Counted from the first letter of the stretch, positions 1 through 64,000 are shown. The stretch: DNA of 64,000 bases from an uncultured Verrucomicrobiae bacterium (GCA_963808535.1 CAWEGF010000025.1:213660-277659), one strand, 5' to 3'. Notes: generated from the sequence alone by a model not told the origin. Made by a program: numbers and translations.

Positions 1-494
1 TCCAGTTCCGGGGAGAAAATCTCGGCCTGGATCCGTTTCACGATGGTTCCGAGATCCGCCACGTGGTCTTGATGGGTGTGGGTCAGCAACAGATATTTCA
101 CCTTTAGTTTTGCGGTATCGACAAACGCCAGAAGGCCGCTGGCGTCCGCTCCGGTATCGAATATGGCTGCCTCTTTGGTCTCGGGATCCCAAACCAAATA
201 GGCATTCACCGTCATATCGAGCAGCGGGGTATTAAATTGTTGCGCCCCGTCAACCTCCGGCACCTCCGTCGGATACCAACTGCTCGCATAGCTGGCGGAC
301 AACGATTTTGGTCCAAGTCCAAGAGCTTCAGCGATGGCCGGGACAGCCGCCGCCGTCCCTGAGCCTTTCTTGAGAGCGCGGAGTTCCTCCAGTCCCAAAT
401 GAGCACTCTGAGAAAGGTCCTGGTCACTAACCTGCAAACCGCGCTGGGCTTTGCCCACGATATCTTCAAAAAGGTCTTCAAGAGGAATTTTCAT
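1..494 (-). CDS. MBL-fold metallo-hydrolase (partial; C-terminus runs off the window edge)
   Basis: Absent from the ORF track because it is open at the window edge. The reverse strand from ATG (cat at 492-494) reads MKIPLEDLFEDIVGKAQRG...KVKYLLLTHTHQDHVADLGTIVKRIQ. THTHQDH is the HxHxDH metal motif of the metallo-beta-lactamase fold. It starts 9 bp after the ankyrin gene stop. Confidence 0.7.
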   Translation of the reverse strand, partial: MKIPLEDLFEDIVGKAQRGLQVSDQDLSQSAHLGLEELRALKKGSGTAAAVPAIAEALGLGPKSLSASYASSWYPTEVPEVDGAQQFNTPLLDMTVNAYLVWDPETKEAAIFDTGADASGLLAFVDTAKLKVKYLLLTHTHQDHVADLGTIVKRIQAEIFSPEL

Positions 495-503
495 AAGCAG
501 GTT

Positions 504-1919
504 TCAGCCGTGGGGTTTCTTTTCCAATGTCGAGACGCGATTATCTTCGACTCGTCTAATAATGACTTGGGCCGGTCGAATATCCAAAACCTTGTAGGTG
601 TGGTCTGGATCGTTCGGAATCGAGAAAGTTTGATCCACTTCCACTCTGAGCGTCTGATCAGAATCAGGAAAAGCGAGGATCGCATATGCAGCATGCTCTT
701 GAGCCGGGACACCTTTGACTAAAGCGACATTCTGCCCCGACTTGGTGTTCCGCAACGTCACCACAGAGTCATCGACCGGATTGCCGTCTTTGTCTTCCGT
801 ACTGCGCACTTCCACATCAGTGACTTTATAGTCCAGACCTTTTAATTGATCGCCAACTGCCACGCTATATTCTTCCCCTTCGACCGGCCGGATCTTCGCT
901 TTCTTGCCACTGACTTCGCTCAGCATGATCGGCAAAAACTCTTGCCGGATTTCGACCACCGAAGCTGGCTTCGGTTGAGCAGCAGCGCCGGACCCCTTCG
1001 TGGAGCTACGTGCGCCGGTGCCTCGAGCATCGGGAGAGGCGCCCTTTGCTCCGCCCGGCAACAAGAGAAGATCCTGGTCTGACGTCGCTCCGGTCGGCTC
1101 GGTCGGCTGCCCCGGACTGCCAGACGCCACTTCTTTCGACGGAGAAGGGCCGCCCGGTGGGATCGGAGCCTTTTGCAAATGCTCCGCCACTTCCTGGTAA
1201 CCTTTCGCTTTGGCCAAGGCTCCGGCATTGGAGCCAGATTTGTCGGCCAGAGACGGGTCCGCGCCAGCCTTCAAGAAGAAAGAAACAAGATCCTTGTTCC
1301 CTTTGCTGGCCGCCAGCATCAAAGGAGTTCGTCCATCATCTGCGCGGGAATCAACCTCAGCGCCATTATCGAGCAAGATCTTCGCGATCTCCTGGTGTCC
1401 GGTCAGGGCGGCGATCAGCAGACCTCGATTGACTTCCTGACGTGAACGCGCCGCCAAAGCTTCAACGCAACCGGTGTTCCCTTGATAGACAGCTTTCATC
1501 AAAGCTGACCAGCCAGTTTGATCCTCCAGGTTCGGATCGGCATTCTTCTTCAAAAGGAGCTTAACAATCTCGGCCTGATTGTTCTCTGCCGCCAGCATAA
1601 GGGCAGTCACTCCCTGCTTACCCTGCGCGTCAACATTGGCCTTTTGTTCCAGCAACTTGTTCACCACATCGATTCGCCCGTTCTTCGCAGCAGCCATCAA
1701 GGCGGTGAACCCCGACACGCTTTGCACATTGCAATCGATGCCGGCATTGAGAAAGAGTTGAATCGCCTTTAGATCCCCTTTTTCCGCCGATTGAACAAAA
1801 TCGTCAGGGGTAAATTTTACATTAAGCTTTTCCAACTGCTCAATGGCTTGCTCCTTCGACTGGCCACATCCAAACAGGAATGCGGCCACCAAAATAGTGC
1901 ACCAGAAAGCCTTGCTCAT
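504..1919 (-). CDS. ankyrin-repeat lipoprotein with Pro/Gly/Ser-rich linker and C-terminal domain of unknown function
   Basis: 471-aa ORF. The N-terminus MSKAFWCTILVAAFLFGCGQ has a signal peptide plus lipobox Cys. There are multiple ankyrin-type repeats (GFTALMAAAKNGRIDVVNKLLEQKANVDAQ, GVTALMLAAENNQAEIVKLLLKKNADPN, GRTPLMLAASKGNKDLVSFFLKAGADPS). Its start overlaps the glgE stop by 4 bp. Confidence 0.75.
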   Translation of the reverse strand: MSKAFWCTILVAAFLFGCGQSKEQAIEQLEKLNVKFTPDDFVQSAEKGDLKAIQLFLNAGIDCNVQSVSGFTALMAAAKNGRIDVVNKLLEQKANVDAQGKQGVTALMLAAENNQAEIVKLLLKKNADPNLEDQTGWSALMKAVYQGNTGCVEALAARSRQEVNRGLLIAALTGHQEIAKILLDNGAEVDSRADDGRTPLMLAASKGNKDLVSFFLKAGADPSLADKSGSNAGALAKAKGYQEVAEHLQKAPIPPGGPSPSKEVASGSPGQPTEPTGATSDQDLLLLPGGAKGASPDARGTGARSSTKGSGAAAQPKPASVVEIRQEFLPIMLSEVSGKKAKIRPVEGEEYSVAVGDQLKGLDYKVTDVEVRSTEDKDGNPVDDSVVTLRNTKSGQNVALVKGVPAQEHAAYAILAFPDSDQTLRVEVDQTFSIPNDPDHTYKVLDIRPAQVIIRRVEDNRVSTLEKKPHG

Positions 1920-3916
1920 GCGAAGATCATCTGGGCTCCGTCCATTCCGATCATCCGGCGAACGCGAAAAACATGCGCCGGTCGGGAATGGGGGTCCAGG
2001 ATCACGAAATTACGACGCCCGCGCCAAGTGAATTTCTCGCCCGTCAACAGATCCTCCACCTGGTACGGATCAGCGCTTTCAATTTCAAAGCTTTCGATCG
2101 GAATATAGGCAAACCCGCTCTGGGAGTTGTACGGATCGACATTGACCAGAACCAGGATGACGTTGTCGAGCGCCTCGGTCGCTTTAGAGTAGAACAATAT
2201 TTGTTCGTTTTCGACGGTATGAAACCGGAGATTCTCGTACTCCCGCAAGGCTCGGTTATTATGCCGGATCGCATTGAGCTTGGTGATGTAATCTTTAATA
2301 TTGCCGGGGGCGTTCCAATCCCGTTCTTTGAATTGGTATTTTTCCGAATTGAGGTATTCCTCTCGGCCCGGGATTCCCACATTTTCACAGAGCTCGAACC
2401 CGCTATAGATTCCGTAAACCGTACTCAAGGTCGCCGCGAGAATGGCCCGGATCATAAATCCAGGCCGACCACTGTTCTGGAGGAAGAATGGCAGGATGTC
2501 CGGCGTATTAGGGAAAAAATTTCCGCGAAAGTAATATTTCATGTCGGTCTGAGTGAGTTCCGTCAGGTACTCCGTCAGCTCCCACTTACTGTTCCGCCAG
2601 GTGAAGTAGGTGTAAGACTGCGTGAATCCTCCCTTTGCCAGCGCCTTCATCATCTTGGGGCGCGTAAAGGCTTCAGCGAGAAAAATCACGTCCGGAAATT
2701 CCGCCTGAACCTCCGAGATCATCCATTCCCAAAAGGCATTCGGCTTGGTATGCGGATTGTCGACGCGGAAGATCCGAACCCCGTGCCGGGCCCAGAACAG
2801 AATCACCTCTTTCATCTCAATCCAGAGGTTTTTCCAGTCCGGATTGTAGAAGTTCAAAGGATAAACATCCTCGTACTTTTTGGGCGGATTCTCAGCGTAC
2901 TTGATCGATCCATCGGGACGATGGAAAAACCAATCCGGATGCTCCTTTACATAGGGATGATCCGGCGAACAATTGATGGCAAAATCCAGAGCGATCTCCA
3001 TCCCCCTGGCTCGCACTTCACCAACCAGCCAATCGAAATCGTCCAACGTACCAAGCTCCGGGTCCACGGCCTTGTGGCCGCCAAACTGGTTCCCGATGGC
3101 GTAAGGAACACCCGGATCACCCGGTTCGGAGGTTACGGAATTGTTCTTTCCTTTTCGCTTGGCGAACCCGATCGGGTGAATAGGGGGAAAATAGATCACA
3201 TCGAATCCCATCGCCTTGGCGTCGTCCACCCGGCCGAGGCAATCGCGAAACTTCGATCCAGTATTCGGCAGGCCTTCCGCGCACCTGGGAAAAAATTCGT
3301 ACCAAGCCGCAAAGAGCGCTTCCGAACGATCCACGGTGACTCGAAGATATGGTTTCAACTCCGTACTGAGTTCCAGATCCGGCCAAGCGCCCATTAATCC
3401 GGACAACTCAGGATTCTTAGCGAGTTGCGCACCGAAATGAACATCCGCATTCTTGAGCTGCTTAGCAAAGAGCGCCAACCGCTCCTTATCTTGTCTGCGC
3501 GTGGCTCGTTCCACCGCCCGTTGGACCAGGATTGAACCTTCTTCAATCTCAGTTCGGAGGTCCGTCTGACCGGCGGCATATTTCTTGGCATATTCGACCT
3601 GCCATGATTTGAAGTGATCTTCCCACGCCTCAATCGTGTACTCGTGCGGAGCATTTTCGATGAAATGACAAACGCCTTCCCAACGGTCATTCTCGGTCGG
3701 AGACATCGGTGTCCGATTCCAATCCGCACTCCCTGCTCGCCGCCACTTGAGAATCGCGGCAACTTGATCATGACCATCTTTGAAGATATCAGCCGAAACA
3801 TTCAGCGCTTGTCCGACAACCCTCTTGATAGGATAACGGCCTCCATCGAGGCAAGGTTCAACGTTTTCGATGACAACGGTTTGCATCCGTTCCAAATCAG
3901 TAGTTTTTGTAGTCAC
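1916..3916 (-). CDS. glgE: alpha-1,4-glucan:maltose-1-phosphate maltosyltransferase (GH13, GlgE family)
   Basis: 666-aa ORF. N-terminal VVIENVEPCLDGGRYPIKRVVGQ is typical of the GlgE N-domain. GH13 blocks are present: GFDVIYFPPIHPIG, GMEIALDFAINCSPDHPYV, RIFRVDNPHTKP, VIFLAEAFTRPKMM, FFPNTPDILP. Confidence 0.85.
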   Translation of the reverse strand: MTTKTTDLERMQTVVIENVEPCLDGGRYPIKRVVGQALNVSADIFKDGHDQVAAILKWRRAGSADWNRTPMSPTENDRWEGVCHFIENAPHEYTIEAWEDHFKSWQVEYAKKYAAGQTDLRTEIEEGSILVQRAVERATRRQDKERLALFAKQLKNADVHFGAQLAKNPELSGLMGAWPDLELSTELKPYLRVTVDRSEALFAAWYEFFPRCAEGLPNTGSKFRDCLGRVDDAKAMGFDVIYFPPIHPIGFAKRKGKNNSVTSEPGDPGVPYAIGNQFGGHKAVDPELGTLDDFDWLVGEVRARGMEIALDFAINCSPDHPYVKEHPDWFFHRPDGSIKYAENPPKKYEDVYPLNFYNPDWKNLWIEMKEVILFWARHGVRIFRVDNPHTKPNAFWEWMISEVQAEFPDVIFLAEAFTRPKMMKALAKGGFTQSYTYFTWRNSKWELTEYLTELTQTDMKYYFRGNFFPNTPDILPFFLQNSGRPGFMIRAILAATLSTVYGIYSGFELCENVGIPGREEYLNSEKYQFKERDWNAPGNIKDYITKLNAIRHNNRALREYENLRFHTVENEQILFYSKATEALDNVILVLVNVDPYNSQSGFAYIPIESFEIESADPYQVEDLLTGEKFTWRGRRNFVILDPHSRPAHVFRVRRMIGMDGAQMIFA

Positions 3917-4920
3917 GCGAGTCGGATCCTGGGTTTGGGTCTATCCGGAAGACTGGTTAAAAATTCTACCAAGAAACTAAAGTTCTCTGCGAGGGAAGCA
4001 ACTTCGATCAGCGTCTTTATAGCTGGTTGAATGTGGCGGAGAAACTCCTTTTTTTCGCGGAGAACTCCGATCACCCCATACGCCCCGAGCGCCTGCATAA
4101 GACGCTGAATCCCACACTCCAGGTAGGTCCTTTCGAATTCCGCAAAGGTCCAGCCAAGGGCGTTCCGGTCAAAGTAATACCTTAAAAGATGAGCGCGTTC
4201 CTGCTGCGCCAGGGCCACATAAGGATCCAAGAGTAAAGAAGCCAGATCATATTGCGGCAGGCCGAGACGCAGTCCCTGAAAATCAATCAGATAGGCCTGG
4301 GTATCCCAGGTAATGATATTCTGCGATTGAAAATCACGGTGGACCAAAATCCGCCGGTGAGAACCTAAACGTTTGGCGAGATTTTCGAACGCGGGATGAG
4401 TCCGCAAATTATCTATCTTGGTCGCCGGAATTTGAAAATAAAGCCCAAAACAGTTTTCCAAACCGTAATTCTGTTCCCACCGATAGAGCGATTCGTCGAA
4501 TCCAGGTTGCAGGTGTAATTTCTCCCCAAGCACCGGTTCTGAGCGGTGCAAGATTGCGATCTGATCCAAAGCGGCTTCATAGAAGCGGCAGCGGGTGGTC
4601 CAAGGCTCATTCCGGTGGTGCCAGAGGTCTTCCTCACCAAGGTCCTGCATCCAGATCAGCGCCTGATCCTGGTCATGATGGTAAATCAAAGGCGCGTTAA
4701 CTCCGATCCCGTTCAGGAAATTCGCGATCGCCACGAAGCGTTCGTTCTCCGGTTTCCCGGGATCGTACTTTACCAGGATCAGCGAATGATCCGCGCTGAG
4801 ACGCACCCGGTAGTAATGCCGATCCGAGCCTCCTTTTTCCAAGGGCAAAATTTCTACCTTGGATTCTTGGTAGTGCGGAAAACGCTCACGAGTTTGATCG
4901 ACCAGTCTCTCCAGGCTCAT
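3913..4920 (-). CDS. aminoglycoside-phosphotransferase-fold sugar anomeric kinase (AmgK-like; maltokinase-like role not excluded)
   Basis: 335-aa ORF. It has the GGSDRHYYRV nucleotide loop region, the catalytic HRDFQSQNII, and LIDFQGLRLGLPQYDLASLLLDPYV, which resembles the AmgK/APH family Brenner and DFG-like motifs. It has 4-bp overlaps with both neighbouring genes. Confidence 0.6.
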   Translation of the reverse strand: MSLERLVDQTRERFPHYQESKVEILPLEKGGSDRHYYRVRLSADHSLILVKYDPGKPENERFVAIANFLNGIGVNAPLIYHHDQDQALIWMQDLGEEDLWHHRNEPWTTRCRFYEAALDQIAILHRSEPVLGEKLHLQPGFDESLYRWEQNYGLENCFGLYFQIPATKIDNLRTHPAFENLAKRLGSHRRILVHRDFQSQNIITWDTQAYLIDFQGLRLGLPQYDLASLLLDPYVALAQQERAHLLRYYFDRNALGWTFAEFERTYLECGIQRLMQALGAYGVIGVLREKKEFLRHIQPAIKTLIEVASLAENFSFLVEFLTSLPDRPKPRIRLA

Positions 4921-5882
4921 ACGAAATCGGTCTCCAGAAAAACGCCGGGCGCCATCTTGACGCCCGCCACGACGCAGGATCGCAGCCTCGTGCCGCGAGG
5001 AACAAATGAATCAGGAAATAAAATCGAATCCTCCAGAAGGACATCATCCTCGACCAAGCACCGAGCTCCGACGTAAGATCCCCCGATAATCTGGCATCCG
5101 GGCGAAATCTCTGCCGAAGGGTCAACCTGGGTCGGCCAGGGACCGTCCCGTAGGTAGTCAGGTACCCAATGGTCCTGGGCCATAATCCGATGGGCAGAGA
5201 GGTATTCTTTTCTGGAGCCGAGGTTAAACCAGCGGCTCTCCTGCAGGGGCATCCCGCCGATTTGGCCGCCGGATTTCATCCATTCAATGAGAATCGGGAC
5301 AAATGAAATTTTGGCGCCAATTGGGATTCGAGAAAAAACGGAAGGGTTCCAGACCGAAATACCGGCGAAATCGTAGTCGCCCGGTTCGCCCGTCCCAAGC
5401 GCCCCCAGCAGATCGATCACGCGGCCCGTTTGCGGCCGCCAATGGACGCCTCTCGCCAACTCCGTAGTTCGCAAGGCCAGCGTGACATCGTTGCGCTTGG
5501 TAAAGTGTTCTTCGACCAGCCGGTCGAGAGGCAAGTCGGTCAGGATATCGCCGCTATAGACGATAAAAACTTCATCCCCAATTCGATCCTCAATGTTTTT
5601 GATCCCGCCTCCCGTCTCCAGCAAGTTCGCCTCTAGAACCAGCTCGAGAGGGATCCCGCGATATTCGTTCTGTGGGAACTCGGCAGAAAATTTTTCCGCC
5701 AAATGGTGCGCGTTAACCCAGAAACTTTCAATGCCAGCCTGTCGCAAATGGTCTAGGGCAAAGGTGATGAGGGGTTTTCCAAAAATTGGCAGTAAGGGTT
5801 TCGGCAACAGGTTCGTCAGCGGCCGAAGCCGAGTCCCTAATCCCGCCCCTAGCACGAACGCCTTGCGAACACGATGAATCAT
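4917..5882 (-). CDS. sugar-1-phosphate nucleotidyltransferase (MurU/GlmU-N-like) with C-terminal left-handed beta-helix-like tail
   Basis: The ORF track gives 4917..5927. I prefer the internal start MIHRVRKAFVLGAGLGTRLRPLTNLLPKPLLPI, which places the GxGxRLxPLTxxxPKP signature at its usual distance from the N-terminus. ETGGGIKN and YSGDILTD motifs are present. Confidence 0.6.
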   Translation of the reverse strand: MIHRVRKAFVLGAGLGTRLRPLTNLLPKPLLPIFGKPLITFALDHLRQAGIESFWVNAHHLAEKFSAEFPQNEYRGIPLELVLEANLLETGGGIKNIEDRIGDEVFIVYSGDILTDLPLDRLVEEHFTKRNDVTLALRTTELARGVHWRPQTGRVIDLLGALGTGEPGDYDFAGISVWNPSVFSRIPIGAKISFVPILIEWMKSGGQIGGMPLQESRWFNLGSRKEYLSAHRIMAQDHWVPDYLRDGPWPTQVDPSAEISPGCQIIGGSYVGARCLVEDDVLLEDSILFPDSFVPRGTRLRSCVVAGVKMAPGVFLETDFV

Positions 5883-5980
5883 CAACGGTTCGGAACCTAT
5901 CGGGCGAAGATATCCGGTGTAAAGCAATTAGGCCTTTCGGGTTGGTCCGTTCCGATTGACTTCAGGCGTTGAACTGGTAA

Positions 5981-7162
5981 ATGGGCACAAACGCGATAAG
6001 TACGATGAACGTCCCGCTACTGGCTGTTTTCTCTCTTTGCTTAGCAACCACCACCCTTTTTGGCGAAGATTCCGGCGGACCAGTGATCACGGTTCGGAAA
6101 GGGACCTCCCAGCAAGTTGAGATAAAACAGATCAGCGGACCGGCCGGCAGCACGGCGACCAGCGTCTTGCAAAACGATATCTTGCTTTCCGGTGAGCTCT
6201 CACTCGGTGACGCCGCTTCGGCTACGCTCACGGTCAGCGGCACCACTTCGCCAGATTCTTTCAGTGGCCTTGCGACCGACAAATCGGGTGGCGTGGTATT
6301 GAGAAAAGTTTACTCCGGAGAGACGCGTCACTCAGTTCACCAATTTACCAACGACTTGATAGAAACGGTGACTGGGCAAAAAGGGATCGCGCTCTCCAAA
6401 GTCGCTTTCGTGGCCGATCGCACCGGACACAAAGAGATTTATACCTGCGATTACGACGGAGCGCGCACCGTGCAACTCACCCACGACGGCGCGATCAGTG
6501 TAAGTCCGGCCTTATCCATCGACGGACGGAGGCTCGCCTATACCGGCTACCAAAGCGGCTATGCCGATATTTACCTGGTCGACTTGAGCAGCGGTTCGCG
6601 CATTCGCCTCATCAAATTCCCCGGAACCAACTCCGGGGCCGCCATCTCTCCAGACGGTACCCGGATCGCCTGCACGATGAGCAAAGATGGAAATCCGGCG
6701 ATCTATGTGGTCGGGATCAATGGCGATTCGCCTCGCCGCTTGACGCGAAGTCGCGGCGTAGAGTCCTCCCCGACCTGGTCGCCCAACGGATCCGAAATTA
6801 TTTACTCTTCGGATGAAAGAGGAGGGCCACAGCTTTACCGCATCTCGGCTGAGGGCGGCTCGGGCCGCTTACTCTCGACGGGGTTCGGCTACAACACCCA
6901 GCCGAATTGGTCGCCGGACGGTCGAAAAATTACTTTCAACGTCCGGAGTGGCGGCGGTTTTCAAGTCGCCATCCTTGATCTCGACTCCGGATCAACCCGC
7001 GTCGCGGTGTCCGACGGCGGGAATCCGGTTTGGGGTCCTGATTCGCGCCATATTATTTTTTCCAGGGGGACTGGGCTTTATTTATTTGATATTGTCACCG
7101 GGCGCGAGACACGCCTGGTAAGTGATCTCGGGCAAATCTCTGAGCCCACCTGGTCCCGTTGA
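5981..7162 (+). CDS. tolB: TolB-like periplasmic beta-propeller protein
   Basis: 393 aa with a signal-like N-terminus. It has repeated WD40-like beta-propeller units with the SP(D/N)G signature (ISPDGTRIA, WSPNGSEII, WSPDGRKITF, WGPDSRHIIF). pal lies immediately downstream. The alternative start at 6005 (MNVPLLAVF) is also possible. Confidence 0.8.
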   Translation: MGTNAISTMNVPLLAVFSLCLATTTLFGEDSGGPVITVRKGTSQQVEIKQISGPAGSTATSVLQNDILLSGELSLGDAASATLTVSGTTSPDSFSGLATDKSGGVVLRKVYSGETRHSVHQFTNDLIETVTGQKGIALSKVAFVADRTGHKEIYTCDYDGARTVQLTHDGAISVSPALSIDGRRLAYTGYQSGYADIYLVDLSSGSRIRLIKFPGTNSGAAISPDGTRIACTMSKDGNPAIYVVGINGDSPRRLTRSRGVESSPTWSPNGSEIIYSSDERGGPQLYRISAEGGSGRLLSTGFGYNTQPNWSPDGRKITFNVRSGGGFQVAILDLDSGSTRVAVSDGGNPVWGPDSRHIIFSRGTGLYLFDIVTGRETRLVSDLGQISEPTWSR

Positions 7163-7182
7163 AACCTCCAACTATTTCTCTG

Positions 7183-7677
7183 ATGAAAAAATTTCAAATT
7201 TTCTGCTGCTTGCTGACCCTGAGCCTGGCGGCCTGTCAAAAACAACAAAAGCAAGAATACACTGGAGTGGAAGGCGACAACGTCAACGGCACTCCGCTTC
7301 CTCCGCGCCAGGAAGGCGTCTCTTTTTTCAGCAACAACGTCACCAAGGGACAATTTCAGCCGATTTATTTCGCTTTCGACAGCTTTGAGATTGCCGCGGA
7401 CGAAGGAAATACATTGCGACAAATTGCTAGTTTTTTAAAGACCGCGCACAATAACATCATTCTGGCTGGGTTCACTGATGAAAGAGGGACGCCGGAATAC
7501 AATCGCGGGCTCGGGGAGCGTCGAGCCCAGGCCGCCCGCAATTTTCTACTTTCGCTCGGGGTTTCGGCTAGCCGCATCCAGACGGTCAGCTTTGGCCAGG
7601 AAATGCCTGCCAATCCGGGGCATGACGAATCCGCTTGGGCGAAAAATCGCCGGGTTGAAACTGGCGTGGTCCGTTGA
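7183..7677 (+). CDS. pal: peptidoglycan-associated lipoprotein (OmpA-family C-terminal domain)
   Basis: MKKFQIFCCLLTLSLAACQ carries a lipobox. OmpA-like motifs are present: FAFDSFEI, GFTDERGTPEYNRGLGERRAQAARNFL, NRRVE. The track start is TTG 7159; I prefer ATG 7183. Confidence 0.85.
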   Translation: MKKFQIFCCLLTLSLAACQKQQKQEYTGVEGDNVNGTPLPPRQEGVSFFSNNVTKGQFQPIYFAFDSFEIAADEGNTLRQIASFLKTAHNNIILAGFTDERGTPEYNRGLGERRAQAARNFLLSLGVSASRIQTVSFGQEMPANPGHDESAWAKNRRVETGVVR

Positions 7678-7757
7678 ACCGCCGATCCGCCCGCCCGTTT
7701 TCCCTTTCTTTCTCTGCCAGCTTGGAGTTTGATCCGCTATTGCAGAGTAAAGGTTGA

Positions 7758-8345
7758 ATGGACGACCAGAACTTGCCCGACGATGAAACGTTGGTTCGCC
7801 AGACGCAGAACGGCGACACTCGGGCCTTCGACCTTCTCTGGCAAAAATACAGCCCGAGAATTTATTCGTTGATCTACAACATGACAGCGAACCATGAGGA
7901 TGCGAACGACCTCTTGCTGGAAGTCTTCGCCAAGGCCTACCGCTCGATCAATGGGTTTCGAGGCAAATCAAGTTTCTACACCTGGATCCACGCCATCGCT
8001 GTCAACATGACGATCAATTTCGTGAAGAAACGCGGCCGGCGTTTTCAGATGAGCCTGGACGACATGGACGCCAACGTGCAGAATGACAAGGATTTCATAG
8101 ATGCAACGGCTGCGAACACCCCGATACGCGAAGTTGATCTGGCAGAACTTCAGCAGAGATTGAACGAAGCTCTAATGAAGCTGTCTGTTGAGCATAGAGC
8201 AGTGGTGACAATGTTTGACATTCAAGGCATGGCCCATGCGGAGATTGCAAAAATCCTCGGTATCCCCGAGGCTACAGTGCGCTCTCGGCTATTCTATGCA
8301 CATCGGCAGTTGCAGAATTACCTCGAGGAGTTTAGAAAGAAATGA
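7758..8345 (+). CDS. ECF-type RNA polymerase sigma-70 family factor
   Basis: 195 aa. Region 2 (FDLLWQKYSPRIYSLIYNMTANHEDANDLLLEVF, FYTWIHAIAVN) and the region 4 HTH (AHAEIAKILGIPEATVRSRLFYAHRQL) are both present. Confidence 0.85.
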   Translation: MDDQNLPDDETLVRQTQNGDTRAFDLLWQKYSPRIYSLIYNMTANHEDANDLLLEVFAKAYRSINGFRGKSSFYTWIHAIAVNMTINFVKKRGRRFQMSLDDMDANVQNDKDFIDATAANTPIREVDLAELQQRLNEALMKLSVEHRAVVTMFDIQGMAHAEIAKILGIPEATVRSRLFYAHRQLQNYLEEFRKK

Positions 8346-8839
8346 TGCTCGACGAACAGCAGCTTCAGAAATTGCTTCGGCTCAAACGATTCGAGCAGCC
8401 ACCCCCAGGATATTTCGACCGGGCTTTAAACGAATTTCATCGACGTCAGCGCCAAGAGCTGTTGCGGCGTTCCGCAATCCAGATCTGGTTTGAGCGTCTC
8501 GTTTCGGGCCTTTGGAGTTTTCGTGTACCAACCTACGCTTACGGCGCGGCGTTTGGTGCCTTCCTGGTGGCTGCCACGATTGTTGGTTCGGGTGTGTGGG
8601 CTCCCTATACAGACACCGCGGAGCACGGTTCCGTCCTGGCCAGAGTGGCTTCCAGTCCTCCAGCGATGGAGCTTTCCTCCAACCGTTTGGCATTGAACGG
8701 AAATGTTGACTGGTCGAAATTCGATCGTACTTCCACCTCACCCCGTGTCGTTCCTGTTCTCGGACCCTCACAAAGCGCACTTCCTCGTTATGTCCTCGAC
8801 GGTAGGCCCGTCAGTTACGAAGCTTCGTTTAGCTTTTAA
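8342..8839 (+). CDS. putative anti-sigma factor / single-pass membrane protein
   Basis: 165 aa. It is translationally coupled (ATGA overlap) to the ECF sigma gene. It has a charged N-terminal region followed by one hydrophobic helix (YAYGAAFGAFLVAATIVGSGVW). No recognisable zinc-finger anti-sigma motif; the call rests on position only. Confidence 0.4.
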   Translation: MMLDEQQLQKLLRLKRFEQPPPGYFDRALNEFHRRQRQELLRRSAIQIWFERLVSGLWSFRVPTYAYGAAFGAFLVAATIVGSGVWAPYTDTAEHGSVLARVASSPPAMELSSNRLALNGNVDWSKFDRTSTSPRVVPVLGPSQSALPRYVLDGRPVSYEASFSF

Positions 8840-8844
8840 CCTTA

Positions 8845-9900
8845 ATGTTGGAAATCTTTGGTAGTAGGCGACTTCAGGGCATCCGCAGGGTAAAGGCTCT
8901 GAATGCTGGGATGGTCCTTTTGCTGCTTGGAGCAACCCGACTCCTTGCTCAGCAGGGCTTGAACTCTATTTCTTCCGAGGTCGCACGAGTCTTTGAGGGC
9001 GCTAAGAATGCCGTGGTGCGCATTAAGGCCGAAGACGAACATGGCAAACTGGCCGGCACGGGTTTTTTCATCGACCCCAACGGCACGATTATGACTGCCT
9101 ATGCCGTCGGAGGTGAATCTCGAGACATTATTGTCGAGTTCGGTGACAATCGTTATCCGGCCGAACGTCTCGTCGCCGATCCACGCAGCGGTATTGCGAT
9201 CTTGCGACTCACTGCGACGACGCCTTGGCTACCCATCGGAGATTCGGATCAACTGAAGATGGCTTCGCCAGTCGTAACCATCGGCTATCCGATGGATCTC
9301 TCCGTAACGCCAACGTTTGGAATGATCGGCGGGTTTGACCTTAAATATTTGAACCAGTTTTTTAGTACGACCTTGATCCGGGCGAATATCGCTGCGCAGC
9401 GAGGCGAAGCGGGCGCCCCGGTTCTGAATTTGAAGGGAGAAGTCGTAGGCATCCTGATTTTTCCGATCGACAACCGGACCGCCTGTTACGCCCTGCCAAT
9501 GAAAGCTGCGGAAAAAGTCCGAACGGATTTCGTGCGCTTCGGCGAAGTGAGGCCGGGATGGGTGGGCGTAAACGTGGTGGAGTCCGAAGAACCGACCCAC
9601 GAGTCATCGGTGGTAATTCAAAGTTTCGCTGAAGGTTCACCCGGCGCCGATTCGGGGTTGCAACCTGGCGACATCCTGGTCCGAATCGGATCAACGCTTA
9701 TTCATTCGCCACCGGACGTGCTGAACGCTTCATTTTTTTTGACGGCCGACGAAGATGTCCCAATCACCGTTCTGCGAGATGGAAAAGAGGTTTCGGTGAC
9801 CGTCACTGCCGTAGAACATCCGACCTATCTGCGGCAAAAACTGCCGCTCTTTGCTCCCGCTAACCGCGAAAACACCCAGCGCTTCCGGGACAGCGATTAG
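8845..9900 (+). CDS. HtrA/DegS-like trypsin-fold protein with PDZ domain; catalytic triad positions all substituted (predicted inactive)
   Basis: 351 aa. Family blocks are recognisable but altered. GTGFFIDPNGTIMTAYAV stands where TNxHV is expected (His to Ala). DPRSGIAILRL stands where D(L/I)A(V/L)L is expected (Asp to Gly). GEAGAPVLNLKGEVVGI stands where GNSGGPL is expected (Ser to Ala). The PDZ-like C-terminus is intact (GWVGVNVV...GLQPGDILVRIG). Confidence 0.75.
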   Translation: MLEIFGSRRLQGIRRVKALNAGMVLLLLGATRLLAQQGLNSISSEVARVFEGAKNAVVRIKAEDEHGKLAGTGFFIDPNGTIMTAYAVGGESRDIIVEFGDNRYPAERLVADPRSGIAILRLTATTPWLPIGDSDQLKMASPVVTIGYPMDLSVTPTFGMIGGFDLKYLNQFFSTTLIRANIAAQRGEAGAPVLNLKGEVVGILIFPIDNRTACYALPMKAAEKVRTDFVRFGEVRPGWVGVNVVESEEPTHESSVVIQSFAEGSPGADSGLQPGDILVRIGSTLIHSPPDVLNASFFLTADEDVPITVLRDGKEVSVTVTAVEHPTYLRQKLPLFAPANRENTQRFRDSD

Positions 9901-10100
9901 TAACTCGTCTGTTAGTTGGAGCCCGCACGTGGGCTGCAAAAGTGTCTGGATGCTGGCTCGTTTAACTGTCCGTTTTCTAGCGAAATCGTCTCGTCCTGAG
10001 CCATAAATCGGACGTATCTGGCTCTGGTTCTGGCAATTAGCCGCCAAGACGAAAGTTATTGGCTTTCTTTTTACCTCCGTTTACTGTGCCAAACTTACCG

Positions 10101-10406
10101 ATGCCGAAAAACGACTCAATGGGAACGGGAACGGAAATCTCGTTCGAGACGGCGATGGAAAGATTGGAGAAAATCGTCGAGGAAATGGAGTCTTCCAAAT
10201 TGCCGCTAGAAGATCTGCTGGTGCGATACGAGGAAGGCATCAAACTGGTGGGCGTTTGCAACCAACGACTCGCCGGCGCAGAAAGCCGCATCGAAACTCT
10301 AAGCCGACCCGCAAACGGAAGACCACCGACATCAGGTGCCGCGAACCCTCAAGATCCACTCAAGGACTCAAACAAAATCAAGAATGAAGAAATCAGACTC
10401 TTTTGA
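10101..10406 (+). CDS. xseB: exodeoxyribonuclease VII small subunit
   Basis: ISFETAMERLEKIVEEMESSKLPLEDLLVRYEEGIKLVGVCNQRLAGAESRIETL is the XseB helical hairpin signature. The track start is 10059; I prefer ATG 10101. The C-terminal tail overlaps the dxs start. Confidence 0.8.
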   Translation: MPKNDSMGTGTEISFETAMERLEKIVEEMESSKLPLEDLLVRYEEGIKLVGVCNQRLAGAESRIETLSRPANGRPPTSGAANPQDPLKDSNKIKNEEIRLF

Positions 10407-12312
10407 ATCGCCCGCCGAGGCACGGATATTGGACGCTATTAATTCGCCGTCGGACCTCAGGCGCCTCGAGGAAGGGAGATTACCTCAGCTTGCGCAGGAG
10501 ATTCGCGACGAGCTAATTACGGTTCTTTCCCAAGTCGGTGGGCACCTCGGGCCGAATCTTGGGGTCGTAGAGCTGACGATTGCTTTGCACCGGGTCTTTC
10601 ACACTCCAAAAGACAAACTGGTTTTCGATGTCAGCCATCAGGGATACGTCCACAAGCTCTTGACGGGACGACGAGGCCGTTTCAACACCATCCGCCAATA
10701 TCAGGGATTGAATGGATTTCTGCTCCGCACCGAAAGCGAGCACGACTGTTACGGGGCGGGTCACGCCGGAACTTCGCTGTCCGCGGCGCTCGGCATGGCG
10801 GTAGCCCGGGATCGAAGAGGTGGCCGGGAAAATGTGGTTGTGGTGGCCGGTGACGCCGCCTTTACGTGCGGGACGAGTTACGAAGCGCTGAACAACGTGG
10901 CCGACAACACCAAGCGGCTGATCGTGGTCCTGAATGATAACGAATGGTCGATTGCCAAAAACGTCGGCGCGATCGCCAACTATCTAAACAAGCTGGTGAC
11001 CAATGACGCCTACAGTCATTTACACGAAAAGGCCGCTAAGTTCGTCGAAATGATCGGTGGCCGATTCGCGCAGCAATTCGTTCACAAGGTCGAAGAAGGG
11101 GTAAAACACCTGGTTCTTCCCAGTGTGATCTTTGAGGATCTGGGACTTCGCTACTACGGGCCAATCAATGGACATGACATTCCGTTGCTAATTCAGACCT
11201 TTGAATTTCTGAAAAGACAGAACGAACCTGTCCTGCTCCACATTATCACCCAGAAGGGCAAAGGCTACGCCCCGGCGATCGCCAAGCCGGATAAATTTCA
11301 TGGCCTCGGAAAATTCAAGTTGGAAACTGGCGAAACGACCGCCACTACGACCCCAACTTATTCCGAGCTCTTCGGCCAAACCCTGGCAAAATTCGCTGAC
11401 CAGAACAACCGGATCATGGCGATCACCGCCGCGATGCCTTCGGGTACCGGACTGTTCCATTTCGCAGCCAAGCATCCCCAGCAATATTTCGACGTTGGGA
11501 TTGCCGAAGAACACGCTGCCCTATTCGCCAGCGGCTTGGCGACAGAAGGGTTTAAGCCGTTTCTGGCGATTTATTCTACCTTCATGCAGCGGGCCTACGA
11601 CATGCTGATCCACGACATCGCGCTGCAGAACCTGAATGTCGCTCTTTGTATGGACAGAGCCGGATTATCGGGGGATGACGGGCCGACTCACCATGGTCTT
11701 TTTGATATCGGTTACCTTCGACACATCCCAAACATGGTGCATATGCAACCAAAGGACGAAGAAGAGTTCGTCGACATGCTTTGGACGATGGTGAATTATC
11801 ACCAAGGCCCGATCGCCATTCGATACCCCCGTGGCGCCGGCACTGGAGCAAAACCAAAGCCACAGCCCAAATTGCTGGAGATTGGGAAAGCCGAAGTCGT
11901 CCAGCACGGGCGTCAGGTGGCATTAATTGGGCTTGGAAACATGTTTTCCCTCGCGCAGGAGGCCGCAAAAATTCTGGAGAGCGAAGGGATCTCAGTCGCC
12001 TTGATCAACCCGCGTTGGATTAAGCCCCTGGATGTCGGCACCCTGGAATTCTTTGCCCGGGGAGTTGAAGTGATCTGCACGTTCGAGGACCACGTCTTGC
12101 ACAATGGCTTTGGCTGCGCGGTTATGGAGCATCTCTCTGAAGCCAGGATCACCACGCCGGTCGTTCGGATCGGGTGGCCGGATCAATTCATCGAGCATGG
12201 CACGATCCCTGTCCTACGAAAGAAGCATGGCATTACCGCAGAGGCGGCGGTTGAGAAGGTCAAACCGTTTCTGAAAATCCCTCGCAAAGAGAGCCCGCGC
12301 ACCGCGGCTTAG
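10384..12312 (+). CDS. dxs: 1-deoxy-D-xylulose-5-phosphate synthase
   Basis: Motifs GGHLGPNLGVVELTIALH, FDVSHQGYVHKLLTGR, GHAGTSLSAALGMA, GDAAFTCGTSYEALNN, GIAEEHA and PTHHGLFD are present. The track start is GTG 10336; ATG 10384 (MKKSDSFESPAEARILDAINSP) fits the usual N-terminus. Confidence 0.9.
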   Translation: MKKSDSFESPAEARILDAINSPSDLRRLEEGRLPQLAQEIRDELITVLSQVGGHLGPNLGVVELTIALHRVFHTPKDKLVFDVSHQGYVHKLLTGRRGRFNTIRQYQGLNGFLLRTESEHDCYGAGHAGTSLSAALGMAVARDRRGGRENVVVVAGDAAFTCGTSYEALNNVADNTKRLIVVLNDNEWSIAKNVGAIANYLNKLVTNDAYSHLHEKAAKFVEMIGGRFAQQFVHKVEEGVKHLVLPSVIFEDLGLRYYGPINGHDIPLLIQTFEFLKRQNEPVLLHIITQKGKGYAPAIAKPDKFHGLGKFKLETGETTATTTPTYSELFGQTLAKFADQNNRIMAITAAMPSGTGLFHFAAKHPQQYFDVGIAEEHAALFASGLATEGFKPFLAIYSTFMQRAYDMLIHDIALQNLNVALCMDRAGLSGDDGPTHHGLFDIGYLRHIPNMVHMQPKDEEEFVDMLWTMVNYHQGPIAIRYPRGAGTGAKPKPQPKLLEIGKAEVVQHGRQVALIGLGNMFSLAQEAAKILESEGISVALINPRWIKPLDVGTLEFFARGVEVICTFEDHVLHNGFGCAVMEHLSEARITTPVVRIGWPDQFIEHGTIPVLRKKHGITAEAAVEKVKPFLKIPRKESPRTAA

Positions 12313-12347
12313 GGTAGGTAGCAATGGAAGATCTGCCGCTTAGAAAT

Positions 12348-12378
12348 CAGAATGCAGCTCTTGTAGACTTGCATTCTG
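12348..12378 (+). terminator. stem-loop downstream of dxs (possible terminator; no U-tract)
   Basis: CAGAATGCA (12348-12356) pairs perfectly with TGCATTCTG (12370-12378) across a 13-nt loop, 36 bp after the dxs stop. No T-run follows, so terminator function is uncertain. Confidence 0.3.
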
Positions 12379-12395
12379 AGTCTCGCGCAAAATCA

Positions 12396-12465
<70 letters not shown>

Positions 12466-12469
12466 CCCC

Positions 12470-13490
12470 ATGGGAATTGCCATCGTCGCCGACGCCTTGT
12501 CGAAGACTTATCGAACCTACAGAAAACAGGAGGGTCTCGGGGGTGCTCTTAAAGGCTTGTTCGCCAGGAAATACGACGAAATTTCCGCCGCCAAAAATGT
12601 TTCGTTCCGAATCGAGGAAGGCGAATTTGTCGGGTTTTCTGGGGCCGAACGGCGCCGGAAAAACAACTGTCTTGAAGATGCTCGCCGGCCTTCTGGTTCC
12701 GACCTCAGGAACCGCTCGAGTGCTGGACTACATCCCGTGGGAACGGAAGGCTCCTTTCAAGCGCCAATTCAGCCTTGTCCTCGGCCAGAAAAATTCTCTC
12801 TGGTGGGATTTACCTGCTCATGAATCACTGGAGCTCAATCGAGCTATTTATGAAATTGAGGAACGCAAGTTCAGGAAGATTGTCGACGAGCTGGTCGACC
12901 TCCTGGATGTCCGCGATAAACTCAATGTCATGGTCCGGGAACTGAGTCTTGGCGAGCGAATGAAGATGGAGTTGATCGTTGCGCTGATTCACAGTCCAAA
13001 AATCTTGTTCCTGGATGAACCCACCATCGGATTGGACGTGGTCAGCCAGAAGAAGGTCCGCGACTTTTTGCGCCATTACAGCGAGGAAAATCGGATTTCC
13101 ACGGTGCTGACGAGCCACTACATGCAGGATATCGAAGAACTCTGCAAACGGGTGATCATCATCGACCACGGACAGGTGTTCTTTGATGGAGCTTTGGAAG
13201 AAATCATCGAGAATTTTGCCGGGCACAAACTGCTGCGATTTACCTTCGACAAAACTCCCTCCTGTTCATTTGAGCCGGGAGAAATCATCGAACGCACCGA
13301 AACTTCAGTTAAGTTGAAGGTTCCGCGAAATAAAGTGGCGGAGGCTTGTCGGCACATTCTTTCGAACTGCGAAGTGCACGACTTCAGCGTGGAAGAGGAA
13401 CCCATCGAAGAGATTATTCGCCAGGTATTTTACGATCACGCGGCAACCAGCCGACTGGAAAACCAGGAAGCTATCGTGGCCAAAGGCTGA
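12470..13490 (+). CDS. ABC transporter ATP-binding protein (ABC-2/DUF990-partner type), split by an apparent +1 frameshift at T4 12635-12638
   Basis: The frame of 12470 reads MGIAIVADALSKTYRTYRKQEGLGGALKGLFARKYDEISAAKNVSFRIEEGEFVGF, then turns to junk. The frame of 12477 continues LGPNGAGKTTVLKMLAGLL (Walker A), LSLGERMKMEL (signature) and ILFLDEPTIGLD (Walker B). Deleting one T restores GEFVGFLGPNGAGKTT. There is no permease gene adjacent. Confidence 0.8.
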
Positions 13491-14151
13491 GCTCCCGGTT
13501 AATCAAGGAGGCCGCATAGGCCGCTCCGAATCCGTTGTCGATATTGACCACTGTCACTCCGCTGGCGCAACTATTTAGCATGGTCAGCAAGGCTGCGATT
13601 CCGCCGAAACTGGCACCATAACCTACACTGGTCGGAACAGCGATCACCGGCGTACTGACCAGGCCGGCAATGACGCTGGGCAAAACACCGTCCATTCCAG
13701 CAACCACAATTGCGACCGAGCACGCTTCAATTCGCTCCCGGGCCGCCAACGCGCGTTGGATTCCGGCCACCCCGACGTCCTGGATGATTTCGACACTATT
13801 CCCAAAGAGCTCCAGGGTCACTCGAGCTTCTTCGACTACCGGTCGATCAGTGGTTCCCGCACTGACCACCGCCACTTTGCCAGCAAGACGTCGGAGTGGC
13901 GTTCGCTCGACGACGATACAGCGCCCGATCGCTTCAAAACGAGCGTCGGGCAGGCTTTGCAACACTTTTTCGAAATGGTCTATCCCAGCGCGGGTCGCTA
14001 ACGCGACCCCGTTTTTTTCCACCAGCGTGGTGAGAATCAGCGTCAGATCATCCGGGCTCTTGCCCTCCGCCAATGCCGCTTCCGGAAACCCTCTTCTTTC
14101 CAACCGGTCGACGTCCACTTTCGCAAAACCCAAGTCGAGAAAGCCGGACAT
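13471..14151 (-). CDS. larB: nickel-pincer cofactor biosynthesis protein LarB (PurE-like AIR carboxylase fold)
   Basis: 226 aa. Motifs AVVSAGTTDRPVVEEA, VVAGMDGVLPSVIAGL and VIAVPTSVGYGASFGGIAALLTML are present. Its 3' end overlaps the convergent ABC ATPase gene by 20 bp. Confidence 0.8.
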   Translation of the reverse strand: MSGFLDLGFAKVDVDRLERRGFPEAALAEGKSPDDLTLILTTLVEKNGVALATRAGIDHFEKVLQSLPDARFEAIGRCIVVERTPLRRLAGKVAVVSAGTTDRPVVEEARVTLELFGNSVEIIQDVGVAGIQRALAARERIEACSVAIVVAGMDGVLPSVIAGLVSTPVIAVPTSVGYGASFGGIAALLTMLNSCASGVTVVNIDNGFGAAYAASLINRELSLWPR

Positions 14152-14156
14152 AAAAG

Positions 14157-14663
14157 CTATTGAGGGGGCGGCAGACGAAGTTCAGCGGCGGCGCCCAAAT
14201 AAAGGCGCATCGGAACCATGTCAGACCGGTAAAAACCGTGCTTCTCGAAAAAGGTCAGCGATCCCTCGCTCATCCGGTCGGTCAGGAGTGTGATGCGCAA
14301 AAAACCTTTTTGCTGCGCGTAGTTGAGAGCGTATTTCAAAAGTTCGCTGCCCATTCTCTGGCTTCGGAAATTTCGGGAGATAATCAAATCTTCCAGCAGA
14401 ATCACAAATCCGCCTTCGGCGGTACTGATCGTGAACAGCAGATTGATCATCCCGATGATCTGGTTGGCACTACGAAGTACGAAAATGCGCCCTCGGCTCG
14501 GCTGTTCCAGAATAAGACGCAGGCCGCGCATCTGATTATTGTAATCCGGTCGGAAATCTCGCTCTTGCGAAAAGAGCTCCATCAACAATTCCGCGAGCAG
14601 CGGAAGATCCTCGATGGTAGCCGGTTCGATGCGGGTCAGTTCGTGCATGAGACCACTAATCAT
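14157..14663 (-). CDS. GNAT family N-acetyltransferase
   Basis: 168 aa. It has the acetyl-CoA motif A region ISRNFRSQRMGSELLKYALNYAQQKGF and a C-terminal FFEKHGF. Confidence 0.75.
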   Translation of the reverse strand: MISGLMHELTRIEPATIEDLPLLAELLMELFSQERDFRPDYNNQMRGLRLILEQPSRGRIFVLRSANQIIGMINLLFTISTAEGGFVILLEDLIISRNFRSQRMGSELLKYALNYAQQKGFLRITLLTDRMSEGSLTFFEKHGFYRSDMVPMRLYLGAAAELRLPPPQ

Positions 14664-14763
14664 TGCAAACGATTACTATTTCTCAAAGTGAATTTCCTGC
14701 CCGAACGAGTGAAAACCTCTCGACCGGCGCACGGCTCCAACGCAATTTATTAACCATCCGTTA

Positions 14764-14842
14764 GGGAGAGGTCTCAGAGGGGGGAGAGGAAGGCCACGGA
14801 GAGGAATTATTGACCACAGAGACACAGAGAACCCGGAGTTAA
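14764..14842. repeat. half copy of the CCACAGAGACACAGAG repeat family
   Basis: The sequence is gggagaggtctcagaggggggagaggaaggccacggagaggaattattgaccacagagacacagagaacccggagtt. The same module order is seen at 24187, 47927 and 53281. Confidence 0.8.
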
Positions 14843-14930
14843 GGATCTAAACGGAAAAAACGAAACTGGAGCGATAGAATCAAACCCTCGTGATCATATT
14901 AAAAGTCTCCCTTGGAACTGACTTCGATTT

Positions 14931-15549
14931 ATGACCTGGCTATTGATTGCCGTGCTTAGCTATTTCATTGGCTCGATCCCCAGCGGGTATTTGATAGCCC
15001 GCTCGCAGGGGGTCGACATCCGACAACACGGAAGCCGCAACATCGGCGCCACCAACGTCCTCCGGGTGATGGGCAAGAAATGGGGATACCTGGTCTTTCT
15101 TTGCGACTCTTCCAAAGGGTTCCTGGCTGTCAAGCTAGGTTTCTTGATCGCAGCTCACTCTCTCCAGAGTCCTGTTCTCGGTGAAGTGATCGCGGCTATC
15201 GCTTGCATTTTAGGGCCATAACTATACCCTTTGGCTCGGTTTCAAAGGGGGGAAAGGAATCGCCACCTCGGGCGGCGTTATTCTGGCCTTATTTCCAATT
15301 GCCGTTATTTGCTGCATTGCATTTGTCTGGGTCATCGTTTTTTACTCCAGCAAATACGTTTCACTCGCTTCGATTGCCGCAGCAGTAGCTCTACCTTTTT
15401 CGGTGTTCCTGTTTGTCCCCAAAACGGGAACGGAGTTCTGGGTGGTGTTCGGCTTTTCGCTCCTCGTTTGCGTTTTGGCCGTTTGGCGTCACCAATCCAA
15501 TATCGTGCGCCTAATGAACGGCACGGAGACTCGTTTCGGAAAGAAATGA
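14931..15549 (+). CDS. plsY: glycerol-3-phosphate acyltransferase PlsY, split by an apparent +1 frameshift at GGGCC 15213-15217
   Basis: The first frame reads MTWLLIAVLSYFIGSIPSGYLIARSQGVDIRQHGSRNIGATNVLR...ACILGP then stop. From 15217 the next frame reads HNYTLWLGFKGGKGIATSGGVILALFPI...WRHQSNIVRLMNGTETRFGKK then stop at 15547-15549. Together these give a full-length PlsY with the FKGGKG motif. Confidence 0.85.
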
Positions 15550-15580
15550 CGGGTTACCTCTCGCTCGATTTAACCGTTCA

Positions 15581-16579
15581 ATGGACACCATCTCGATTAT
15601 CGGCGGCGGTGGCTGGGGGACGGCCCTGGCCATCATGATCGCCAGGAACGGTCACGCGGTCCGGTTGTGGGTTCGTCGGCAGGAACTGGCCGAAACTCTC
15701 GACCGGGAACGGATCAACCATCAATATCTACCTGGAATTCCAATTCCGCCGTCGATCCTCATCACCAACCAGCTTCCTGAGGCCGCCGAAGCGGATGTCA
15801 TCTTGTTCGTGACCCCTTCCACCGCGCTTCGGCAAATTGCCGAGTCCCTTGCCAGCACGGCTTCTGTCCAGCTTGGCACCACTCTGATTTCAGCCGTCAA
15901 GGGCATAGAATATGGAACTGGATCGCGGATGAGTGAAATCATTGCGGACGCGTTTCCCGATCATTCGATAGCCGTCTTGTCGGGGCCCAATCACGCCGTG
16001 GAAGTTGCTAATTTTACGCCAACTGCCACGGTGATCGGCGCTTCCCAGGAAGAGATTGGAAAACGTCTACAACGAATCATTTCCAGCAAATCCTTCAGAG
16101 CGTACACCAGCCCCGACATCGTCGGAATCGAAGTTGGCGGCGCTCTGAAAAACATCTTTGCCATCGCCGCGGGAATCGCCGACGGCCTGGGTTTGGGCGA
16201 TAATTCGAAGGCGGCGCTCATCACCAGATCACTGGCCGAAATGGCGCGATTGGGCACTGCCCTGGGCGGTAAGCGAGAGACTTTTCAGGGCTTGAGCGGG
16301 GCGGGCGACCTCATCGTGACCTGTTTTAGTCGCCACAGCCGAAATCGACGAGTCGGGGAGCGGATCGGTCGTGGGGAACAGCTGAAAGACATTCAAAGTT
16401 CGATGAAAATGGTGGCCGAAGGAGTGTCGACGGCCAGAAGCGCCAAAGATTGCGCCGATCAGTTTGCCATCACCACCCCGATCATCAACGAGGTCAATTC
16501 AATCCTCTATGAGCACGCTTCACCGGCGGCGGCCATGGAACGCCTGATCAGCCGCGCCTTCCGGCCTGAAGAAGATTAG
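15581..16579 (+). CDS. gpsA: NAD(P)H-dependent glycerol-3-phosphate dehydrogenase
   Basis: 332 aa. Motifs IGGGGWGTALA (Rossmann), SAVKGIE, GGALKNIFAIAAGIADG and SRHSRNRRVGERIG are present. It sits next to plsY, as is common. Confidence 0.9.
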   Translation: MDTISIIGGGGWGTALAIMIARNGHAVRLWVRRQELAETLDRERINHQYLPGIPIPPSILITNQLPEAAEADVILFVTPSTALRQIAESLASTASVQLGTTLISAVKGIEYGTGSRMSEIIADAFPDHSIAVLSGPNHAVEVANFTPTATVIGASQEEIGKRLQRIISSKSFRAYTSPDIVGIEVGGALKNIFAIAAGIADGLGLGDNSKAALITRSLAEMARLGTALGGKRETFQGLSGAGDLIVTCFSRHSRNRRVGERIGRGEQLKDIQSSMKMVAEGVSTARSAKDCADQFAITTPIINEVNSILYEHASPAAAMERLISRAFRPEED

Positions 16580-16581
16580 AA

Positions 16582-16695
16582 GTTGCCAGTGTCAGTTGGC
16601 AGACGGAACCAGGAAGTTGCCAGTGTCAGTGGTCGGTCGTCAGACGGAACAAGGAAGTTGCCAGTGTCAGTGGTCAGTTGTCAGACGGAACAAGA
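16582..16695. repeat. tandem repeat, 3 units of 34-41 bp (GTTGCCAGTGTCAGT...CAGACGGAAC(C/A)AGGAA)
   Basis: Units start at 16582, 16616 and 16657, directly after the gpsA stop codon. Confidence 0.85.
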
Positions 16696-16831
16696 GGCTC
16701 TGATAAATTTTGAGTGCACTCATCGAGGAGAACTGGCAGGTGTTGATGATCATCGTCGCGGTGCAAGCTCCGGCAATCGTCCTCGTCGTCGTAGTTGGTC
16801 CTCGGTTGGGGAACTAAAGTCTGTTGCGAAA

Positions 16832-17147
16832 CGTCCCGGAGGGACGGTGCGATCGTAGCCTGGCACGAAGTGCCTGGAACAAGCCCCCACAAAAAGGCCG
16901 TCCCGTAGGGTACGGCGTGATTCCGTGCAGGTGTGCGCACCGGTTCGATGATTGGAATGAGGAAATCTCCAACCTTTCAAAAAGAATATTAAGCCTTCTT
17001 AAAGAAAAAACACGGCTCACATTACGACGAGAAATACCCTCTGGGATTAGCTGCCCAGATCATACCGTACCCTACGGGACGGTTCTTTTGAGGGGTGCTT
17101 TCCAGGCACTTCGTGCCAGGCTACGATCGGGTTGTCCCTCCGGGACG
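16832..17147. repeat. REP-like composite inverted repeat (about 84-bp arms flanking a ~150-bp core)
   Basis: The left arm, cgtcccggagggac..gcctggcacgaagtgcctggaa..ccgtcccgtagggtacgg (16832-16915), is mirrored at 17065-17147. Each arm is itself built from small hairpins. The ORFs called here are Arg/Pro/Gly-rich and look spurious. Confidence 0.8.
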
Positions 17148-17373
17148 GAGGTGTTATTTAGCGGCACCCCAATCCTCAATGGATCGGTGCAACTAAAGCG
17201 CATCTAAGAAGGAGACGTGCCTCTTCCACTACCACCTACCCCCGTCCCTCCACGAATCTATTCTCGGTTGGCTCCCCTGCATTATGGCGGTGATCGCTAG
17301 TTATAGCTGGTTAGCAAGCCCCATCGGATTTCCGTCTCACCCTGCTCAACATCGGTCGAAGGAAGGACTATTG

Positions 17374-17871
17374 ATGTCTTTCGCATGGCTCCATAAGAAG
17401 ATCTCCCGCCGGGGTTCGATCGTCGCGATCTGCGTTGCGGTCTTGGTCACCATTGCCTGCCTGCAGGTTTCCCTATCAATTTACGAGTCTAAAATTGACG
17501 GGGATACCCCGGAAATCTGCCGGCTTTACCTGGAGCAGAGCGCCTTTGTTCATGACCACTTCGGGAAGTTGCAAGAGGAGCACTTTCTGAGAAGCGAAAG
17601 CACGGCTTTTACCCAAGATCCAAGTTCAGGCACCATGGGGCTTTATACTTTCAAGATTTCAGGAACCAAGGCAAAGGGGACTTTAAAAATGGTCTGGGCC
17701 AGAGAATTGGATAACGGCGCTTTGACGGTCAGTGTTGTGAATATCGTCGACGAAATCCCTCTCTCCAACCCAGTTGAAGCGGATGATCAGAAAGTTGCCG
17801 TCCCGGAACTTTCAGGTCTTCCCACTGGTCAAATAGCGTTAGTCCTTCTAAGCTTGGAGATGATGCACTAG
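17374..17871 (+). CDS. hypothetical membrane-anchored protein
   Basis: I prefer the start MSFAWLHKKISRRGSIVAICVAVLVTIACLQ, giving one N-terminal TM helix followed by a ~130-aa soluble domain. It bears a weak resemblance to Coa1-type assembly proteins; this is unverified. Confidence 0.5.
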   Translation: MSFAWLHKKISRRGSIVAICVAVLVTIACLQVSLSIYESKIDGDTPEICRLYLEQSAFVHDHFGKLQEEHFLRSESTAFTQDPSSGTMGLYTFKISGTKAKGTLKMVWARELDNGALTVSVVNIVDEIPLSNPVEADDQKVAVPELSGLPTGQIALVLLSLEMMH

Positions 17872-19256
17872 GTAACTAAACTCGCCAAGAGAACGCCGGC
17901 TAAACCTAGGATCGAGAGCAAGGTTTCCATGGTGGTCCAATATTTGAAGGTCTCTGCCACCGTTAAGCCGAAGTATTCCTTTACCAGCCAGAAACCAGCA
18001 TCATTCACATGAGAAAGGATGAGCGAGCCTGAGCCCGTCGCCAGGACCAGTAGTTCGCGGTTAACCGTGGTGTTGCCCTGGATCAGCGGAGCCACGATCC
18101 CGGCTCCAGTGATAGTAGCCACGGTGGCCGATCCCGTGGCGATGCGGACGACCGCCGCGGCGGTCCAGGCCAGTAGCAAAGGTGAAAGGTGTGCGTTGGT
18201 CGCCCATTGACCAATGGCATCGGCGATCTTGGTTTCGAGCAAAACTTCTTTGAACCCCCCGCCGGCACCGACAATCAAGATCACCGCGGCGATCGGTTCC
18301 AGACTCCGGTTCAAAGTACGCTGAATTTCATCGAGACTTTCGCCCAAGCGAACCCCCAGGGCGAACACGGCCACGACGACCGTGATAAAAAGCGCCACGA
18401 TAGGGTTGCCAATCACGTCGAGGGTCGCCTTGAGGGAGCCTGGTGTCAGCAAGAGGTCAGCCACCGAACGCCCCATCATCAAGACGGGAGGCAAAAGGAT
18501 TACCAGCAGAACCCCACCAAGGCTCGGGGTCTGATGTACCCTTTCGGCCGTCACCGAGGTGATCTCCTCCGCGGGACTGCTAGCAGACCCGCTGGTCCCT
18601 GCAGCATTCGCGGTAGCCCGGCGCAAACCGAAAAATTTCACCAGTACTGAGGCAAATACTGGTCCCGAAAGCAGCCCGACGGGCAATCCGATGGCTAACG
18701 CATAGAGTATCGTTCGACCGGCGTCAGCGTGGAAGGTGGCGACGGCCAACGTCGGTGCGGGGTGCGGCGGAGTCATCCCATGGGCGATGGAAAGTCCAGC
18801 CAGCATCGGTAAACCGAGACTCAGAATGGGCACCTCCATTTTCTTGGCCATCACGAAGGCCAAAGGGACCAGGAGAACAAAGCCGACTTCGAAAAATAAG
18901 GGTAAGCCGATGAGAAACGCCGCGAAAAAAAGAGTCCAGGGAACGTATTTCCGTCCCCCGATGGAGATCATGGCATTAGCAAACGCATCCGCACCACCGG
19001 AAGAGACTAACAAACCACCTATCATCGTGCCTAGCCCGATGACGATCCCGACAAAACTGAGAATGTCTCCGAAGCCTTTGGAAAACGCCGCAATCGATTG
19101 AACCGGGTCGATCCCACAAGTGACGCCCAATCCCCAAGAGACAATCATCAAGGCGAGAAACGGATGCCATTTGAACCGGGCAACCAGCAGGACCAACAGA
19201 AGGATCCCGACTAACGCCGCCGATAATCGAAACGCTTCTGGGCTCATACGCACCAC
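17868..19256 (-). CDS. GntP-family gluconate/organic acid:H+ symporter
   Basis: 462 aa and highly hydrophobic, with about 12 predicted helices. The N-terminus LLLVLLVARFKWHPFLALMIVSWGLGV and overall length match the GntP family. Confidence 0.8.
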   Translation of the reverse strand: MVRMSPEAFRLSAALVGILLLVLLVARFKWHPFLALMIVSWGLGVTCGIDPVQSIAAFSKGFGDILSFVGIVIGLGTMIGGLLVSSGGADAFANAMISIGGRKYVPWTLFFAAFLIGLPLFFEVGFVLLVPLAFVMAKKMEVPILSLGLPMLAGLSIAHGMTPPHPAPTLAVATFHADAGRTILYALAIGLPVGLLSGPVFASVLVKFFGLRRATANAAGTSGSASSPAEEITSVTAERVHQTPSLGGVLLVILLPPVLMMGRSVADLLLTPGSLKATLDVIGNPIVALFITVVVAVFALGVRLGESLDEIQRTLNRSLEPIAAVILIVGAGGGFKEVLLETKIADAIGQWATNAHLSPLLLAWTAAAVVRIATGSATVATITGAGIVAPLIQGNTTVNRELLVLATGSGSLILSHVNDAGFWLVKEYFGLTVAETFKYWTTMETLLSILGLAGVLLASLVT

Positions 19257-19459
19257 TTCCTTCGAATAGGACGGATGCTAATCCCGACGATTAAAAACCC
19301 CGTGAGATAGAGTAGGCGATCACCGTTCCAGCAATGCGCTAGCCCGCCCGCGGAAAGGCATTCTTGCCAAGCGTCTAGGAAGTCCGGATGGATCGGGCGG
19401 AAAATAATGCCTGATATATTTCAAAAATCCTGCCCCATTCGTCAAGAGCATCTTCGCAG

Positions 19460-20494
19460 CTAACTACCGGCGAAAGGGCGTGGTTGAAGTTCCACTCGCA
19501 ATTCGCTGACTATTTTAAACGAAGCTAGACGTGCAGTGTGGTCGTAGAAATGTCCGGTGACCATTAGTTCATCCGCCTGTGTCTCATCAATAAACGACTG
19601 CAGGCCCTGAAGAACGGTGCTTTTGGAACCGACGGCGGAGTTAGCCAGGGAATGGTCGACCGTAAGTTTTTCCACCGGCAAACAGTAAGCATCAATGTCA
19701 TCGATCGGCGGCGGAACCTGGCCCGGCATTCCACGACGAAGATTGATAAAGGATTGTTGCACGGAAGTGAAGTGGCGGCGGGCTTCCTGATCCGTGTTCG
19801 CGGCGAAGACGTTGACGCCGAGCATGACGTAGGGATGATCAAGTTGGCGCGAAGGTTCGAAGCGAGCGCGATAGATCGAGATCGCCTGGCTCATGGCATC
19901 CGGCGCGAAGTGAGAGGCGAAGGCAAACGGCAGGCCATACATCGCGGCGAGATGCGCGCTGAAAAGACTGGATCCCAGGAGCCAAATCGGAACCCGCAAA
20001 CCGGCTCCCGGGACAGCGCGGATTTTCTGTTCCGGCCCAATCGGCTCGAAGTATGATTGAAGTTCCTGGACATCGGCCGGAAAACTATCAGCACTTGAGG
20101 CCAGGTCGCGCCGCAACGCGCGGGCGGTCAGCATGTCGGTGCCAGGAGCGCGCCCAAGTCCCAATTCAATTCGACCCGGATAAAGGGAGGCGAGAGTACC
20201 GAATTGTTCGGCAACCACCAGCGGCGAATGGTTCGGCAACATGATGCCGCCCGAACCTACCCGGATTGATTTCGTCCCACCGGCCACATAACCGATCACG
20301 ACTGCGGTCGCAGCGCTCGCGATCCCAGCCATGTTGTGGTGTTCTGCCAACCAATAACGGTGATAACCCCAATCTTCCGCGTGCTGCGCTAGATCGAGCG
20401 AATTACGGAGAGCGTCTCCTGGCGTCAGGCCTTTGGGCACCGGCGACAGATCCAGGATCGACAATGGGAATGATTGATCTCGGTGAAGAGACAT
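19460..20494 (-). CDS. LLM-class (luciferase-like) flavin-dependent oxidoreductase
   Basis: I prefer the start [19 protein letters not shown]. Motifs [12 protein letters not shown] and [22 protein letters not shown] are typical of the group-1 luciferase-family oxidoreductases. The upstream 57 codons of the track ORF look non-coding. Confidence 0.8.
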
Positions 20495-20691
20495 AGGTAT
20501 GCGTAGCTGGTTAACCAATCCGGGAAGGTTCAGCCCGGCGCAAGCCGCCTTCGCTTGGTTTTTAGAAAGATTTCCTGCGGCGTGAGCAAGCAAGGAATTC
20601 CAGAGCGTAACCGCATCTTGACTACGCCGGGCTTCGTACGGAAAATTGGGACCGACAAGTAACATTCACCCTCACCCCCTCCTTCTTTTTT

Positions 20692-21735
20692 ATGATCAGG
20701 CATTTTCCCGGTCTTAGGTGGACTTCGATTTTTAGTCCTTGCGCGCTTCTGGTGTGCGGTTTTTTTTCGACGGTCGCTAGCTCCCACGCGCAAATCCGCA
20801 CCGAAACGCAGCAACCTTATCCGACTGGAGGAAACAGTGTCGCCTGGATTGCCAACATTCCCTATGTCAAGGGAGGCGGGCCCCAGCAGCAACTGGACCT
20901 TTACATTCCAACGGAGCACAAGAACACCCCGCTCGTCGTCTTTGTTCACGGGGGTGGTTACGAACACGGTGATAAATTTGGCGACAGCTTGAACCCCAAC
21001 AATCTTCAACTTCTCTGGGACGGTTATGCGATGGCTTCGATCAATTATCGATTAGCCCCAGCCGCCACCTGGCCGGCGCAAATCCTGGATTGCAAAGCCG
21101 CCATCAGGTGGCTCAGGGCCCACGCGCAAGACTACGGCTACGACGCGAGTCGGATGGCGGTCATGGGAGAATCAGCTGGCGGCCAATTAGTGGCCATGCT
21201 CGGTACCACCAGCGGCAGCAAAACCTTTGATGAGGGAGAGAATCTCGATTCCTCAAGTGAGGTCACTTGCGTCGTCGATCTGTTCGGCCCAGCAGATTTT
21301 ACCGTTTTTGACGGTAAATTTTCTTTTATCGGAGGAGCTCCCAAGGACCACCTCGATCTAGCCCGATCAGCGAGTCCGATCAACTATGTCCATGCTGGGC
21401 AGCCCCCAATGATGGTGGTACATGGAACTGGCGATCAGCTGGTGCCCTATATCCAAGCCGAACTTTTAGTAGGAGCGATGGATAAAGTCGGGGCTTCTTA
21501 CTATTTTCGCACCGTGGTTGGGGGCGGCCACAATCCCTATTTCGGTCTAAAATTTGACGCCACTGGCAGCAGCTTTAACTCCGGCGGCGGAGGGATCGGG
21601 TTATTTGAAGATCCGATGGTCGAGCCGCTCATCAAAGCTTTTTTGCATCACTATCTTATCGACGGACGGAAAGATCTCTTCACTGGTGTTGAGGTGACTC
21701 AACCGGAGGGAAGTTGCCAGGGTTGCTCCAAATAA
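20692..21735 (+). CDS. secreted alpha/beta-hydrolase (carboxylesterase/lipase type)
   Basis: A signal-like N-terminus is followed by the oxyanion HGGGY, the nucleophile elbow GESAGG, and C-terminal HGTGDQLVP and GGGHN. Confidence 0.8.
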   Translation: MIRHFPGLRWTSIFSPCALLVCGFFSTVASSHAQIRTETQQPYPTGGNSVAWIANIPYVKGGGPQQQLDLYIPTEHKNTPLVVFVHGGGYEHGDKFGDSLNPNNLQLLWDGYAMASINYRLAPAATWPAQILDCKAAIRWLRAHAQDYGYDASRMAVMGESAGGQLVAMLGTTSGSKTFDEGENLDSSSEVTCVVDLFGPADFTVFDGKFSFIGGAPKDHLDLARSASPINYVHAGQPPMMVVHGTGDQLVPYIQAELLVGAMDKVGASYYFRTVVGGGHNPYFGLKFDATGSSFNSGGGGIGLFEDPMVEPLIKAFLHHYLIDGRKDLFTGVEVTQPEGSCQGCSK

Positions 21736-21741
21736 CCGCCT

Positions 21742-22692
21742 TCACGTGAAATAGTACCGGGTCAGATGGAAAAAAACCGGTGCCGCGAAACAAAGGGAGT
21801 CAATCCGATCCATCATGCCGCCATGGCCGGGGATCATGCTCCCATAGTCTTTCACTCCGCGGTCACGCTTGATGGCGGACATGACCAATCCGCCGCAAAA
21901 TCCCATCAGCGCGATAATCAGCGACAACACTGCGGATTGCCAGGGACGAAATGGGGTCAGCCACCAGAGTAAGGTTCCGATCAACACCGCGCCAGCCACT
22001 CCGCCGACGAAACCTTCAATGGTCTTATTTGGACTGATTTTCGGCGCGATTGGAAGGCGGCCAAAGCACTTCCCGCAGACATATTGCAGAACGTCACTAA
22101 GCTGGACGACGGCCACGAGGAAAATAAGTAGATTGGCGTTTTGCCGTTCGTACCCAGGGATTTTTAGACTGAGAAGAGCGGGTGCATAGCTGACAAAATA
22201 AACGCACACCATGAGTCCCCATTGAATCTTTGCCGTGCGAGCCAGGAAGTCTTTGCAATCTCCCGCGAATGCGCTGCGGATGGGAACCAGCAGGTAGGCA
22301 TAAACAGGAATGAGAATGCTGAACAACCCGTACCAGCGAATGCCGATCAAAATGTACTGCAACGGCGTGACGACGAAAAAAGCCCAAAAGAGGATTCGAT
22401 GATCGGCACGCTGGGTCGGGGTAAGGGTGATGTATTCGCGCAAGGCCAGAAAAGAAATTAAGCCAAAGAGAATCAATGAACCAATGTTGCCAGCCAGGAT
22501 GGCGATCAGAAAAATGACTGCCATCAGCCACCACGCCCGGATCCGAGCGTTCAGATTTTCCACCACTTCGAGGGCTTTTGCGGTCTTGCTTCTCCATTGC
22601 AAGATCTGGCCGACAACCGAAGCGACGACCAGCAACGCAAAGACGCCAATCATCACTGCATTCAATTTATAATCCCAAACGGGCGCCGTCAT
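21742..22692 (-). CDS. cdsA: phosphatidate cytidylyltransferase
   Basis: The C-terminal signature SAIKRDRGVKDYGSMIPGHGGMMDRIDS is present. I prefer the start MTAPVWDY, which gives an ATGA overlap with the upstream plsC-like gene. Confidence 0.85.
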   Translation of the reverse strand: MTAPVWDYKLNAVMIGVFALLVVASVVGQILQWRSKTAKALEVVENLNARIRAWWLMAVIFLIAILAGNIGSLILFGLISFLALREYITLTPTQRADHRILFWAFFVVTPLQYILIGIRWYGLFSILIPVYAYLLVPIRSAFAGDCKDFLARTAKIQWGLMVCVYFVSYAPALLSLKIPGYERQNANLLIFLVAVVQLSDVLQYVCGKCFGRLPIAPKISPNKTIEGFVGGVAGAVLIGTLLWWLTPFRPWQSAVLSLIIALMGFCGGLVMSAIKRDRGVKDYGSMIPGHGGMMDRIDSLCFAAPVFFHLTRYYFT

Positions 22693-23387
22693 ACTTGGCC
22701 GCAGTCTTCTACTGCTGCACGCGCCCGAGCCAAAAAAGCGTTCTTCGACTCTCCAGGTGACAGACGCATCGGTTCGCCAAAATTTACGGAACAAAGCAGA
22801 GGAATGGGCAAAAATTCTCCTTTCGGCAGGACGCGATTGACGTTGTCGATGTAGACGGGAACCAAGTCCACCATAGGCGCGGCTTTACCGAGATAGTAAA
22901 GACCACTTTTAAAGGGTCTCATTTCAGGTTCGGTCGTTCGACCCCCTTCAGGGAAAATAATGAGTGATTCACCAGCCAGCAATAGCGGAATGAGTTGGTC
23001 CATCGGGTTGTTGGCGCGAGTGACTTTGTGACGCTCGATTAAAACTCCCCGAAAAACCGAATTGGCGAGGAACAACCGAAAACGACCGGCTCGCCAATAG
23101 TCACTGGCGGCGACGGGGCGCGTCCTTCGTCGTGCCTCGTTAGGTAAGACCGACCAGAGGACCAGGAAATCCAGGTTGCTGGTATGATTGGCAAAATAGA
23201 CTCGCTGCGTCGCATCCGGGAGGCATCCGAGCCACCGAGCTTGCACACCGCTGAAAATGCGGACGCCGACGGCGAGGATTTCCGCGATCATGTTGCCGCT
23301 GGTATGCTTTGAGGGTTCGATTTCTTCAATCAAATTATGATCACCACGCCGATCGAATAAAGTCTTCCAACTCTGCCAGCTCGTCAT
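22689..23387 (-). CDS. plsC: 1-acyl-sn-glycerol-3-phosphate acyltransferase family protein
   Basis: The HX4D motif FANHTSNLDF and the IFPEGGRT block are present. The 406-aa track ORF extends antisense into the SDR gene. I trimmed it to the ATG at 23387 (MTSWQSW). Confidence 0.75.
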   Translation of the reverse strand: MTSWQSWKTLFDRRGDHNLIEEIEPSKHTSGNMIAEILAVGVRIFSGVQARWLGCLPDATQRVYFANHTSNLDFLVLWSVLPNEARRRTRPVAASDYWRAGRFRLFLANSVFRGVLIERHKVTRANNPMDQLIPLLLAGESLIIFPEGGRTTEPEMRPFKSGLYYLGKAAPMVDLVPVYIDNVNRVLPKGEFLPIPLLCSVNFGEPMRLSPGESKNAFLARARAAVEDCGQV

Positions 23388-23408
23388 TAGCGTTTTAAGA
23401 CGACATCG

Positions 23409-24188
23409 ATGAAAGAACCACAGCTGAAAGGCAAGGTGGCCGTCGTCACGGGTGGCGCTCGCGGGATTGGACGCGCGATTGGCGAACGTTATGCCGCGGA
23501 AGGCGCTACGGTCGTGGTGGCGGATCTTGACCTGTACGATGGTCAGACCACCGCCAAAGCGATAGGCAAATCCGCCTTCGCCATTCAACTCGATGTCACG
23601 AGGCAAGATTCCATTGACCACATGGTGGAGAGCGTGGTCGCGGTGACCGGCGTCATCGATATTCTGGTCAACAATGCAGGCTACTTTGATATGGGGCCGC
23701 TTCTCGAAATTACGCCGCAGAGTTTCGACCAAGTATTTTCCGATAACGTTAAGGGCCTGTTTTTCACCCTGCAGGCGGTGGCCCGACAGATGGTGAAACA
23801 AGGCCACGGCGGAAAAATTATTAACATTGCTTCCCAAGCGGGCCGCCGCGGCGAAGCCCTGGCATTGGTTTACTGCGCCAGCAAAGCCGCGGTGATCAGC
23901 ATCACCCAATCAGCTGGACTGGCCCTGATCAAAGAGCGGATCAATGTGAACGGGATCTCCCCGGGGGTGGTCGATACCCCGATGTGGGACAGGGTGGACT
24001 CTCTGTTTGCCAAATACGAGCATCGTCCCGTTGGCGAGAAAAAACGCCTCGTAGGCGAGGCTGTCCCCTACGGACGGATGGGAATTCCGGAAGACCACGC
24101 TGGGGCGGCCGTTTTCTTAGCTTCCGCCGACAGTGACTATATCGTCGCCCAAACGCTCAACGTGGACGGAGGCAATTGGATGAGCTGA
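23409..24188 (+). CDS. short-chain dehydrogenase/reductase (sorbitol/polyol dehydrogenase-like)
   Basis: 259 aa. Motifs TGGARGIG, NNAG and YCASKAA (YxxxK) are present, along with the PGVVDTPMW tail typical of polyol-type SDRs. Confidence 0.85.
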   Translation: MKEPQLKGKVAVVTGGARGIGRAIGERYAAEGATVVVADLDLYDGQTTAKAIGKSAFAIQLDVTRQDSIDHMVESVVAVTGVIDILVNNAGYFDMGPLLEITPQSFDQVFSDNVKGLFFTLQAVARQMVKQGHGGKIINIASQAGRRGEALALVYCASKAAVISITQSAGLALIKERINVNGISPGVVDTPMWDRVDSLFAKYEHRPVGEKKRLVGEAVPYGRMGIPEDHAGAAVFLASADSDYIVAQTLNVDGGNWMS

Positions 24189-24400
24189 GGGCACAGAGGT
24201 GAGGTGGAGGGCACGGAGGAATTGGATTTACCACAGAGACGCAGAGAACACGGAGTTCAGATTTAAATTAGGAAAATTCGGATTTGCGTAATCTGTCAAA
24301 GTCGGTCGGGGATTCAATGTTCCGTCCGAAACTCCGTGCCCTCTGTGTCTCTGTGGTAAATCAGATTTCTCTGTGTCCTCTGCCTCACCTCTGTGCCCTC
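24187..24400. repeat. complete inverted-repeat copy of the CCACAGAGACACAGAG element family
   Basis: The left arm gagggcacagaggtgaggtggagggcacggaggaattggatttaccacagagacgcagagaacacggagtt is mirrored by aactccgtgccctctgtgtctctgtggtaaatcagatttctctgtgtcctctgcctcacctctgtgccctc. Confidence 0.85.
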
Positions 24401-24650
24401 ACTCCCGTTCGTCTCGCCCGAGCAAATCGCAAAGAATCTCCACGACAAGTTGGTGATCCGCACCAAATCCGAATTTCCTAATTCAAATCCGAAACTCCGC
24501 GTTCTCTGTGTCTCTGTGGTAAATCAGATTTCTCTGTGTCCTCTCCCCCACCTCTGCGCCCTCACTCCCCGGCTAGAGCGAATTCTCGCTCGTCTCGCCC
24601 GAGCAAATCGCAAAGAACCTCCACGACAAGTTCGTGGTCCGCACGCTGCG
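24325..24650. repeat. 163-bp tandem duplication (repeat-element arm plus the 3' coding end of the UPF0303 gene)
   Basis: The unit starting tccgaaactccg... occurs at 24325 and again at 24488. Both copies contain cgtctcgcccgagcaaatcgcaaagaa(t/c)ctccacgacaagtt. Confidence 0.8.
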
Positions 24651-25059
24651 GTAAACCGGACACCGTGACAGAACCAATTATTCCGGCTCCCGCCACTTTT
24701 AACGGGAAAGATCCGCCATGCGCCGCGTAATCGACTGACGAGAGCTCATAGGTGTCTGCCAAGGTCGACTTAGCCTCTTTCAGAGCCAGCCCAATCGCAT
24801 AGGAACTACGATGAAATCGCGCCACCAGGTTTCCTTTGCGCCTTACCCATTCAACATTGTCCGGAGTGCTGCCGGCCAAAGCGCTGTAAAAGAGCGGTTG
24901 GCCGAACCTTTTTATTTCAATCGCCACCGGAAACCGCCGGGTCGATGCTACTTCGCGCAATCGTGATCCCAGTTTCCAGGCCATCTCTTCGTCGAATTCC
25001 GGAAATACCAGTTCCCGCTCTTGTTTGCTAATCATCTCAAGATCTTGGCTCAGGCTCAT
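24562..25059 (-). CDS. heme-degrading-domain protein (UPF0303 / GlcG-like)
   Basis: 165 aa. [40 protein letters not shown] and [33 protein letters not shown] match the UPF0303 family pattern. Confidence 0.7.
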
Positions 25060-25363
25060 CGGGCAGAGATTTTAAGCTTATTTGTGAAAGAAAACCTACA
25101 GATTTCACCATTAGTTCCATTGGCAAATGCACGAAATAGTCTTCGATTTCGGGCTTGTCAGATTAACCAACTACAAGCCAGTTTTATGAAAACCGTAAAA
25201 ACCTCCATTTTCAGTCATTGTCTCGATCTGGACCTTCGCTTGAGCTCCATTTTTTTCCTGTCGAACCGGACAGAAAACTTTCTGGACGACCTTTGGTGCC
25301 GCAGCGATCGGTTATTTCGCCTTCTCTTCCGCGTCTCTCGCTCATGGCGGTGGCAGCGGCCAT

Positions 25364-25849
25364 ATGTCTGGCCAAGGTCACCAGGGACCCCCTTCGCACC
25401 ACGAATGGCACTACAGTGACCCGTTCTGGGGAGGCTGGTATCCCGGCTACGCGGGAACTTACGATTCTAACTACTCCTATACTCCAACCCCGGCCCAGGC
25501 GACGGCGGCCCAACAATGCGTCAAAGACTACTTGGTGGCCATTCAGAAAGGGAAGCGTCGCCCGGCCACTCACCGCTATATTGCGGTCGAAACACTCAGA
25601 CCGACCAACAAGCAACTCGAAGACTACCAAAAAAAGCAAGCGAACGCCAAATCCGCCGCCTCAAACGGAACTCAAATGTCGAACCGTTGGGTGCCGCCAA
25701 GCCAACTTCGATGCGTGATGGTGTTTGACACTCAGTCAAACCAATTTGTCGGCTCCGGCTGTTACGTCATCGCCAATCCACCCCCGAAAGGCACAGTGGC
25801 GAAATACGATGCCTTCAGCGCGGAATATGTCGGGTTGCAGGCCCTTTGA
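25364..25849 (+). CDS. hypothetical protein (possibly secreted; true start may be ATG 25186 across a T7 frameshift)
   Basis: 161-aa ORF. The same frame is open upstream and encodes a signal-like KTFWTTFGAAAIGYFAFSSASLAHG, but with no start codon. ATG 25186 lies in the -1 frame relative to it, upstream of the T7 run at 25250-25256. Confidence 0.5.
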   Translation: MSGQGHQGPPSHHEWHYSDPFWGGWYPGYAGTYDSNYSYTPTPAQATAAQQCVKDYLVAIQKGKRRPATHRYIAVETLRPTNKQLEDYQKKQANAKSAASNGTQMSNRWVPPSQLRCVMVFDTQSNQFVGSGCYVIANPPPKGTVAKYDAFSAEYVGLQAL

Positions 25850-25939
25850 ACTCTGACCACCGCTTTCCTCCCTGTGAGGTGTTGCCAAGCCGAGCGCGAG
25901 TAGCTCGCCAGTTTAGCGCTTCACCCTTTCCGCTTCTGC

Positions 25940-25971
25940 TAGTGCACCAAGTCAGTGACTGGTGTACTAGC
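25940..25971. repeat. solo copy of the GTGCACCAAGTCAGTGACTGGTGTA motif, forming an imperfect 32-nt hairpin between convergent genes
   Basis: ctagtgcaccaagtcagtgactggtgtactag is self-complementary except for one position in the arms. The same 25-mer forms the termini of the element at 58263-58552. Confidence 0.6.
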
Positions 25972-26446
25972 GCTGGTAAAATCGCTCGGGCAACATCGAC
26001 GTTGCGAATGAAATATGGGTCGAGTCCCAGTTCAGCTTGTCCACCAAATATGGACCCCCGCCGTCGACCTTATAAACGCGCGGGTAACTGCAGGTATCAA
26101 TCACTCGGACACTGCCGTTCCCTGCGTGTAGACAATGCCCTTGGAAAACGACCACGTTATTCACCAGAATCGTGGCGTCCGCTTCCCCTCTCAGGCGGCT
26201 CCACCAAAATCGGATCTCGCCTCCAGCCTTACCTACATCCCAGGTTTGTTCGAACTCGGAGGTTTCCCGGCCCAGTTTACCGGTTGATTGCGTAAAGTGA
26301 CCAGCGCTCTTTATTTTCCATTCCTCGAAATCGTCCGTGGCGATATTTCGTAGAATCAGCGTTACCTCTGCCGCTGCTGCTTGGTGGGGAAATAAGGTGT
26401 GGGCGAGGGTTGCTGCCAGAAAGGCAACGAACAGAATCGGTTTCAT
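25967..26446 (-). CDS. secreted hypothetical protein
   Basis: 159 aa with signal peptide MKPILFVAFLAATLAHTLFPHQAAAAE. I recognise no family. Confidence 0.65.
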   Translation of the reverse strand: MKPILFVAFLAATLAHTLFPHQAAAAEVTLILRNIATDDFEEWKIKSAGHFTQSTGKLGRETSEFEQTWDVGKAGGEIRFWWSRLRGEADATILVNNVVVFQGHCLHAGNGSVRVIDTCSYPRVYKVDGGGPYLVDKLNWDSTHISFATSMLPERFYQR

Positions 26447-26656
26447 ATGTAATCAAGAGATCGAAATGCCGGTACCCCCATTATGCCAGACTTCAGGAGA
26501 AAGAGTAGCGCATCGTCTAATTAAGGAAAGGCGACCGACGTCGGCAATGCACGAGGGCAGCAAAAATCGTCGGGGGTCCATCCCCCGACGATCTGCTGCC
26601 CTATGGTGCGAGGTAAAGTTTGAAAGATCTGTCTTAATTCCTGCTTAGTAACCGTT

Positions 26657-27297
26657 TTATTTAACTTTAATAAGTGGGCCCGCCAAGTCTGGAAAATTGC
26701 TGGTGTTGAGGACTTGCACGCCCGCGTTATGCTCTCCGTTAAAGGGGGTCACGTTCCCCGGCCCACCTGCCTTCACGGCGTCCAACGGCGAGTTGAACCA
26801 AAGACCGAGGTGGTAAGTGTGAATGGGTGAGGTTTTTGGATTCAGTGAGCCATCCGGAAAGGCATTGTTGAAAACTATCGGAGCGGGAGCAGTCCCAGGT
26901 GCCACAATGAAGGTCTCTATATTAAAACGGCCAACGAAGCGGCCATATCCCACGCCGAAGCGGTTGGTCTCGATATCTCCCTGGTACCAGGATAGTCCGA
27001 AGGGGGTATTTGGCACCTGGATCACGAAGAAGTCAAAATCCGTATTCGGGGGTAATCCCCACACTTTAACTTCCATTAATTCGACCGCACCGACGGATTC
27101 GACGGTCACTCTGCCATGGGCATTTGGCACAAACTTAGGAACACTGTTCAGAGCGGGCGAACGCACAAGGTCAAATCTAAGATCGTCATTGTCGTTGGCC
27201 ATGGCCGGTGTGGAAGCCAAGGTGGCCATGGCTAAGCCGCCAGCGCCAGCCTTTTTGGTTTCAGTAGTTGTTTTGAGATCACAGAATGAATTTTCAT
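26657..27297 (-). CDS. secreted hypothetical protein; the signal peptide is split from the body by an apparent 1-nt deletion near 27232-27240
   Basis: The track ORF starts MATLASTPAMANDND and lacks an n-region. A 21-codon ORF from ATG 27297 reads MKIHSVISKQLLKPKRLALAA, then stop. Adding one base in gcggcttagcc gives MKIHSVISKQLLKPKRLALAALAMATLASTPAMA/NDND, a canonical Sec signal. Confidence 0.6.
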
Positions 27298-27465
27298 CTA
27301 GTTGGTGGTTGTTCGATTGAGGTAGCTATTGGTTGAAGTGAAGACCGTTGGGTAACGCTCTTCGGCGAGCCACCGACCTTCAGAACCCGTACAACGAGAT
27401 TTCGAACGGAGAGTTTCAGAAGAACGCCAACTTTGTTGCGATCCGGTTGGCCAGACTCCGAGCGG

Positions 27466-27985
27466 AATCCGCGCCCCGAAGGGGCTAGGAAGCATAGCCC
27501 CGCGTTGAATGGCGCTAATGATTTTGTTCCGAAAGGGCTTTAGGCGACAATCCTAGGGCTGAGGCCTTTGTTTTGTGCCCCGCAGGGGCTACAGAACTCA
27601 GCCCAGGGTTTCAACCCTGGGAATCGTCCACCAAACGCGACGCGCCCTGAAGGGGCGCCAGATCGCACGTCCTAACGAAGGGGGAAGTGGGGTCCGATGG
27701 TCCAATTGTCCCGCAAGTTCCGGTAGACTGGCGCACTCTGGCTTTTGCGCGGCAATAGGTGCGACACTTAATCGAATACCCGCATCTCTCGCCCCTTCAG
27801 GGCGAACCGTTTATTTTGGGGGGGTCCCAGGGTTAGAACCCTGGGCTGAGTTCTGTAGCCCCTGCGGGGCAGGCTCTTGGTTTTATATATAGAACCCATC
27901 CCAAATTCTCCTTATCTTCGCGCCATTCAGCCCGGGGTAAACCCTGGGCTAAGCTTTCATGCCCCTTCGGGGCGCAGATCGCCAC
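27466..27985. repeat. nested REP-like inverted-repeat cluster built from small hairpin modules
   Basis: Modules are GCCCCGAAGGGGC, TGCCCCGCAGGGGC, CCCAGGGTTTCAACCCTGGG and GCGCCCTGAAGGGGCGC. The 27576-27622 arm is mirrored at 27825-27871, with outer arms near 27470 and 27975. The 105-aa ORF inside looks spurious. Confidence 0.8.
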
Positions 27986-28144
27986 CCCTCGGTAACCTCT
28001 AGGCTAGCGCTCATCGCCAGTCACGCCTGCGGCTGACGCACCGCCTTCACCTACACCCTCAAATCCTTCCTCACCCACGAATATTCAATTCGGAACGGCG
28101 ATCATCTTTGCCAGTTCTGCCTTGGATGTCATACTCTGCCGCTT

Positions 28145-28411
28145 ATGCCTGAAGAAACAAAACAACCGAGTGATTCTGACGGAATCCAAGGTTCGCAACC
28201 TGCGGAGCCCGGCGATTATGGGGAAAAGCTTCGGCAACTGGAAGCCGATGTCAAAGATTTGACGAATCTGTTCAAGCATCTGCTGAACTCCTCGCCTCAC
28301 GGCGAGCAATTGATCTTCATGACGATGGCGCGGATCGAAGAGCAGGATGACGCGGTGTTGAAATTCAACGAAACGTTCAGAGACCTCGTGAAGAGAAAAG
28401 GCCTCGAGTAA
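28145..28411 (+). CDS. hypothetical small acidic protein (uncertain)
   Basis: 88-aa ORF with coiled-coil-like composition. The competing 131-aa antisense ORF is Arg-rich. No family is recognised on either strand. Confidence 0.3.
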   Translation: MPEETKQPSDSDGIQGSQPAEPGDYGEKLRQLEADVKDLTNLFKHLLNSSPHGEQLIFMTMARIEEQDDAVLKFNETFRDLVKRKGLE

Positions 28412-28481
28412 ATCCTGGTGAACATCCTGCGAACCAATCAGGCCCTGCCGGGTTGACTCGACTTCGCGAAGGCGGTTCAAG

Positions 28482-29414
28482 TCAGTGGCGTTTCACCGTG
28501 GCGACGGCCAGCACCAGAATGATCAAGATGCCTTGAGCAACCTGCTGCAATCCACCGGCTAAGCGAAGCACCTGCATGGTCGTCACAACCATGACCAGGA
28601 AAATAGAACCGAGGAAAGTCCCCAGAGCAGTAGCCTTGCCTCCGAGAATTGATGAGCCGCCGACGACCACGGCCCCCACAGATTGTAATAAAAAGGGGTT
28701 TCCCATTTCGAGAAAAGCTCCGCCGACCCGAGCTGACAATAGAACTCCACCGAGCGCCGCGAGCACTCCGCTGATCACATAGGCTACTAGCCGAGTCGTT
28801 TTCACTCGAACGCCGGCCAGGTAGGCCGCCTCCGAATTTTGCCCGATCGCGGCCAGACTTCGGCCGTAAACCGTTCGATGCAACAAAAGGTAGGCCAAAA
28901 AACTGGCCGCCAGAGCCAGGATCAGGAGAACCGGTATATCTGCGATTCGCGTGCTCGCCAATGAAACCAGCAACGGGCTGACAGCATAGGTGCGAAAACC
29001 ACGGTTGAAGATCAACGTCCCGGTGGTCAGGATATAGCCCACCGCCAGCGTAGTGATGATCGGGGGAATTCGCAGATGATTAATTGTTAGGGCGTTTAGA
29101 ATACCGACCGTACTCCCCAGCAAAACGACAACCGCCAAGCCACTAATCAACTGGCCATCATTCCCGCTGATGACACTGGTTGCCAGAAATCCGGACAGAG
29201 TCATCACATTGGGGATCGACAAATCAACAGCGCCGTCTCCTGTCGTTACCACCAACATTTGCCCAATTGCCACTACGCAGAGAACCGCTGCCGAGGCCAG
29301 AATGCCACTCAAACTGCCGATGCTCACTTGCCCTGAACCCGCAGACAAGAGGGTCCACAAAACCAGCGTTCCTAAGAGTGCCCAGACCCAGGATTGCTCA
29401 AAAAATCGTTTCAT
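28482..29414 (-). CDS. CUT2-type sugar ABC transporter permease (RbsC-like)
   Basis: 310 aa and polytopic. VVTTGDGAVDLSIPNVMTLSG corresponds to the GGIDLSVG region of RbsC-like permeases. It has a 4-bp overlap with the upstream gene. Confidence 0.85.
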   Translation of the reverse strand: MKRFFEQSWVWALLGTLVLWTLLSAGSGQVSIGSLSGILASAAVLCVVAIGQMLVVTTGDGAVDLSIPNVMTLSGFLATSVISGNDGQLISGLAVVVLLGSTVGILNALTINHLRIPPIITTLAVGYILTTGTLIFNRGFRTYAVSPLLVSLASTRIADIPVLLILALAASFLAYLLLHRTVYGRSLAAIGQNSEAAYLAGVRVKTTRLVAYVISGVLAALGGVLLSARVGGAFLEMGNPFLLQSVGAVVVGGSSILGGKATALGTFLGSIFLVMVVTTMQVLRLAGGLQQVAQGILIILVLAVATVKRH

Positions 29415-31033
29415 GACCGCCGCCAGAGCATAGTTCTCAAGACCACGATTCCCAGCAGGATGAAACCCTGAACCGCCGCAATGAAGTCCGAGCTGACCTG
29501 AAGAAAACCCAATAGGGCGCCCAAAAGCGCCAAGGTCACGGAAGCCAGAACTACTCCGATCGGATCAATTCGACCACCTACCAAATCACAACCGCCCATC
29601 ACGACGGCGGCGACACTTAAGAGAGTGTAGCTGACCGCGGCATTGACATCAGACGCAGTGTTTACTCCGGTCAGACAGAGACCGGCAGCAAGCCCAAAGA
29701 GCCCGCTGGTCAGATACGTCCAGACATGAAAACGGACGGCGGGCCATCCAAGCTCTCGCATGGCTGGGAGATTGTTACCAAACCCGCGAAGAACAATTCC
29801 AAAACGCGTTCGCAAAAGCAGGGTGCCGACCGCCATACTGGCCCCAATCACCAACACCGGAAACGGGAGAAAAGGGATCGAAAAACTGAAGAATCGACTT
29901 AACCATTCCGGACAAGCACCGCCAGGCATCGGTTGCAAGGCATACCCCAGGCCTATCCAGACGAACGAACTGCCAAGGGTTGCCACAATCGCGGGGATCC
30001 GACGTAGATAGATCAACGCACCGAGCAGGGCATAAGCGATCAACCCGGCCACGAGCGCAAGAACACCCCAGAACGGCTGTTCCACCAGCAGAGTAGCGCT
30101 GATGACATTCGTCAGTCCGGCAAACCCTCCGATTCCAAGATCGATTTCGCTCCGGCCAACCACGAACATCTGTCCAAGTGAGACTAGCGTCAGAGGCATG
30201 GCGGTGGCTAATAATAACTCGACGCCGAAGGGAGAGATGGCATGCGGATTTAAGGTCCCGATGGCGATCATTACCGTCAAAAGAGCAAGAAGCGGAATCA
30301 ACCAGTTAGGAAAGTACCATCTAGGCCCGCTCTTCTCAGCGATGGCTGCTCCCTCGTTAGCGCCCAGACCAAAGGCCGTCGCCACCAGGGCCTCCCGGCT
30401 AACCGTTGTCCCCGAGATCTCCTTGGCAACCAGTCCCCGGACAAAGACCAGCACCCTCGAGCAGTTCTGAAACTCCACATCTTCCGAACTGTGCCAAATA
30501 ACTAACTTCCCGGTACGAGCGATCTCTTGAAGAGTCTGATAAAATTCGGCTTTCACTCCGACATCCACTCCCCGGGTCGGATCGTCCAGCAACAATATTT
30601 CGGTGCCGGTTAGCAGCGCCCGCGTGAAAAGCGCCTTCTGCTGGTTACCACCACTCAGGTCCGTGATCGGCTTTTCCAGGGCCGCATCCGGGAAGCTAAA
30701 TCGTTTCATCCAAGGGACAGCCCAGCCGCGCTCTTCGCGGTCCGATATGCCACTCCAGGGCCGGCGACCCATTTGCCGCGCAATGGTCATGTTCAAAAGT
30801 GTGGACCACAAAGAAAAAATCCCCTCCTTTTGCCGATCACCGGTCACGTAAGAGACGCTACCGATCCGCCGAACACCCTTGGAGAGGCCACGCCGGTGAC
30901 GAAAGATAGCTCGGAGTATCCTGACCTGACCGCTTCCTTCGAGTCCGGCCAGACCGACAATTTCACCAGCCCGCAGTTCGATCTTCTTCGGGACCGCCGC
31001 GGACAGGAACGGGCGATCAATCTCTACTCGCAC
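29411..31033 (-). CDS. fusion of the second ABC nucleotide-binding domain and a CUT2 permease domain
   Basis: 540-aa continuous ORF. The N-terminal ~235 aa form an NBD2 (GLAGLEGSGQ degenerate Walker A, LSGGNQQK signature, LLLDDPTRGVD Walker B). This runs directly into a polytopic permease (GQMFVVGRSEIDLGIGGFAGL) with no stop or start between. Confidence 0.8.
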   Translation of the reverse strand: MRVEIDRPFLSAAVPKKIELRAGEIVGLAGLEGSGQVRILRAIFRHRRGLSKGVRRIGSVSYVTGDRQKEGIFSLWSTLLNMTIARQMGRRPWSGISDREERGWAVPWMKRFSFPDAALEKPITDLSGGNQQKALFTRALLTGTEILLLDDPTRGVDVGVKAEFYQTLQEIARTGKLVIWHSSEDVEFQNCSRVLVFVRGLVAKEISGTTVSREALVATAFGLGANEGAAIAEKSGPRWYFPNWLIPLLALLTVMIAIGTLNPHAISPFGVELLLATAMPLTLVSLGQMFVVGRSEIDLGIGGFAGLTNVISATLLVEQPFWGVLALVAGLIAYALLGALIYLRRIPAIVATLGSSFVWIGLGYALQPMPGGACPEWLSRFFSFSIPFLPFPVLVIGASMAVGTLLLRTRFGIVLRGFGNNLPAMRELGWPAVRFHVWTYLTSGLFGLAAGLCLTGVNTASDVNAAVSYTLLSVAAVVMGGCDLVGGRIDPIGVVLASVTLALLGALLGFLQVSSDFIAAVQGFILLGIVVLRTMLWRRS

Positions 31034-31043
31034 CGGGGTATCG

Positions 31044-31835
31044 TCAGGTGAAACGGCCAGCCCCGGTCCGGCTGGTGAGGCTCGAACTTTCGGCTACTTT
31101 GTCGGCGGCCGAGAGCCATTTTATCAGGTCCTGTTCATTGGTCTCCTGGCGAGCGCCACACCAGACCAGGCCGCCATCCCGCATCACTAGAAAATCCTGG
31201 GCGAGATCGAGAATCTCACCCAGTCGATGCCCGATGAAAACTACGGAGAGGCCAGCGTCACTCCGTTGGCGCAAATAGGTTAGCAACTGATGTGCTCGAC
31301 GGGCGTCCAGCGATGAAGTTGGCTCATCCAGAATGAGCACCTTCAATCCTGGATCGAGGAATGCCCGGGCGATTTCCACCATCTGGCGGTCCGCCAGGCT
31401 CAAAGCCCCCGCTTCGAGTCCGGTGCGGATCCGATTTTGCGGGAAAATTGCGTCAAGAGTTCCTTTGATCGCTCGTTCGGCTTTTCGACGCCAGCCAATC
31501 CCGCGAAAAGTCGACGCGAATTCCAGGAGGACATTTTCGCCGACCGTCAGGTTGGTACAGAGAGAGAGTTCCTGATGGACGACCCTAATCCCTAGCGACC
31601 GAGCCTGCTGGGGCGAGTAATTCCCGAAATCGATCGGATGGCCTTCGATCGTCAACCGGCCGTCGTTCGGGGTCTGGGTTCCCGACAAAATTCTGGTCAG
31701 CGTCGATTTACCCGCCCCGTTCCCACCGAGCAAGGCCGTAATCTTGCCGCGGCAAACTTCCAGAGACACATCTTTTACTGCTGTGGTGGCTCCAAACTTC
31801 TTCGTTAAATGCTCTGCGGTAACGACGGAATGCAT
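31044..31835 (-). CDS. sugar ABC transporter ATP-binding protein, first NBD (probably continuous with 29411-31033 across a frameshift)
   Basis: 263 aa. Motifs GGNGAGKST (Walker A), LSLADRQMVEIARA (signature) and LILDEPTSSLD (Walker B) are present. It ends 10 nt before the GTG of the NBD2 ORF, which has no Shine-Dalgarno sequence. The NBD2 frame is already open from about 31100. Confidence 0.85.
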   Translation of the reverse strand: MHSVVTAEHLTKKFGATTAVKDVSLEVCRGKITALLGGNGAGKSTLTRILSGTQTPNDGRLTIEGHPIDFGNYSPQQARSLGIRVVHQELSLCTNLTVGENVLLEFASTFRGIGWRRKAERAIKGTLDAIFPQNRIRTGLEAGALSLADRQMVEIARAFLDPGLKVLILDEPTSSLDARRAHQLLTYLRQRSDAGLSVVFIGHRLGEILDLAQDFLVMRDGGLVWCGARQETNEQDLIKWLSAADKVAESSSLTSRTGAGRFT

Positions 31836-31929
31836 GCAGGTTCTTCGGCGACAGGCGAGGCAATGCTGGCCTCGCCTGATTCTTAAGAAGCCAAGCGAGG
31901 ACGCTTAGCCCCTCACCTGTTTCACCGCC

Positions 31930-32961
31930 TTACTTCCCAACCAGATTCTTTTCTACCCAGTCCTGGCTGTAGCTTGGACTAACAATCTGACCTGGAGGCA
32001 AGCTGGCATAATCTTTAAGATTTTCCAAGGTCACACTCGCTCCCGGCATCTTAATGACTTTCGGCACATTTTCTCCATTGAGCACCGCCAGAGTAAGCCA
32101 AAAAGCCGCTCCGCCGATTCCCGGAGCGGTATTGGCAGAAACAGTTGGATAAGTGCCTTTTTTGTTTTGGTCGTCCCACCACTTGAGGAAATTGGAGCTC
32201 CCGCCGCCTTGAATAATCGGAAGCTTGCGTCCGCTCTGTTCAAAGGCCTGCACAATGCCTATATCATCGCCACCGCCCTGGGCAATAACCGCATCGACGT
32301 TTTTCAAGGTGGGCAGGATGTTGGAAACGGCCGATTGAGCAACCGAAGTGGTGGCCTGTCCGTAGATTTCGCCTATCACGTTAATCCCCGGATATTTCTT
32401 CAGCACTTCTTTCTGGGAATCAGAAATAATCTTATCCGGAGCTGAACCCTGCACTCCCCGCACCAGCAACACGTCACCCTTCCCTTTCAACAGGTCCTTG
32501 GCGATATAGTCGGCCATTCCTCCGAAAATGCCGACCATATCAAAATCCAACTTGTAGGCGCAATCGGCGGTGGCGATTGAATCAAAAGCGATAATCTTGA
32601 TTCCGGCCTGGCAGGCTTTGTCGATCACTCCATTTAAAGCGGTGGGTGAAGCAGCGTTGATCGCGATGGCGTCCACGCCCTTCAAAATCAGACTGCTAAT
32701 TTGAGAATTCTGCTGATTCACCGTTCCATCGCCATTTTCGATGGAATACTCAGAAATCAAGCCCTCTGCTTTGGCCTTCTCCGCCGCCTCTTTAAAGGCA
32801 TCGACCATCTGGCGGCGCCAGATGTTGCCGTAGTACGAATTAGAAAGCGCGATCTTCCATTTCTTCTTTTGGTCGGCACTCTTGCCGGCGTCTTCAGCTT
32901 TGCCATGCGTCAGTATTCCGAGCACGACTGCCGCAAAAATGAGGGGGATATATTTTCTCAT
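31930..32961 (-). CDS. sugar ABC transporter periplasmic binding protein (RbsB-like, PBP type I)
   Basis: 343 aa with signal peptide MRKYIPLIFAAVVLGILTHGKA. It has a typical IALSNSYYGNIWR N-lobe start and alternating beta-alpha pattern. Confidence 0.85.
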   Translation of the reverse strand: MRKYIPLIFAAVVLGILTHGKAEDAGKSADQKKKWKIALSNSYYGNIWRRQMVDAFKEAAEKAKAEGLISEYSIENGDGTVNQQNSQISSLILKGVDAIAINAASPTALNGVIDKACQAGIKIIAFDSIATADCAYKLDFDMVGIFGGMADYIAKDLLKGKGDVLLVRGVQGSAPDKIISDSQKEVLKKYPGINVIGEIYGQATTSVAQSAVSNILPTLKNVDAVIAQGGGDDIGIVQAFEQSGRKLPIIQGGGSSNFLKWWDDQNKKGTYPTVSANTAPGIGGAAFWLTLAVLNGENVPKVIKMPGASVTLENLKDYASLPPGQIVSPSYSQDWVEKNLVGK

Positions 32962-33243
32962 GACGGTTTCGGTATTGATTAGTTTCTCAGGGGGAATTCG
33001 CGAGGCGGGGTCAATTTTTGCTGGTCAACCGACGGCCTCCGCAATCAGCAGAGCCTGAGCGTAGAAAAAAGGGCATTGACTCCGCCGAGTTGCACCGGAC
33101 CGTCGCCGAAGCTTATCGTAGAAGCCCGGCTCTGCCTTTAGCACAGGCGGAAAGATGTGTCGCCATGGCGGAACTGCCGGCATTTGGAGTTCGCCTGCCG
33201 CGCCACCTGTGCTAACGATGCTCATTGATCCCCCAATCGCCAC

Positions 33244-35109
33244 ATGCCCGCCCAGTCAATCAGCGAAAATCGCATCTTGCTCCAAACCTCGGAATTAAGC
33301 TGCTTCTTTGAACCCCAGACCGGCTTTCTACGCCAAGTGATGGTGGACGGTCACGAGGTCATTCGAGCGATCTACGGCGCCGTGCGCGATCAGAATTGGA
33401 ATACCGTGCCACCGGAGATTGTGGTTAGCCGGATCACTTCGAGCGACGAACATTTTCATCTGGAATTTCAGGTCAAATGTTCTTCCACCGGGATCGTTTT
33501 CAGCTGGAATGGAACGATCGAGGGAAGAGCGGGAACACTTTCCTTTGCCTTCGCTGGTCAAGCGGAATCCACTTTTAAGAAAAACCGAATTGGCCTTTGC
33601 CTTCTCCACCCGATTCAAGGATGCGCTGGCCAGCCATGCCGGGTTCGGGAAACGGGTCAAAGTTGGGTAGAATCAGAATTCCCTCTTTTCATTTCACCGC
33701 ATCAGCCATTCAAAAATCTGGGCGCCATTTCATGGAAGCCGACGCGAAATCTCGAAGCTACCGTGAGCTTTGCCGGCGATGTTTTCGAGACCGAGGATCA
33801 AAGGAACTGGACGGACGCTTCCTTTAAAACCTATTGCACGCCGCTCGATAAACCCTTTCCGGCAGAGATCACGGCGGGCACGCCGGTCCATCAGCAAATA
33901 ACGGTTGAACTTGATCGCACCACCCCTTCATCGGTTGTTGTGAGCGAACCCTCATCCGAAGTGATTTTGATCAGTGCGCAGGGAGAAAAATCGCTTCCCG
34001 CACTAGGTTTGGGCCTCGGCAACTACGGCGGAACGCTGAGCGAAACCGAGCGAGCCCGCCTGGCAGCCCTGAATTTGCATCACCTTCGCGTCGATATTTG
34101 CTTCGACGATCCGCGATGGAGTGAATCGCTGGAGAGGGCCACCACCGTGGCAAAAGAAATTGGCACCCGCCTGCAGCCGGCCCTTTTTTTCTCCGCACCG
34201 GAAGATCTTCGCGCTTTCAGCAGAACAGTCGACCATCAGATTTTGCAGAGCTGTCTTATTTTTCATAGCCAGGAATCATCCACTTCCGAACAATGGCTGG
34301 AGTTAGCCGCCGGGTTGTTATCTCAAACAGCGGTCGTAGGCGGGACTAACTCTAATTTTACCGAACTGAATCGCCACCGCCCAACCACCCGCTTTCCGAC
34401 CGCTTTCTCCCTCAATCCTCAAGTCCATGCCTTCGACGATCTGAGCTTGATCGAGAACCTGGAGGGTCAACCAGAGGTGATCCAGAGCGCCAGGCAGTTT
34501 TGCGGCACCGGTCTCTACGTTTCTCCAGTCACCCTTCGACCACGCTCCAATCCGGGCGCGGACACCCTGCCTCTTGAATCGTCCGGTCGTTTGCCTTTCT
34601 CCGTTGATCCTCGTCAGCGTACTCTTTTCGGGGCCACCTGGACGGTGGGTTCTCTTGCTCGACTACTTCCGGCATCCGGAATCGAGAGCCTCACCTACTA
34701 TGAAGCGATCGGGTGGAAAGGGGTGATGGAATCCGAGCAAGGCCATCCCCGTCCCCATCAATTCGGGTCCAGCCCCGGGGAGATTTTTCCCGTGTATCAC
34801 GTCTTCCGCGCTCTGGCTGAGGCCGAAGCACTGTTCCCGGTAACTAATCCGGTACCGCAAAAAATCGCCGTCGTCGGATTTCGTCAGAAGGGAACCGTCC
34901 ATGTTCTGCTCGCTAATCTGCAATCCGAAATCTCCATCGCCAAGCTACTTTTGCCGGCTGATCGGATCGCGGTCCAGATGTTAAGCGAAGACCATTTAGC
35001 GGCGGTTCGGCAAGAAAGATTGCCAGATCCGGAGATCCGACACCTGGTGGGCGGCGAAGCAGTTTTTGCTCTCCCGAGCTACGCGCTGGTGATCCTTCGA
35101 TGCATTTGA
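33244..35109 (+). CDS. hypothetical 621-aa cytoplasmic protein in a sugar-utilisation locus (function unknown)
   Basis: A long uninterrupted ORF with coding-like composition and no signal peptide. The antisense ORFs are short. I cannot assign a family by eye. Confidence 0.7.
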   Translation: MPAQSISENRILLQTSELSCFFEPQTGFLRQVMVDGHEVIRAIYGAVRDQNWNTVPPEIVVSRITSSDEHFHLEFQVKCSSTGIVFSWNGTIEGRAGTLSFAFAGQAESTFKKNRIGLCLLHPIQGCAGQPCRVRETGQSWVESEFPLFISPHQPFKNLGAISWKPTRNLEATVSFAGDVFETEDQRNWTDASFKTYCTPLDKPFPAEITAGTPVHQQITVELDRTTPSSVVVSEPSSEVILISAQGEKSLPALGLGLGNYGGTLSETERARLAALNLHHLRVDICFDDPRWSESLERATTVAKEIGTRLQPALFFSAPEDLRAFSRTVDHQILQSCLIFHSQESSTSEQWLELAAGLLSQTAVVGGTNSNFTELNRHRPTTRFPTAFSLNPQVHAFDDLSLIENLEGQPEVIQSARQFCGTGLYVSPVTLRPRSNPGADTLPLESSGRLPFSVDPRQRTLFGATWTVGSLARLLPASGIESLTYYEAIGWKGVMESEQGHPRPHQFGSSPGEIFPVYHVFRALAEAEALFPVTNPVPQKIAVVGFRQKGTVHVLLANLQSEISIAKLLLPADRIAVQMLSEDHLAAVRQERLPDPEIRHLVGGEAVFALPSYALVILRCI

Positions 35110-36071
35110 AAAGAGAGTCTGCGCCCGCATCTGGTTTGTTGGCAATCGCTGACCGGCTAACTTTTGAACCGCATCGAATCAGTCTGGATCCCACCGGTCA
35201 CTATCAGGAAAGCTTTGATCGCGAATTTCCCTTCATCATTAAACTCTTCTCATTTCGGCACAAGGATTTCACCCCTGGGTTGACTTGGCATGAGCGCTTG
35301 GAAATTTATCTGCCCCTCGATGGCATTTCTCGAATGCAGATGGGAACGCGCCGAGTCGAATTGCTCCCGGGTGAGCTGTTGGTGGTCGATAACCTGCAAC
35401 TTCATACCACGGTGGATTTTCCCGGTTTTGCCTCGCGGGTGATCGTGATCAGCTTTTTGCCGGAGTTCGTCTATAGCCTTGGTTCGCCCTCGCACGACTA
35501 TCTATTCTTGCTCCCTTTCTACTCCCGGATTGATTCCCAAACTCAGGTAGTGCGGCAGGACTCGCCGACCCTGCAAAAAATTCACCAAACGCTGGCTCAA
35601 CTTCTGGAATGTTACTTTTCCCGAGAACCTTATTACCAGGCCGGTTGCAAAGCCTATCTGCTCGAACTCTTGTTCCTTTTGGCGCAACATTTCCGGGCCT
35701 CAGATTTTCTTCGATCCCAACTTATCCGGCAACAAGAGAGAGCCGCCAGGTTGAAACCGGTTTTTGACTTTATTAGTTCGCACTACCCCGAGCCGATTAC
35801 CCTGAACTCGGGAGCCGAACTGGCCAAGATGAGCCTGCCCTCTTTTACCCGGTTATTCAAAAAAGTAGCCGGAATGACCTTTGTCAGTTACGTCGCTCAC
35901 GTTCGACTTTCGCAGGCTCTTCGCCTGCTCAAGGAAAGTTGTCTCACGGTCGCCGAGGTGGCTAACCGGGTGGGCTTTTCCGATCAAAGTTATTTCGATC
36001 GCAAATTCCGATCCGCTTTCGGGCAAACTCCCAGCAGCGTCCGCAAGGAGGCCTCGGCGACCGATGGGTAA
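35100..36071 (+). CDS. AraC-family transcriptional regulator
   Basis: 323 aa. It has a cupin-like N-terminal half and a C-terminal double HTH (MSLPSFTRLFKKVAGMTFVSYV, VAEVANRVGFSDQSYFDRKFRSAFGQTP). Confidence 0.85.
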   Translation: MHLKRESAPASGLLAIADRLTFEPHRISLDPTGHYQESFDREFPFIIKLFSFRHKDFTPGLTWHERLEIYLPLDGISRMQMGTRRVELLPGELLVVDNLQLHTTVDFPGFASRVIVISFLPEFVYSLGSPSHDYLFLLPFYSRIDSQTQVVRQDSPTLQKIHQTLAQLLECYFSREPYYQAGCKAYLLELLFLLAQHFRASDFLRSQLIRQQERAARLKPVFDFISSHYPEPITLNSGAELAKMSLPSFTRLFKKVAGMTFVSYVAHVRLSQALRLLKESCLTVAEVANRVGFSDQSYFDRKFRSAFGQTPSSVRKEASATDG

Positions 36072-36152
36072 ACTTATTAACATAGCGGTGGAATTAATTG
36101 CCGCTGGCCCCGAAAGCTAGTCTTAAAACCATACCTAACGAAAACTAATACC

Positions 36153-36986
36153 ATGAAAATCGCGCTACTCGGAGCAGGTGGAAAAATGGGATCCCGGCTG
36201 ACAGCTAACCTTCGCCATCTGCCGCACTACCAAATCAGCTACATTGAGCCTGATGCCGACGGAAGCCGGCAATTGGCCGCTCACGGGATCAAGACCATCG
36301 CCGTCGAGGAGGCGCTCCGCGAGGCCGAAGTCGTCGTTCTGGCGATCCCCGATCGTCTGATTGGAAAAGTGACTCGCGAATTAGTGCCAAGACTAAACGC
36401 CGGGACGCTGGTCTTTGGTCTTGACCCGGCGGCCGCCTACGCTGGTCTATTACCTGACCGCTCGGACATCACTTACTTTATTGCCCACCCTTGCCACCCG
36501 CTCCTCTTTTCGGATACTGCTCCGGCCAATCAGGCGAGTGACTGGTTTGGGGGACAAAGCACTCTTCCTCAGAGTGTCGTCTGCTCTCTTTTCCAAGGTC
36601 CTGAAGAGCATTATGGGCTCGGAGAAAAGTTGGCGGGCGAAATGTTCGCTCCCATTCTTCGACTGCACCGGATCACCATCGAGCAAATGGCGATCCTGGA
36701 ACCGGCCGTCGTCGAGTCAACGATGGCGACCTGTATCACCGTCTTACGCGAAGCAATGGAAACGGCCGTGCAAAAAGGGGTGCCCAAGCAAGCGGCCTAT
36801 GATTTCTGCCTGGGCCATATTCGCACCGAGCTAGCGATTGTCTTCGGATTTGCCGAATTCCCTTTCTCCGATGGAGCCCTGAAAGCCATCGAGCAGAATA
36901 AGCCGCGGATCTTCCGGGAGGATTGGAAAGATGTCATCACCATTCCAGCCTTGAAAGAAAGCGTTCGCCAAATCTGCGAAGCTTAA
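36153..36986 (+). CDS. NAD(P)-binding oxidoreductase (6-phosphogluconate-dehydrogenase-like Rossmann N-terminus)
   Basis: 277 aa. MKIALLGAGGKMGSRL is the dinucleotide-binding loop. The specific substrate is unknown. Confidence 0.65.
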   Translation: MKIALLGAGGKMGSRLTANLRHLPHYQISYIEPDADGSRQLAAHGIKTIAVEEALREAEVVVLAIPDRLIGKVTRELVPRLNAGTLVFGLDPAAAYAGLLPDRSDITYFIAHPCHPLLFSDTAPANQASDWFGGQSTLPQSVVCSLFQGPEEHYGLGEKLAGEMFAPILRLHRITIEQMAILEPAVVESTMATCITVLREAMETAVQKGVPKQAAYDFCLGHIRTELAIVFGFAEFPFSDGALKAIEQNKPRIFREDWKDVITIPALKESVRQICEA

Positions 36987-37010
36987 AAGATCGTCTCATC
37001 TGTGGCAGAC

Positions 37011-37045
37011 GAACGATGAACGATGAACGATGAACGGTGAACGCC
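37011..37045. repeat. heptanucleotide tandem array GAACGAT x3 + GAACGGT + GAACGCC (core TGAACG)
   Basis: The direct reading is gac gaacgat gaacgat gaacgat gaacggt gaacgcc. It lies 25 bp after the upstream stop and about 105 bp before the next start. Confidence 0.85.
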
Positions 37046-37151
37046 TAAGGCAAGGACAAAAAACCGCTAAGTGTCAGTTTTGTCCTAAAAATAGATGTAA
37101 GCCTTCTAGTCACCGCAGGAGCCGGCGCATAGCATCTGAAGATCCCCCCAA

Positions 37152-38180
37152 ATGAAGAACTTACGGGTTGCCGTCGTCGGTTGCGGTTTCTGGTCCCGTT
37201 TTCAGGTCCCAGCCTGGCAAGAACTTTCCGACGTCGACTGCGTCGCGGTGTGCGACCTGGATGAAGACCAGGCCAAACAGACCGCGAGTGCTTTCGGCAT
37301 CAAAAACTTCTACGCCGAAGCCGCCAGGATGATTCAAGAACAGCGTCCCGATGTTCTTGATGTGATCACTAGTCCGGCGACCCACCGACAAATGGTCGAG
37401 TTGGCGACGCTGACCAAGACGCCCGTCATCTGCCAGAAACCGATGGCGAATGATTTCGCTGAGGCCAAGGCCATGGTTCGCCTTTGTCAGGAAGCGCAAG
37501 TCCCATTCTTTGTCCACGAGAACTGGCGCTGGCAACGGCCCATCCGGGAACTGAAGAAAATTCTCGATTCCGGTCGGATCGGGCCTCCTTTCCGGGCTCG
37601 AATAGATTTCAACACCAGTTTTCCGGTCTTCACCAACCAACCTTTTCTCCGCGACTTGAAGCAATTGATTCTGGCAGATCTCGGCACTCACCTTCTGGAT
37701 GCGGTCCGTTTTTTATTCGGCGAAGCAAAGCAACTATTCTGTCAGCTGCAAAGAATCGATCCCGGCATCGCCGGGGAGGATGTGGCCACCGTTCTTTTAG
37801 AAATGCAAAATGGGATGACGGTGATCTGCAACCTGAGCTTCGCCAGTCGCACGGAAATGGAACGGTTTCCGCAGACCTTTGTTTTCGTCGAAGCAGCGGG
37901 CGGTTCGGTCGAATTGGCTCCAGATTTCAGCCTTCGGGTGACTGACACCGAGGGCACCTTTGCCAGGCGCTGTCCTTCTCCCGTTTACCGATGGGCTGAT
38001 CCCGACTACGCGCTGGTTCATGCCAGCATCGTGGAGTGTCATCGCGATCTCCGGGACGGATTGCTCGGAACCAAAGCCGCCGAAACGACCGGGGTCGACA
38101 ACCTTCGTACACTCGAACTCGTCTTCGGTGCTTATGAGAGCGCTGAGAAAGGCGCGGTCGTGGCAATGAGACCGCAGTAG
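37152..38180 (+). CDS. Gfo/Idh/MocA-family oxidoreductase
   Basis: 342 aa. MKNLRVAVVGCGFWSRFQ is the Rossmann N-terminus, and the VICQKPMA block is typical of the family. Confidence 0.85.
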   Translation: MKNLRVAVVGCGFWSRFQVPAWQELSDVDCVAVCDLDEDQAKQTASAFGIKNFYAEAARMIQEQRPDVLDVITSPATHRQMVELATLTKTPVICQKPMANDFAEAKAMVRLCQEAQVPFFVHENWRWQRPIRELKKILDSGRIGPPFRARIDFNTSFPVFTNQPFLRDLKQLILADLGTHLLDAVRFLFGEAKQLFCQLQRIDPGIAGEDVATVLLEMQNGMTVICNLSFASRTEMERFPQTFVFVEAAGGSVELAPDFSLRVTDTEGTFARRCPSPVYRWADPDYALVHASIVECHRDLRDGLLGTKAAETTGVDNLRTLELVFGAYESAEKGAVVAMRPQ

Positions 38181-38196
38181 CCGAAAGGAACTACCT

Positions 38197-39108
38197 GTGA
38201 GCATCAAATACAAGATTCTGGATCCCAGCTCCGCAGCGCAACCGCCGGTGACCACGGTTTTGTCGCTGCGCTGTTTGCGTTCGGGCGCCGGCGCTTCATG
38301 CGACTTCCATTCTCATCCCTTTCCCGAGTTCACCCTGGTCACCGACGATTCCACGATCAACGGTTGGGCTTTGGGGAAAATCGGCTCTGCCCCAAATACG
38401 CTCTATCTCTTTCTGCCAGGAGAACCTCACGGCCATTGGAATTCATCCACCCAACGACCTCGCTTCTGGGTTATCCACTTCTCCGCGGCTCTGCTGGCTT
38501 CGTTACCTCATTTGGCTGACCCGGATCCAGCCCGGCGGGTCTGGAAACTGACGGAAGAGCAAACGACCACCTTCCGCTGGCTTTTTATCAAGCTCTTCAA
38601 TGAACATACTCATTCGCTGGCCTTCAACCGATTCGCGGAAATGTCCTGGCTGCAACTGCTGCTCATCAGCGTGGAAAGATGGGTCGCTGGCACCGATTAC
38701 CAAAAGTTGCTCCCTGAGGAACCGGATAGCGATGTGCTCCAACTTTGGCATATGGTCAACGAATGCGTCGGCCGATCCTCGCAATTCGTGAAGCAGATTA
38801 GCCGGATGGCCAACTACGACTCGGTCCGGCATCGTTTTAAGAGCTTGTTCGGTCTTTCGCCGACCCAATTGCTGGCCCGCTTGCGGATGCAAAAGGCGCA
38901 ACATCTCCTCCTTGATACCGCGTTAAGCGTTAAGCAGATTTCCAGTTGTCTCGGGTATGATCGCCAGCACGAATTTGCCCGCGCTTTTCGGAAACAGATT
39001 GGTTTAAGTCCGTCCGCTTGGCGCCATAATCCGTTGCCGAAAGAAATCTCGCCTGATCCGCCAACGCACGATGATTTTCCAAACAGGCTAAATCCAAAAC
39101 AAAATTAA
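38197..39108 (+). CDS. AraC-family transcriptional regulator (second copy)
   Basis: 303 aa with a GTG start. The C-terminal HTH pair is ISRMANYDSVRHRFKSLFGLSPTQ and VKQISSCLGYDRQHEFARAFRKQIGLSP. Confidence 0.8.
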   Translation: MSIKYKILDPSSAAQPPVTTVLSLRCLRSGAGASCDFHSHPFPEFTLVTDDSTINGWALGKIGSAPNTLYLFLPGEPHGHWNSSTQRPRFWVIHFSAALLASLPHLADPDPARRVWKLTEEQTTTFRWLFIKLFNEHTHSLAFNRFAEMSWLQLLLISVERWVAGTDYQKLLPEEPDSDVLQLWHMVNECVGRSSQFVKQISRMANYDSVRHRFKSLFGLSPTQLLARLRMQKAQHLLLDTALSVKQISSCLGYDRQHEFARAFRKQIGLSPSAWRHNPLPKEISPDPPTHDDFPNRLNPKQN

Positions 39109-39147
39109 TCCCTATGCTGGTCTGCGAAGCTTGATGACTCCGCAGGT

Positions 39148-40075
39148 ATGAAGACAGTTATTCTTGGCGCCGGCGCAATGGGCAGTGTTATGGGAGGACT
39201 CCTGGCCCGAGGAGGCAACGAGGTGGTTCTGGTCGACGTCGCGAAAGAGATCGTCCACGCGATTGAGCAGGACGGTCTGAAGATTGAGGATAAATCCGGT
39301 CAACATTCGATCGTCAAACTCAAGGCCACCAATGATCCGCGCCAGATCGGGATAACTGATCTGCTAATCGTTTTTGTAAAGTGTTACCACACCGAAACCG
39401 CTGTCCGGCAAGCCGCTCCGATGATTGGGCCGAACACCATCGTTCTCTCCTTACAAAACGGATGGGGAAACGCTGACTTGATTAGCAAACTCACCGGACC
39501 CGAGAGACTCCTGGTCGGCGTCAGCTATCATAGTGCCGTGCTGCTCGGCCCCGGACATGTGCTCCATGCCGGCCAAGGCCCTACTTACCTGGGAGAACTG
39601 GATGGCAGGGCTTCCACGCGCGTGAACGCGATTACCGAGCTTTTCGGATCGGCCGGGATCAGCATCACGCCTTCGTCGAACGTTCTCAATGAGATCTGGT
39701 CCAAACTGGCCCTGAATGCGGTTACCCTGCCTACCTCAGCCTCGATTCGGATTACGGCGGATCAACTGCTGCGCACGCCCGAAATGGAACGCCTGATGGA
39801 AGGGCTACTGACCGAAGTTGTGGCGGTCGCCCGGGCCCAAAAAATATCGCTCAATTTTGACGAACGTTGGCAGGCCATCCGCAATTTGCTCAGCCAAGCT
39901 GGCCCCGAACACCAAGGGATCGATGCTGCAGGACGTTGAACGCCGTCGTCAAACTGAAATCGACGTAATCAACGGTGCGATCATTGAAGCCGGCGCCCGA
40001 TTCGGGATACCAACTCCCTATAATCAATCGATGCTCTGCCTGATCAAAGCCCTTGAGCAATCTTTTGTCGCTTAG
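39148..40075 (+). CDS. 2-dehydropantoate 2-reductase family (ApbA/PanE-like) oxidoreductase, split by an apparent +1 frameshift at C4 39903-39906
   Basis: The N-terminal ORF has MKTVILGAGAMGSVMGGLLARGG. The C-terminal ORF in the next frame has NTKGSMLQDVERRRQTEIDVINGAIIEAGARFGIPTPYN, the ApbA_C signature. Removing one C joins ...LLSQAGPNTKGSMLQD. Confidence 0.8.
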
Positions 40076-40084
40076 GTTACTGCG

Positions 40085-40852
40085 ATGTCTACCAGGATCA
40101 GATTTTTCGGCGTCGCCGCCTACGAACTGACGACCAAGGCAGGCCTCCATATCCTGATCGATCCTTTCCTCGATGAGAATCCGGGAAGTCCCGTAAAGTC
40201 TGCTGAATTGCCGAGGGTCGACCTGATTCTGGTTAGCCATGCAGCACCCGATCATCTCGGCGACACCGAATCAATCGCCCGCCGAACCGGGGCGCCGGTC
40301 ATTTGCGGGGGCGAAGTGAAGGCTTACCTGATGGCCAAAGGGATTCCGGCAGAACAGATCCGGGCGACGACCTGGGGCATCGCCGTGGAAGTGGCCGGGG
40401 TAAAAGTGCAGCCTTTGGAGTGCCATCATTGGTCACAGATCAGAATGCCTGACGGCACCTTCGCCAGCGGCGTACCGATGGCTTTCATCGTCTATACCGA
40501 TCCCGGGGTCCGTTTCTATCACTATGGCGATACCGCTATCTTTTCGGATCTAAAGCTCCAGGCTGAACTTTATCAGCCGACCGTGGGATGCGTCGGGATT
40601 GCCAATCCCGAAGAGATCCTTCATCGAAATCCGATGCCGGGACGCATGTTGACCGCCGAAATGAGTCCTTTAGAAGGCGCTTTGGCGGCCCGTTGGCTGG
40701 GGCTGAAAACGGTTCTGCCATGTCATTATATCAATCCCGATTGCCCTGAAGTGCGCGAGTTCGAGGAGCATCTTGCTCTGGCGGAAAAGGAAGGGGCGCA
40801 AGTTCCTCGTTCGATCGTCCTGAAGCCGGGGGAGAGCTTTGACTCAGTATGA
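40085..40852 (+). CDS. MBL-fold (Lactamase_B_3 / UlaG-like) metal-dependent hydrolase
   Basis: 255 aa. IRFFGVAAYELTTKAGLHILIDPF and DLILVSHAAPDHLGD resemble the UPF0173/UlaG-like group, but the motif reads SHAAPDH rather than HxHxDH. Confidence 0.65.
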   Translation: MSTRIRFFGVAAYELTTKAGLHILIDPFLDENPGSPVKSAELPRVDLILVSHAAPDHLGDTESIARRTGAPVICGGEVKAYLMAKGIPAEQIRATTWGIAVEVAGVKVQPLECHHWSQIRMPDGTFASGVPMAFIVYTDPGVRFYHYGDTAIFSDLKLQAELYQPTVGCVGIANPEEILHRNPMPGRMLTAEMSPLEGALAARWLGLKTVLPCHYINPDCPEVREFEEHLALAEKEGAQVPRSIVLKPGESFDSV

Positions 40853-41863
40853 AAGCGGCGATTTTTGATGCTCCCTTCCGGATGCATGTCGGGTTCTGGG
40901 AACAACCAGTCCCCGGCTCCCGACGAAGTTGTTGTCACGGTCAGCGCGGCGGGAATTTGCGCGGGCGACCTGCACATCTATTCAGGTAAAAGTCCCTACG
41001 CCCAGTTTCCGATCATTGGCGGTCACGAGATTTGCGGAACGGTAGCCAGCCTGGGCGAGAAGGTCAGCGGTTTTTCGCCGGGCCAACTGGTGGTGGTCGA
41101 ACCCTTCCTTAGTTGCGGAACCTGCTACCCCTGCCGGGTAGGAAAACCGAATTGCTGCGCCCGCCTGCAAATCATCGGTGTCCATCGCCCGGGAGGCTAT
41201 GCTGAAGCTGTGCTGGTGCCGGCGACTCACCTGCATAAAGTCCCAGCAGACGTCCCTCCTTTGTGGGCTGCCTTCGCGGAGCCGGTAACGATTGGAATTC
41301 ACGCTTGCCGTCGCGCCGGCGTTCTCCCGGGTGAATACGTTTTGGTTCTCGGTTGTGGCCCGATTGGCCTGGCGATTATCGAAGTAGCTTTGGCCAGCAA
41401 AGCCCGGGTCGTCGCCGTGGACGTCAATCAACAACGATTGGAAACCGCCAGGAACCTTGGGGCAGAAGTCCTTTCCGGAGGCGACGGTCTGCTCGCTGAA
41501 GTATTGGCCCATACCAATCAGGAAGGTGCTCCCGTCGTGATTGAAGCAACCGGCAATCCCACCGTCATTGAATCAACCGTCGATCTGGTGGCCGCCGGCG
41601 GACGCATCGTCATCGTGGGCTTAACTTCCCGCGCGGTCAGCGTGAAATTCCCAGGCTTGGATTTTACCCGGAAAGAACTAACGATCCTGGGTTCCCGAAC
41701 CGAGGTTAACTGTTTTCCCGACGCGCTGGCTCTTTTGGCTTCCGGGAAGATTAACTTTCCGCGGGTGGCCAGCCAGTTCTCACTCTGGTCGGCCCCGGAA
41801 GTCTTTGAGGATCTATCACTTCACCCCGGTCAGACCCAAAAAGGAGTGTTAGTCCAGGATTAA
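40849..41863 (+). CDS. zinc-dependent medium-chain alcohol/polyol dehydrogenase, N-terminus split by an apparent +1 frameshift at 40911-40916
   Basis: ATG 40849 forms an ATGA overlap with the upstream stop and reads MKAAIFDAPFRMHVGFWEQPVP. The next frame continues APDEVVVTVSAAGICAGDLHIYSG, GGHEICGTV, CGTCYPCRVGKPNCC and GCGPIGL. The track ORF starts at 40865. Confidence 0.85.
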
Positions 41864-41867
41864 ACCG

Positions 41868-42743
41868 ATGCGTCTCTATACTTTTACTACCGAAGGCCAA
41901 CAGCACTTGGGTGCGGAGCAATCTCCGTCTGGAGAATTGGTTCATCTACACGCCATCGATCCGGCGATTCCGGACAGCTTACTCGAATTTATTCGCGGCG
42001 GCCAAGAGGTGCATCGATTAGCTCGTCAAGTGATGATGGCTAGTCCATCCAGCGTCTATCAACTGGCGGATGTTTCCTTGGCCGCGCCCCTGGCTCGACC
42101 AGGGAAAATTCTTTGCTCGGGAATCAACTACCGGTCCCATCAATTGGAAAATCCGCAGGCGGTCATGCCAGATGAACCATTCTTTTTTGCTAAAATGCCT
42201 TCCACGGTGATCGGGCCTGGAAGCCCGATTTTGCATCCGCCGTTTGCTGGGCAGGTAGACTACGAGATCGAATTGGCGGTCGTCATTGGGCGGCCAATGA
42301 CTTTTGTCGCCGAACCGGAAGTGATGTCTCATCTCTTCGGATACACCATCCTCAACGACGTTTCTTGCCGTGAAGTGCAAATCAAGGCCCAGCAAATCAC
42401 GCTGGGCAAGAACTTCGACACCTTCTGCCCAATCGGTCCCTGCGTCGTGACCACTGACGAACTAACTGATCCTGGCCGGGTTGGCCTTCGCACCTATCTG
42501 AACGGCAAACTAATGCAAGACGGTTCGACGTCTGACTGGATCTTCACCCTGCCGAAACTGTTGAGTTTTTTGTCCCGCGTAATGACCTTGGAGCCAGGCG
42601 ATGTGGTCAGCACTGGAACTCCCGCCGGAGTCGGTCTCTTTCGGCACCCTCCTCGTTTTTTACAACCTGGCGACCGGGTACGTCTGGAAGCCGACGGGAT
42701 CGGTATTCTGGAGAATCCGGTCGGGACGCGTGCGGCATCCTAA
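41868..42743 (+). CDS. fumarylacetoacetate hydrolase (FAH) family protein
   Basis: 291 aa. Motifs KILCSGINYRSH, DYEIELAVVIG and GDVVSTGTPAGVG are present. Confidence 0.85.
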   Translation: MRLYTFTTEGQQHLGAEQSPSGELVHLHAIDPAIPDSLLEFIRGGQEVHRLARQVMMASPSSVYQLADVSLAAPLARPGKILCSGINYRSHQLENPQAVMPDEPFFFAKMPSTVIGPGSPILHPPFAGQVDYEIELAVVIGRPMTFVAEPEVMSHLFGYTILNDVSCREVQIKAQQITLGKNFDTFCPIGPCVVTTDELTDPGRVGLRTYLNGKLMQDGSTSDWIFTLPKLLSFLSRVMTLEPGDVVSTGTPAGVGLFRHPPRFLQPGDRVRLEADGIGILENPVGTRAAS

Positions 42744-42835
42744 CTAATAACTTTTCCCCACCATGAACAGCAAAACTAACCAAGACGTCACTCGACGCGA
42801 TTCTTTCCGCCCTGCGGGAGTCTCATTCCTCCACT

Positions 42836-43861
42836 ATGAATATGAAATCTAACCGGGGCGTCTCCCGACGCGACGCTCTACGCTCCGCCGGAGTGTTGGC
42901 CGGAGCTACCTTTTTCGCCGGAATGGCCGGTGCCGAGAAGGTAACCGCTCAGGCGGCCAAAGGAGCCACCTCGGACGAAGAGTATGTTTGGCTCTCGGCC
43001 AATGCGAATTTGCCTCTTTTCGTCGCGCACGATCATCCGGCGCTCCGGTTGGTCGGCGAAGAACTGGGCGTAAAAGTCACGATTGCCGGCCCGAACAGCG
43101 TAGACATTCGAGGACTGGTCGAAGCGGTGGAACAGACCACCGCGCGAAAGCCTTCCGGGATGATGGTCGTGGGCTGGGACCCCAGCGCCCTGATCCCGGC
43201 GATTAACTCCGCGATTTCCGCCGGGATCCCGGTCGTCTGCGTCGATGCTGATGTTCCCAACAGCAAGCGTTACGCCTTTATCGGAACCGATTGGTTCGAT
43301 CTGGGAGTCAGGCAGGCCGAAGCGATGCTGAATGCTTTAGCGGGAAAAAAAGGCAAAGTAGCTCTCCTTGGCTTAATCGAACAGACCATCGATCAGCAAG
43401 CCTTTGCCGGCTTCAAATCGGTCGCCCAAAAAGCCGGATTAACCTGCCTGGATCCACAGGAAGACAAAGGGAATCAGGCCGAAGCCGCTCGGGTCGCCGC
43501 CGCTGTCATCCAGGCAAATCCCGACTTGGTCGGGATGGCAGGATTTGATTCTGAAAGCGGTCCCGGCTTTGGGCAGGCGATTAAGGAAGCCGGACTAGCC
43601 GGCAAGCTAGTGGCGACCTGTGTGGACGCGGAACCCCAACATCTCCGGCTGGTCAAAGAGGGAATATTAACCGCGGCGGTGGGTCAAAAACGGGAGCTAT
43701 TTACCTATCAAGGGGTCAAAGCATTGTATGAACTGCGTCACACCACGCTGAAATTCACCAAAGACGACAAAGCCGCTGGCGTCGTCGGCATTCCGATCAA
43801 TTACAACACTGGCACTTACACCGTGACGAAAGAGAATGTCGATCTCTTCATAAAAACATAA
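42836..43861 (+). CDS. sugar ABC transporter binding protein (PBP type I) with twin-arginine signal
   Basis: 341 aa. MNMKSNRGVSRRDALRSAGVLAGATFFAGMAGA carries a TAT motif. Confidence 0.85.
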   Translation: MNMKSNRGVSRRDALRSAGVLAGATFFAGMAGAEKVTAQAAKGATSDEEYVWLSANANLPLFVAHDHPALRLVGEELGVKVTIAGPNSVDIRGLVEAVEQTTARKPSGMMVVGWDPSALIPAINSAISAGIPVVCVDADVPNSKRYAFIGTDWFDLGVRQAEAMLNALAGKKGKVALLGLIEQTIDQQAFAGFKSVAQKAGLTCLDPQEDKGNQAEAARVAAAVIQANPDLVGMAGFDSESGPGFGQAIKEAGLAGKLVATCVDAEPQHLRLVKEGILTAAVGQKRELFTYQGVKALYELRHTTLKFTKDDKAAGVVGIPINYNTGTYTVTKENVDLFIKT

Positions 43862-43877
43862 TGATTCCTTCCGTGAG

Positions 43878-45413
43878 ATGATTGGTCGGGAAGTTCCAAT
43901 GGACGTTCCTCTCTTAAGCATGAGAGGCGTCAGGAAGAGCTTTAACGGCGTCGAGGTATTGAAGGGCGTGGACTTTGCCGTGCAAACCGGAGAAGTCCAC
44001 GCGTTAGTCGGCGAAAACGGCGCCGGGAAAAGCACCCTGATGAATCTCCTGGCGGGCGTTCATCAACCTACTTCCGGAACGATCGATTTCGCAGGATTGG
44101 CTGATCTGCAAATTCCCGATGAAAAGACTGCCCAGGAACTGGGCATCGGCATCGTTTTCCAGGAGCGGAGCCTTTTTGCTCAACTAAACCTCGCGGACAA
44201 TATTTTCGCGGCCCGGCAGCCGGCCAGATTAGGACACATTCAACGGAAAAAATTATGGGCCGAAACGCGAACCTTATTACGGCGGGTTGACCTGGACCTC
44301 GAACCGAACCGCTTAGTCGGGGATTTATCGCCAGCCCAACAACAGCTCGCCGAAATCGCCAAGGCCTTGTCGCTAAAGGCAAAGTTGATGATCTTTGATG
44401 AGCCAACCTCCTCGCTGACCGATACCGAAACCCGTGCTCTTTTTCGCGTAATTCGCCAATTGCGCGGACAAGGGGTCGGCATAATTTATATTACTCATCG
44501 TCTGGAAGAGATATTCTTGATCGCCGATCGGGTCAGCGTCTTAAAAGACGGCGAGGGTCAAGGCACTTACCGCACCGCCGAAACGAATACTAATGAATTG
44601 GTCCGCCGGATGGTCGGGCGGAGCCTGGAGCTGCGACACAAGGACGCTGTGGCCGCCGGGAATCCGATCACCTTGGAAGTGCGTAATTTTTCCGATCCCA
44701 AGAACTCTCTCCGGCCGCTCTTGAAAAATATCTCGTTTACCGTCAGGCGAGGCGAAATTGTCGGTTTTGCCGGCTTGGCAGGCGCCGGTCGAACCGAGTT
44801 GGCCCTCTCAATCTTGGGAGTTCGGCCGCGCGGCAGCGGCGAAATCTTTCTCCACGGCAAAAAGGTTTCTATTCGATCTCCCAGCGATGCCATCCGGGCG
44901 GGCCTCGGATACGTCTCTGAAGATCGGAAAGAAGGAGGCTTGTTTATGGAGATGAGTATCGCCGCTAACGTCGCGGCGGCCAATCTCCAAGCCTTCGGGT
45001 CTTGGTGGATGAGCGCCAGAAAACAACGAAGTACCGCCGAACAATTTCGACAATCTCTCCGGATTGCCTCTGCCGATGTCAAGCAACCCGTCCAGGGTTT
45101 GAGTGGTGGCAATCAGCAAAAGGTGGTTCTCGCGAAATGGCTTCTGCTTAACCCTGAAGTGCTCATTGTGGATGAACCGACTCGCGGAATAGATATCGGA
45201 GCAAAGGCAGACGTTCATCACTTTCTCTACCAACATTCGCGGAAGGGTTCCTGTGTGATCGTTATCTCATCTGAACTACCGGAGATTCTGGATGTCAGTG
45301 ATAGAATCTACGTCATGCGTGAGGGACAGATCACCGGGGAGTTAGGCCGTTTAGAGGCTACCGAAGAAAAAGTGATGCGCTTCGCATCGCTAGCTCCCCA
45401 GGAGACACCATGA
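43878..45413 (+). CDS. CUT2-type sugar ABC transporter ATP-binding protein (tandem NBDs)
   Basis: 511 aa. NBD1 has GENGAGKST, LSPAQQQLAEIAKA and IFDEPTSSL. NBD2 has GLAGAGRTEL, LSGGNQQKVVLAKWL and LIVDEPTRGIDIGAK. Confidence 0.9.
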   Translation: MIGREVPMDVPLLSMRGVRKSFNGVEVLKGVDFAVQTGEVHALVGENGAGKSTLMNLLAGVHQPTSGTIDFAGLADLQIPDEKTAQELGIGIVFQERSLFAQLNLADNIFAARQPARLGHIQRKKLWAETRTLLRRVDLDLEPNRLVGDLSPAQQQLAEIAKALSLKAKLMIFDEPTSSLTDTETRALFRVIRQLRGQGVGIIYITHRLEEIFLIADRVSVLKDGEGQGTYRTAETNTNELVRRMVGRSLELRHKDAVAAGNPITLEVRNFSDPKNSLRPLLKNISFTVRRGEIVGFAGLAGAGRTELALSILGVRPRGSGEIFLHGKKVSIRSPSDAIRAGLGYVSEDRKEGGLFMEMSIAANVAAANLQAFGSWWMSARKQRSTAEQFRQSLRIASADVKQPVQGLSGGNQQKVVLAKWLLLNPEVLIVDEPTRGIDIGAKADVHHFLYQHSRKGSCVIVISSELPEILDVSDRIYVMREGQITGELGRLEATEEKVMRFASLAPQETP

Positions 45414-46399
45414 TCAAAAAAACCACGACGGCCATCATTTCCAAGCCAGTCAGGACAATGCGGCTACCAGTTTTTACGCGAGAGATCGGTCTCCTTGGGG
45501 TCACCCTTTTTACGGTCGTACTGTTCGCTATTCTTTACCCCTCTTCCTTTGCCAACTTTGCCAACTTTTCCGCGATCGTCCGTAATTTGGCGTTCGAAGG
45601 GATTTTGGCGGTCGGCATGATGCTTATGCTGGTCGGAGGCAATTTCGACCTGTCGGTCGGAGCGATGGCTTCCATGAGCGGGGTCATAACGGGCGCTCTA
45701 ATGAAGGCTCTGAATTGGCCAGTGCCCGTAGCGGTGGCCTCAGGTTTGTTGATCGCCACGGTCGGCGGCTTTCTAAATGGATTCATCGTCGCCAAGGTTG
45801 GGGTCAATGCTTTGATCACCACCTTGGGAACCATGGGCATCTTCCAGGGAATTGCCTTACTAATTGGTGGACCCGGAATCACTTATCTGCCGGAATCCTT
45901 CTCTCAGTTTGGGCAAACGGTGTTGTTCGGAATCCAGGCACCGGTCTGGATCATGGTGGCCTTGGGAATCGTGGCCCACTACGCGATGGCTCACACCCGA
46001 TTCTTTCGACAATATTACTATATTGGCAGCAACCCCAAAGCAGCTCTGCTTTCTGGTATCCACGTGAGTCGCCTGCAAATTCTCTCCTTCACGATTATGG
46101 GCCTGCTGGCGGGGGCAGCCGGGATTCTTTACGCGTCCCGAATCGCCACCGCGACGTCGACGGTCGGGGCTGGGGCAGAGCTTCAGGCCATCACTGCGGT
46201 GATTCTCGGCGGCGCCAGCCTGTCGGGCGGTCGCGGCACCATCTGGGGTGCCTTGATTGGGGTCTTCTTCATGGGACTGATGAAAAACGTTCTCATCATT
46301 TCCCGCTTTTCGTCCGAGTGGCAAGGGATTGTCTTGGGCGCGGTGCTAGTAGCCGCCGTGGCCGTCGATTCTCTAATGAACCAGCGCCGCGCGAGTTAG
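45410..46399 (+). CDS. CUT2-type sugar ABC transporter permease
   Basis: 329 aa and polytopic. GMMLMLVGGNFDLSVGAMASM matches the RbsC-like GGIDLSVG region. It has a 4-bp overlap with the ATPase gene. Confidence 0.9.
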   Translation: MIKKTTTAIISKPVRTMRLPVFTREIGLLGVTLFTVVLFAILYPSSFANFANFSAIVRNLAFEGILAVGMMLMLVGGNFDLSVGAMASMSGVITGALMKALNWPVPVAVASGLLIATVGGFLNGFIVAKVGVNALITTLGTMGIFQGIALLIGGPGITYLPESFSQFGQTVLFGIQAPVWIMVALGIVAHYAMAHTRFFRQYYYIGSNPKAALLSGIHVSRLQILSFTIMGLLAGAAGILYASRIATATSTVGAGAELQAITAVILGGASLSGGRGTIWGALIGVFFMGLMKNVLIISRFSSEWQGIVLGAVLVAAVAVDSLMNQRRAS

Positions 46400-46439
46400 T
46401 GCGCGGAAAGCACCGGGTGGAGCATAGTTGCGGCCGGAA

Positions 46440-47290
46440 GGGGCTAGCAGGAGGTCGTGCGACGCGGCCCCAGGATTCTGCTGCCCTTCAGGACAGACAG
46501 GTTTTTTGGGTAAACCCAGGCTAAAGCCGGGCTAAAGCCTGGGCTATGCTTTCTTGGCCTTTCAGGCCCGCGGAAGTTCTCACTTAGCCGCGCTAGTTTA
46601 TTTTTGGCTAAATGCCATAGTATATCGGGCGTAACGGCGCACCCCGCGTGATCCGTCCTGAAGGGGCGGCAAACCCATTTCCGTAATCACGCAATCACAA
46701 AAGACGGCGTCAGGGGGAACGTCCGCGGCCTGAAAGGCCATGAAAGCATAGCCCAGGCTTTAGCCTGAGTTTTATTTTCTAACGAAATCGCCCTGAAGGG
46801 GCGGCAGAGACCCATTTCGCGACTACGCAATCACAAAAGACGGCGCCAGGGGGAATTTCCGCGGCCTGAAGGGCCATGAAAGCATAGCCCAGGCTTTAGC
46901 CTGGGTCTTATTTTTCTAACGAATCCGTCCTGAAGGGACGGCAGAAAATCACGCCACGCGATGGCCGGTAACTCTGCTGCCCCTTCAGGGCAGGAGCGAT
47001 AAAACGGGTTTCCCAGGCTAAAGCCTGGCCTATGCTCTCTTGGCCTTTCAGGCCGTAGGACGGTCGACGCGCGGATCCGCCATCCCGCATATACATCATG
47101 GCGTTTAGTCAAAAATAACTAGCAGCGCCGAATGAAACTTCCGCGGCCTGAAGGGCCATGAAAGCATAGCCCAGGCTCTAGCCTGGCTCTAGCCAGGCTC
47201 TAGCCTGGGTTTTATATTCTAACGAAACCGCCCTGAAGGGGCGGCAGAAACCGTGTTCCGCGACTACGCAACCCATAAAAAGGCCGCGGA
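46440..47290. repeat. array of REP-like hairpin modules, including three direct copies of a ~135-bp unit plus inverted partial copies
   Basis: Units begin CG(T/C)CCTGAAGGG(G/A)CGGCA at 46654, 46789 and 46926 (periods 135 and 137 bp). Each contains GGCCTGAA(A/G)GGCC and CCCAGGCTTTAGCCTGGG hairpins. Inverted versions lie at about 46520-46580 and 46990-47060, and a further copy at 47127-47290. Confidence 0.8.
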
Positions 47291-47309
47291 CACGACACCG
47301 AACAGATGA

Positions 47310-47718
47310 CTATTTTGTCGGAACCACGGTCAGATGTTTGATATTCCCCGATTTCGAAACCTCAGCGGTAAAGGTGAATTCTTCTTGGTCATCGTTAATG
47401 CTCACCGAAGATTCACCTTTAATTTCCACTTCATCCTCGGTGGTCCAGCTAGCACTGGTGAAAGTTGGCAGCACAATTTTACCTATCTTGTTCAAAGAGG
47501 CATTGAAAGCTTCCGCAATCTTGGGTTTAAAAATGGAGTCCAGATCCTCGTAAAAAAGGCGATGCACTCGCTTCCCGGACTTCAACTCCATCAGGTCGCG
47601 TTTTCCGGATTTGTCCACCACCAGGGCACACGATTTATCGGGCGAAACGAACTTCATCGTATCGGCGGCAAAGGTGGAACCAACGGTCAAAAGGAGCGCA
47701 AGAAAGAGGAGTTTTCAT
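47310..47718 (-). CDS. small secreted hypothetical protein; the start codon is separated from the body by an apparent +1 frameshift in the run at 47712-47715
   Basis: The minus strand reads atgaaaactcctctttcttgcgctccttttgacc. With one A fewer it reads MKLLFLALLLTVGSTFA/ADTMKFVSPDK, a canonical signal peptide joined to the 126-aa track ORF. Confidence 0.6.
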
Positions 47719-47926
47719 GTGTTAAGGCCAGAGTGCTTTTGATCAGGAATGATCGGCGCTGGCAAGATGAAAAGTGCTTGGCCAGGGAGGAAGATCACAC
47801 AGAAAATCGCCAAGTAGGCCAAGGATGGGATCCGGGCGGATGGCGCGCCAACGGCCCCGACAAAAAAATCGTTCACGGGATGCGTGACGCCATCATGGTT
47901 CCCACGGCCGTAGACCTCCCGGGGTG

Positions 47927-48086
47927 AGGAGGGCGCAGAGGGGGGAAGGAGGACACAGAGAAGAATAATTTTACCACAGAGAACACAGAGTTTCGGAATC
48001 GGATTGGATTTTTGAATTTTTCCGAAACTCCGTGCCCTCTGTGTCTTGGTGGTAAATTAATTTTTCTCCGTGTCCTCCCTTCCCCC
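47927..48086. repeat. complete inverted-repeat copy of the CCACAGAGACACAGAG element family
   Basis: gaggagggcgcagaggggggaaggaggacacagagaagaataattttaccacagagaacacagagtttcggaa is mirrored by ttccgaaactccgtgccctctgtgtcttggtggtaaattaatttttctccgtgtcctcccttccccc. Confidence 0.85.
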
Positions 48087-48226
48087 GATCACACTTAACC
48101 TCGCGCTTTTGGCCTTCTGGGCAGATTTCCTTTGGACCGCCGTGCGTGAATCCAGGTCGGGGGCCCAAAACGAACTATTCGTGCGTAGGGAAATTCATTT
48201 TTCAGCAGCGCTAACCCCACAGATAT

Positions 48227-48508
48227 ATGAAAAGAGCCGAAGCAAAAATCCTGGAGAACCGGAAGGAAATCCCGGCCTCGGAACCTGACCAAAATCCTGA
48301 TACCTGGCTTCTGGAAGCTCAACTCAAGGAAGACATTCTGGACTGGGAAAATGTCCGACTCGACTTTCACTCTTCGGAAATCATGGCCGAAATAGTTGAA
48401 AGCAGCTTGGCAGAGCCAGATCGTTTCACGATTCGTACCCATGGCCAGTCACCATTGAAAAAGGGTGATGTTATCCATGTGGATGTCCGCCCGCAGGACG
48501 ATAACTGA
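48227..48508 (+). CDS. hypothetical small acidic protein
   Basis: 93-aa ORF. The competing antisense 115-aa ORF is less coding-like. No family is recognised. Confidence 0.4.
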   Translation: MKRAEAKILENRKEIPASEPDQNPDTWLLEAQLKEDILDWENVRLDFHSSEIMAEIVESSLAEPDRFTIRTHGQSPLKKGDVIHVDVRPQDDN

Positions 48509-48629
48509 AAAATCAGCTCGGCGCGCTCAGCCTGACATACGGAAACCACTCGCGGTTTCGCAGGCCTTTATTTCACCTCAGAGCGATCAACCGTGAGCGT
48601 CCGAATTCGATTTCTGCTATCGTTGCTGT

Positions 48630-48827
48630 ATGGAACCGACAGAAGAACAACTCACCGCACTTGGTAACTATCGAGATATCATCATCCAACAAGCATCCAA
48701 AGTGGCCGAGGCGATAGGCGTTTCGCAGCAAACCCTTGCCGGGTGGATGGAAGGCCAGGGCGAACCCACCACCGAGCAGGCCGCCGCGATCCTGGATTTC
48801 TTAAAGCAGAGCACGCACAAAGGCTAA
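48630..48827 (+). CDS. small putative helix-turn-helix protein
   Basis: 65 aa. VAEAIGVSQQTLAGWMEGQGEPTTEQAAAILDFL resembles an XRE/Cro-like HTH. The call is weak. Confidence 0.4.
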   Translation: MEPTEEQLTALGNYRDIIIQQASKVAEAIGVSQQTLAGWMEGQGEPTTEQAAAILDFLKQSTHKG

Positions 48828-48855
48828 GAGCGAGTCTTGGTCTCCGCGTTCTGTG

Positions 48856-49176
48856 CTAGGCGTTTCTCAGCGAGCGAACAGTTCGGGTCAAGATTTCCTC
48901 GATCCGCCTAGTCGGCAAATTGAAGCAGGCCGCAATCCCGGAGACCGGAAGTCTCTCGTGATAATGCATCGCTAGAATTTTCTTGGCGGCCAATGGCAGC
49001 TGGGTGATGCGCTGAAAGAGGAGCGTTAACTCTTCTGGATCTTCCAGCGTGGCTGATTCACCCGACCGGCATCCATTCGGGAAAATATCGTGGAAAGAGT
49101 GACCATTTCTGTTCGCATGGTTATCAGCTAATATTGCACTGGCGTACGAGCCGGATATCTCATCTTGCTTTTTCAC
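48856..49176 (-). CDS. sigma-70 region-4-only protein (stand-alone HTH)
   Basis: 106 aa. There is a GTG start preceded by GAGGAGG at good spacing. The C-terminus LPLAAKKILAMHYHERLPVSGIAACFNLPTRRIEEILTRTVRSLRNA is a sigma region 4 type HTH. No region 2 is encoded upstream in any frame. Confidence 0.6.
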   Translation of the reverse strand: MKKQDEISGSYASAILADNHANRNGHSFHDIFPNGCRSGESATLEDPEELTLLFQRITQLPLAAKKILAMHYHERLPVSGIAACFNLPTRRIEEILTRTVRSLRNA

Positions 49177-49350
49177 GTGGCCTCCTCGTTTTCTCCTCTG
49201 CCAAAACCGTGCCTCGGTCTACAGGGACCAAGAACCACAATTTAGGTCAGGATCGGACGATAAGAGGACCAGGGAGCTGGAACAATGCGCCTTTCGGGTA
49301 CCCATTTCACCGGTGACCAAGCAAAATCTTCTCTCGGCCGTCAGCCCCTG

Positions 49351-49773
49351 TCAGGCGATCGCCTCCGCCAATTCTTCCTTCATCTGATGCAAGATTGAGC
49401 ATTGGTCGACGATTAGCCGAACTTCCACCTGCACACCATATTCCAAAGCAGGGCACTCTTTGGCAATTTCTAGCGCTTCTTCCAGACTTTTCAGCTGGAG
49501 CAAGAAGTATCCGCCGATGGCCTCTTTCGATTCCGCCAAGGGACCGTCTACCACCGTGGTTCCCTTCTTCGAGGAAACGATTTTGCCAACATGCCGATCC
49601 AGGGGCTGAGCGCCTTTGAGTTTTCCTTGTTCAGTCAAGCGGTCCATCCACGCGCCCCATCGGTTCATTATCTCCCGAATTTGCTCCGGGGAGAGGCCCT
49701 CATCCCAAGTGGTGCCTCGAAACAACAGCAGGTATTCGGATGTGGTGGGGTGGGTGCTCATATGGTCTTTCAT
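49351..49773 (-). CDS. YciI-like (YCII/DGPF domain) protein
   Basis: 140 aa. YLLLFRG, the GKLKGAQPL region and GGYFLLQLKSLEEALEIAKECP match the YCII-related domain pattern. Confidence 0.75.
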   Translation of the reverse strand: MKDHMSTHPTTSEYLLLFRGTTWDEGLSPEQIREIMNRWGAWMDRLTEQGKLKGAQPLDRHVGKIVSSKKGTTVVDGPLAESKEAIGGYFLLQLKSLEEALEIAKECPALEYGVQVEVRLIVDQCSILHQMKEELAEAIA

Positions 49774-50068
49774 TTCCAGTTTGAAGATCTCTTTAGGTTC
49801 AGGGATACGACGAATGAACCGGCGCTAGCGGGACAATCCGGCACGTTTTTTTGGATGATCGAAATATCTTCTCATCGAAGACTCTGCTCTTCCCACATTA
49901 GAGGAAAGAGCGAAAGCCAAGCGCATTTGGTCTCTTGAATAGACTTTTCAATTGGATGGAAAGAATGTCAAAAGAAGTGGCAGGGAAAGAGCGCTCTGTC
50001 GAAGTTTTGCCACGGCAGACGTGTATTTTCAGGCCATACGCTCTCCCTGAGCTATTGGATTAAAACCT

Positions 50069-53000
50069 ATGTCCGCAGAAAGGCTTCGTGATGCCCTTCA
50101 ACAGTCGTTGATCCGGCTTTCTAACCGGCTTGGCGAACTCAGCGCCTGGCGTGATCGGGAGACCCTTTACTTTTCTCAGGGCGAGATCCGGATCAGCCCG
50201 AACGTCCCGTGGACCCCAGTAAAGACGGGTGACTTTTGGCCGGCTCAAACCGAGGCGATGGAAATCCGGTTTGCCGCCTCAGTGCCCAGGAACTGGGCCG
50301 GACTTCCAGTCCATAGTCGCTTCCACTTGGGCGGAGAAGCGTTGCTCTTCGTCGACGATCAAGCGATTGGCGGCCTGAATTCCCTTCAGGACGAACATTT
50401 AGTTCTGGTCAAAGCCCAAGGAGAGGAGACGCTACATTTTCGCGCGGAAGTCGTTCCTCACGGATTGTTTGGTACGCCAACCCGGCGACCTCAAGTTGAA
50501 TTGGCGTGTATGCTGGTCCCGGATGCCGATCTTCGCCCTCTCTATGAAGATCTCGCCACAGCCTTGGAAGCGGCCCGATATCACCTGTCATCTGGCCGCC
50601 GGTCCATTGCCGAGCACCTGGTGGGGGCGTTGCACCGTGCGCTAAGCAGAATCTTGATGCCTCGAGACGACACTCCCGAGTATCTGGCAAGAATCGCGGC
50701 AGTCTCCCAGGGTCGTGCTCTCGAGAATTTCTATGGAAATCAAGAGAGCTTGGCATCGCTTTGGGAAAACTGGGAGTTTCGCGTCGCCGATCGGTTCTTT
50801 GGCCTCCGAGCAGCGCGAGCGTTTGCAAGAAGTCAGAGGATTATTTGGTCGTGAGCTCGAAACAATCCGGAGCAATTACCCGGCCGAAGGCGGTGTCTGG
50901 CTAACTGGTCACGCTCACATCGACTTGGCTTGGCTTTGGCCCTTGGAGGAGACACGGAAAAAGGCTCAAAGAACTTTTCAAAACGTGCTCAGTCTAATGG
51001 CAAGGTATCCCGAGCTGCGCTTCAATCAGTCCAGCGCACAACTTTATGCCTGGATTGAAGAAAGCGATCCCCTCCTTTTCGATAAAGTCCGCGCCCGCGT
51101 CCAGGACGGCTCTTGGGAAATTGTCGGAGGAATGTGGGTCGAACCGGACGGGAATCTCCCAGCCGGCGAATCTTGGGTTCGGCAACTTCTTTTTGGTCAA
51201 AGATTTTTCGAAAGTCGATTTGGCCGGCGCGCCAAGGTAGCGTGGCTCCCAGACTCGTTCGGGTTCGCCGGAAACTTGCCTCAACTTTTCGCCTCTGCGG
51301 GGATACCCTTTTTTTTCACGCATAAGTTGACCTGGAACGAACGAAATCCGTTTCCTTACGACCTTTACCTTTGGGAAGGAATCGATGGGAGTCGCATTTT
51401 GGCTCATAGCTTCACTAATCCGGAAAACGGCTACAATTCACGACTAACAGCTCACGAGGTTGCCGAGACGTGGCACAACTTTCGCGGCCACCAGGCCCAT
51501 GGCTCTACGTTGCTGGCCTTCGGCTACGGCGATGGCGGTGGCGGTCCCAGCAGTGACATGCTCGAACGCTTCGCCCGCTTGCAAAATTTTCCGGGGCTGC
51601 CGGCGTTACGGATGGGTGGCGTGGCCGAGTTTTTCGAGAGGGTTTCGCCGGAATCTTTGCCGGTTTGGGTGGGTGAACAGTATCTGGAGTACCATCGCGC
51701 CACCTACACCACGCAAAGCCGGATGAAATCTCTGCACCGGCAATTAGAACAGGCTTTGGTCGAGACAGAAGTCGCCGCTTCTTTAGCCTTCGTCCGGCTA
51801 CAGCAGCCTTACCCAAAGGAGAAGTTTGACCGACTCTGGCAAATACTGCTTCTCAATCAATTTCACGATATTCTGCCGGGATCGAGCATTCATTCCGTTT
51901 ATGACAGCGCACATCTTCAGCTGACGGCGGCGTTGCAAGAAGTTACTCAGCTTCGTACCGACGCTCTGGCAGGTGCCCATCCTGACAAAAATCCTAAAAA
52001 CCTCGATACCTTGGAAGGGTTAGTCTGGAACCTGAATTTTGACGACCGACCCCTGGTTCTCGAAATCGAGGCCGGCCAGAAATTAACTATCCGAGGGCTA
52101 ACCTCCAATGGACGCCCCATCCCAATTCAGCGGCTGGAACAAAATCGTATCCTCATGGTCGCCGACGATATCATGGTACCGGCTTTGGGAGCCGTTGCGC
52201 TAAGCACGACGGAAGGGGTGGCCGAGGCTGAATTTTCACCCGTTCGGGCCAGCCCAAGTCAAATGGAGAATGAATACCTCCGGGTAGAATTGGGAGAGAA
52301 CGGTACCTTAACCTCGATTTACGACCAGGAATGCGGCAGGGAAGTCTTGGCCGGCCGCGGTAATCAGCTTTGGTTATTCACCGATATACCCCGCCAATTT
52401 GATGCCTGGGACATCGATGCTTCGTATACGGAAGAGGGCATGGAGATATTTGCTGACCATCCGGCTGAATTGGTCGAGCAGGGACCGTTGCGCGCCGCCT
52501 TGCGAGTCACTCGCCGGCACCAAAACATCGAAATAATCCAGACCTATCGGCTCCGACGTGACTCCAGAGTTCTGGAAATTCATAACAGAATTCATTGGTG
52601 TGGGCGCAGAAGGCTCCTTCGTGCCCTTTTCCCACTAGCGATTCGGACGCACGAGATGTGGGCAGAAACGGCTTTCGGGGCCGTTGCGCGTTCCAACCAT
52701 CGAAACACCCCGGGGGATCTAGCAAAATTCGAGGTGCCAGCTCACCGCTGGGTTGACCTCAGCGAACCAAGTTACGGGGTCAGTCTGCTGAACACCGGCA
52801 AATATGGTCATAGCGCAGATGGCCATGTTTTGGGCCTCAGTCTCCTCCGTGCCCCAATCTATCCAGATCCATTTGCGGACGAAGGCGATCACGAATTCAC
52901 TTATGCCATCTATCCCCATCGGGGCAATTGGAGGAATGGCACGGTTCGCGCAGCCCGGGAACTGCACAGTCCCCTGAGATACACCCCTGGGTTTTCCGAC

Positions 53001-53282
53001 CGTCCCGGCTTCTATTCCTCTCTTTTCCGACTCCGTGGAGATCCTCTTGAGTTGGCCTGTTTAAAACGCGCCGAAGATTCCGGCGATCTGCTTCTTCGAG
53101 TCTACGAACCCCATGGCGACCGGGGTCACACCATTCTTGAATCCGCGCTACCCATCGAGCGGGCGACCCTCATCAATATCCTCGAGGAACCCCTCGCCGA
53201 GCTGCCAATCAAAGATGCCCAGCGCGTGAAAATATCATTCACTCCTTTTCAGGTAATCTCACTCCGCCTCGCTTTGCGTTGA
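50069..53282 (+). CDS. GH38 alpha-mannosidase, split by an apparent +1 frameshift somewhere in 50658-50854
   Basis: The 261-aa N-terminal ORF and the 855-aa ORF overlap in adjacent frames. The second carries GHAHIDLAWLWP, WEIVGGMWVEPD and AWLPDSFGF (the GH38 catalytic N-domain). The first supplies the usual ~250-aa N-terminal extension. Confidence 0.85.
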
Positions 53283-53357
53283 GGAGAACGCAGAGGGATG
53301 AGGGAGAACACGGAGGGAATTATTTACCACAGAGACACAGAGAGCACGGAGTTGAAA
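53281..53357. repeat. half copy of the CCACAGAGACACAGAG element family
   Basis: The sequence is gaggagaacgcagagggatgagggagaacacggagggaattatttaccacagagacacagagagcacggagtt. It abuts the GH38 stop codon. Confidence 0.8.
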
Positions 53358-53465
53358 ACGGAAATTACAGACAGGATGTTAGACCTTCAGGCTAAAAGCC
53401 ATGATTGAGTGGTTCAACGAAGGAGGAGGGTTAACTCTATCTTCAATGGACCGCTAGAGATCCGC

Positions 53466-53680
53466 GCCCCGAAGGGGCTAGAGAACCTAGCCCAGGGTTT
53501 ACCCTGGGAAAAACCCCAAACACGAATGCGCCCTGAAAGTGGCGCTAGAATGTAGCCAGGTCAAAGAACGTTTTTCCCGGTGCCCAGGGCGCTCCGGTTC
53601 TGCGCCCTTTCAGCGCGCGCGGCAATAAATAATATACCCAGGGTAAACCCTGGGCTACGTTTTCATGCCCCTGCGGGGAG
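53466..53680. repeat. REP-like inverted repeat, same module family as 27466-27985
   Basis: gccccgaaggggc..cccagggtttaccctggg..gcgccctgaaagtggcgc is mirrored by gcgccctttcagcgcgc..cccagggtaaaccctggg..gcccctgcgggg. Confidence 0.8.
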
Positions 53681-53813
53681 CGGATGGCTGCCCCCTCCCT
53701 GAGCGCGCTATTTCGCCTACTATCCACTCGCCGACCGGTTCGCGATAAGTGGTGATGGGCGATTCTGGCCCTTGAAAAGACCGAGCCAGAAAAGCCCAAC
53801 CACTAACTGATCT

Positions 53814-54791
53814 CTAATATTGTCTTTTTGGTAGTTCTGCGGCCGCCTGGGCTTGCTCGTAGACCCCTTCTTTGCTAACTACCCGCTTGGGAATTTCCTC
53901 TTTATTGGCCACCTTTTCAATCAGGTCAAAGAGCTGCGGTCCCAAGAGCGGATTGCATTCGACGGTGACGTTTAGCTTGCCATCTTTCATCGCTTCAAAG
54001 GCGCCGCGAACTCCGTCGATGGAGACAATCTTGATATCCTGGCCGGGCTTTATCCCAGCTTCTTCCATGGCTTGGATGGCTCCCAAGGCCATGTCGTCAT
54101 TATGGGCAAAAAGCACATTAATCTCTTTGGCATTCGGCGCCTTCAAAAACGCTTCCATCACTTCTTTACCTTTCGCCCGGGTGAAGTCGCCACTTTGGGA
54201 CATGATGATTTTCATGCCCGGATTCTTGGCCAAAACTTCCTCGAAACCCTTTTTCCGATCGATGGCCGGGGCAGATCCCACGGTCCCCACCAACTCGGCA
54301 ATATTGGCTTTACCTCCGGTTAGTTTCGCGACGGCATCGCCAGCCCGTCGGCCTTCTTCGACAAAGTCGGAACCCAGAAAGGTTACGTAGAGGCTGGGAT
54401 CGGAGACTTTGACCGCGCGATCAGAAAGGACCACCGGAATGCCGGCCTTTTTCGCTTCTTGTAAGACCGGCTCAAAACCGGTTTCCACGACGGGCGAAAA
54501 GGCAATCACATCCACTCCCTCCGCAATAAAAGACCGGATGGCTTTGATTTGATTTTCCTCCTTTTGCTGGGCATCGGAAAAACGAAGATCGATTCCGCGC
54601 TTTTGGGCTTCGGACTTGATGGAGTCGGTATTGGCGGTGCGCCAGCCACTTTCCGCGCCGACCTGGGAAAAACCGACGACTAACTTTTTCTTAGCGGCAT
54701 CCGCCGCGAGAGCTTGAGCTTGGGTGAAGACCAGGAGCGCTGGAAAGGCCAGCAGGGCCAGGTTGGTTCGAGAGAAGGGGGCTATTTTCAT
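53814..54791 (-). CDS. sugar ABC transporter binding protein (YtfQ/galactofuranose-binding-like), orphan
   Basis: 325 aa with a signal peptide. VVGFSQVGAESGWRTANTDSIK and NVLFAHNDDMALGAIQAMEEAG are typical of the YtfQ-like PBP-I group. No permease or ATPase is adjacent. Confidence 0.8.
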   Translation of the reverse strand: MKIAPFSRTNLALLAFPALLVFTQAQALAADAAKKKLVVGFSQVGAESGWRTANTDSIKSEAQKRGIDLRFSDAQQKEENQIKAIRSFIAEGVDVIAFSPVVETGFEPVLQEAKKAGIPVVLSDRAVKVSDPSLYVTFLGSDFVEEGRRAGDAVAKLTGGKANIAELVGTVGSAPAIDRKKGFEEVLAKNPGMKIIMSQSGDFTRAKGKEVMEAFLKAPNAKEINVLFAHNDDMALGAIQAMEEAGIKPGQDIKIVSIDGVRGAFEAMKDGKLNVTVECNPLLGPQLFDLIEKVANKEEIPKRVVSKEGVYEQAQAAAELPKRQY

Positions 54792-54870
54792 ATTTCTGGG
54801 GAGTTGCAGGTTGTAGTCCCCGCTGGGAGCGTCTCTGATTCACTAGCAATCGGATCAGCGAGCGGAAACC

Positions 54871-54882
54871 GTGATCGGTCAC
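54871..54882. promoter_or_regulatory. second, imperfect copy of the candidate LacI-family operator (GTGATCGGTCAC)
   Basis: Differs from the perfect palindrome core GTGACCGGTCAC at one position. It lies in the same divergent intergenic region. Confidence 0.35.
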
Positions 54883-54925
54883 GAAAAAGGCCCAGCTTCC
54901 GCCGGGGGCAAAGTTGGCCCTTTCT

Positions 54926-54941
54926 TTGTGACCGGTCACAA
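54926..54941. promoter_or_regulatory. candidate LacI-family operator, a perfect 16-bp palindrome TTGTGACCGGTCACAA
   Basis: It reads identically on both strands and has the central CG typical of LacI/GalR operators. It lies between the divergent binding-protein gene and the LacI-family gene. Confidence 0.5.
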
Positions 54942-55036
54942 TGTTTAGGGCCCTCCCCAGCCGTTGGCAAGAAAAAAGTGCGTTTCTCGCCGAATGCGAC
55001 TTTACTTTCCTAACTGAAGGTCTATTCACCTTGGCG

Positions 55037-56080
55037 ATGCGGCTGCCCCCGAAAAAAAAGAACCTGACCATCCATGACGTCGCAGCGCTGACCGGCGTTT
55101 CTTATCAAACCGTCTCCCGGGTTATTAACCGGATGCCCGGCGTCGCCGCCGATACTCGAGCCCGGATTCAGCAGGTCCTCGCCGAAGTAGGTTTCCGACC
55201 CAACATGTCCGCCCGGCAACTGGCCGGCAAACGTTCCACCACCGTCGGACTCGTCACCTTTGCCACTAGCTTCTATGGTCCTTCCCAGATCATGGTGCAT
55301 AGCGAGCAGGCTTCCAAAGAACTCGGGTTGAGTTTTATGTTCAGCGGCATTGTCGAACAGAGCCCGCAAGATATCCGCCGAGCGGTGGACGAACTTTGCG
55401 CTCACCAGGTGGGTGGCATCCTTATTCATCTACCTTGGGAAGTGGACCTCCGCGATCTGCAAGACGTCTGCCGAAATGTGCCCCTGGTCGCGGTCGATTC
55501 CGATTTCGGCTTTGCTTGTCCTTCCGTCTTCATCAATCAGGAACTCGGTGCCCGACAAGCCACTCGCCATTTGCTTCAGCTCGGTCACCAGAAAATCGCT
55601 CACTTGCGCGGACCAATTCCCTGGCGGGCAGCCAGGCTTCGCTATGTCGGTTGGCAAAAAGAGCTGAAGGCGGCTCATCTTTCTCCCGGCCCGATCGTCA
55701 ATGGCGATTGGACCGCTGAGTCCGGCTTCGAGGCCGCCCAAAGGCTAATCGCCGACCATTGGGGAAAGTTCACGGCCGTCGTCGTCGCGAATGATCAAAT
55801 GGCTCTTGGAGCCATGCGAGCCTTTGAGCAAAACTCCATCCGAATTCCACAAAAGATCTCCTTGGTCGGCTTCGATGACATTCCCGAGGCCGGCTTTTTT
55901 AGTCCCCCACTTTCGACCATCAAACAGGATTTTGCCGCCCTCGGCCGGCTGAGTATCCAATGCCTGACGGCCTTGGTTGACCCGAACCGGGCCGCCTTAC
56001 CGACTCGCACGATTCAACCGCTTTTTATCGAACGGGAAAGTACGGCTCGGATGACCGGACTTTCCAAAAGGCTTAGGTAG
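55037..56080 (+). CDS. LacI-family transcriptional regulator
   Basis: I prefer the start MRLPPKKKNLTIHDVAALTGVSYQTVSRVINRMPGV (N-terminal HTH). The rest is a periplasmic-binding-protein-like effector domain. Confidence 0.85.
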   Translation: MRLPPKKKNLTIHDVAALTGVSYQTVSRVINRMPGVAADTRARIQQVLAEVGFRPNMSARQLAGKRSTTVGLVTFATSFYGPSQIMVHSEQASKELGLSFMFSGIVEQSPQDIRRAVDELCAHQVGGILIHLPWEVDLRDLQDVCRNVPLVAVDSDFGFACPSVFINQELGARQATRHLLQLGHQKIAHLRGPIPWRAARLRYVGWQKELKAAHLSPGPIVNGDWTAESGFEAAQRLIADHWGKFTAVVVANDQMALGAMRAFEQNSIRIPQKISLVGFDDIPEAGFFSPPLSTIKQDFAALGRLSIQCLTALVDPNRAALPTRTIQPLFIERESTARMTGLSKRLR

Positions 56081-56294
56081 GAGTACTCGATCGGCTCTCT
56101 GAAATAATCCGCGGGATCCTTCCGGAGCGCCCAGGCAGAGAGAATGCGCAGTTCAAAAAATTGGGCTGGCCTGGCGGGCCTTAATTACCGCCTTCGGGCT
56201 GTTTAATTTAAGTCCGAAATCCGTTTTCTATAGGTCTCGATGGTAGTTTACTTCTTCCTGTATGCTCCCTCCTTTTAACGGCTCAGATTTCTAA

Positions 56295-58110
56295 ATGATT
56301 TACCTCGAGATTAGCTACGCTCAAAGGAATGAGGCTAAGCCTTTCGGCGTTCGGTGGGATCCAAAAGAGAAGCTCTGGTATTTTCCGGGCGAGGTGCTTC
56401 CCGTGGAGTTGGAGCGTTTCCGGCCGGCCAAGGAAGGCCACGGCTCCGGCAAGAAAATTATTCTGGATATTCCTTTCAGTTACCGCGAAATCGCGACCAA
56501 GGCTGGCGCCCAGTGGAACTCCGAGAGGAAGGTCTTTTTCTTCGAAAAACAGCCCCTTCAGACGTTACCGCTCGAACTCGAGGGGTTTGAACCAAAGGAA
56601 TTTAGTTGGGAGGAGAAGATTCAGAGGGAGCTGAACGGCGAAGTGCCAACGAGCGTTCCAGCGCAAAAATCGATAGCCCTCAGATCCCACCAACTGAAAG
56701 CTGTCGAGTTGATTTGCCAGGCGTACCAAAACGGATATCCCGGATTTCTTCTAGCAGACGATGTCGGGCTGGGAAAAACCTTCGCCGCTTGGGCCGGGAT
56801 CCTCAGCATTCTGGAAAGCGCGCGGGAAAATTGGAAGATCCTCATCGTCTGCCCGCTTGGGGTGGTGGCCAACTGGCGCTCCAGCATTCAGTGGATGGGC
56901 ACCAGTCGATGGGCCAAAGAAGTGGTGATTCTGAACTATGAGCGCCTTGGCAAAATCTTTGAAGGTAAACCGCGCAAAGGCGCCAAAAAATTGAGCAAAA
57001 GGGATTTGTCTCGCCGAGGGGTAGCCAGTGAGGAATTTGAGATCGTTCTTTTCGACGAATCTCACGCCCTGAAAAATCTCGACTCTCTGAGAACAAAATT
57101 TTCCATTAAATTATATCCCGGCGCGAAAATGATCTTCTGGCTTTCGGCGACGGCCGGTCAAAACCCGCTTGAGCTCGGATACTTAGCTCCCATTCTGGCC
57201 AAAAAGACCGGAAACACTGCTCTGACCACCAAAGATTTTGAACACTGGTGTGTTTCGACTCTGCCTGGCGTTTCCAGAAGCAAATTCGGAGCTTGGGCTT
57301 GGACCGGTGGAAGGGAGGAAGAAGAAAGGATTCGGCAACTTTTGTTTGATCCAGACCAGAAAGGGGTAATGTCTGCTTTGCGCCGGCGGGCCTCTGATTT
57401 AGCTGGATGGCCCGAAGTGAACCGGATTGTTCATGCCGTCGAACTCGATCGCGAGGCCCGGTACCTCTACAAACTGGCTTGGGAGAATTTTAGAAGAGCT
57501 CTCGATGGCATTGCTAGCCTGACTAAACAACAAGCCGCGCTGGTTAAGAATGAAGCTGTCATCCGGCTTCGGCAAAAATCCTCGCTGCTCAAAGTGGAAG
57601 ACTCCGTCGAACTATGCCAGGAGCTTTTGGAGAATGGTCGCCAGGTGGCGATTTCCTGCGAATTTCTGGCCACCATGGACGCCATAGAAGAGCTGTTGCA
57701 AAAGAAGAAGATCCGCTACGCCCGGATCGACGGGCGCTCCACTAACAGCTCGGCATTGAAAGAAGCCGAACGCTTGCGATACCAGCGCGGTGATGCCGAG
57801 GTCATCCTCTTCAACGTCATCGAAGGAATTTCGTTGCACCAAGGGGAAGTTAACCATGGTGGAAACCAGGTCCCCCGGTGCTCAGATCGATCACGATTTG
57901 CGATGGTCCGCGATCCAAGCGCACCAAATTGACGGGCGCAGTCATCGCGATGGAAAATTCGCCCAGGTTTACTGGGTAGTCGCCAAAGAGACTATTGATG
58001 GCCGGGTCGCCGAAGTGCTCTTGGGGAAGATGGAATCAATGGGCAATCTTCAAGGAGATCCGACTAAGGATTTTGAGCAAATATTTTCCGCCATTCAAAG
58101 AGAAGACTGA
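56295..58110 (+). CDS. SNF2/strawberry-notch-like helicase with two N-terminal DUF5710-like modules, split by an apparent +1 frameshift at C5 57872-57876
   Basis: N-terminal modules: AKPFGVRWDPKEKLWYFP and ATKAGAQWNSERKVFFFE. Helicase motifs: DDVGLGKT (I), LFDESH (II), LSATAGQNP. The next frame has QIDHDLRWSAIQAHQIDGRSHRDG (V-VI). Removing one C joins ...GGNQVPGAQIDHDLRW. Confidence 0.8.
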
Positions 58111-58262
58111 TAATTCTGATTTTCTGCGGTTCGAAGAAATGCGATGCATTTCGAGCACGTGATCACCTCTAGATTGATTCACCATCCTCATCCTTCGTAC
58201 TCGTTCTTTTAGGCGGCATTTGCCATCCGGCGCGTTTTTTCTTTGTCGGGTGCCCATAGTGA

Positions 58263-58552
58263 GTGCACCAAGTCAGTGACTGGTGTAGTGGCGTTGCGAT
58301 CAAAATGGGCCGACGGCAAGCCGGTCCGAGCCGGACTGGCGGTAGAAAGGAGCATGTCTAGATCGATACGTGACTGAGGAGCAACGCAGCCGCCGGCCCA
58401 TTTTCATCGCAACCCTCCGGGCTGCGCGCCTTTTGCCCGGCTGCTTCGTCGCTGATCGGTCAAAGACCACCGCGGGTATTCCCGCTCTTCGCTTCGCGCA
58501 TCCAGCCAAAATTCGCAGCAGCGCCACTACACCAGTCACTGACTTGGTGCAC
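58263..58552. mobile_element. MITE-like non-coding element with perfect 31-bp terminal inverted repeats
   Basis: gtgcaccaagtcagtgactggtgtagtggcg (58263-58293) is the exact reverse complement of 58522-58552. There is an internal second stem (58297-58318 with about 58391-58412). The internal ORFs are Arg-rich and unlikely to be coding. No transposase is present. Confidence 0.45.
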
Positions 58553-58626
58553 TAGATCAAAAAGAATTTGACGTCGGGCGGGAACCAATCCTCAACTTAT
58601 GGACCCCATTGCCGTATTTAGGCAGT

Positions 58627-58797
58627 ATGAATCTCAAAGAGATCCTGGCGGATCCAACTATCTCCTTCTGGCTTAAGGATGCCATCAAAACGGCATATGA
58701 GCGGGATCCGGTTGACGCCTTGCGGGACGCTCGCTGGTTGCTCAAAATGCTTGGCGATCGATATACCCAAATAGTTAATCGAGATCTGGCCCACTGA
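58627..58797 (+). CDS. hypothetical small protein
   Basis: 56 aa from ATG 58627: MNLKEILADPTISFWLKDAIKTAYERDPVDALRDARWLLKMLGDRY. No family is recognised. Confidence 0.35.
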   Translation: MNLKEILADPTISFWLKDAIKTAYERDPVDALRDARWLLKMLGDRYTQIVNRDLAH

Positions 58798-58874
58798 GGC
58801 CGGGAAAGAGCAATCAATCTGGCGGTCTGCCTCCGCCTTGAAGCGACAACACCACAGACAAAATGCCTGTCTGC

Positions 58875-59192
58875 TCACACGTCCGCTGTTAACAAAATTT
58901 CCTGGACTTCCCGAAAAGTGCTTTGATGGTGGTCATTCCATTCCATCAAGGAGCAGGCCTTATCCGACTTTGTCATCTGATTCAGGCCCAGTTCTGAAAC
59001 ACTGAGCGCTAGCAAAACCCGGTCCATCGCCCTCCCCCATTCAGAAGGCGGATAGGCTTTCTGGACTGCCGACACCGCACACCACCTTACCGCCCGGGGA
59101 TCAAGCGCCGGCAGCTTTTTACCATCCCGATCCTGGGCCGGGGATTTCTGGCACCAAGCTGCGGGTGAGTTGAGTAATTCGTGGGCTTTCAT
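58875..59192 (-). CDS. DUF6197-like small protein (family typical of phages/mobile elements)
   Basis: 105 aa. The pattern AWCQKS...DGKKL...RWCAVSAVQKA...SLMEWNDHHQSTFREVQEILLTA matches my recollection of the W-C-Q-G...C-A-x-G-A...WND...T..EV family layout. This is unverified. Confidence 0.5.
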   Translation of the reverse strand: MKAHELLNSPAAWCQKSPAQDRDGKKLPALDPRAVRWCAVSAVQKAYPPSEWGRAMDRVLLALSVSELGLNQMTKSDKACSLMEWNDHHQSTFREVQEILLTADV

Positions 59193-59672
59193 TGGGGGTG
59201 AAAGCAGCTATACCACAATAAACAGTAAAAAAACAGGTTTTTCCATACTCCCCGTGCTGACAGCAGATGTCCCCAAACAAGATCGCCAGCGGCGGAGCCC
59301 GAGCCTCCAAGGCCGCCTGCTTAAAGGAAGCGTCCCCCTTGCCCTAGAAGAACCAGCAAAAGCGCCACGGCGGCGCCGAGAATCGCTAAGGCGCAAAGAA
59401 TAGAAAAGGCCAGTTTCACCGAGTTCTCAATTGAGTGTCCTGGACTTCTATGCTCCGACTCCTGGCCCGATCTCCAAATGTTTCCGCCTAGGTCTCGGTA
59501 TCGGCGACGGACGTCAACGGCCCCTTAACGGCGTTGGTTGGGCGTAGTGTTCGATGGCGAGGCGTCACCCTCGTTGATCTTGGTGAGCGAAGATTCGATC
59601 AGCTTTTTCGGACGTCGCTTACCATGGCTTGAAGTGAAGCGGGACCTGACCGATAAACGGTAAATCAAAGCG

Positions 59673-60683
59673 ATGAGCCCGACACATTACACAGGGATCG
59701 AAAGCCATATTGGAAAAACCCCTCTCATCCGTCTCCGACGGTTATCGGAACTGACCCGCTGCGAGATCCTCGGTAAGGCCGAGTTCATGAATCCTGGGGG
59801 TTCGGTGAAAGATCGAGCGGCCCTCGGCATGATCTTGGACGCGGAATTGAAAGACCAATTGCGGCCTGGCGCCACGATCGTTGAGGGTACCGCAGGGAAT
59901 ACCGGGATCGGCCTCACGGTGGTCGGGCATGCCAAGGGCTATCGCACGGTGATCGTTATTCCAGAAACGCAATCGCCGGAAAAACTAAGTCTGCTCAGAA
60001 CCCTTGGGGCCACCGTCTTGACAGTTCCGGAGAAGCCTTACAGCGACCCTGAAAACTACAATCGGGTCGCGCAACGGCTGGCCACGGAAAAGGGCTGGTT
60101 CTGGGCCAACCAGTTTGACAATCCGGCGAATCGGCAGGCCCACTTCACGACGACCGGCCCGGAGATTTGGGATCAGACGACAGGCGAAATCAGTGCCTTT
60201 GTCTCTGCGATCGGAACCGGTGGGACGCTGGCCGGGACGGGACTCTATCTTAAAGAGCGCCGGAAAGAAATTGCCCTGATTTGTGCCGACCCTTACGGCG
60301 CCGCGATGTGGTCCTGGTTTACGCATGGAGACACTAACATTAAAGATGGAGAGTCTTACGCTGAAGGCATCGGACAAACGAGGGTAACTAAAAATCTTGA
60401 AGGGGTTGCCGTGGACCAGGCATACCGCGTAACCGATCAATCAGCTCTGACGATTGTTTATCAATTGTTGCGCGACGAAGGCTTATTTCTCGGTCTTTCC
60501 TCCGGAATTAACATTGCGGGAGCGGTCAAATATGCCCAGGAAAGCGGCCCTGGACAAACCATCGTCACCATCCTCTGTGACTCTGGTCACAAATACCAGT
60601 CGAAGCTTTTTAATAGTCAGTGGCTAACAGAGCATAATCTCTGTTCCGACCACCCAATTGAAACGGTCTTGGAAGAGATCTAA
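59673..60683 (+). CDS. PLP-dependent cysteine synthase / cystathionine beta-synthase family protein
   Basis: 336 aa. Motifs MNPGGSVKDRAA (PLP lysine), EGTAGNTGIGL, GTGGTLAG and SSGINIAGA are present. Confidence 0.85.
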   Translation: MSPTHYTGIESHIGKTPLIRLRRLSELTRCEILGKAEFMNPGGSVKDRAALGMILDAELKDQLRPGATIVEGTAGNTGIGLTVVGHAKGYRTVIVIPETQSPEKLSLLRTLGATVLTVPEKPYSDPENYNRVAQRLATEKGWFWANQFDNPANRQAHFTTTGPEIWDQTTGEISAFVSAIGTGGTLAGTGLYLKERRKEIALICADPYGAAMWSWFTHGDTNIKDGESYAEGIGQTRVTKNLEGVAVDQAYRVTDQSALTIVYQLLRDEGLFLGLSSGINIAGAVKYAQESGPGQTIVTILCDSGHKYQSKLFNSQWLTEHNLCSDHPIETVLEEI

Positions 60684-60705
60684 AATCTGTGCTAAGCGCA
60701 CCCCT

Positions 60706-62100
60706 ATGCTTATAGAGCGATTCTTTGTCCCCGGACTGGCGCACGTTTCTTATCTCCTGGCGTCGGGAGATGAGGCCGTGGTGGTGGATCCAGAGCGCAA
60801 CGTGGACGGGTACCTCGCTTATCTGGCACGGAACGAACTAAAACTACGTGGCATCTTCTTGACCCATCCTCACGCCGATTTCGTGGCCGGTCATGCCGAG
60901 CTGGCCGCTCGATCGGGCGCTGGGATCTTTATTTCCGGCCGGGCTCCCGCGACATTCGTTCACCACGACCTCAAAGAGGGTGATCGACTCGCCTTGGGAA
61001 CAATGGAGCTCGAGGTCATCGAAACCCCCGGTCATTCGCCGGATAGCATCTGCCTTTCCGTACTCGAATCGGGCGTTCCCGTTGCTCTCTTTTCCGGTGA
61101 CACTCTTTTCGCCGGTGACGTAGGTCGACCGGATTTGCGCGATGGGGAAGTTGGTTCACAGGAACTCGCGGCCATGCTCCACGATTCATTATTCGATAAG
61201 CTGCTGAAACTCCCGAGCGAGGTAAAAGTTTATCCGGCGCACGGCGCCGGATCGTTGTGCGGCAGACAGATTTCGTCCGCGCCGTTCACCACCATCGGCC
61301 AGGAAGCAGCCACCAACTGGGCTCTTCAGTTTACTGATCGAGAACAATTCGTCACCGCCATGGTGGCCAACTTGCCTGACCGGCCGCCCTACTTCAGTCG
61401 ATCGGTGACGATCAATCTGCAGGGAGCCCCGTTCCTGTCGAATCGGCCTGCGCTTACCCATCTTGGACCTGCCGAGTTCGATTTATTAAAGCAACGAGGG
61501 GCGACCACGTTGGATGTGCGTCCGGCAGCGCTTTTCGGCGATGCTCATGCCGCAGGGAGCGTAAACATTGGAGTCGCCGGTCCATCGTTCTCGGTTTGGT
61601 GCGGCTTTTTTGTTAATCCCGATTTACCGATCGCCTTGGTGGTTGAATACGAGAGCGAGGCACAGCGCGCTCAACTCGAACTGGCGCGCATCGGGTTTGA
61701 CGACGTGGTGGGATTTATCTCCACCGACGACCTGGATGAGACGCTACAGATTACCCAAATGGGAGCTCGTGATTTCCTCGCTTCCTTTGAGAGCTCGCGG
61801 CGTCCGCACCTTGTCGATGTCCGATCGGCCCAGGAATGGAATCAAGACCATTTGGACGGTGCGGTCCACATTCCCCTTCCGCAGCTGCTTCGACACCTCG
61901 GAGGAATCCCCCGAAATGCGCCTCTAACCGTGGTCTGCGGGAGCGGTTATCGGAGTTCGATCGCCGCGAGCCTCCTTGAATCAGAAGGGTTCGACCAATT
62001 GATTAACGTCATGGGCGGCATGCACGCCGTCCGCCACGCCAAACGTCCCCGGATTCCGGTCATGGAGTTGGCCGATAACGCGATCGCCTGGGAGATTTAG
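60706..62100 (+). CDS. MBL-fold (persulfide-dioxygenase-like) protein fused to rhodanese domains
   Basis: I prefer the start MLIERFFVPGLAHVSYLL. Motifs FLTHPHADFVAGH and ETPGHSPDS are present. The C-terminal rhodanese has the active-site loop VVCGSGYRSS. Confidence 0.8.
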   Translation: MLIERFFVPGLAHVSYLLASGDEAVVVDPERNVDGYLAYLARNELKLRGIFLTHPHADFVAGHAELAARSGAGIFISGRAPATFVHHDLKEGDRLALGTMELEVIETPGHSPDSICLSVLESGVPVALFSGDTLFAGDVGRPDLRDGEVGSQELAAMLHDSLFDKLLKLPSEVKVYPAHGAGSLCGRQISSAPFTTIGQEAATNWALQFTDREQFVTAMVANLPDRPPYFSRSVTINLQGAPFLSNRPALTHLGPAEFDLLKQRGATTLDVRPAALFGDAHAAGSVNIGVAGPSFSVWCGFFVNPDLPIALVVEYESEAQRAQLELARIGFDDVVGFISTDDLDETLQITQMGARDFLASFESSRRPHLVDVRSAQEWNQDHLDGAVHIPLPQLLRHLGGIPRNAPLTVVCGSGYRSSIAASLLESEGFDQLINVMGGMHAVRHAKRPRIPVMELADNAIAWEI

Positions 62101-62147
62101 CACCTTGCCGATTCCGATTTATTCTGCAACTCCTGAACTCCTTCTGA

Positions 62148-63602
62148 TCAGATCATGTATTCCATCATGACCTCCGCTTCACCAACGGGAGCGGCAGGCT
62201 GCTCAAGCAGCGTTTCCGCAACGCGCTTGGCCTGCGCCCGCAGCTCCGGCACGGCAATGGTCTCCCAAAACGTTCCGCGCAGCAGCGGCCCGAGAGCCAG
62301 CAGTAAGCCGGATCGCTCACCGTCGCCCAAGATGACCGTGTGATCGGGATCGACTCGTACGCCCATGTCTGTTTCGTCCGGCACCACCAAACCTCGTCGG
62401 AGCAGGTTTTGCAGCAAGAGCGATCGAGAGGCGGTCAATTTGGTGGCTGGACCAGTCGCATTGATCACCAGACCGCCCGCCTGGCTCTCGCCGTTATCCA
62501 AATGCACGACCAGTCGATCCCCGGACGCCGCTACCCATTCGATACCCGCAGCGTGTATCTGAAGCTGCCCGGTCAGTTGGGAGCTGGTGATCTGGGCATG
62601 GATATCCGGTGCGATGCGGTGGCGGAAGACGTTCCATCGTGCGGCATACTTCTGGGCAAAGGCGAGCCGCTCGTCCCGCGTGAAATGGTTCCAGACGCGC
62701 TGGGTGTAGGGACGCATTTTATCCACGATAATCGCAGGATTGGCGTTCCGTTCATGCAGTAGCGCACAATGGTGCTGCACCAGCGCCACTAATTTTTCGA
62801 GACCTAGTTCTGTCAGGTCGACGCCTGCTGGAGGAAAATCGGCATATTCGATGCCACGAAAGTGCGAATGGGGGAACCAGCCGTGGCGGGAGATGGCATG
62901 GATGCTGCCCATCCAGCCTTGCGCTCGAAGAGAGATGATCACATCCACCGTGGTAAGTCCGGTCCCCAGCACGACGATGCTCTCGCCCTCACCGGGCAAC
63001 CGTTGTTCCAAAGGCTGCCATGGATCGCCCATCCAGGCTGGATGCCGAGCCAAGGCTTCCGATCCGGGCAGCGCCGCCGGTGGCTCATTGCCCGTCGCTA
63101 AAACCACGCGATCCGCTTCCACGGTGGTGGAATCGGCGAGGCGAAGGAGGGCCATATCGCCTGCCGGTTCGATGTCTAAAACCTCGCCCGCGACAAACTC
63201 CGTCCGGACGGGAGTCATTCCGTCCGCGCTCTGCAAATGATGGTGCATGATGGAGCGCAGATAGTCGCCGTAGACCATGCGCGGAATGAAGCGCTCGCGC
63301 AGCTCGATTTCTGGCAGGGTGTCAAACTCCGAGCGAGTGCGCAGCCATCGCAGGAAATGATCCGGGTCATCCCGAAAGGCGGACATATTCCTGGCGGCAA
63401 CGTTCAGCAGGTGTTGTGGGCGTCGCGTGCTATACGCTACGCCTCGCCCGGCCGGGCGGCGGTCATTGATCACCGTCACCTGGAGCGGATGGGTACTAAG
63501 TCGCGCCAGATTCACCGCGGTCATTACGCCGCTGAAACCACCTCCGACTATGGCGATGTGTTTAGGTGCTGATTTCGGCACGAGTTCTCCCGAGGCGCCC
63601 AT
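62148..63602 (-). CDS. FAD/NAD(P)-binding oxidoreductase (YdhS-like)
   Basis: 484 aa. HIAIVGGGFSGV is the dinucleotide-binding motif, and a second Rossmann-like motif, IVVLGTGLTTVD, is present. Confidence 0.7.
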   Translation of the reverse strand: MGASGELVPKSAPKHIAIVGGGFSGVMTAVNLARLSTHPLQVTVINDRRPAGRGVAYSTRRPQHLLNVAARNMSAFRDDPDHFLRWLRTRSEFDTLPEIELRERFIPRMVYGDYLRSIMHHHLQSADGMTPVRTEFVAGEVLDIEPAGDMALLRLADSTTVEADRVVLATGNEPPAALPGSEALARHPAWMGDPWQPLEQRLPGEGESIVVLGTGLTTVDVIISLRAQGWMGSIHAISRHGWFPHSHFRGIEYADFPPAGVDLTELGLEKLVALVQHHCALLHERNANPAIIVDKMRPYTQRVWNHFTRDERLAFAQKYAARWNVFRHRIAPDIHAQITSSQLTGQLQIHAAGIEWVAASGDRLVVHLDNGESQAGGLVINATGPATKLTASRSLLLQNLLRRGLVVPDETDMGVRVDPDHTVILGDGERSGLLLALGPLLRGTFWETIAVPELRAQAKRVAETLLEQPAAPVGEAEVMMEYMI

Positions 63603-63810
63603 CGTTCGTCGTCCGGAACCCGGCGCATCCTGCGTTGGGTTAACCTTTTGGCGGCGCCATGTCGATGGCTAAATTGCCGCTCGAAGGTAAACTGGATTTT
63701 CGCCTGAAGCCATCGAAGCGGCCAGGACTAGAGGAAGTTTCGACTGGAGCAGAAATTCTCTCCTGCGTCCCGCTCTAACCCAGGCCGGGAACCGTTGAGG
63801 ACAACTCCAA

Positions 63811-63845
63811 CGTTCAACGTTCAGTGTTCAACGTTCAGCGTTCAG
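63811..63845. repeat. heptanucleotide tandem array CGTTCAA CGTTCAG TGTTCAA CGTTCAG CGTTCAG (reverse complement of the TGAACG core at 37011)
   Basis: Read directly from the sequence. It lies in the divergent intergenic region between the FAD gene and the peroxiredoxin-like start. Confidence 0.85.
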
Positions 63846-63963
63846 GCGACCAAAGGTAAAAAGGTCATTGCTAGCGATTTTCAGCCGTTCAAAATCCTTG
63901 CAAATTACAATCAAGACATGCTTGCGCATAAATGGCGTATCCCCTAATTTTTGCGCCAATCAT

Positions 63964-64000
63964 ATGAGCCTCCGCATAAATGACGAAACCCCCAATTTTT
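63964..64000 (+). CDS. probable peroxiredoxin, first 12 codons only (runs off the window)
   Basis: ATG 63964 reads MSLRINDETPNF, which resembles the N-terminus of 1-Cys/Prx6-type peroxiredoxins (MSLRIGDxAPNF). It is far too short to be sure. Confidence 0.3.
   Translation, partial: MSLRINDETPNF

Follow-up and report, generated by a model that had tools for sequence, protein, structure and literature searches.

An HtrA-like protein without a catalytic triad is encoded with an ECF sigma factor and a putative anti-sigma factor in Verrucomicrobiota

Signaling through sigma-E and DegS is the textbook case of transmembrane signaling by regulated proteolysis. An operon of an uncultured Verrucomicrobiae bacterium (GCA_963808535.1) raises the question of what an HtrA/DegS-like protein does beside an ECF sigma factor and a putative anti-sigma factor when all three of its catalytic residues have been replaced. 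The operon was analyzed within a window of 64,000 nucleotides (CAWEGF010000025.1:213660-277659), and all positions given here are counted from the first letter of that stretch.

A three-gene module conserved in Verrucomicrobiota

Three near-contiguous open reading frames (ORFs) occupy positions 7758-8345, 8342-8839, and 8845-9900 of the plus strand. The middle gene, whose start overlaps the stop codon of the sigma gene by 4 bp (ATGA), is translationally coupled to it, and a gap of 5 nt (CCTTA) precedes the gene for the HtrA-like protein; the genes are thus almost contiguous, with the 4-bp overlap and 5-bp gap given in the initial annotation. No second HtrA or sigma paralog was found within the window. 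A sigma-70 promoter scan upstream of the sigma gene returned no match, and the upstream regions of 72 loci share no defensible ECF-type -35/-10 elements, with conservation seen within close clades only. No clear terminator was found 3' of the third gene; a stem at 9831-9847 falls within the ORF.

The first ORF (7758..8345, plus strand) encodes an RpoE/AlgU-like ECF sigma factor of 195 aa, as judged from Pfam, NCBIfam, and relatives in the PDB. Pfam matches were obtained to Sigma70_r2 (2e-15), Sigma70_r4_2 (4e-13), and Sigma70_ECF (5e-09), and the protein consists of the sigma-2 and sigma-4 domains only, which is the architecture of group 4 ECF factors. Its score against the NCBIfam sigma70-ECF superfamily model TIGR02937 (104.9 bits) lies above the cut-off of 42.9; RpoE_Sigma70 (TIGR02939) is the nearest model rather than an equivalog, at 134.5 bits and below the cut-off of 236.15. 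The closest solved structures are AlgU (6in7_B, 2e-30) and E. coli sigma-E (1or7, 2.4e-28). Identity of the sigma factor is 66-96% in 76 Chthoniobacterales loci and 43-65% in distant orders, and dN/dS was 0.03-0.045.

Related loci, 88 in all, cover Chthoniobacterales, Verrucomicrobiales, and Puniceicoccales, and in none of them does the HtrA-like homolog carry a catalytic triad. The order sigma factor, membrane protein, dead HtrA on one strand was kept in every locus with sufficient upstream DNA (83/83, comprising the 76 Chthoniobacterales loci and 7 distant ones), while the genes flanking the module vary from clade to clade. Described initially as hard-wired to the sigma/anti-sigma pair, the HtrA-like gene is indeed so placed, since order and strand persist as the flanks change. 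Overall, we conclude that the module is an ancient three-gene unit of the phylum Verrucomicrobiota. It is carried by at least one cultured species, Oceanipulchritudo coccoides CK1056, and experiments are therefore feasible.

Loss of the catalytic triad within a retained HtrA fold

The third ORF (8845..9900, plus strand) encodes an HtrA/DegS-like pseudoprotease of 351 aa, which Pfam, AF2, and Foldseek resolve into a signal peptide, a dead protease domain, and one PDZ domain. An N-terminal export signal, either a Sec signal peptide or an anchor, was read from the sequence at aa 1-35 (8845..8949, plus strand; LLLLGATRLLA followed by QQ), where a short hydrophobic core and an LLA-Q site appear to be present. 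The protease-like double beta-barrel domain spans aa 57-232 (9013..9540, plus strand) according to the AF2 strands, and the PDZ domain spans aa 233-325 (9541..9819, plus strand) according to Pfam PDZ_2, PDZ_6, and PDZ and the AF2 model. Trypsin_2 was matched at 7.9e-18, PDZ_2 at 4.4e-11, and PDZ_6 at 6.8e-07 (aa 241-321). The AF2 model (pLDDT 90.6, pTM 0.83) gave DegP, DegQ, MucD, DegS, AlgW, and Mycobacterium tuberculosis HtrA as top Foldseek matches, with E values down to 5e-26 and TM scores of 0.6-0.8. Together, these results bear out the trypsin-fold scaffold and PDZ domain of DegS/HtrA that had first been proposed. Of the features that define HtrA/S1C proteins, the two-barrel fold and at least one C-terminal PDZ domain are present and the triad is absent. 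The best NCBIfam models are those of Do, DegS, and HtrA, and the protein scores far under the cut-offs of all these named equivalogs (TIGR02037, 137.5 bits against 416.2; DegS models, 89.8 against 422.95 and 83.9 against 408). A candidate natural fusion of anti-sigma factor and HtrA (P0265, 626 aa) was rejected as most likely a frameshifted gene call, because its middle part is low-complexity read-through.

Within the PDZ domain, the carboxylate-binding loop R-P-G-W-V-G-V (aa 236-242; 9550..9570, plus strand) aligns with G-Y-I-G-I of DegS and R-G-W-L-G-V of active HtrAs. The close family shows no variation at R236, P237, G238, W239, or G241, and G241 is one of just two invariant columns among 105 diverse sequences. 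Compared with active HtrAs, the conserved Arg before the loop is set one position farther away from the aromatic residue, so the geometry of the PDZ pocket may differ.

At the three catalytic blocks, the protein reads TAYAV (aa 84-88), SGIAIL (aa 115-120), and GEAGAP (aa 187-192). These motifs fall exactly on TNxHV, TDxAVL, and GNSGGP, both in HMMER alignments to solved DegP, DegQ, and MucD chains and in a MAFFT alignment to an E. coli DegS sequence. From these registers it follows that His96, Asp126, and Ser201 of DegS correspond to Ala87 (9103..9105), Gly116 (9190..9192), and Ala189 (9409..9411), all codons being on the plus strand. Alignment to HtrA homologs thus upholds the replacement of His, Asp, and Ser by Ala, Gly, and Ala that was initially noted at these motifs.

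The loss is not a matter of chance or of assembly, because the triad is also missing in all 120 of the closest database homologs and in all 80 genome loci, so that orthologs beside the sigma gene, which the initial annotation had proposed to survey, share it throughout. When 117 nearest representatives of 50% identity clusters with all three columns aligned were examined, 101 were without the triad and 89 kept none of the three residues. In a separate set of 117 Puniceicoccales-type homologs, the triad was present in none. The domain has not decayed: its dN/dS against close orthologs is 0.02-0.03, which places it under strong purifying selection, and a pseudogene was rejected on this value, the confident HtrA-like fold, and conservation across the phylum. 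Public databases label hundreds of the HtrA-like proteins of the module "serine protease Do" or "S1C family serine protease," names that are almost certainly wrong for the dead clade.

Could the protein still be a protease that uses non-canonical catalytic residues? Five Chthoniobacterales loci have Ser at the nucleophile column (GESGAP), in three of these five a His stands two residues ahead of the canonical position, and the glycine scaffold of the L1 loop is retained, with G187, G190, and P192 kept among 105 diverse sequences. Against this, the triad columns vary freely (S/T/A/N/D/E/G for His, G/N for Asp, and G/I/S/A/V/Q for Ser), the protein in the window has Ala, Gly, and Ala, and no Ser, His, Cys, Lys, or Thr column is conserved in the protease domain of 105 diverse members. 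Alternative catalytic residues were rejected because no nucleophile column is conserved, and we regard continued proteolysis by such residues as extremely improbable.

The middle protein and its aromatic C-terminus

The middle ORF (8342..8839, plus strand) encodes a putative single-pass anti-sigma factor of 165 aa. Neither Pfam nor NCBIfam gave a match, a family profile searched against all PDB sequences returned chance membrane-helix matches only, and neither a recognizable anti-sigma domain (zf-HC2, RseA_N, or RskA) nor an HxxxCxxC motif is present in the 165-aa protein. All of its 2736 homologs are named "hypothetical." One of them (L082) aligns with it from end to end (BLASTP, 7e-13) and carries Pfam zf-HC2 at 32.3 bits, above the cut-off of 22.2; it is the single member with the zinc-finger motif among 86 in the family. 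The putative assignment as an anti-sigma factor is based on genomic context and this one homolog. Specifically, it is indicated by the 4-bp overlap with the sigma gene, the N-in single-pass topology, and the zinc finger of the homolog, and the gene lies directly 3' of the sigma gene in all loci.

AF2 predicted helices at residues 5-16 and 24-58 and a membrane helix at 64-82, with residues 83-165 lacking structure. A cytoplasmic motif, LLRLKRxEQPPPGYF..L.EFHRRQRxELLR (aa 8-45; 8363..8476, plus strand), is conserved in an alignment of 78 loci, is still recognizable in loci L081-L088, and is presumed to be the sigma-binding region. The predicted transmembrane helix (aa 64-87; 8531..8602, plus strand) corresponds to the hydrophobic stretch TYAYGAAFGAFLVAATIVGSGVWA, and an N-in, C-out topology is likely because its N-terminal side is rich in Arg and Lys. 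The periplasmic linker that follows varies in length in the alignment and is predicted by AF2 to be unstructured.

The linker ends in the best-conserved part of the protein, a tail of about 20 residues with the consensus PRYVLDxRPVSYExxFSF-COOH. In the window, this tail reads ALPRYVLDGRPVSYEASFSF-COOH (aa 146-165; 8777..8836, plus strand), and we propose that it may be a ligand of the PDZ domain and cleft that mimics an outer membrane protein (OMP) C-terminus. The last residue of the protein is Phe in 81, Tyr in 4, and Leu in 1 of 86 loci, so that Phe or Tyr accounts for 85/86; a terminal Phe is found in 118 of 120 database homologs and in 2.3% of other ORFs. The tail resembles the OMP C-termini bound by DegS-type PDZ domains. 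In one clade, a change of RPGW to RHGW in the PDZ loop accompanies a change from Ser to Arg/Lys at position -2 of the tail; this weak hint of co-variation was not counted as evidence, since it comes from essentially one clade and is confounded by phylogeny.

Alternatively, the tail might be meant for some other reader, and its occurrence beside the dead HtrA would then be coincidental. Candidate readers are the BAM complex, a C-terminal processing protease, and the PDZ domains of RseP-type S2P; for BAM, the tail would be a beta-signal mimic that reports an idle or jammed complex. The OMP beta-signal has a terminal aromatic residue after alternating residues, which Y-x-x-x-F-x-F resembles. PDZ domains are also used by Prc and RseP (PMC7728848 for RseP). 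Coincidence is hard to reconcile with the co-inheritance of tail and dead HtrA in 86/86 loci across orders, and no PDZ domain is closer in space or in linkage than that of the gene starting 5 nt downstream. We consider a different reader quite unlikely.

Possible roles for the HtrA-like protein

Our preferred reading, held tentatively, is that the dead HtrA holds the tail of the anti-sigma factor, serving as a sensor or guard that does not cut. Among the points that we count for it are the loss of the triad with the fold kept, the fixed gene order, the aromatic tail, and the retained W-V-G-V loop. In such an arrangement, short cytoplasmic helices of the anti-sigma factor would keep the sigma factor at the membrane, and the dead HtrA would bind the tail in the periplasm. 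The terminal x-S-F-COOH would sit in the retained carboxylate pocket of the PDZ domain, as OMP YxF peptides do in DegS and AlgW, and the upstream RYV(L/I)D strand could possibly occupy the preserved, inert substrate cleft. So bound, the pseudoprotease would keep periplasmic or intramembrane proteases off the anti-sigma factor, much as RseB/MucB guard RseA/MucA (PMC8545111). Upon failure of outer membrane assembly, unassembled OMPs with similar aromatic C-termini would compete for the PDZ domain and free the tail; the anti-sigma factor would then fall prey to other proteases (e.g., of the S2P/RseP type), which would set the sigma factor free. The sensing logic of DegS, in which the PDZ domain reads OMP C-termini, would be kept, and the output would be release of a ligand rather than a cut. 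The PDZ-based sensor, decoy, or adaptor without cleavage that the initial annotation had suggested gains support from the aromatic, OMP-like tail, and as a mechanism it is still a proposal.

Several observations count against this preferred reading. No profile recognizes the 165-aa protein as an anti-sigma factor, and a zinc finger occurs in 1/86 family members; no ECF-type promoter could be defined upstream, whether by the sigma-70 scan or from the 72 upstream regions; Prc/CtpA, RseP, or the BAM machinery could read the aromatic tail instead; and the shifted Arg may give the PDZ pocket another geometry. The data would fit either direction of regulation, guard or activator.

DegS of E. coli and AlgW of Pseudomonas aeruginosa share with the module protein a length of about 350 aa, an N-terminal export signal or anchor, one protease-fold domain with one PDZ domain, and the fold. 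Their PDZ domains bind the C-terminal YxF or WVF of OMPs or MucE (PMC8545111), and the Verrucomicrobiota anti-sigma factor ends in a C-terminus of this kind. DegS and AlgW cleave RseA/MucA and are encoded outside the sigma operon, whereas the module protein lies within it and is without the Ser-His-Asp mechanism; moreover, the aromatic C-terminus is carried in the module by the anti-sigma factor itself and not, as for DegS and AlgW, by OMPs alone. The likeness to RseB/MucB concerns the proposed function only, that of a periplasmic protector of the anti-sigma factor until a stress ligand displaces it (PMC8545111). There is no relationship in sequence or fold, and RseB senses lipopolysaccharide intermediates, not OMP C-termini.

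In gene order, the closest parallels are rpoE-rseA-mucD of Xanthomonas campestris and Stenotrophomonas maltophilia and algU-mucABCD of P. aeruginosa, in which a sigma factor, a single-pass anti-sigma factor, and an HtrA follow one another as they do here (PMC4229105). AlgU is the closest solved relative of the sigma factor, and MucD ranks among the top matches of the third protein in both sequence and structure. This likeness suggests that the dead HtrA could be a feedback chaperone of the MucD kind, a holdase of the sigma regulon, co-transcribed with the sigma gene as mucD is, that would damp the signal by binding up unfolded OMPs and leave the anti-sigma factor alone; the tail would then be read by some other protein. 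HtrA proteins combine chaperone and protease activities (PMC8671199), and the retained cleft scaffold and PDZ pocket would suit OMP binding. A chaperone of this kind leaves unexplained why an OMP-like anti-sigma C-terminus occurs in exactly the genomes with a dead HtrA, and why catalysis was lost throughout the clade. The latter is awkward because quality control of the MucD type depends on degradation. MucD itself, an active protease of the DegP type, has an intact triad and, like DegP, two PDZ domains; the Verrucomicrobiota protein has no triad, a single PDZ domain, and a DegS-like size. The module has no RseB/MucB gene, and its anti-sigma factor, which ends in a conserved aromatic C-terminus, shows no sequence relationship to RseA/MucA. 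On balance, we consider the chaperone reading somewhat unlikely.

MamO of the magnetosome and PflC of the Campylobacter flagellar motor are likewise HtrA-derived pseudoproteases: the fold is kept, the triad is gone, and the role is non-catalytic. Both come from independent lineages and act in other cellular processes, with no sigma/anti-sigma pair linked to either. PflC serves as a structural scaffold (PMC12222027), and MamO promotes proteolysis by its active paralog MamE (PMC4794232). By analogy with MamO, the dead HtrA could be a positive regulator that binds the anti-sigma tail or OMP peptides and either hands the anti-sigma factor over to an active protease whose gene lies elsewhere or activates that protease allosterically. 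HtrA proteins oligomerize, which makes mixed oligomers conceivable, and the tail and PDZ evidence serves this reading as it does the preferred one. An active HtrA paralog, however, is neither in the window nor consistently linked to the module, and the data do not separate activation from protection. The score against the NCBIfam MamO model (39.5 bits; cut-off, 800) marks a resemblance by analogy and not membership. A role as adaptor or activator appears unlikely.

A further parallel is sigE-rseA-htrA of M. tuberculosis (Rv1221-Rv1223), where the genes for an ECF sigma factor and its anti-sigma factor lie next to one of the HtrA family. M. tuberculosis HtrA structures are among the Foldseek matches of the module protein. 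Rv1223, an essential HtrA-like protein (PMC3062566), retains the catalytic serine, unlike the HtrA of the module, and the RseA of that system is cytoplasmic and is degraded by ClpC1P2 after phosphorylation (PMC3062566).

An HtrA gene in a sigma-E operon is therefore already known (rpoE-rseA-mucD; PMC4229105), and dead HtrA homologs have precedents in MamO (PMC4794232) and PflC (PMC12222027); the new element is the combination of a dead HtrA with a sigma/anti-sigma pair. In full-text literature searches, neither the module nor any dead HtrA with a link to an ECF sigma factor was found described, and HtrA, PDZ, trypsin, and Verrucomicrobia go unmentioned in the main text of the ECF reclassification paper (PMC7826278).

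The module keeps the sensor fold, the PDZ domain, and the sigma/anti-sigma pair, drops the catalytic residues, and adds an OMP-like C-terminus to the anti-sigma factor, and this dead-sensor arrangement is maintained under strong selection across the phylum. It is possible, if doubtful, that Verrucomicrobiota run an RpoE-type stress response without a DegS-like site-1 cut, in which unassembled OMPs signal purely by competitively displacing an OMP-mimic tail from the PDZ domain and inert cleft of a dead DegS homolog; the classic proteolytic sensor would then have a counterpart that works by binding, established at the root of the phylum. Should the interaction between tail and PDZ domain prove true, the module would show a protease-based sensor evolving into a binding-based one and would provide a simple competition mechanism for sensing OMP assembly.

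Layout and conservation of the three-gene module

The sigma gene (7758-8345, +; 195 aa), the middle gene (8342-8839, +; 165 aa) and the HtrA-like gene (8845-9900, +; 351 aa) are nearly contiguous: the first two open reading frames (ORFs) overlap by the 4 bp ATGA, and the five bases CCTTA separate the second from the third, as the initial annotation had read them. The sigma gene product matched Pfam domains Sigma70_r2, Sigma70_r4_2 and Sigma70_ECF. Its closest NCBIfam model was RpoE (134.5 bits, short of the cut-off of 236), and its closest solved relatives were AlgU (6in7_B, 2e-30) and Escherichia coli sigma-E (1or7, 2.4e-28). No ECF promoter could be defined for the module.

Directly 5' of the module lies tolB-pal (5981-7677, +), comprising a TolB-like gene with PD40 repeats and a Pal-like gene of the OmpA family, and xseB and dxs lie 3'. 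The longest ORFs of the latter two (10059-10406 and 10336-12312, both +) share 71 nt, and translation of dxs probably starts 3' of the first GTG. Elsewhere in the window, a gene for a 471-aa protein consisting mostly of ankyrin repeats (504-1919, -; Ank_2, 6.7e-55) adjoins a GlgE-type maltosyltransferase gene (1916-3916), and a 621-aa ORF (33244-35109, +) had no Pfam match at E <= 1e-6. The sole Rfam match in the window was an Acido-Lenti-1 sRNA motif (27576-27621, -; 42.3 bits, gathering score 37), and no tRNA genes were found there.

A genome scan, with one genome per species, recovered 80 loci, every one from Verrucomicrobiota (Chthoniobacterales, "Spartobacteria," Chthoniobacteraceae, Terrimicrobiaceae and one Akkermansiaceae-labelled MAG). 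The order sigma, middle, HtrA-like on a single strand was observed in all 76 Chthoniobacterales loci with enough upstream DNA, at identities of 66-96% for the sigma factor, 31-90% for the middle protein and 45-94% for the HtrA-like protein. The same order was present in 7/7 distant loci examined (HtrA-like proteins 29-40% identical), which belong to Verrucomicrobiales, Puniceicoccales and unnamed Verrucomicrobiota and include the cultured isolate Oceanipulchritudo coccoides CK1056. The flanks are not conserved. Only about 29 loci, those of the window's own clade, have the module between tolB-pal and xseB-dxs, and its neighbors are unrelated outside this clade and two Terrimicrobiaceae-type loci. 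Together, these data demonstrate the proposed hard-wiring of the HtrA-like gene to the sigma gene and its putative anti-sigma partner.

In the two Terrimicrobiaceae-type loci, tolB-pal is found directly 3' of the HtrA-like gene (L077:1544-3321 and L080:6946-8768), so that the link of the Tol-Pal envelope system to the module is recurrent but rearranged. Three Puniceicoccales-type loci carry, divergently and just 5' of the sigma gene, a gene for an Rce1-like/CPBP intramembrane protease (PF02517; L081:1209-1871, L085:1322-1930 and L088:950-1576, all -), with a polyprenyl synthase gene in between in L081 and L088. The anti-sigma factor might conceivably be a substrate of this protease.

An HtrA fold without the catalytic triad

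The HtrA-like protein matched Trypsin_2 (7.9e-18) and PDZ_2 (4.4e-11) in Pfam, and its scores against the NCBIfam Do/DegS/HtrA models reached just one fifth to one third of the cut-offs. Catalytic positions were mapped both by HMMER alignments to the solved chains of DegP, DegQ and MucD and by aligning the protein with E. coli DegS in MAFFT. In both, TAYAV, SGIAIL and GEAGAP fell on TNxHV, TDxAVL and GNSGGP, and thus His, Asp and Ser are replaced by Ala87 (codon 9103-9105, +), Gly116 (9190-9192, +) and Ala189 (9409-9411, +). The initial annotation was therefore correct in every detail of the triad, with no mis-registered block. The trypsin-fold scaffold and PDZ domain were likewise borne out by a confident AlphaFold2 model (pLDDT 90.6, pTM 0.83; 105-sequence alignment), for which Foldseek returned DegP, DegQ, MucD, DegS, AlgW and Mycobacterium tuberculosis HtrA (E down to 5e-26, TM 0.6-0.8).

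Across the 105 sequences the L1 loop keeps its glycine/proline scaffold (G187, G190, P192), and the protease domain has no conserved Ser, His, Cys or Lys column; a cryptic non-canonical protease is accordingly very improbable. Comparison with close orthologues gave a dN/dS of 0.02-0.03 in the dead protease domain and 0.036-0.044 in the PDZ domain. Based on these data, the protein has preserved its fold, and probably its substrate-binding groove as well, but not the chemistry. The low dN/dS, the preserved fold and the shared loss of the triad rule out a decaying gene.

This loss extended to all three residues in 120/120 of the closest database homologues (56-100% identity). In none of the 80 loci do the triad columns hold His or Asp, and five, all Chthoniobacterales, kept Ser alone (GESGAP; L033, L049, L063, L066 and L068), possibly as intermediate or relic states. 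Three of these (L063, L066 and L068) have THYSV, which places a His two residues ahead of the canonical position, and Gly at the Asp column. A profile search covered 1.84 billion cluster representatives; among the best 150, 117 had the three triad columns aligned, of which 101 lacked the triad and 89 had none of its residues. The 16 triad-bearing representatives were longer (446-659 aa), first appeared at rank 70 and mostly matched as two stretches, as expected of two-PDZ DegP/DegQ-type proteins. A second search, seeded with a distant member, added 117 homologues from Puniceicoccales/Oceanipulchritudo, none with a triad and with Ser/Asn/Gly as the usual residues. The dead clade is therefore large, and its members share the loss seen in the window. 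These proteins are named "serine protease Do" or "S1C family serine protease" in the source databases. The HtrA-like protein of the window belongs to S1C by descent, but it lacks the defining triad and scores well short of all curated equivalog cut-offs, and it should be filed as a non-peptidase homologue.

In two MAGs the HtrA-like ORF is broken into two overlapping pieces (L018:6001-7057 and L030:6001-7057), and the middle gene of L018 is likewise split; these are either assembly indel errors or real pseudogenes. A 626-aa public metagenome gene call (P0265) that runs from an anti-sigma N-terminus through low-complexity sequence to an HtrA-like domain was rejected as a natural fusion, being most likely a frameshifted call across both genes.

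The middle protein and its aromatic C-terminus

The middle protein had no match in Pfam, NCBIfam or the PDB, and every one of its 2736 homologues is labelled "hypothetical." A 78-locus alignment and an AlphaFold model delineated a conserved cytoplasmic motif on two helices (LLRLKRxEQPPPGYF..L.EFHRRQRxELLR), a single membrane-spanning helix (aa 64-82), a periplasmic segment of variable length and sequence without predicted structure (pLDDT < 50), and a conserved C-terminal peptide, PRY[VI][LIM]DxRP[VA]SYExx[F/x]SF. A distant homologue (L082:4442-5023) that aligns over its full length (BLASTP, 7e-13) carries a zf-HC2 anti-sigma zinc finger (HxxxCxxC; 32.3 bits, cut-off 22.2) N-terminal to the shared LKRxE motif. 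This finger, which was either left over from an ancestor or acquired later, occurs in 1 of 86 middle proteins. Considered alongside the topology and the 4 bp shared with the sigma gene, it makes "anti-sigma factor" the reasonable reading.

Of the middle proteins from 86 loci, 81 end in Phe, 4 in Tyr and 1 in Leu, and the aromatic terminus persists even where the remaining periplasmic part is unalignable. Terminal Phe was found in 118/120 database homologues, compared to 2.3% of 884 other ORFs (>= 200 aa) from the same loci. Such selection on the last residue implies that something reads the free C-terminus. PDZ domains are the classic periplasmic readers of aromatic C-termini. DegS binds the YxF of unassembled outer membrane proteins (OMPs), and AlgW the WVF of MucE or OMPs (PMC8545111). 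In the PDZ domain encoded 5 nt 3' of the middle gene, the carboxylate-binding loop is retained: R-P-G-W-V-G-V corresponds in the alignment to G-Y-I-G-I of DegS and to R-G-W-L-G-V of active HtrAs, with the conserved Arg one residue further out than in the latter, and G241 is one of just two invariant columns across 105 diverse sequences. That the tail is instead read by another partner, such as BAM, Prc/CtpA or RseP, seems improbable.

Possible roles of the triad-less protein

HtrA genes occur in the sigma-E-type operons algU-mucABCD of Pseudomonas and sigE-rseA-htrA of mycobacteria. Such an arrangement is also known from rpoE-rseA-mucD in Xanthomonas and Stenotrophomonas (PMC4229105), and a MucD-like holdase, merely co-transcribed as a regulon member, is a rather unlikely but not negligible role for the protein. 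Dead HtrA homologues are known separately, as MamO (PMC4794232) and PflC (PMC12222027); a MamO-like role, in which the protein would serve an active protease as adaptor or activator (PMC4794232), appears less likely still. A literature search returned no dead single-PDZ, DegS-sized homologue fixed phylum-wide to a sigma/anti-sigma pair together with an OMP-like anti-sigma C-terminus.

We tentatively favor a guard role, in which the dead HtrA would bind the anti-sigma tail with the terminal x-S-F in its PDZ pocket and possibly the upstream RYVLD strand in its inert cleft. Bound to the tail, it would protect the anti-sigma factor in the manner of RseB/MucB. Upon failed assembly, accumulating OMP C-termini would compete for the PDZ domain and free the tail, and the anti-sigma factor would then be removed by other proteases. 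Of the non-cleaving regulator in the initial annotation, the dead state and the hard-wiring stand, and the regulatory role, which we infer, is strengthened by the tail. Overall, the module resembles a switch of the sigma-E/AlgU type that may have retained the sensing element of DegS and dropped its catalytic output.

Follow-up and report, generated by a model that had tools for sequence, protein, structure and literature searches.

Gene content and organization of the locus

The locus lies in a 64-kb stretch of DNA (the whole of which is called the window here) and consists of four plus-strand ORFs at 33244–35109 (621 aa), 35100–36071 (323 aa), 36153–36986 (277 aa) and 37152–38180 (342 aa), a divergent minus-strand ORF of 343 aa at 31930–32961, and ABC transporter ATPase and permease genes that span 28482–31835. 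ORF calls were compared with the gene coordinates of the initial annotation, and Pfam and NCBIfam profile searches followed; these confirm the gene set described there, namely a sugar-binding protein and importer, a Gfo/Idh/MocA protein, an NAD(P)-binding enzyme and an AraC-type regulator. The system used for comparison is the oxidative D-apiose cluster on plasmid p42f of Rhizobium etli CFN 42, reportedly that of Carter et al. 2018 (Nat Chem Biol 14:696). Related loci from other genomes and metagenomes are designated L001, L002 and so on.

The predicted apiose enzymes

The 621-aa protein (33244–35109, plus strand) is predicted to be a D-apionate (D-apiono-1,4-lactone) lactonase of the ApnL type. 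It matches NCBIfam model NF049900 in two stretches with 285 bits (E = 1e-84), below the 750-bit equivalog cut-off that the R. etli p42f ApnL passes with 1049.7 bits, and it is 31% identical to the latter protein over 515 aa (E = 6e-58). The ApnL of L004, a locus with the AP_endonuc_2, Dak and RpiB genes of the decarboxylase variant (see below), scores 286.5 bits, and the model seems to be tuned to proteobacterial sequences; that it scores the window's ApnL clade far under its cut-off constitutes an annotation gap. The Pfam scan returned no match for the 621-aa protein, so "unknown function" was a fair initial reading from the sequence alone; the Pfam copy used apparently lacked the Apionate_lact_N, _M and _C models (PF25837, PF25838 and PF25839). 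A 97% identical protein (P0001) has PF25837 and PF25838 on record, and relatives with 68% identity have PF25839 as well. Many homologs are named D-apionolactonase by JGI, and the R. etli ApnL carries the label "hypothetical protein" in the record copy used.

All 22 columns that are invariant across 86 family sequences (R. etli included) are retained in the 621-aa protein. They include R48 and R115, and their polar members lie mainly in the N-terminal sandwich of the predicted structure (E182, E184, D185, R187, N188, D191 and K195), with H395 in the barrel; the AlphaFold2 model in question (pLDDT 88.6) has a beta-sandwich, a (beta/alpha) barrel and a second beta-sandwich. The ApnO and ApsD genes described next lie 1 kb and 2 kb downstream on the same strand. 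Judged by its homologies, the 621-aa protein belongs, as a diverged member, to the D-apionate lactonases already known (EC 3.1.1.115). The fallback proposal of the initial annotation, a new type of lactonase or isomerase, was not borne out by the NF049900 and R. etli matches.

The 277-aa protein (36153–36986, plus strand) is, by the same kind of evidence, an ApnO-type D-apionate oxidoisomerase (EC 1.1.1.421). It has a Rossmann NAD(P)-binding region with a GAGGKMG motif at the N terminus and a PGDH_C domain (PF16896, E = 9e-49), it matches PDB entry 5T57, identified as ApnO in a preprint, across residues 2–274 (E = 3e-79), and a full-length alignment with its counterpart in the R. etli cluster gives 45% identity. 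The NCBIfam search gave no match for it, which is uninformative because the R. etli ApnO has none either. The families of the 621-aa and 277-aa proteins, which had initially been left for checking, are therefore ApnL (by NF049900 and R. etli) and ApnO (by 5T57 and R. etli).

The 342-aa Gfo/Idh/MocA protein (37152–38180, plus strand; PF01408 and PF22725) is predicted to be an ApsD-type D-apiose 1-dehydrogenase (EC 1.1.1.420). It aligns over its full length (340 aa) with the R. etli ApsD at 37% identity and matches PDB entry 5UHW with E = 4e-82 (the runner-up PDB match has E = 2e-19). We take 5UHW to be annotated as ApsD, and it and the R. etli cluster dehydrogenase are orthologs (638 bits).

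The transporter genes

The permease gene at 28482–29414 (minus strand; PF02653, E = 1e-30) is of the CUT2 type; the AraH, AlsC and RbsC permeases are related to it in NCBIfam with scores under their cut-offs, and it is kept beside ApnL in L001–L005, L056, L084 and L088. Also on the minus strand are a first nucleotide-binding domain (31044–31835; PF00005, E = 6e-26) and a second one fused to a permease domain (29411–31033; PF00005 and PF02653). The latter is the distal portion of a gene that is a single ORF of 807–840 aa in relatives, intact in L002 and L088 (807 aa), L003 (821 aa) and L004 (840 aa), and alignment with L088 (94% DNA identity) places a 1-nt insertion near 31086 that splits 31044–31835 from the remainder. 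This frameshift could reflect either a pseudogene or a sequencing error.

The divergent gene at 31930–32961 (minus strand) encodes a predicted periplasmic solute-binding protein of the CUT2 class (PF13407, E = 4e-51), whose top PDB match is 4PE6 (E = 2e-56). At 25% identity it is not closely similar to the binding protein of R. etli, and it is 64–92% identical to the binding proteins that adjoin ApnL and ApnO in L001–L005 and L010; its lineage is evidently different from the R. etli type. Its likely ligand is D-apiose. The binding protein of L008 is 66% identical to that of R. etli, whose solved structure is 5IBQ and presumably holds bound apiose; 4RY0 is a further PDB entry for the R. etli type.

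Regulators and the divergent promoter region

The start of the AraC-family regulator gene (35100–36071, plus strand; PF12833 and PF00165) overlaps the ApnL stop by 10 nt, and an ortholog follows ApnL in L001, L008 and L010 (56–59% identity in L008 and L010). A second AraC-family gene (38197–39108, plus strand; PF12833), conserved in L002 only, borders the neighboring cluster discussed below. Two non-coding blocks in the divergent promoter region, 33077–33105 and 33128–33175, are identical in L001, L002 and L088, while identity in the flanking proteins is only 67–68% for L001 and L002. Each block occurs once in the window, and an Rfam search of the intergenic blocks (33077–33175) gave no match; they are candidates for a putative AraC operator and promoter.

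The neighboring cluster

Downstream, positions 39148–46399 hold genes for a PanE-like reductase, an MBL hydrolase, a Zn-dehydrogenase, an FAH-family protein and a second CUT2 transporter. The PanE-like gene is frameshifted near 39889, and it and the fused ABC gene (near 31086) are the two genes with single-base frameshifts. The link of this cluster to apiose is uncertain. Orthologs of its Zn-dehydrogenase (57–65% identity) adjoin ApsD-ApnL pairs that lack ApnO in L014, L031 and L056, which are labeled Chloroflexota, Armatimonadota and Myxococcota, and other genes of that cluster type are shared with L084 (Actinomycetes), L062 (Chloroflexia) or both. The loci with ApsD and ApnL and without ApnO have conserved cyclase-family, RPE-like, 2-hydroxyacid dehydrogenase and SDR genes, and three have a GHMP kinase gene; L056 has both of the window's transporter types. 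Homologs of the FAH and PanE-like proteins did not recur outside close relatives in the loci compared. L001 carries an AP_endonuc_2 gene and the neighboring cluster together, and the latter is therefore no simple replacement of the decarboxylase. That the cluster might serve apiose or apionate metabolism as an undescribed branch, through a new fate of 3-oxo-isoapionate or an ApnO-independent route, is an unlikely idea.

Conservation of the gene neighborhood

The five independent metagenome contexts that were inspected all pair an ApnL-like gene with a PGDH_C gene, as do roughly a quarter of 80 genome loci spread over many phyla, and this recurrence argues that the co-location is not due to chance. 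The window's own ApnL clade is paired with ApnO in L001–L005, L008 and L010, and ApnO linkage is uniform in that clade in a neighbor-joining tree. About half of the 80 genome loci, whose ApnL homologs are 36–44% identical, have neither ApnO nor ApsD within 10 kb, and thus the function of the ApnL family is either not uniform or not always clustered. L004 adds AP_endonuc_2, Dak1, Dak2 and RpiB genes, and its RpiB matches the D-erythrulose-4-phosphate isomerase model with 165 bits.

A proposed pathway and its alternatives

Each of the three enzymes is homologous to its counterpart in the characterized cluster, and their gene neighborhoods are conserved. The locus very probably covers the uptake of D-apiose and its first three conversions in the known oxidative pathway; the ApnL, ApnO and ApsD homologies thereby support the initial suggestion of an oxidative rare-sugar pathway with D-apiose as the lead. 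The binding protein and CUT2 ABC importer would bring in D-apiose, ApsD would convert it with NAD+ to D-apiono-1,4-lactone, and the ApnL homolog would hydrolyze the lactone to D-apionate. ApnO would then oxidize D-apionate with a shift of the hydroxymethyl group to give 3-oxo-isoapionate, in a reaction resembling a reverse ketol-acid reductoisomerase. The AraC protein whose gene overlaps the ApnL stop is the probable regulator of the divergent promoters and would act through the conserved intergenic blocks. In the closest relatives the steps after 3-oxo-isoapionate would be carried out by a xylose-isomerase-fold (AP_endonuc_2) protein, a Dak-type kinase and an RpiB-type isomerase, a set that we take to be the decarboxylase route via L-erythrulose to erythrose 4-phosphate. 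Pfam scans of selected ORFs (150 aa or longer) from the whole 64-kb window found no DUF1537 kinase, RuBisCO-like, AP_endonuc_2, Dak or RpiB gene, and tblastn of the window with R. etli and L004 seeds likewise found no lower-pathway gene; these genes would presumably lie elsewhere.

The same enzyme families could act on another substrate, a different rare or branched sugar or sugar acid, with the ApnL-like protein cleaving a different lactone. This would fit the sub-cut-off score of the window's ApnL, the binding-protein lineage unlike that of R. etli, and the many ApnL-like proteins that occur in unrelated settings (as on Mesorhizobium pMESCI01, alongside an aldolase and a CUT1 transporter) or at loci where the partner genes are wholly missing. 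Nevertheless, enzymes for three consecutive apiose steps co-occur here, ApnO (45%) and ApsD (37%) are identical to the reference cluster proteins to these extents over their full length, the sister locus L008 has the R. etli-like binding protein noted above, and the ApnO reaction requires a substrate with a branched hydroxymethyl group; we regard another substrate as improbable. A glycoside hydrolase, such as an apiosidase that frees apiose from plant glycans, is less probable still as the identity of the 621-aa protein. Its predicted three-domain fold does have GH97, GH36, GH30, GH101 and a beta-arabinopyranosidase as top structural matches, but at 9–11% identity and a query TM-score of at most 0.42, and its sequence has no signal peptide. 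Moreover, its gene is translationally coupled to a cytoplasmic pathway, and its family is named after ApnL, with NF049900 curated as a lactonase equivalog that the R. etli member passes.

Returning to the oxidative D-apiose pathway, the frameshifts raise the matter of whether the locus is decaying and non-functional, with the importer and the neighboring PanE-like gene as pseudogenes, since comparison with close relatives shows 1-base insertions that split the fused ABC gene (~31086) and shorten the PanE-like gene (~39889). Against such decay, ApnL, ApnO, ApsD, both AraC genes and the binding protein gene are all full length. In addition, the contig names of the nearest relatives hint at long-read assemblies, and odd gene calls occur in relatives too (a 91-aa AraC in L002 and a 639-aa ABC gene in L001), which is consistent with indel errors; we think decay quite unlikely.

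We favor D-apiose catabolism, which makes the locus one more ordinary case of the pathway described in 2018. Plant cell walls contain the branched pentose D-apiose in rhamnogalacturonan-II and apiogalacturonan. The locus adds to the oxidative pathway a host that, judged by the names of its nearest homologs, probably belongs to an uncultured lineage of soil Verrucomicrobiota, and it contributes little beyond the gain in annotation. More interesting leads are the clusters in other phyla with ApsD and ApnL and without ApnO, and the glycosidase-like predicted fold in a lactonase family that lacks a solved structure.

Comparison with known systems

The predicted domain order of the 621-aa protein is like that of the three-domain glycoside hydrolases (GH97, GH36, GH30 and GH101; PDB 2JKA, 4FNP, 3KL0, 5A58 and 5XFM), with an identity of only ~10%; its invariant residues form no recognizable glycosidase catalytic pair, and a sequence search found no solved homolog.

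The R. etli p42f cluster comprises ApsD, ApnL and ApnO together with a binding protein, a four-carbon acid sugar kinase (OiaK) and an OiaX/OiaC RuBisCO-like protein. The window shares with it the three upper-pathway enzymes, a CUT2 ABC importer and clustered regulation. Unlike R. etli, the window has no four-carbon acid sugar kinase, RuBisCO-like protein, TIM, RpiB or Dak gene, its regulators are of the AraC type rather than the NanR (GntR) type, and its ABC ATPase is fused to a permease domain.

The decarboxylase variant of D-apionate degradation, presumably the name of a MetaCyc pathway, would use a xylose-isomerase-family 3-oxo-isoapionate decarboxylase, an L-erythrulose kinase and isomerases, and its gene pattern is seen in L004, L005, L003, L008, L010 and L001. 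Unlike these loci, the 64-kb window has no AP_endonuc_2, Dak or RpiB gene, and the slot after ApnO is occupied by ApsD in the window and L002 and by an AP_endonuc_2 gene in L001. The window's ApnL (42–68% identity), ApnO (68–86%), binding protein (64–92%) and AraC regulator are closest to those of the decarboxylase-variant loci.

Gene organization of the locus

The genes of interest are arranged divergently. On the forward strand, a 621-aa ORF (33244–35109; an ApnL, or D-apionate lactonase, homologue by NCBIfam) is followed by a 323-aa AraC-type regulator (35100–36071), a 277-aa protein with Rossmann and PGDH_C domains (36153–36986; PF16896, E 9e-49), a 342-aa Gfo/Idh/MocA oxidoreductase (37152–38180) and another, 303-aa AraC-type regulator (38197–39108), the last two and the first regulator being assigned by Pfam/NCBIfam. 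Reading away from these on the reverse strand are a 343-aa CUT2 periplasmic binding protein (31930–32961; PF13407) and ABC ATPase/permease parts at 31044–31835, 29411–31033 and 28482–29414 (Pfam/NCBIfam). This arrangement agrees with the initial annotation. Elsewhere in the window, and unrelated, are a 471-aa ankyrin-repeat protein, a GlgE-type maltosyltransferase and a GH38 alpha-mannosidase (504–1919, 1916–3916 and 50715–53282).

The D-apionate lactonase homologue

By its sequence, the 621-aa protein is best described as a diverged member of the known ApnL family. It has one NCBIfam match, NF049900 (D-apionate lactonase ApnL; E 1e-84), at 285 bits against an equivalog cut-off of 750 bits. 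The apiose cluster on Rhizobium etli CFN 42 plasmid p42f encodes, between its Gfo/Idh/MocA gene and its Dak genes, a 614-aa "hypothetical protein" that scores 1049.7 bits on the same model, and the window protein is 31% identical to it over 515 aligned residues (E 6e-58). All 22 columns that are invariant among 86 family members, the R. etli protein included, are retained. The model match, the R. etli alignment and the invariant residues together argue for diverged membership of a known family, and so against the fallback suggestion of the initial annotation that this might be a new type of lactonase or isomerase.

A search of 5.8 billion proteins returned more than 5,000 ApnL homologues, of which the top ones align over their full length at 97–42% identity; the closest is at L088 (97%), one of the homologous loci from other genomes and metagenomes that we number L001–L088. 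The nearest ApnL relatives bear the names Verrucomicrobia or Chthoniobacteraceae, a hint that the window stems from Verrucomicrobiota. Precomputed domains on the top homologues are PF25837, PF25838 and PF25839 (Apionate_lact_N, M and C), and many homologues carry the JGI name D-apionolactonase. Pfam gave no match to the 621-aa protein even at E 10, but these three families are apparently absent from the local copy, so that this silence says nothing about novelty.

A PDB sequence search with the 621-aa protein found nothing at E values up to 1. A confident AlphaFold2 model (m3e7be5555cab; 32-sequence alignment; pLDDT 88.6, pTM 0.90) predicts an N-terminal beta-sandwich (residues ~11–225), a beta/alpha barrel (~250–500) and a C-terminal beta-sandwich (~530–621). 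The predicted fold of the ApnL family, which has no solved structure, resembles that of glycoside hydrolases with three domains: the nearest Foldseek neighbours are GH97, GH36, GH30 and GH101 enzymes and the beta-arabinopyranosidase 5XFM, at only 9–11% identity and query TM-scores of at most 0.42. The invariant polar residues lie mostly in the N-terminal beta-sandwich (R48, R115, E182, E184, D185, R187, N188, D191 and K195), with H395 in the barrel, and these positions in the model suggest an active site at the interface between the N-terminal domain and the barrel.

The oxidoisomerase and dehydrogenase homologues

The 277-aa protein matches PDB 5T57 over its whole length (E 3e-79) and shares 45% identity with the PGDH_C protein encoded in the R. 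etli cluster; in a preprint dealing with F420 oxidoreductases, 5T57 is named as D-apionate oxidoisomerase, apnO. For the Gfo/Idh/MocA protein the best PDB match is 5UHW, at E 4e-82 (second-best structure, 2e-19), and the protein is 37% identical over 340 aa to the R. etli cluster dehydrogenase, which itself scores 638 bits against 5UHW. NCBIfam gives no apiose-specific match for R. etli ApnO or ApsD (D-apiose 1-dehydrogenase), so its silence on the window homologues is uninformative. The apiose-pathway lead of the initial annotation is supported by homology, the 621-aa, 277-aa and Gfo/Idh/MocA proteins matching ApnL, ApnO and ApsD, respectively.

Gene neighbourhoods and the lower pathway

A rough neighbour-joining tree built from 86 ApnL-like proteins shows a link to ApnO for every member of the window's clade. 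Gene order in L002 (ApnL 67% identical) is as in the window, the downstream cluster included, and L001 (68%) has the binding protein and ABC genes followed by ApnL, AraC, PGDH_C and AP_endonuc_2. PGDH_C and AP_endonuc_2 are also present in L003 (49%), and L004 and L005 (48%) carry the binding protein and ABC genes, RpiB, Dak1, Dak2, ApnL, PGDH_C, AP_endonuc_2 and AraC, the RpiB protein matching the D-erythrulose-4-phosphate isomerase model. The best match among GTDB species representatives is L008, from a Verrucomicrobiae MAG (49%), with ApsD, ApnO, AP_endonuc_2, ApnL and AraC.

Pfam searches of picked ORFs of at least 150 aa, and tblastn seeded with R. etli and L004 sequences, found no four-carbon acid sugar kinase, RuBisCO-like, AP_endonuc_2, Dak or RpiB gene in the 64-kb window. 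From this we infer that the window encodes only uptake and the conversion of D-apiose to 3-oxo-isoapionate, and the lower pathway presumably lies elsewhere in the genome. The set of AP_endonuc_2, Dak and isomerase genes is what we take to be the decarboxylase branch of D-apionate degradation; that branch runs from 3-oxo-isoapionate to L-erythrulose, L-erythrulose 1-phosphate and erythrose 4-phosphate. The FAH-family neighbour was considered as a missing beta-keto-acid decarboxylase and set aside, as it recurs beside ApnL only in L002.

Frameshifts and conserved intergenic blocks

For the ABC importer, relatives carry one fused ATPase-ATPase-permease ORF of 807–840 aa, and a fused ATPase-permease layout is unusual among CUT2 transporters. 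In the window a 1-nt insertion at ~31086 (within 29411–31835) breaks this gene into 263 and 540 aa, which points to a frameshifted pseudogene or else to an indel introduced in assembly. Another 1-nt insertion, at ~39889, shortens the PanE-like protein (39148–40075) to 263 aa, compared with 298 aa in L001 and L002, and the rest of its C-terminal part is found in another frame (ORF 39818–40075). Since the nearest relatives resemble long-read assemblies and show comparable oddities, the two frameshifts are equally likely to reflect sequencing error or decay. PanE/ApbA-like 2-dehydropantoate reductases naturally act on 2-oxo acids with a quaternary C3, a class that 2-oxo-apionate resembles.

The intergenic region that separates the binding-protein gene from ApnL contains two non-coding blocks (33077–33105 and 33128–33175) that are identical in L001, L002 and L088, despite divergence of the L001 and L002 proteins to 67–68%. 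Each occurs once in the window, neither has an Rfam match, and they are likely candidate AraC operator and promoter sites rather than RNA.

The neighbouring cluster and loci without ApnO

Beyond the PanE-like gene lies a second sugar cluster (40085–46399) of an MBL-fold hydrolase, a Zn-dehydrogenase, an FAH-family protein and its own CUT2 binding protein, ATPase and permease. The closest model to the FAH-family protein is 2,4-didehydro-3-deoxy-L-rhamnonate hydrolase (185 vs 500 bits), and no dehydratase was seen in this cluster.

Within 10 kb of ApnL-like genes, ApnO and ApsD are missing in about half of 80 genome loci, and ApnL-like proteins at 29–44% identity are found in many contexts that have neither ApnO nor ApsD. 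The ApnL-like gene of Mesorhizobium ciceri pMESCI01 (L007; 10016–11911), for example, adjoins an aldolase/citrate-lyase family gene, an NAD(P) oxidoreductase and a CUT1 transporter. Judged by these contexts, the ApnL-like family is not uniformly apiose-linked, and the Apionate_lact family probably holds other, uncharacterised specificities. A second cluster type recurs in several phyla (L014, L031, L056, L062 and L084, at ~6500–17900 of each), with cyclase-family (PF04199), RPE-like, 2-hydroxyacid dehydrogenase, ApsD-like, ApnL-like and SDR genes and, in some loci, GHMP-kinase or URO-D-like genes; none of the five has ApnO within 10 kb. Such clusters may process apionate, or a sugar acid related to it, by a route that does not need ApnO.

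The window's neighbouring cluster could possibly be tied to apiose metabolism as well, since orthologues of its Zn-dehydrogenase (40865–41863), 57–65% identical, occur at the ApsD-like/ApnL-like loci L014, L031 and L056, and both window transporter types are present in L056. Against this, L001 combines an AP_endonuc_2 gene with the neighbouring cluster, and recurrence of the FAH and PanE genes is limited to close relatives. We regard an undescribed apionate branch involving the Zn-dehydrogenase cluster as improbable.

Comparison with the R. etli apiose cluster

On these homologies the locus is most probably a further, diverged example of the oxidative D-apiose pathway already described, covering its upper half only, and its enzymes are of known rather than new type. 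The importer differs from that of the reference: the R. etli binding protein (solved as 5IBQ and 4RY0) belongs to another CUT2 lineage and is 25% identical to the window protein, whose best PDB match is 4PE6. The window-type binding protein accompanies ApnL and ApnO in L001–L005 and L010, and the L008 binding protein is 66% identical to that of R. etli.
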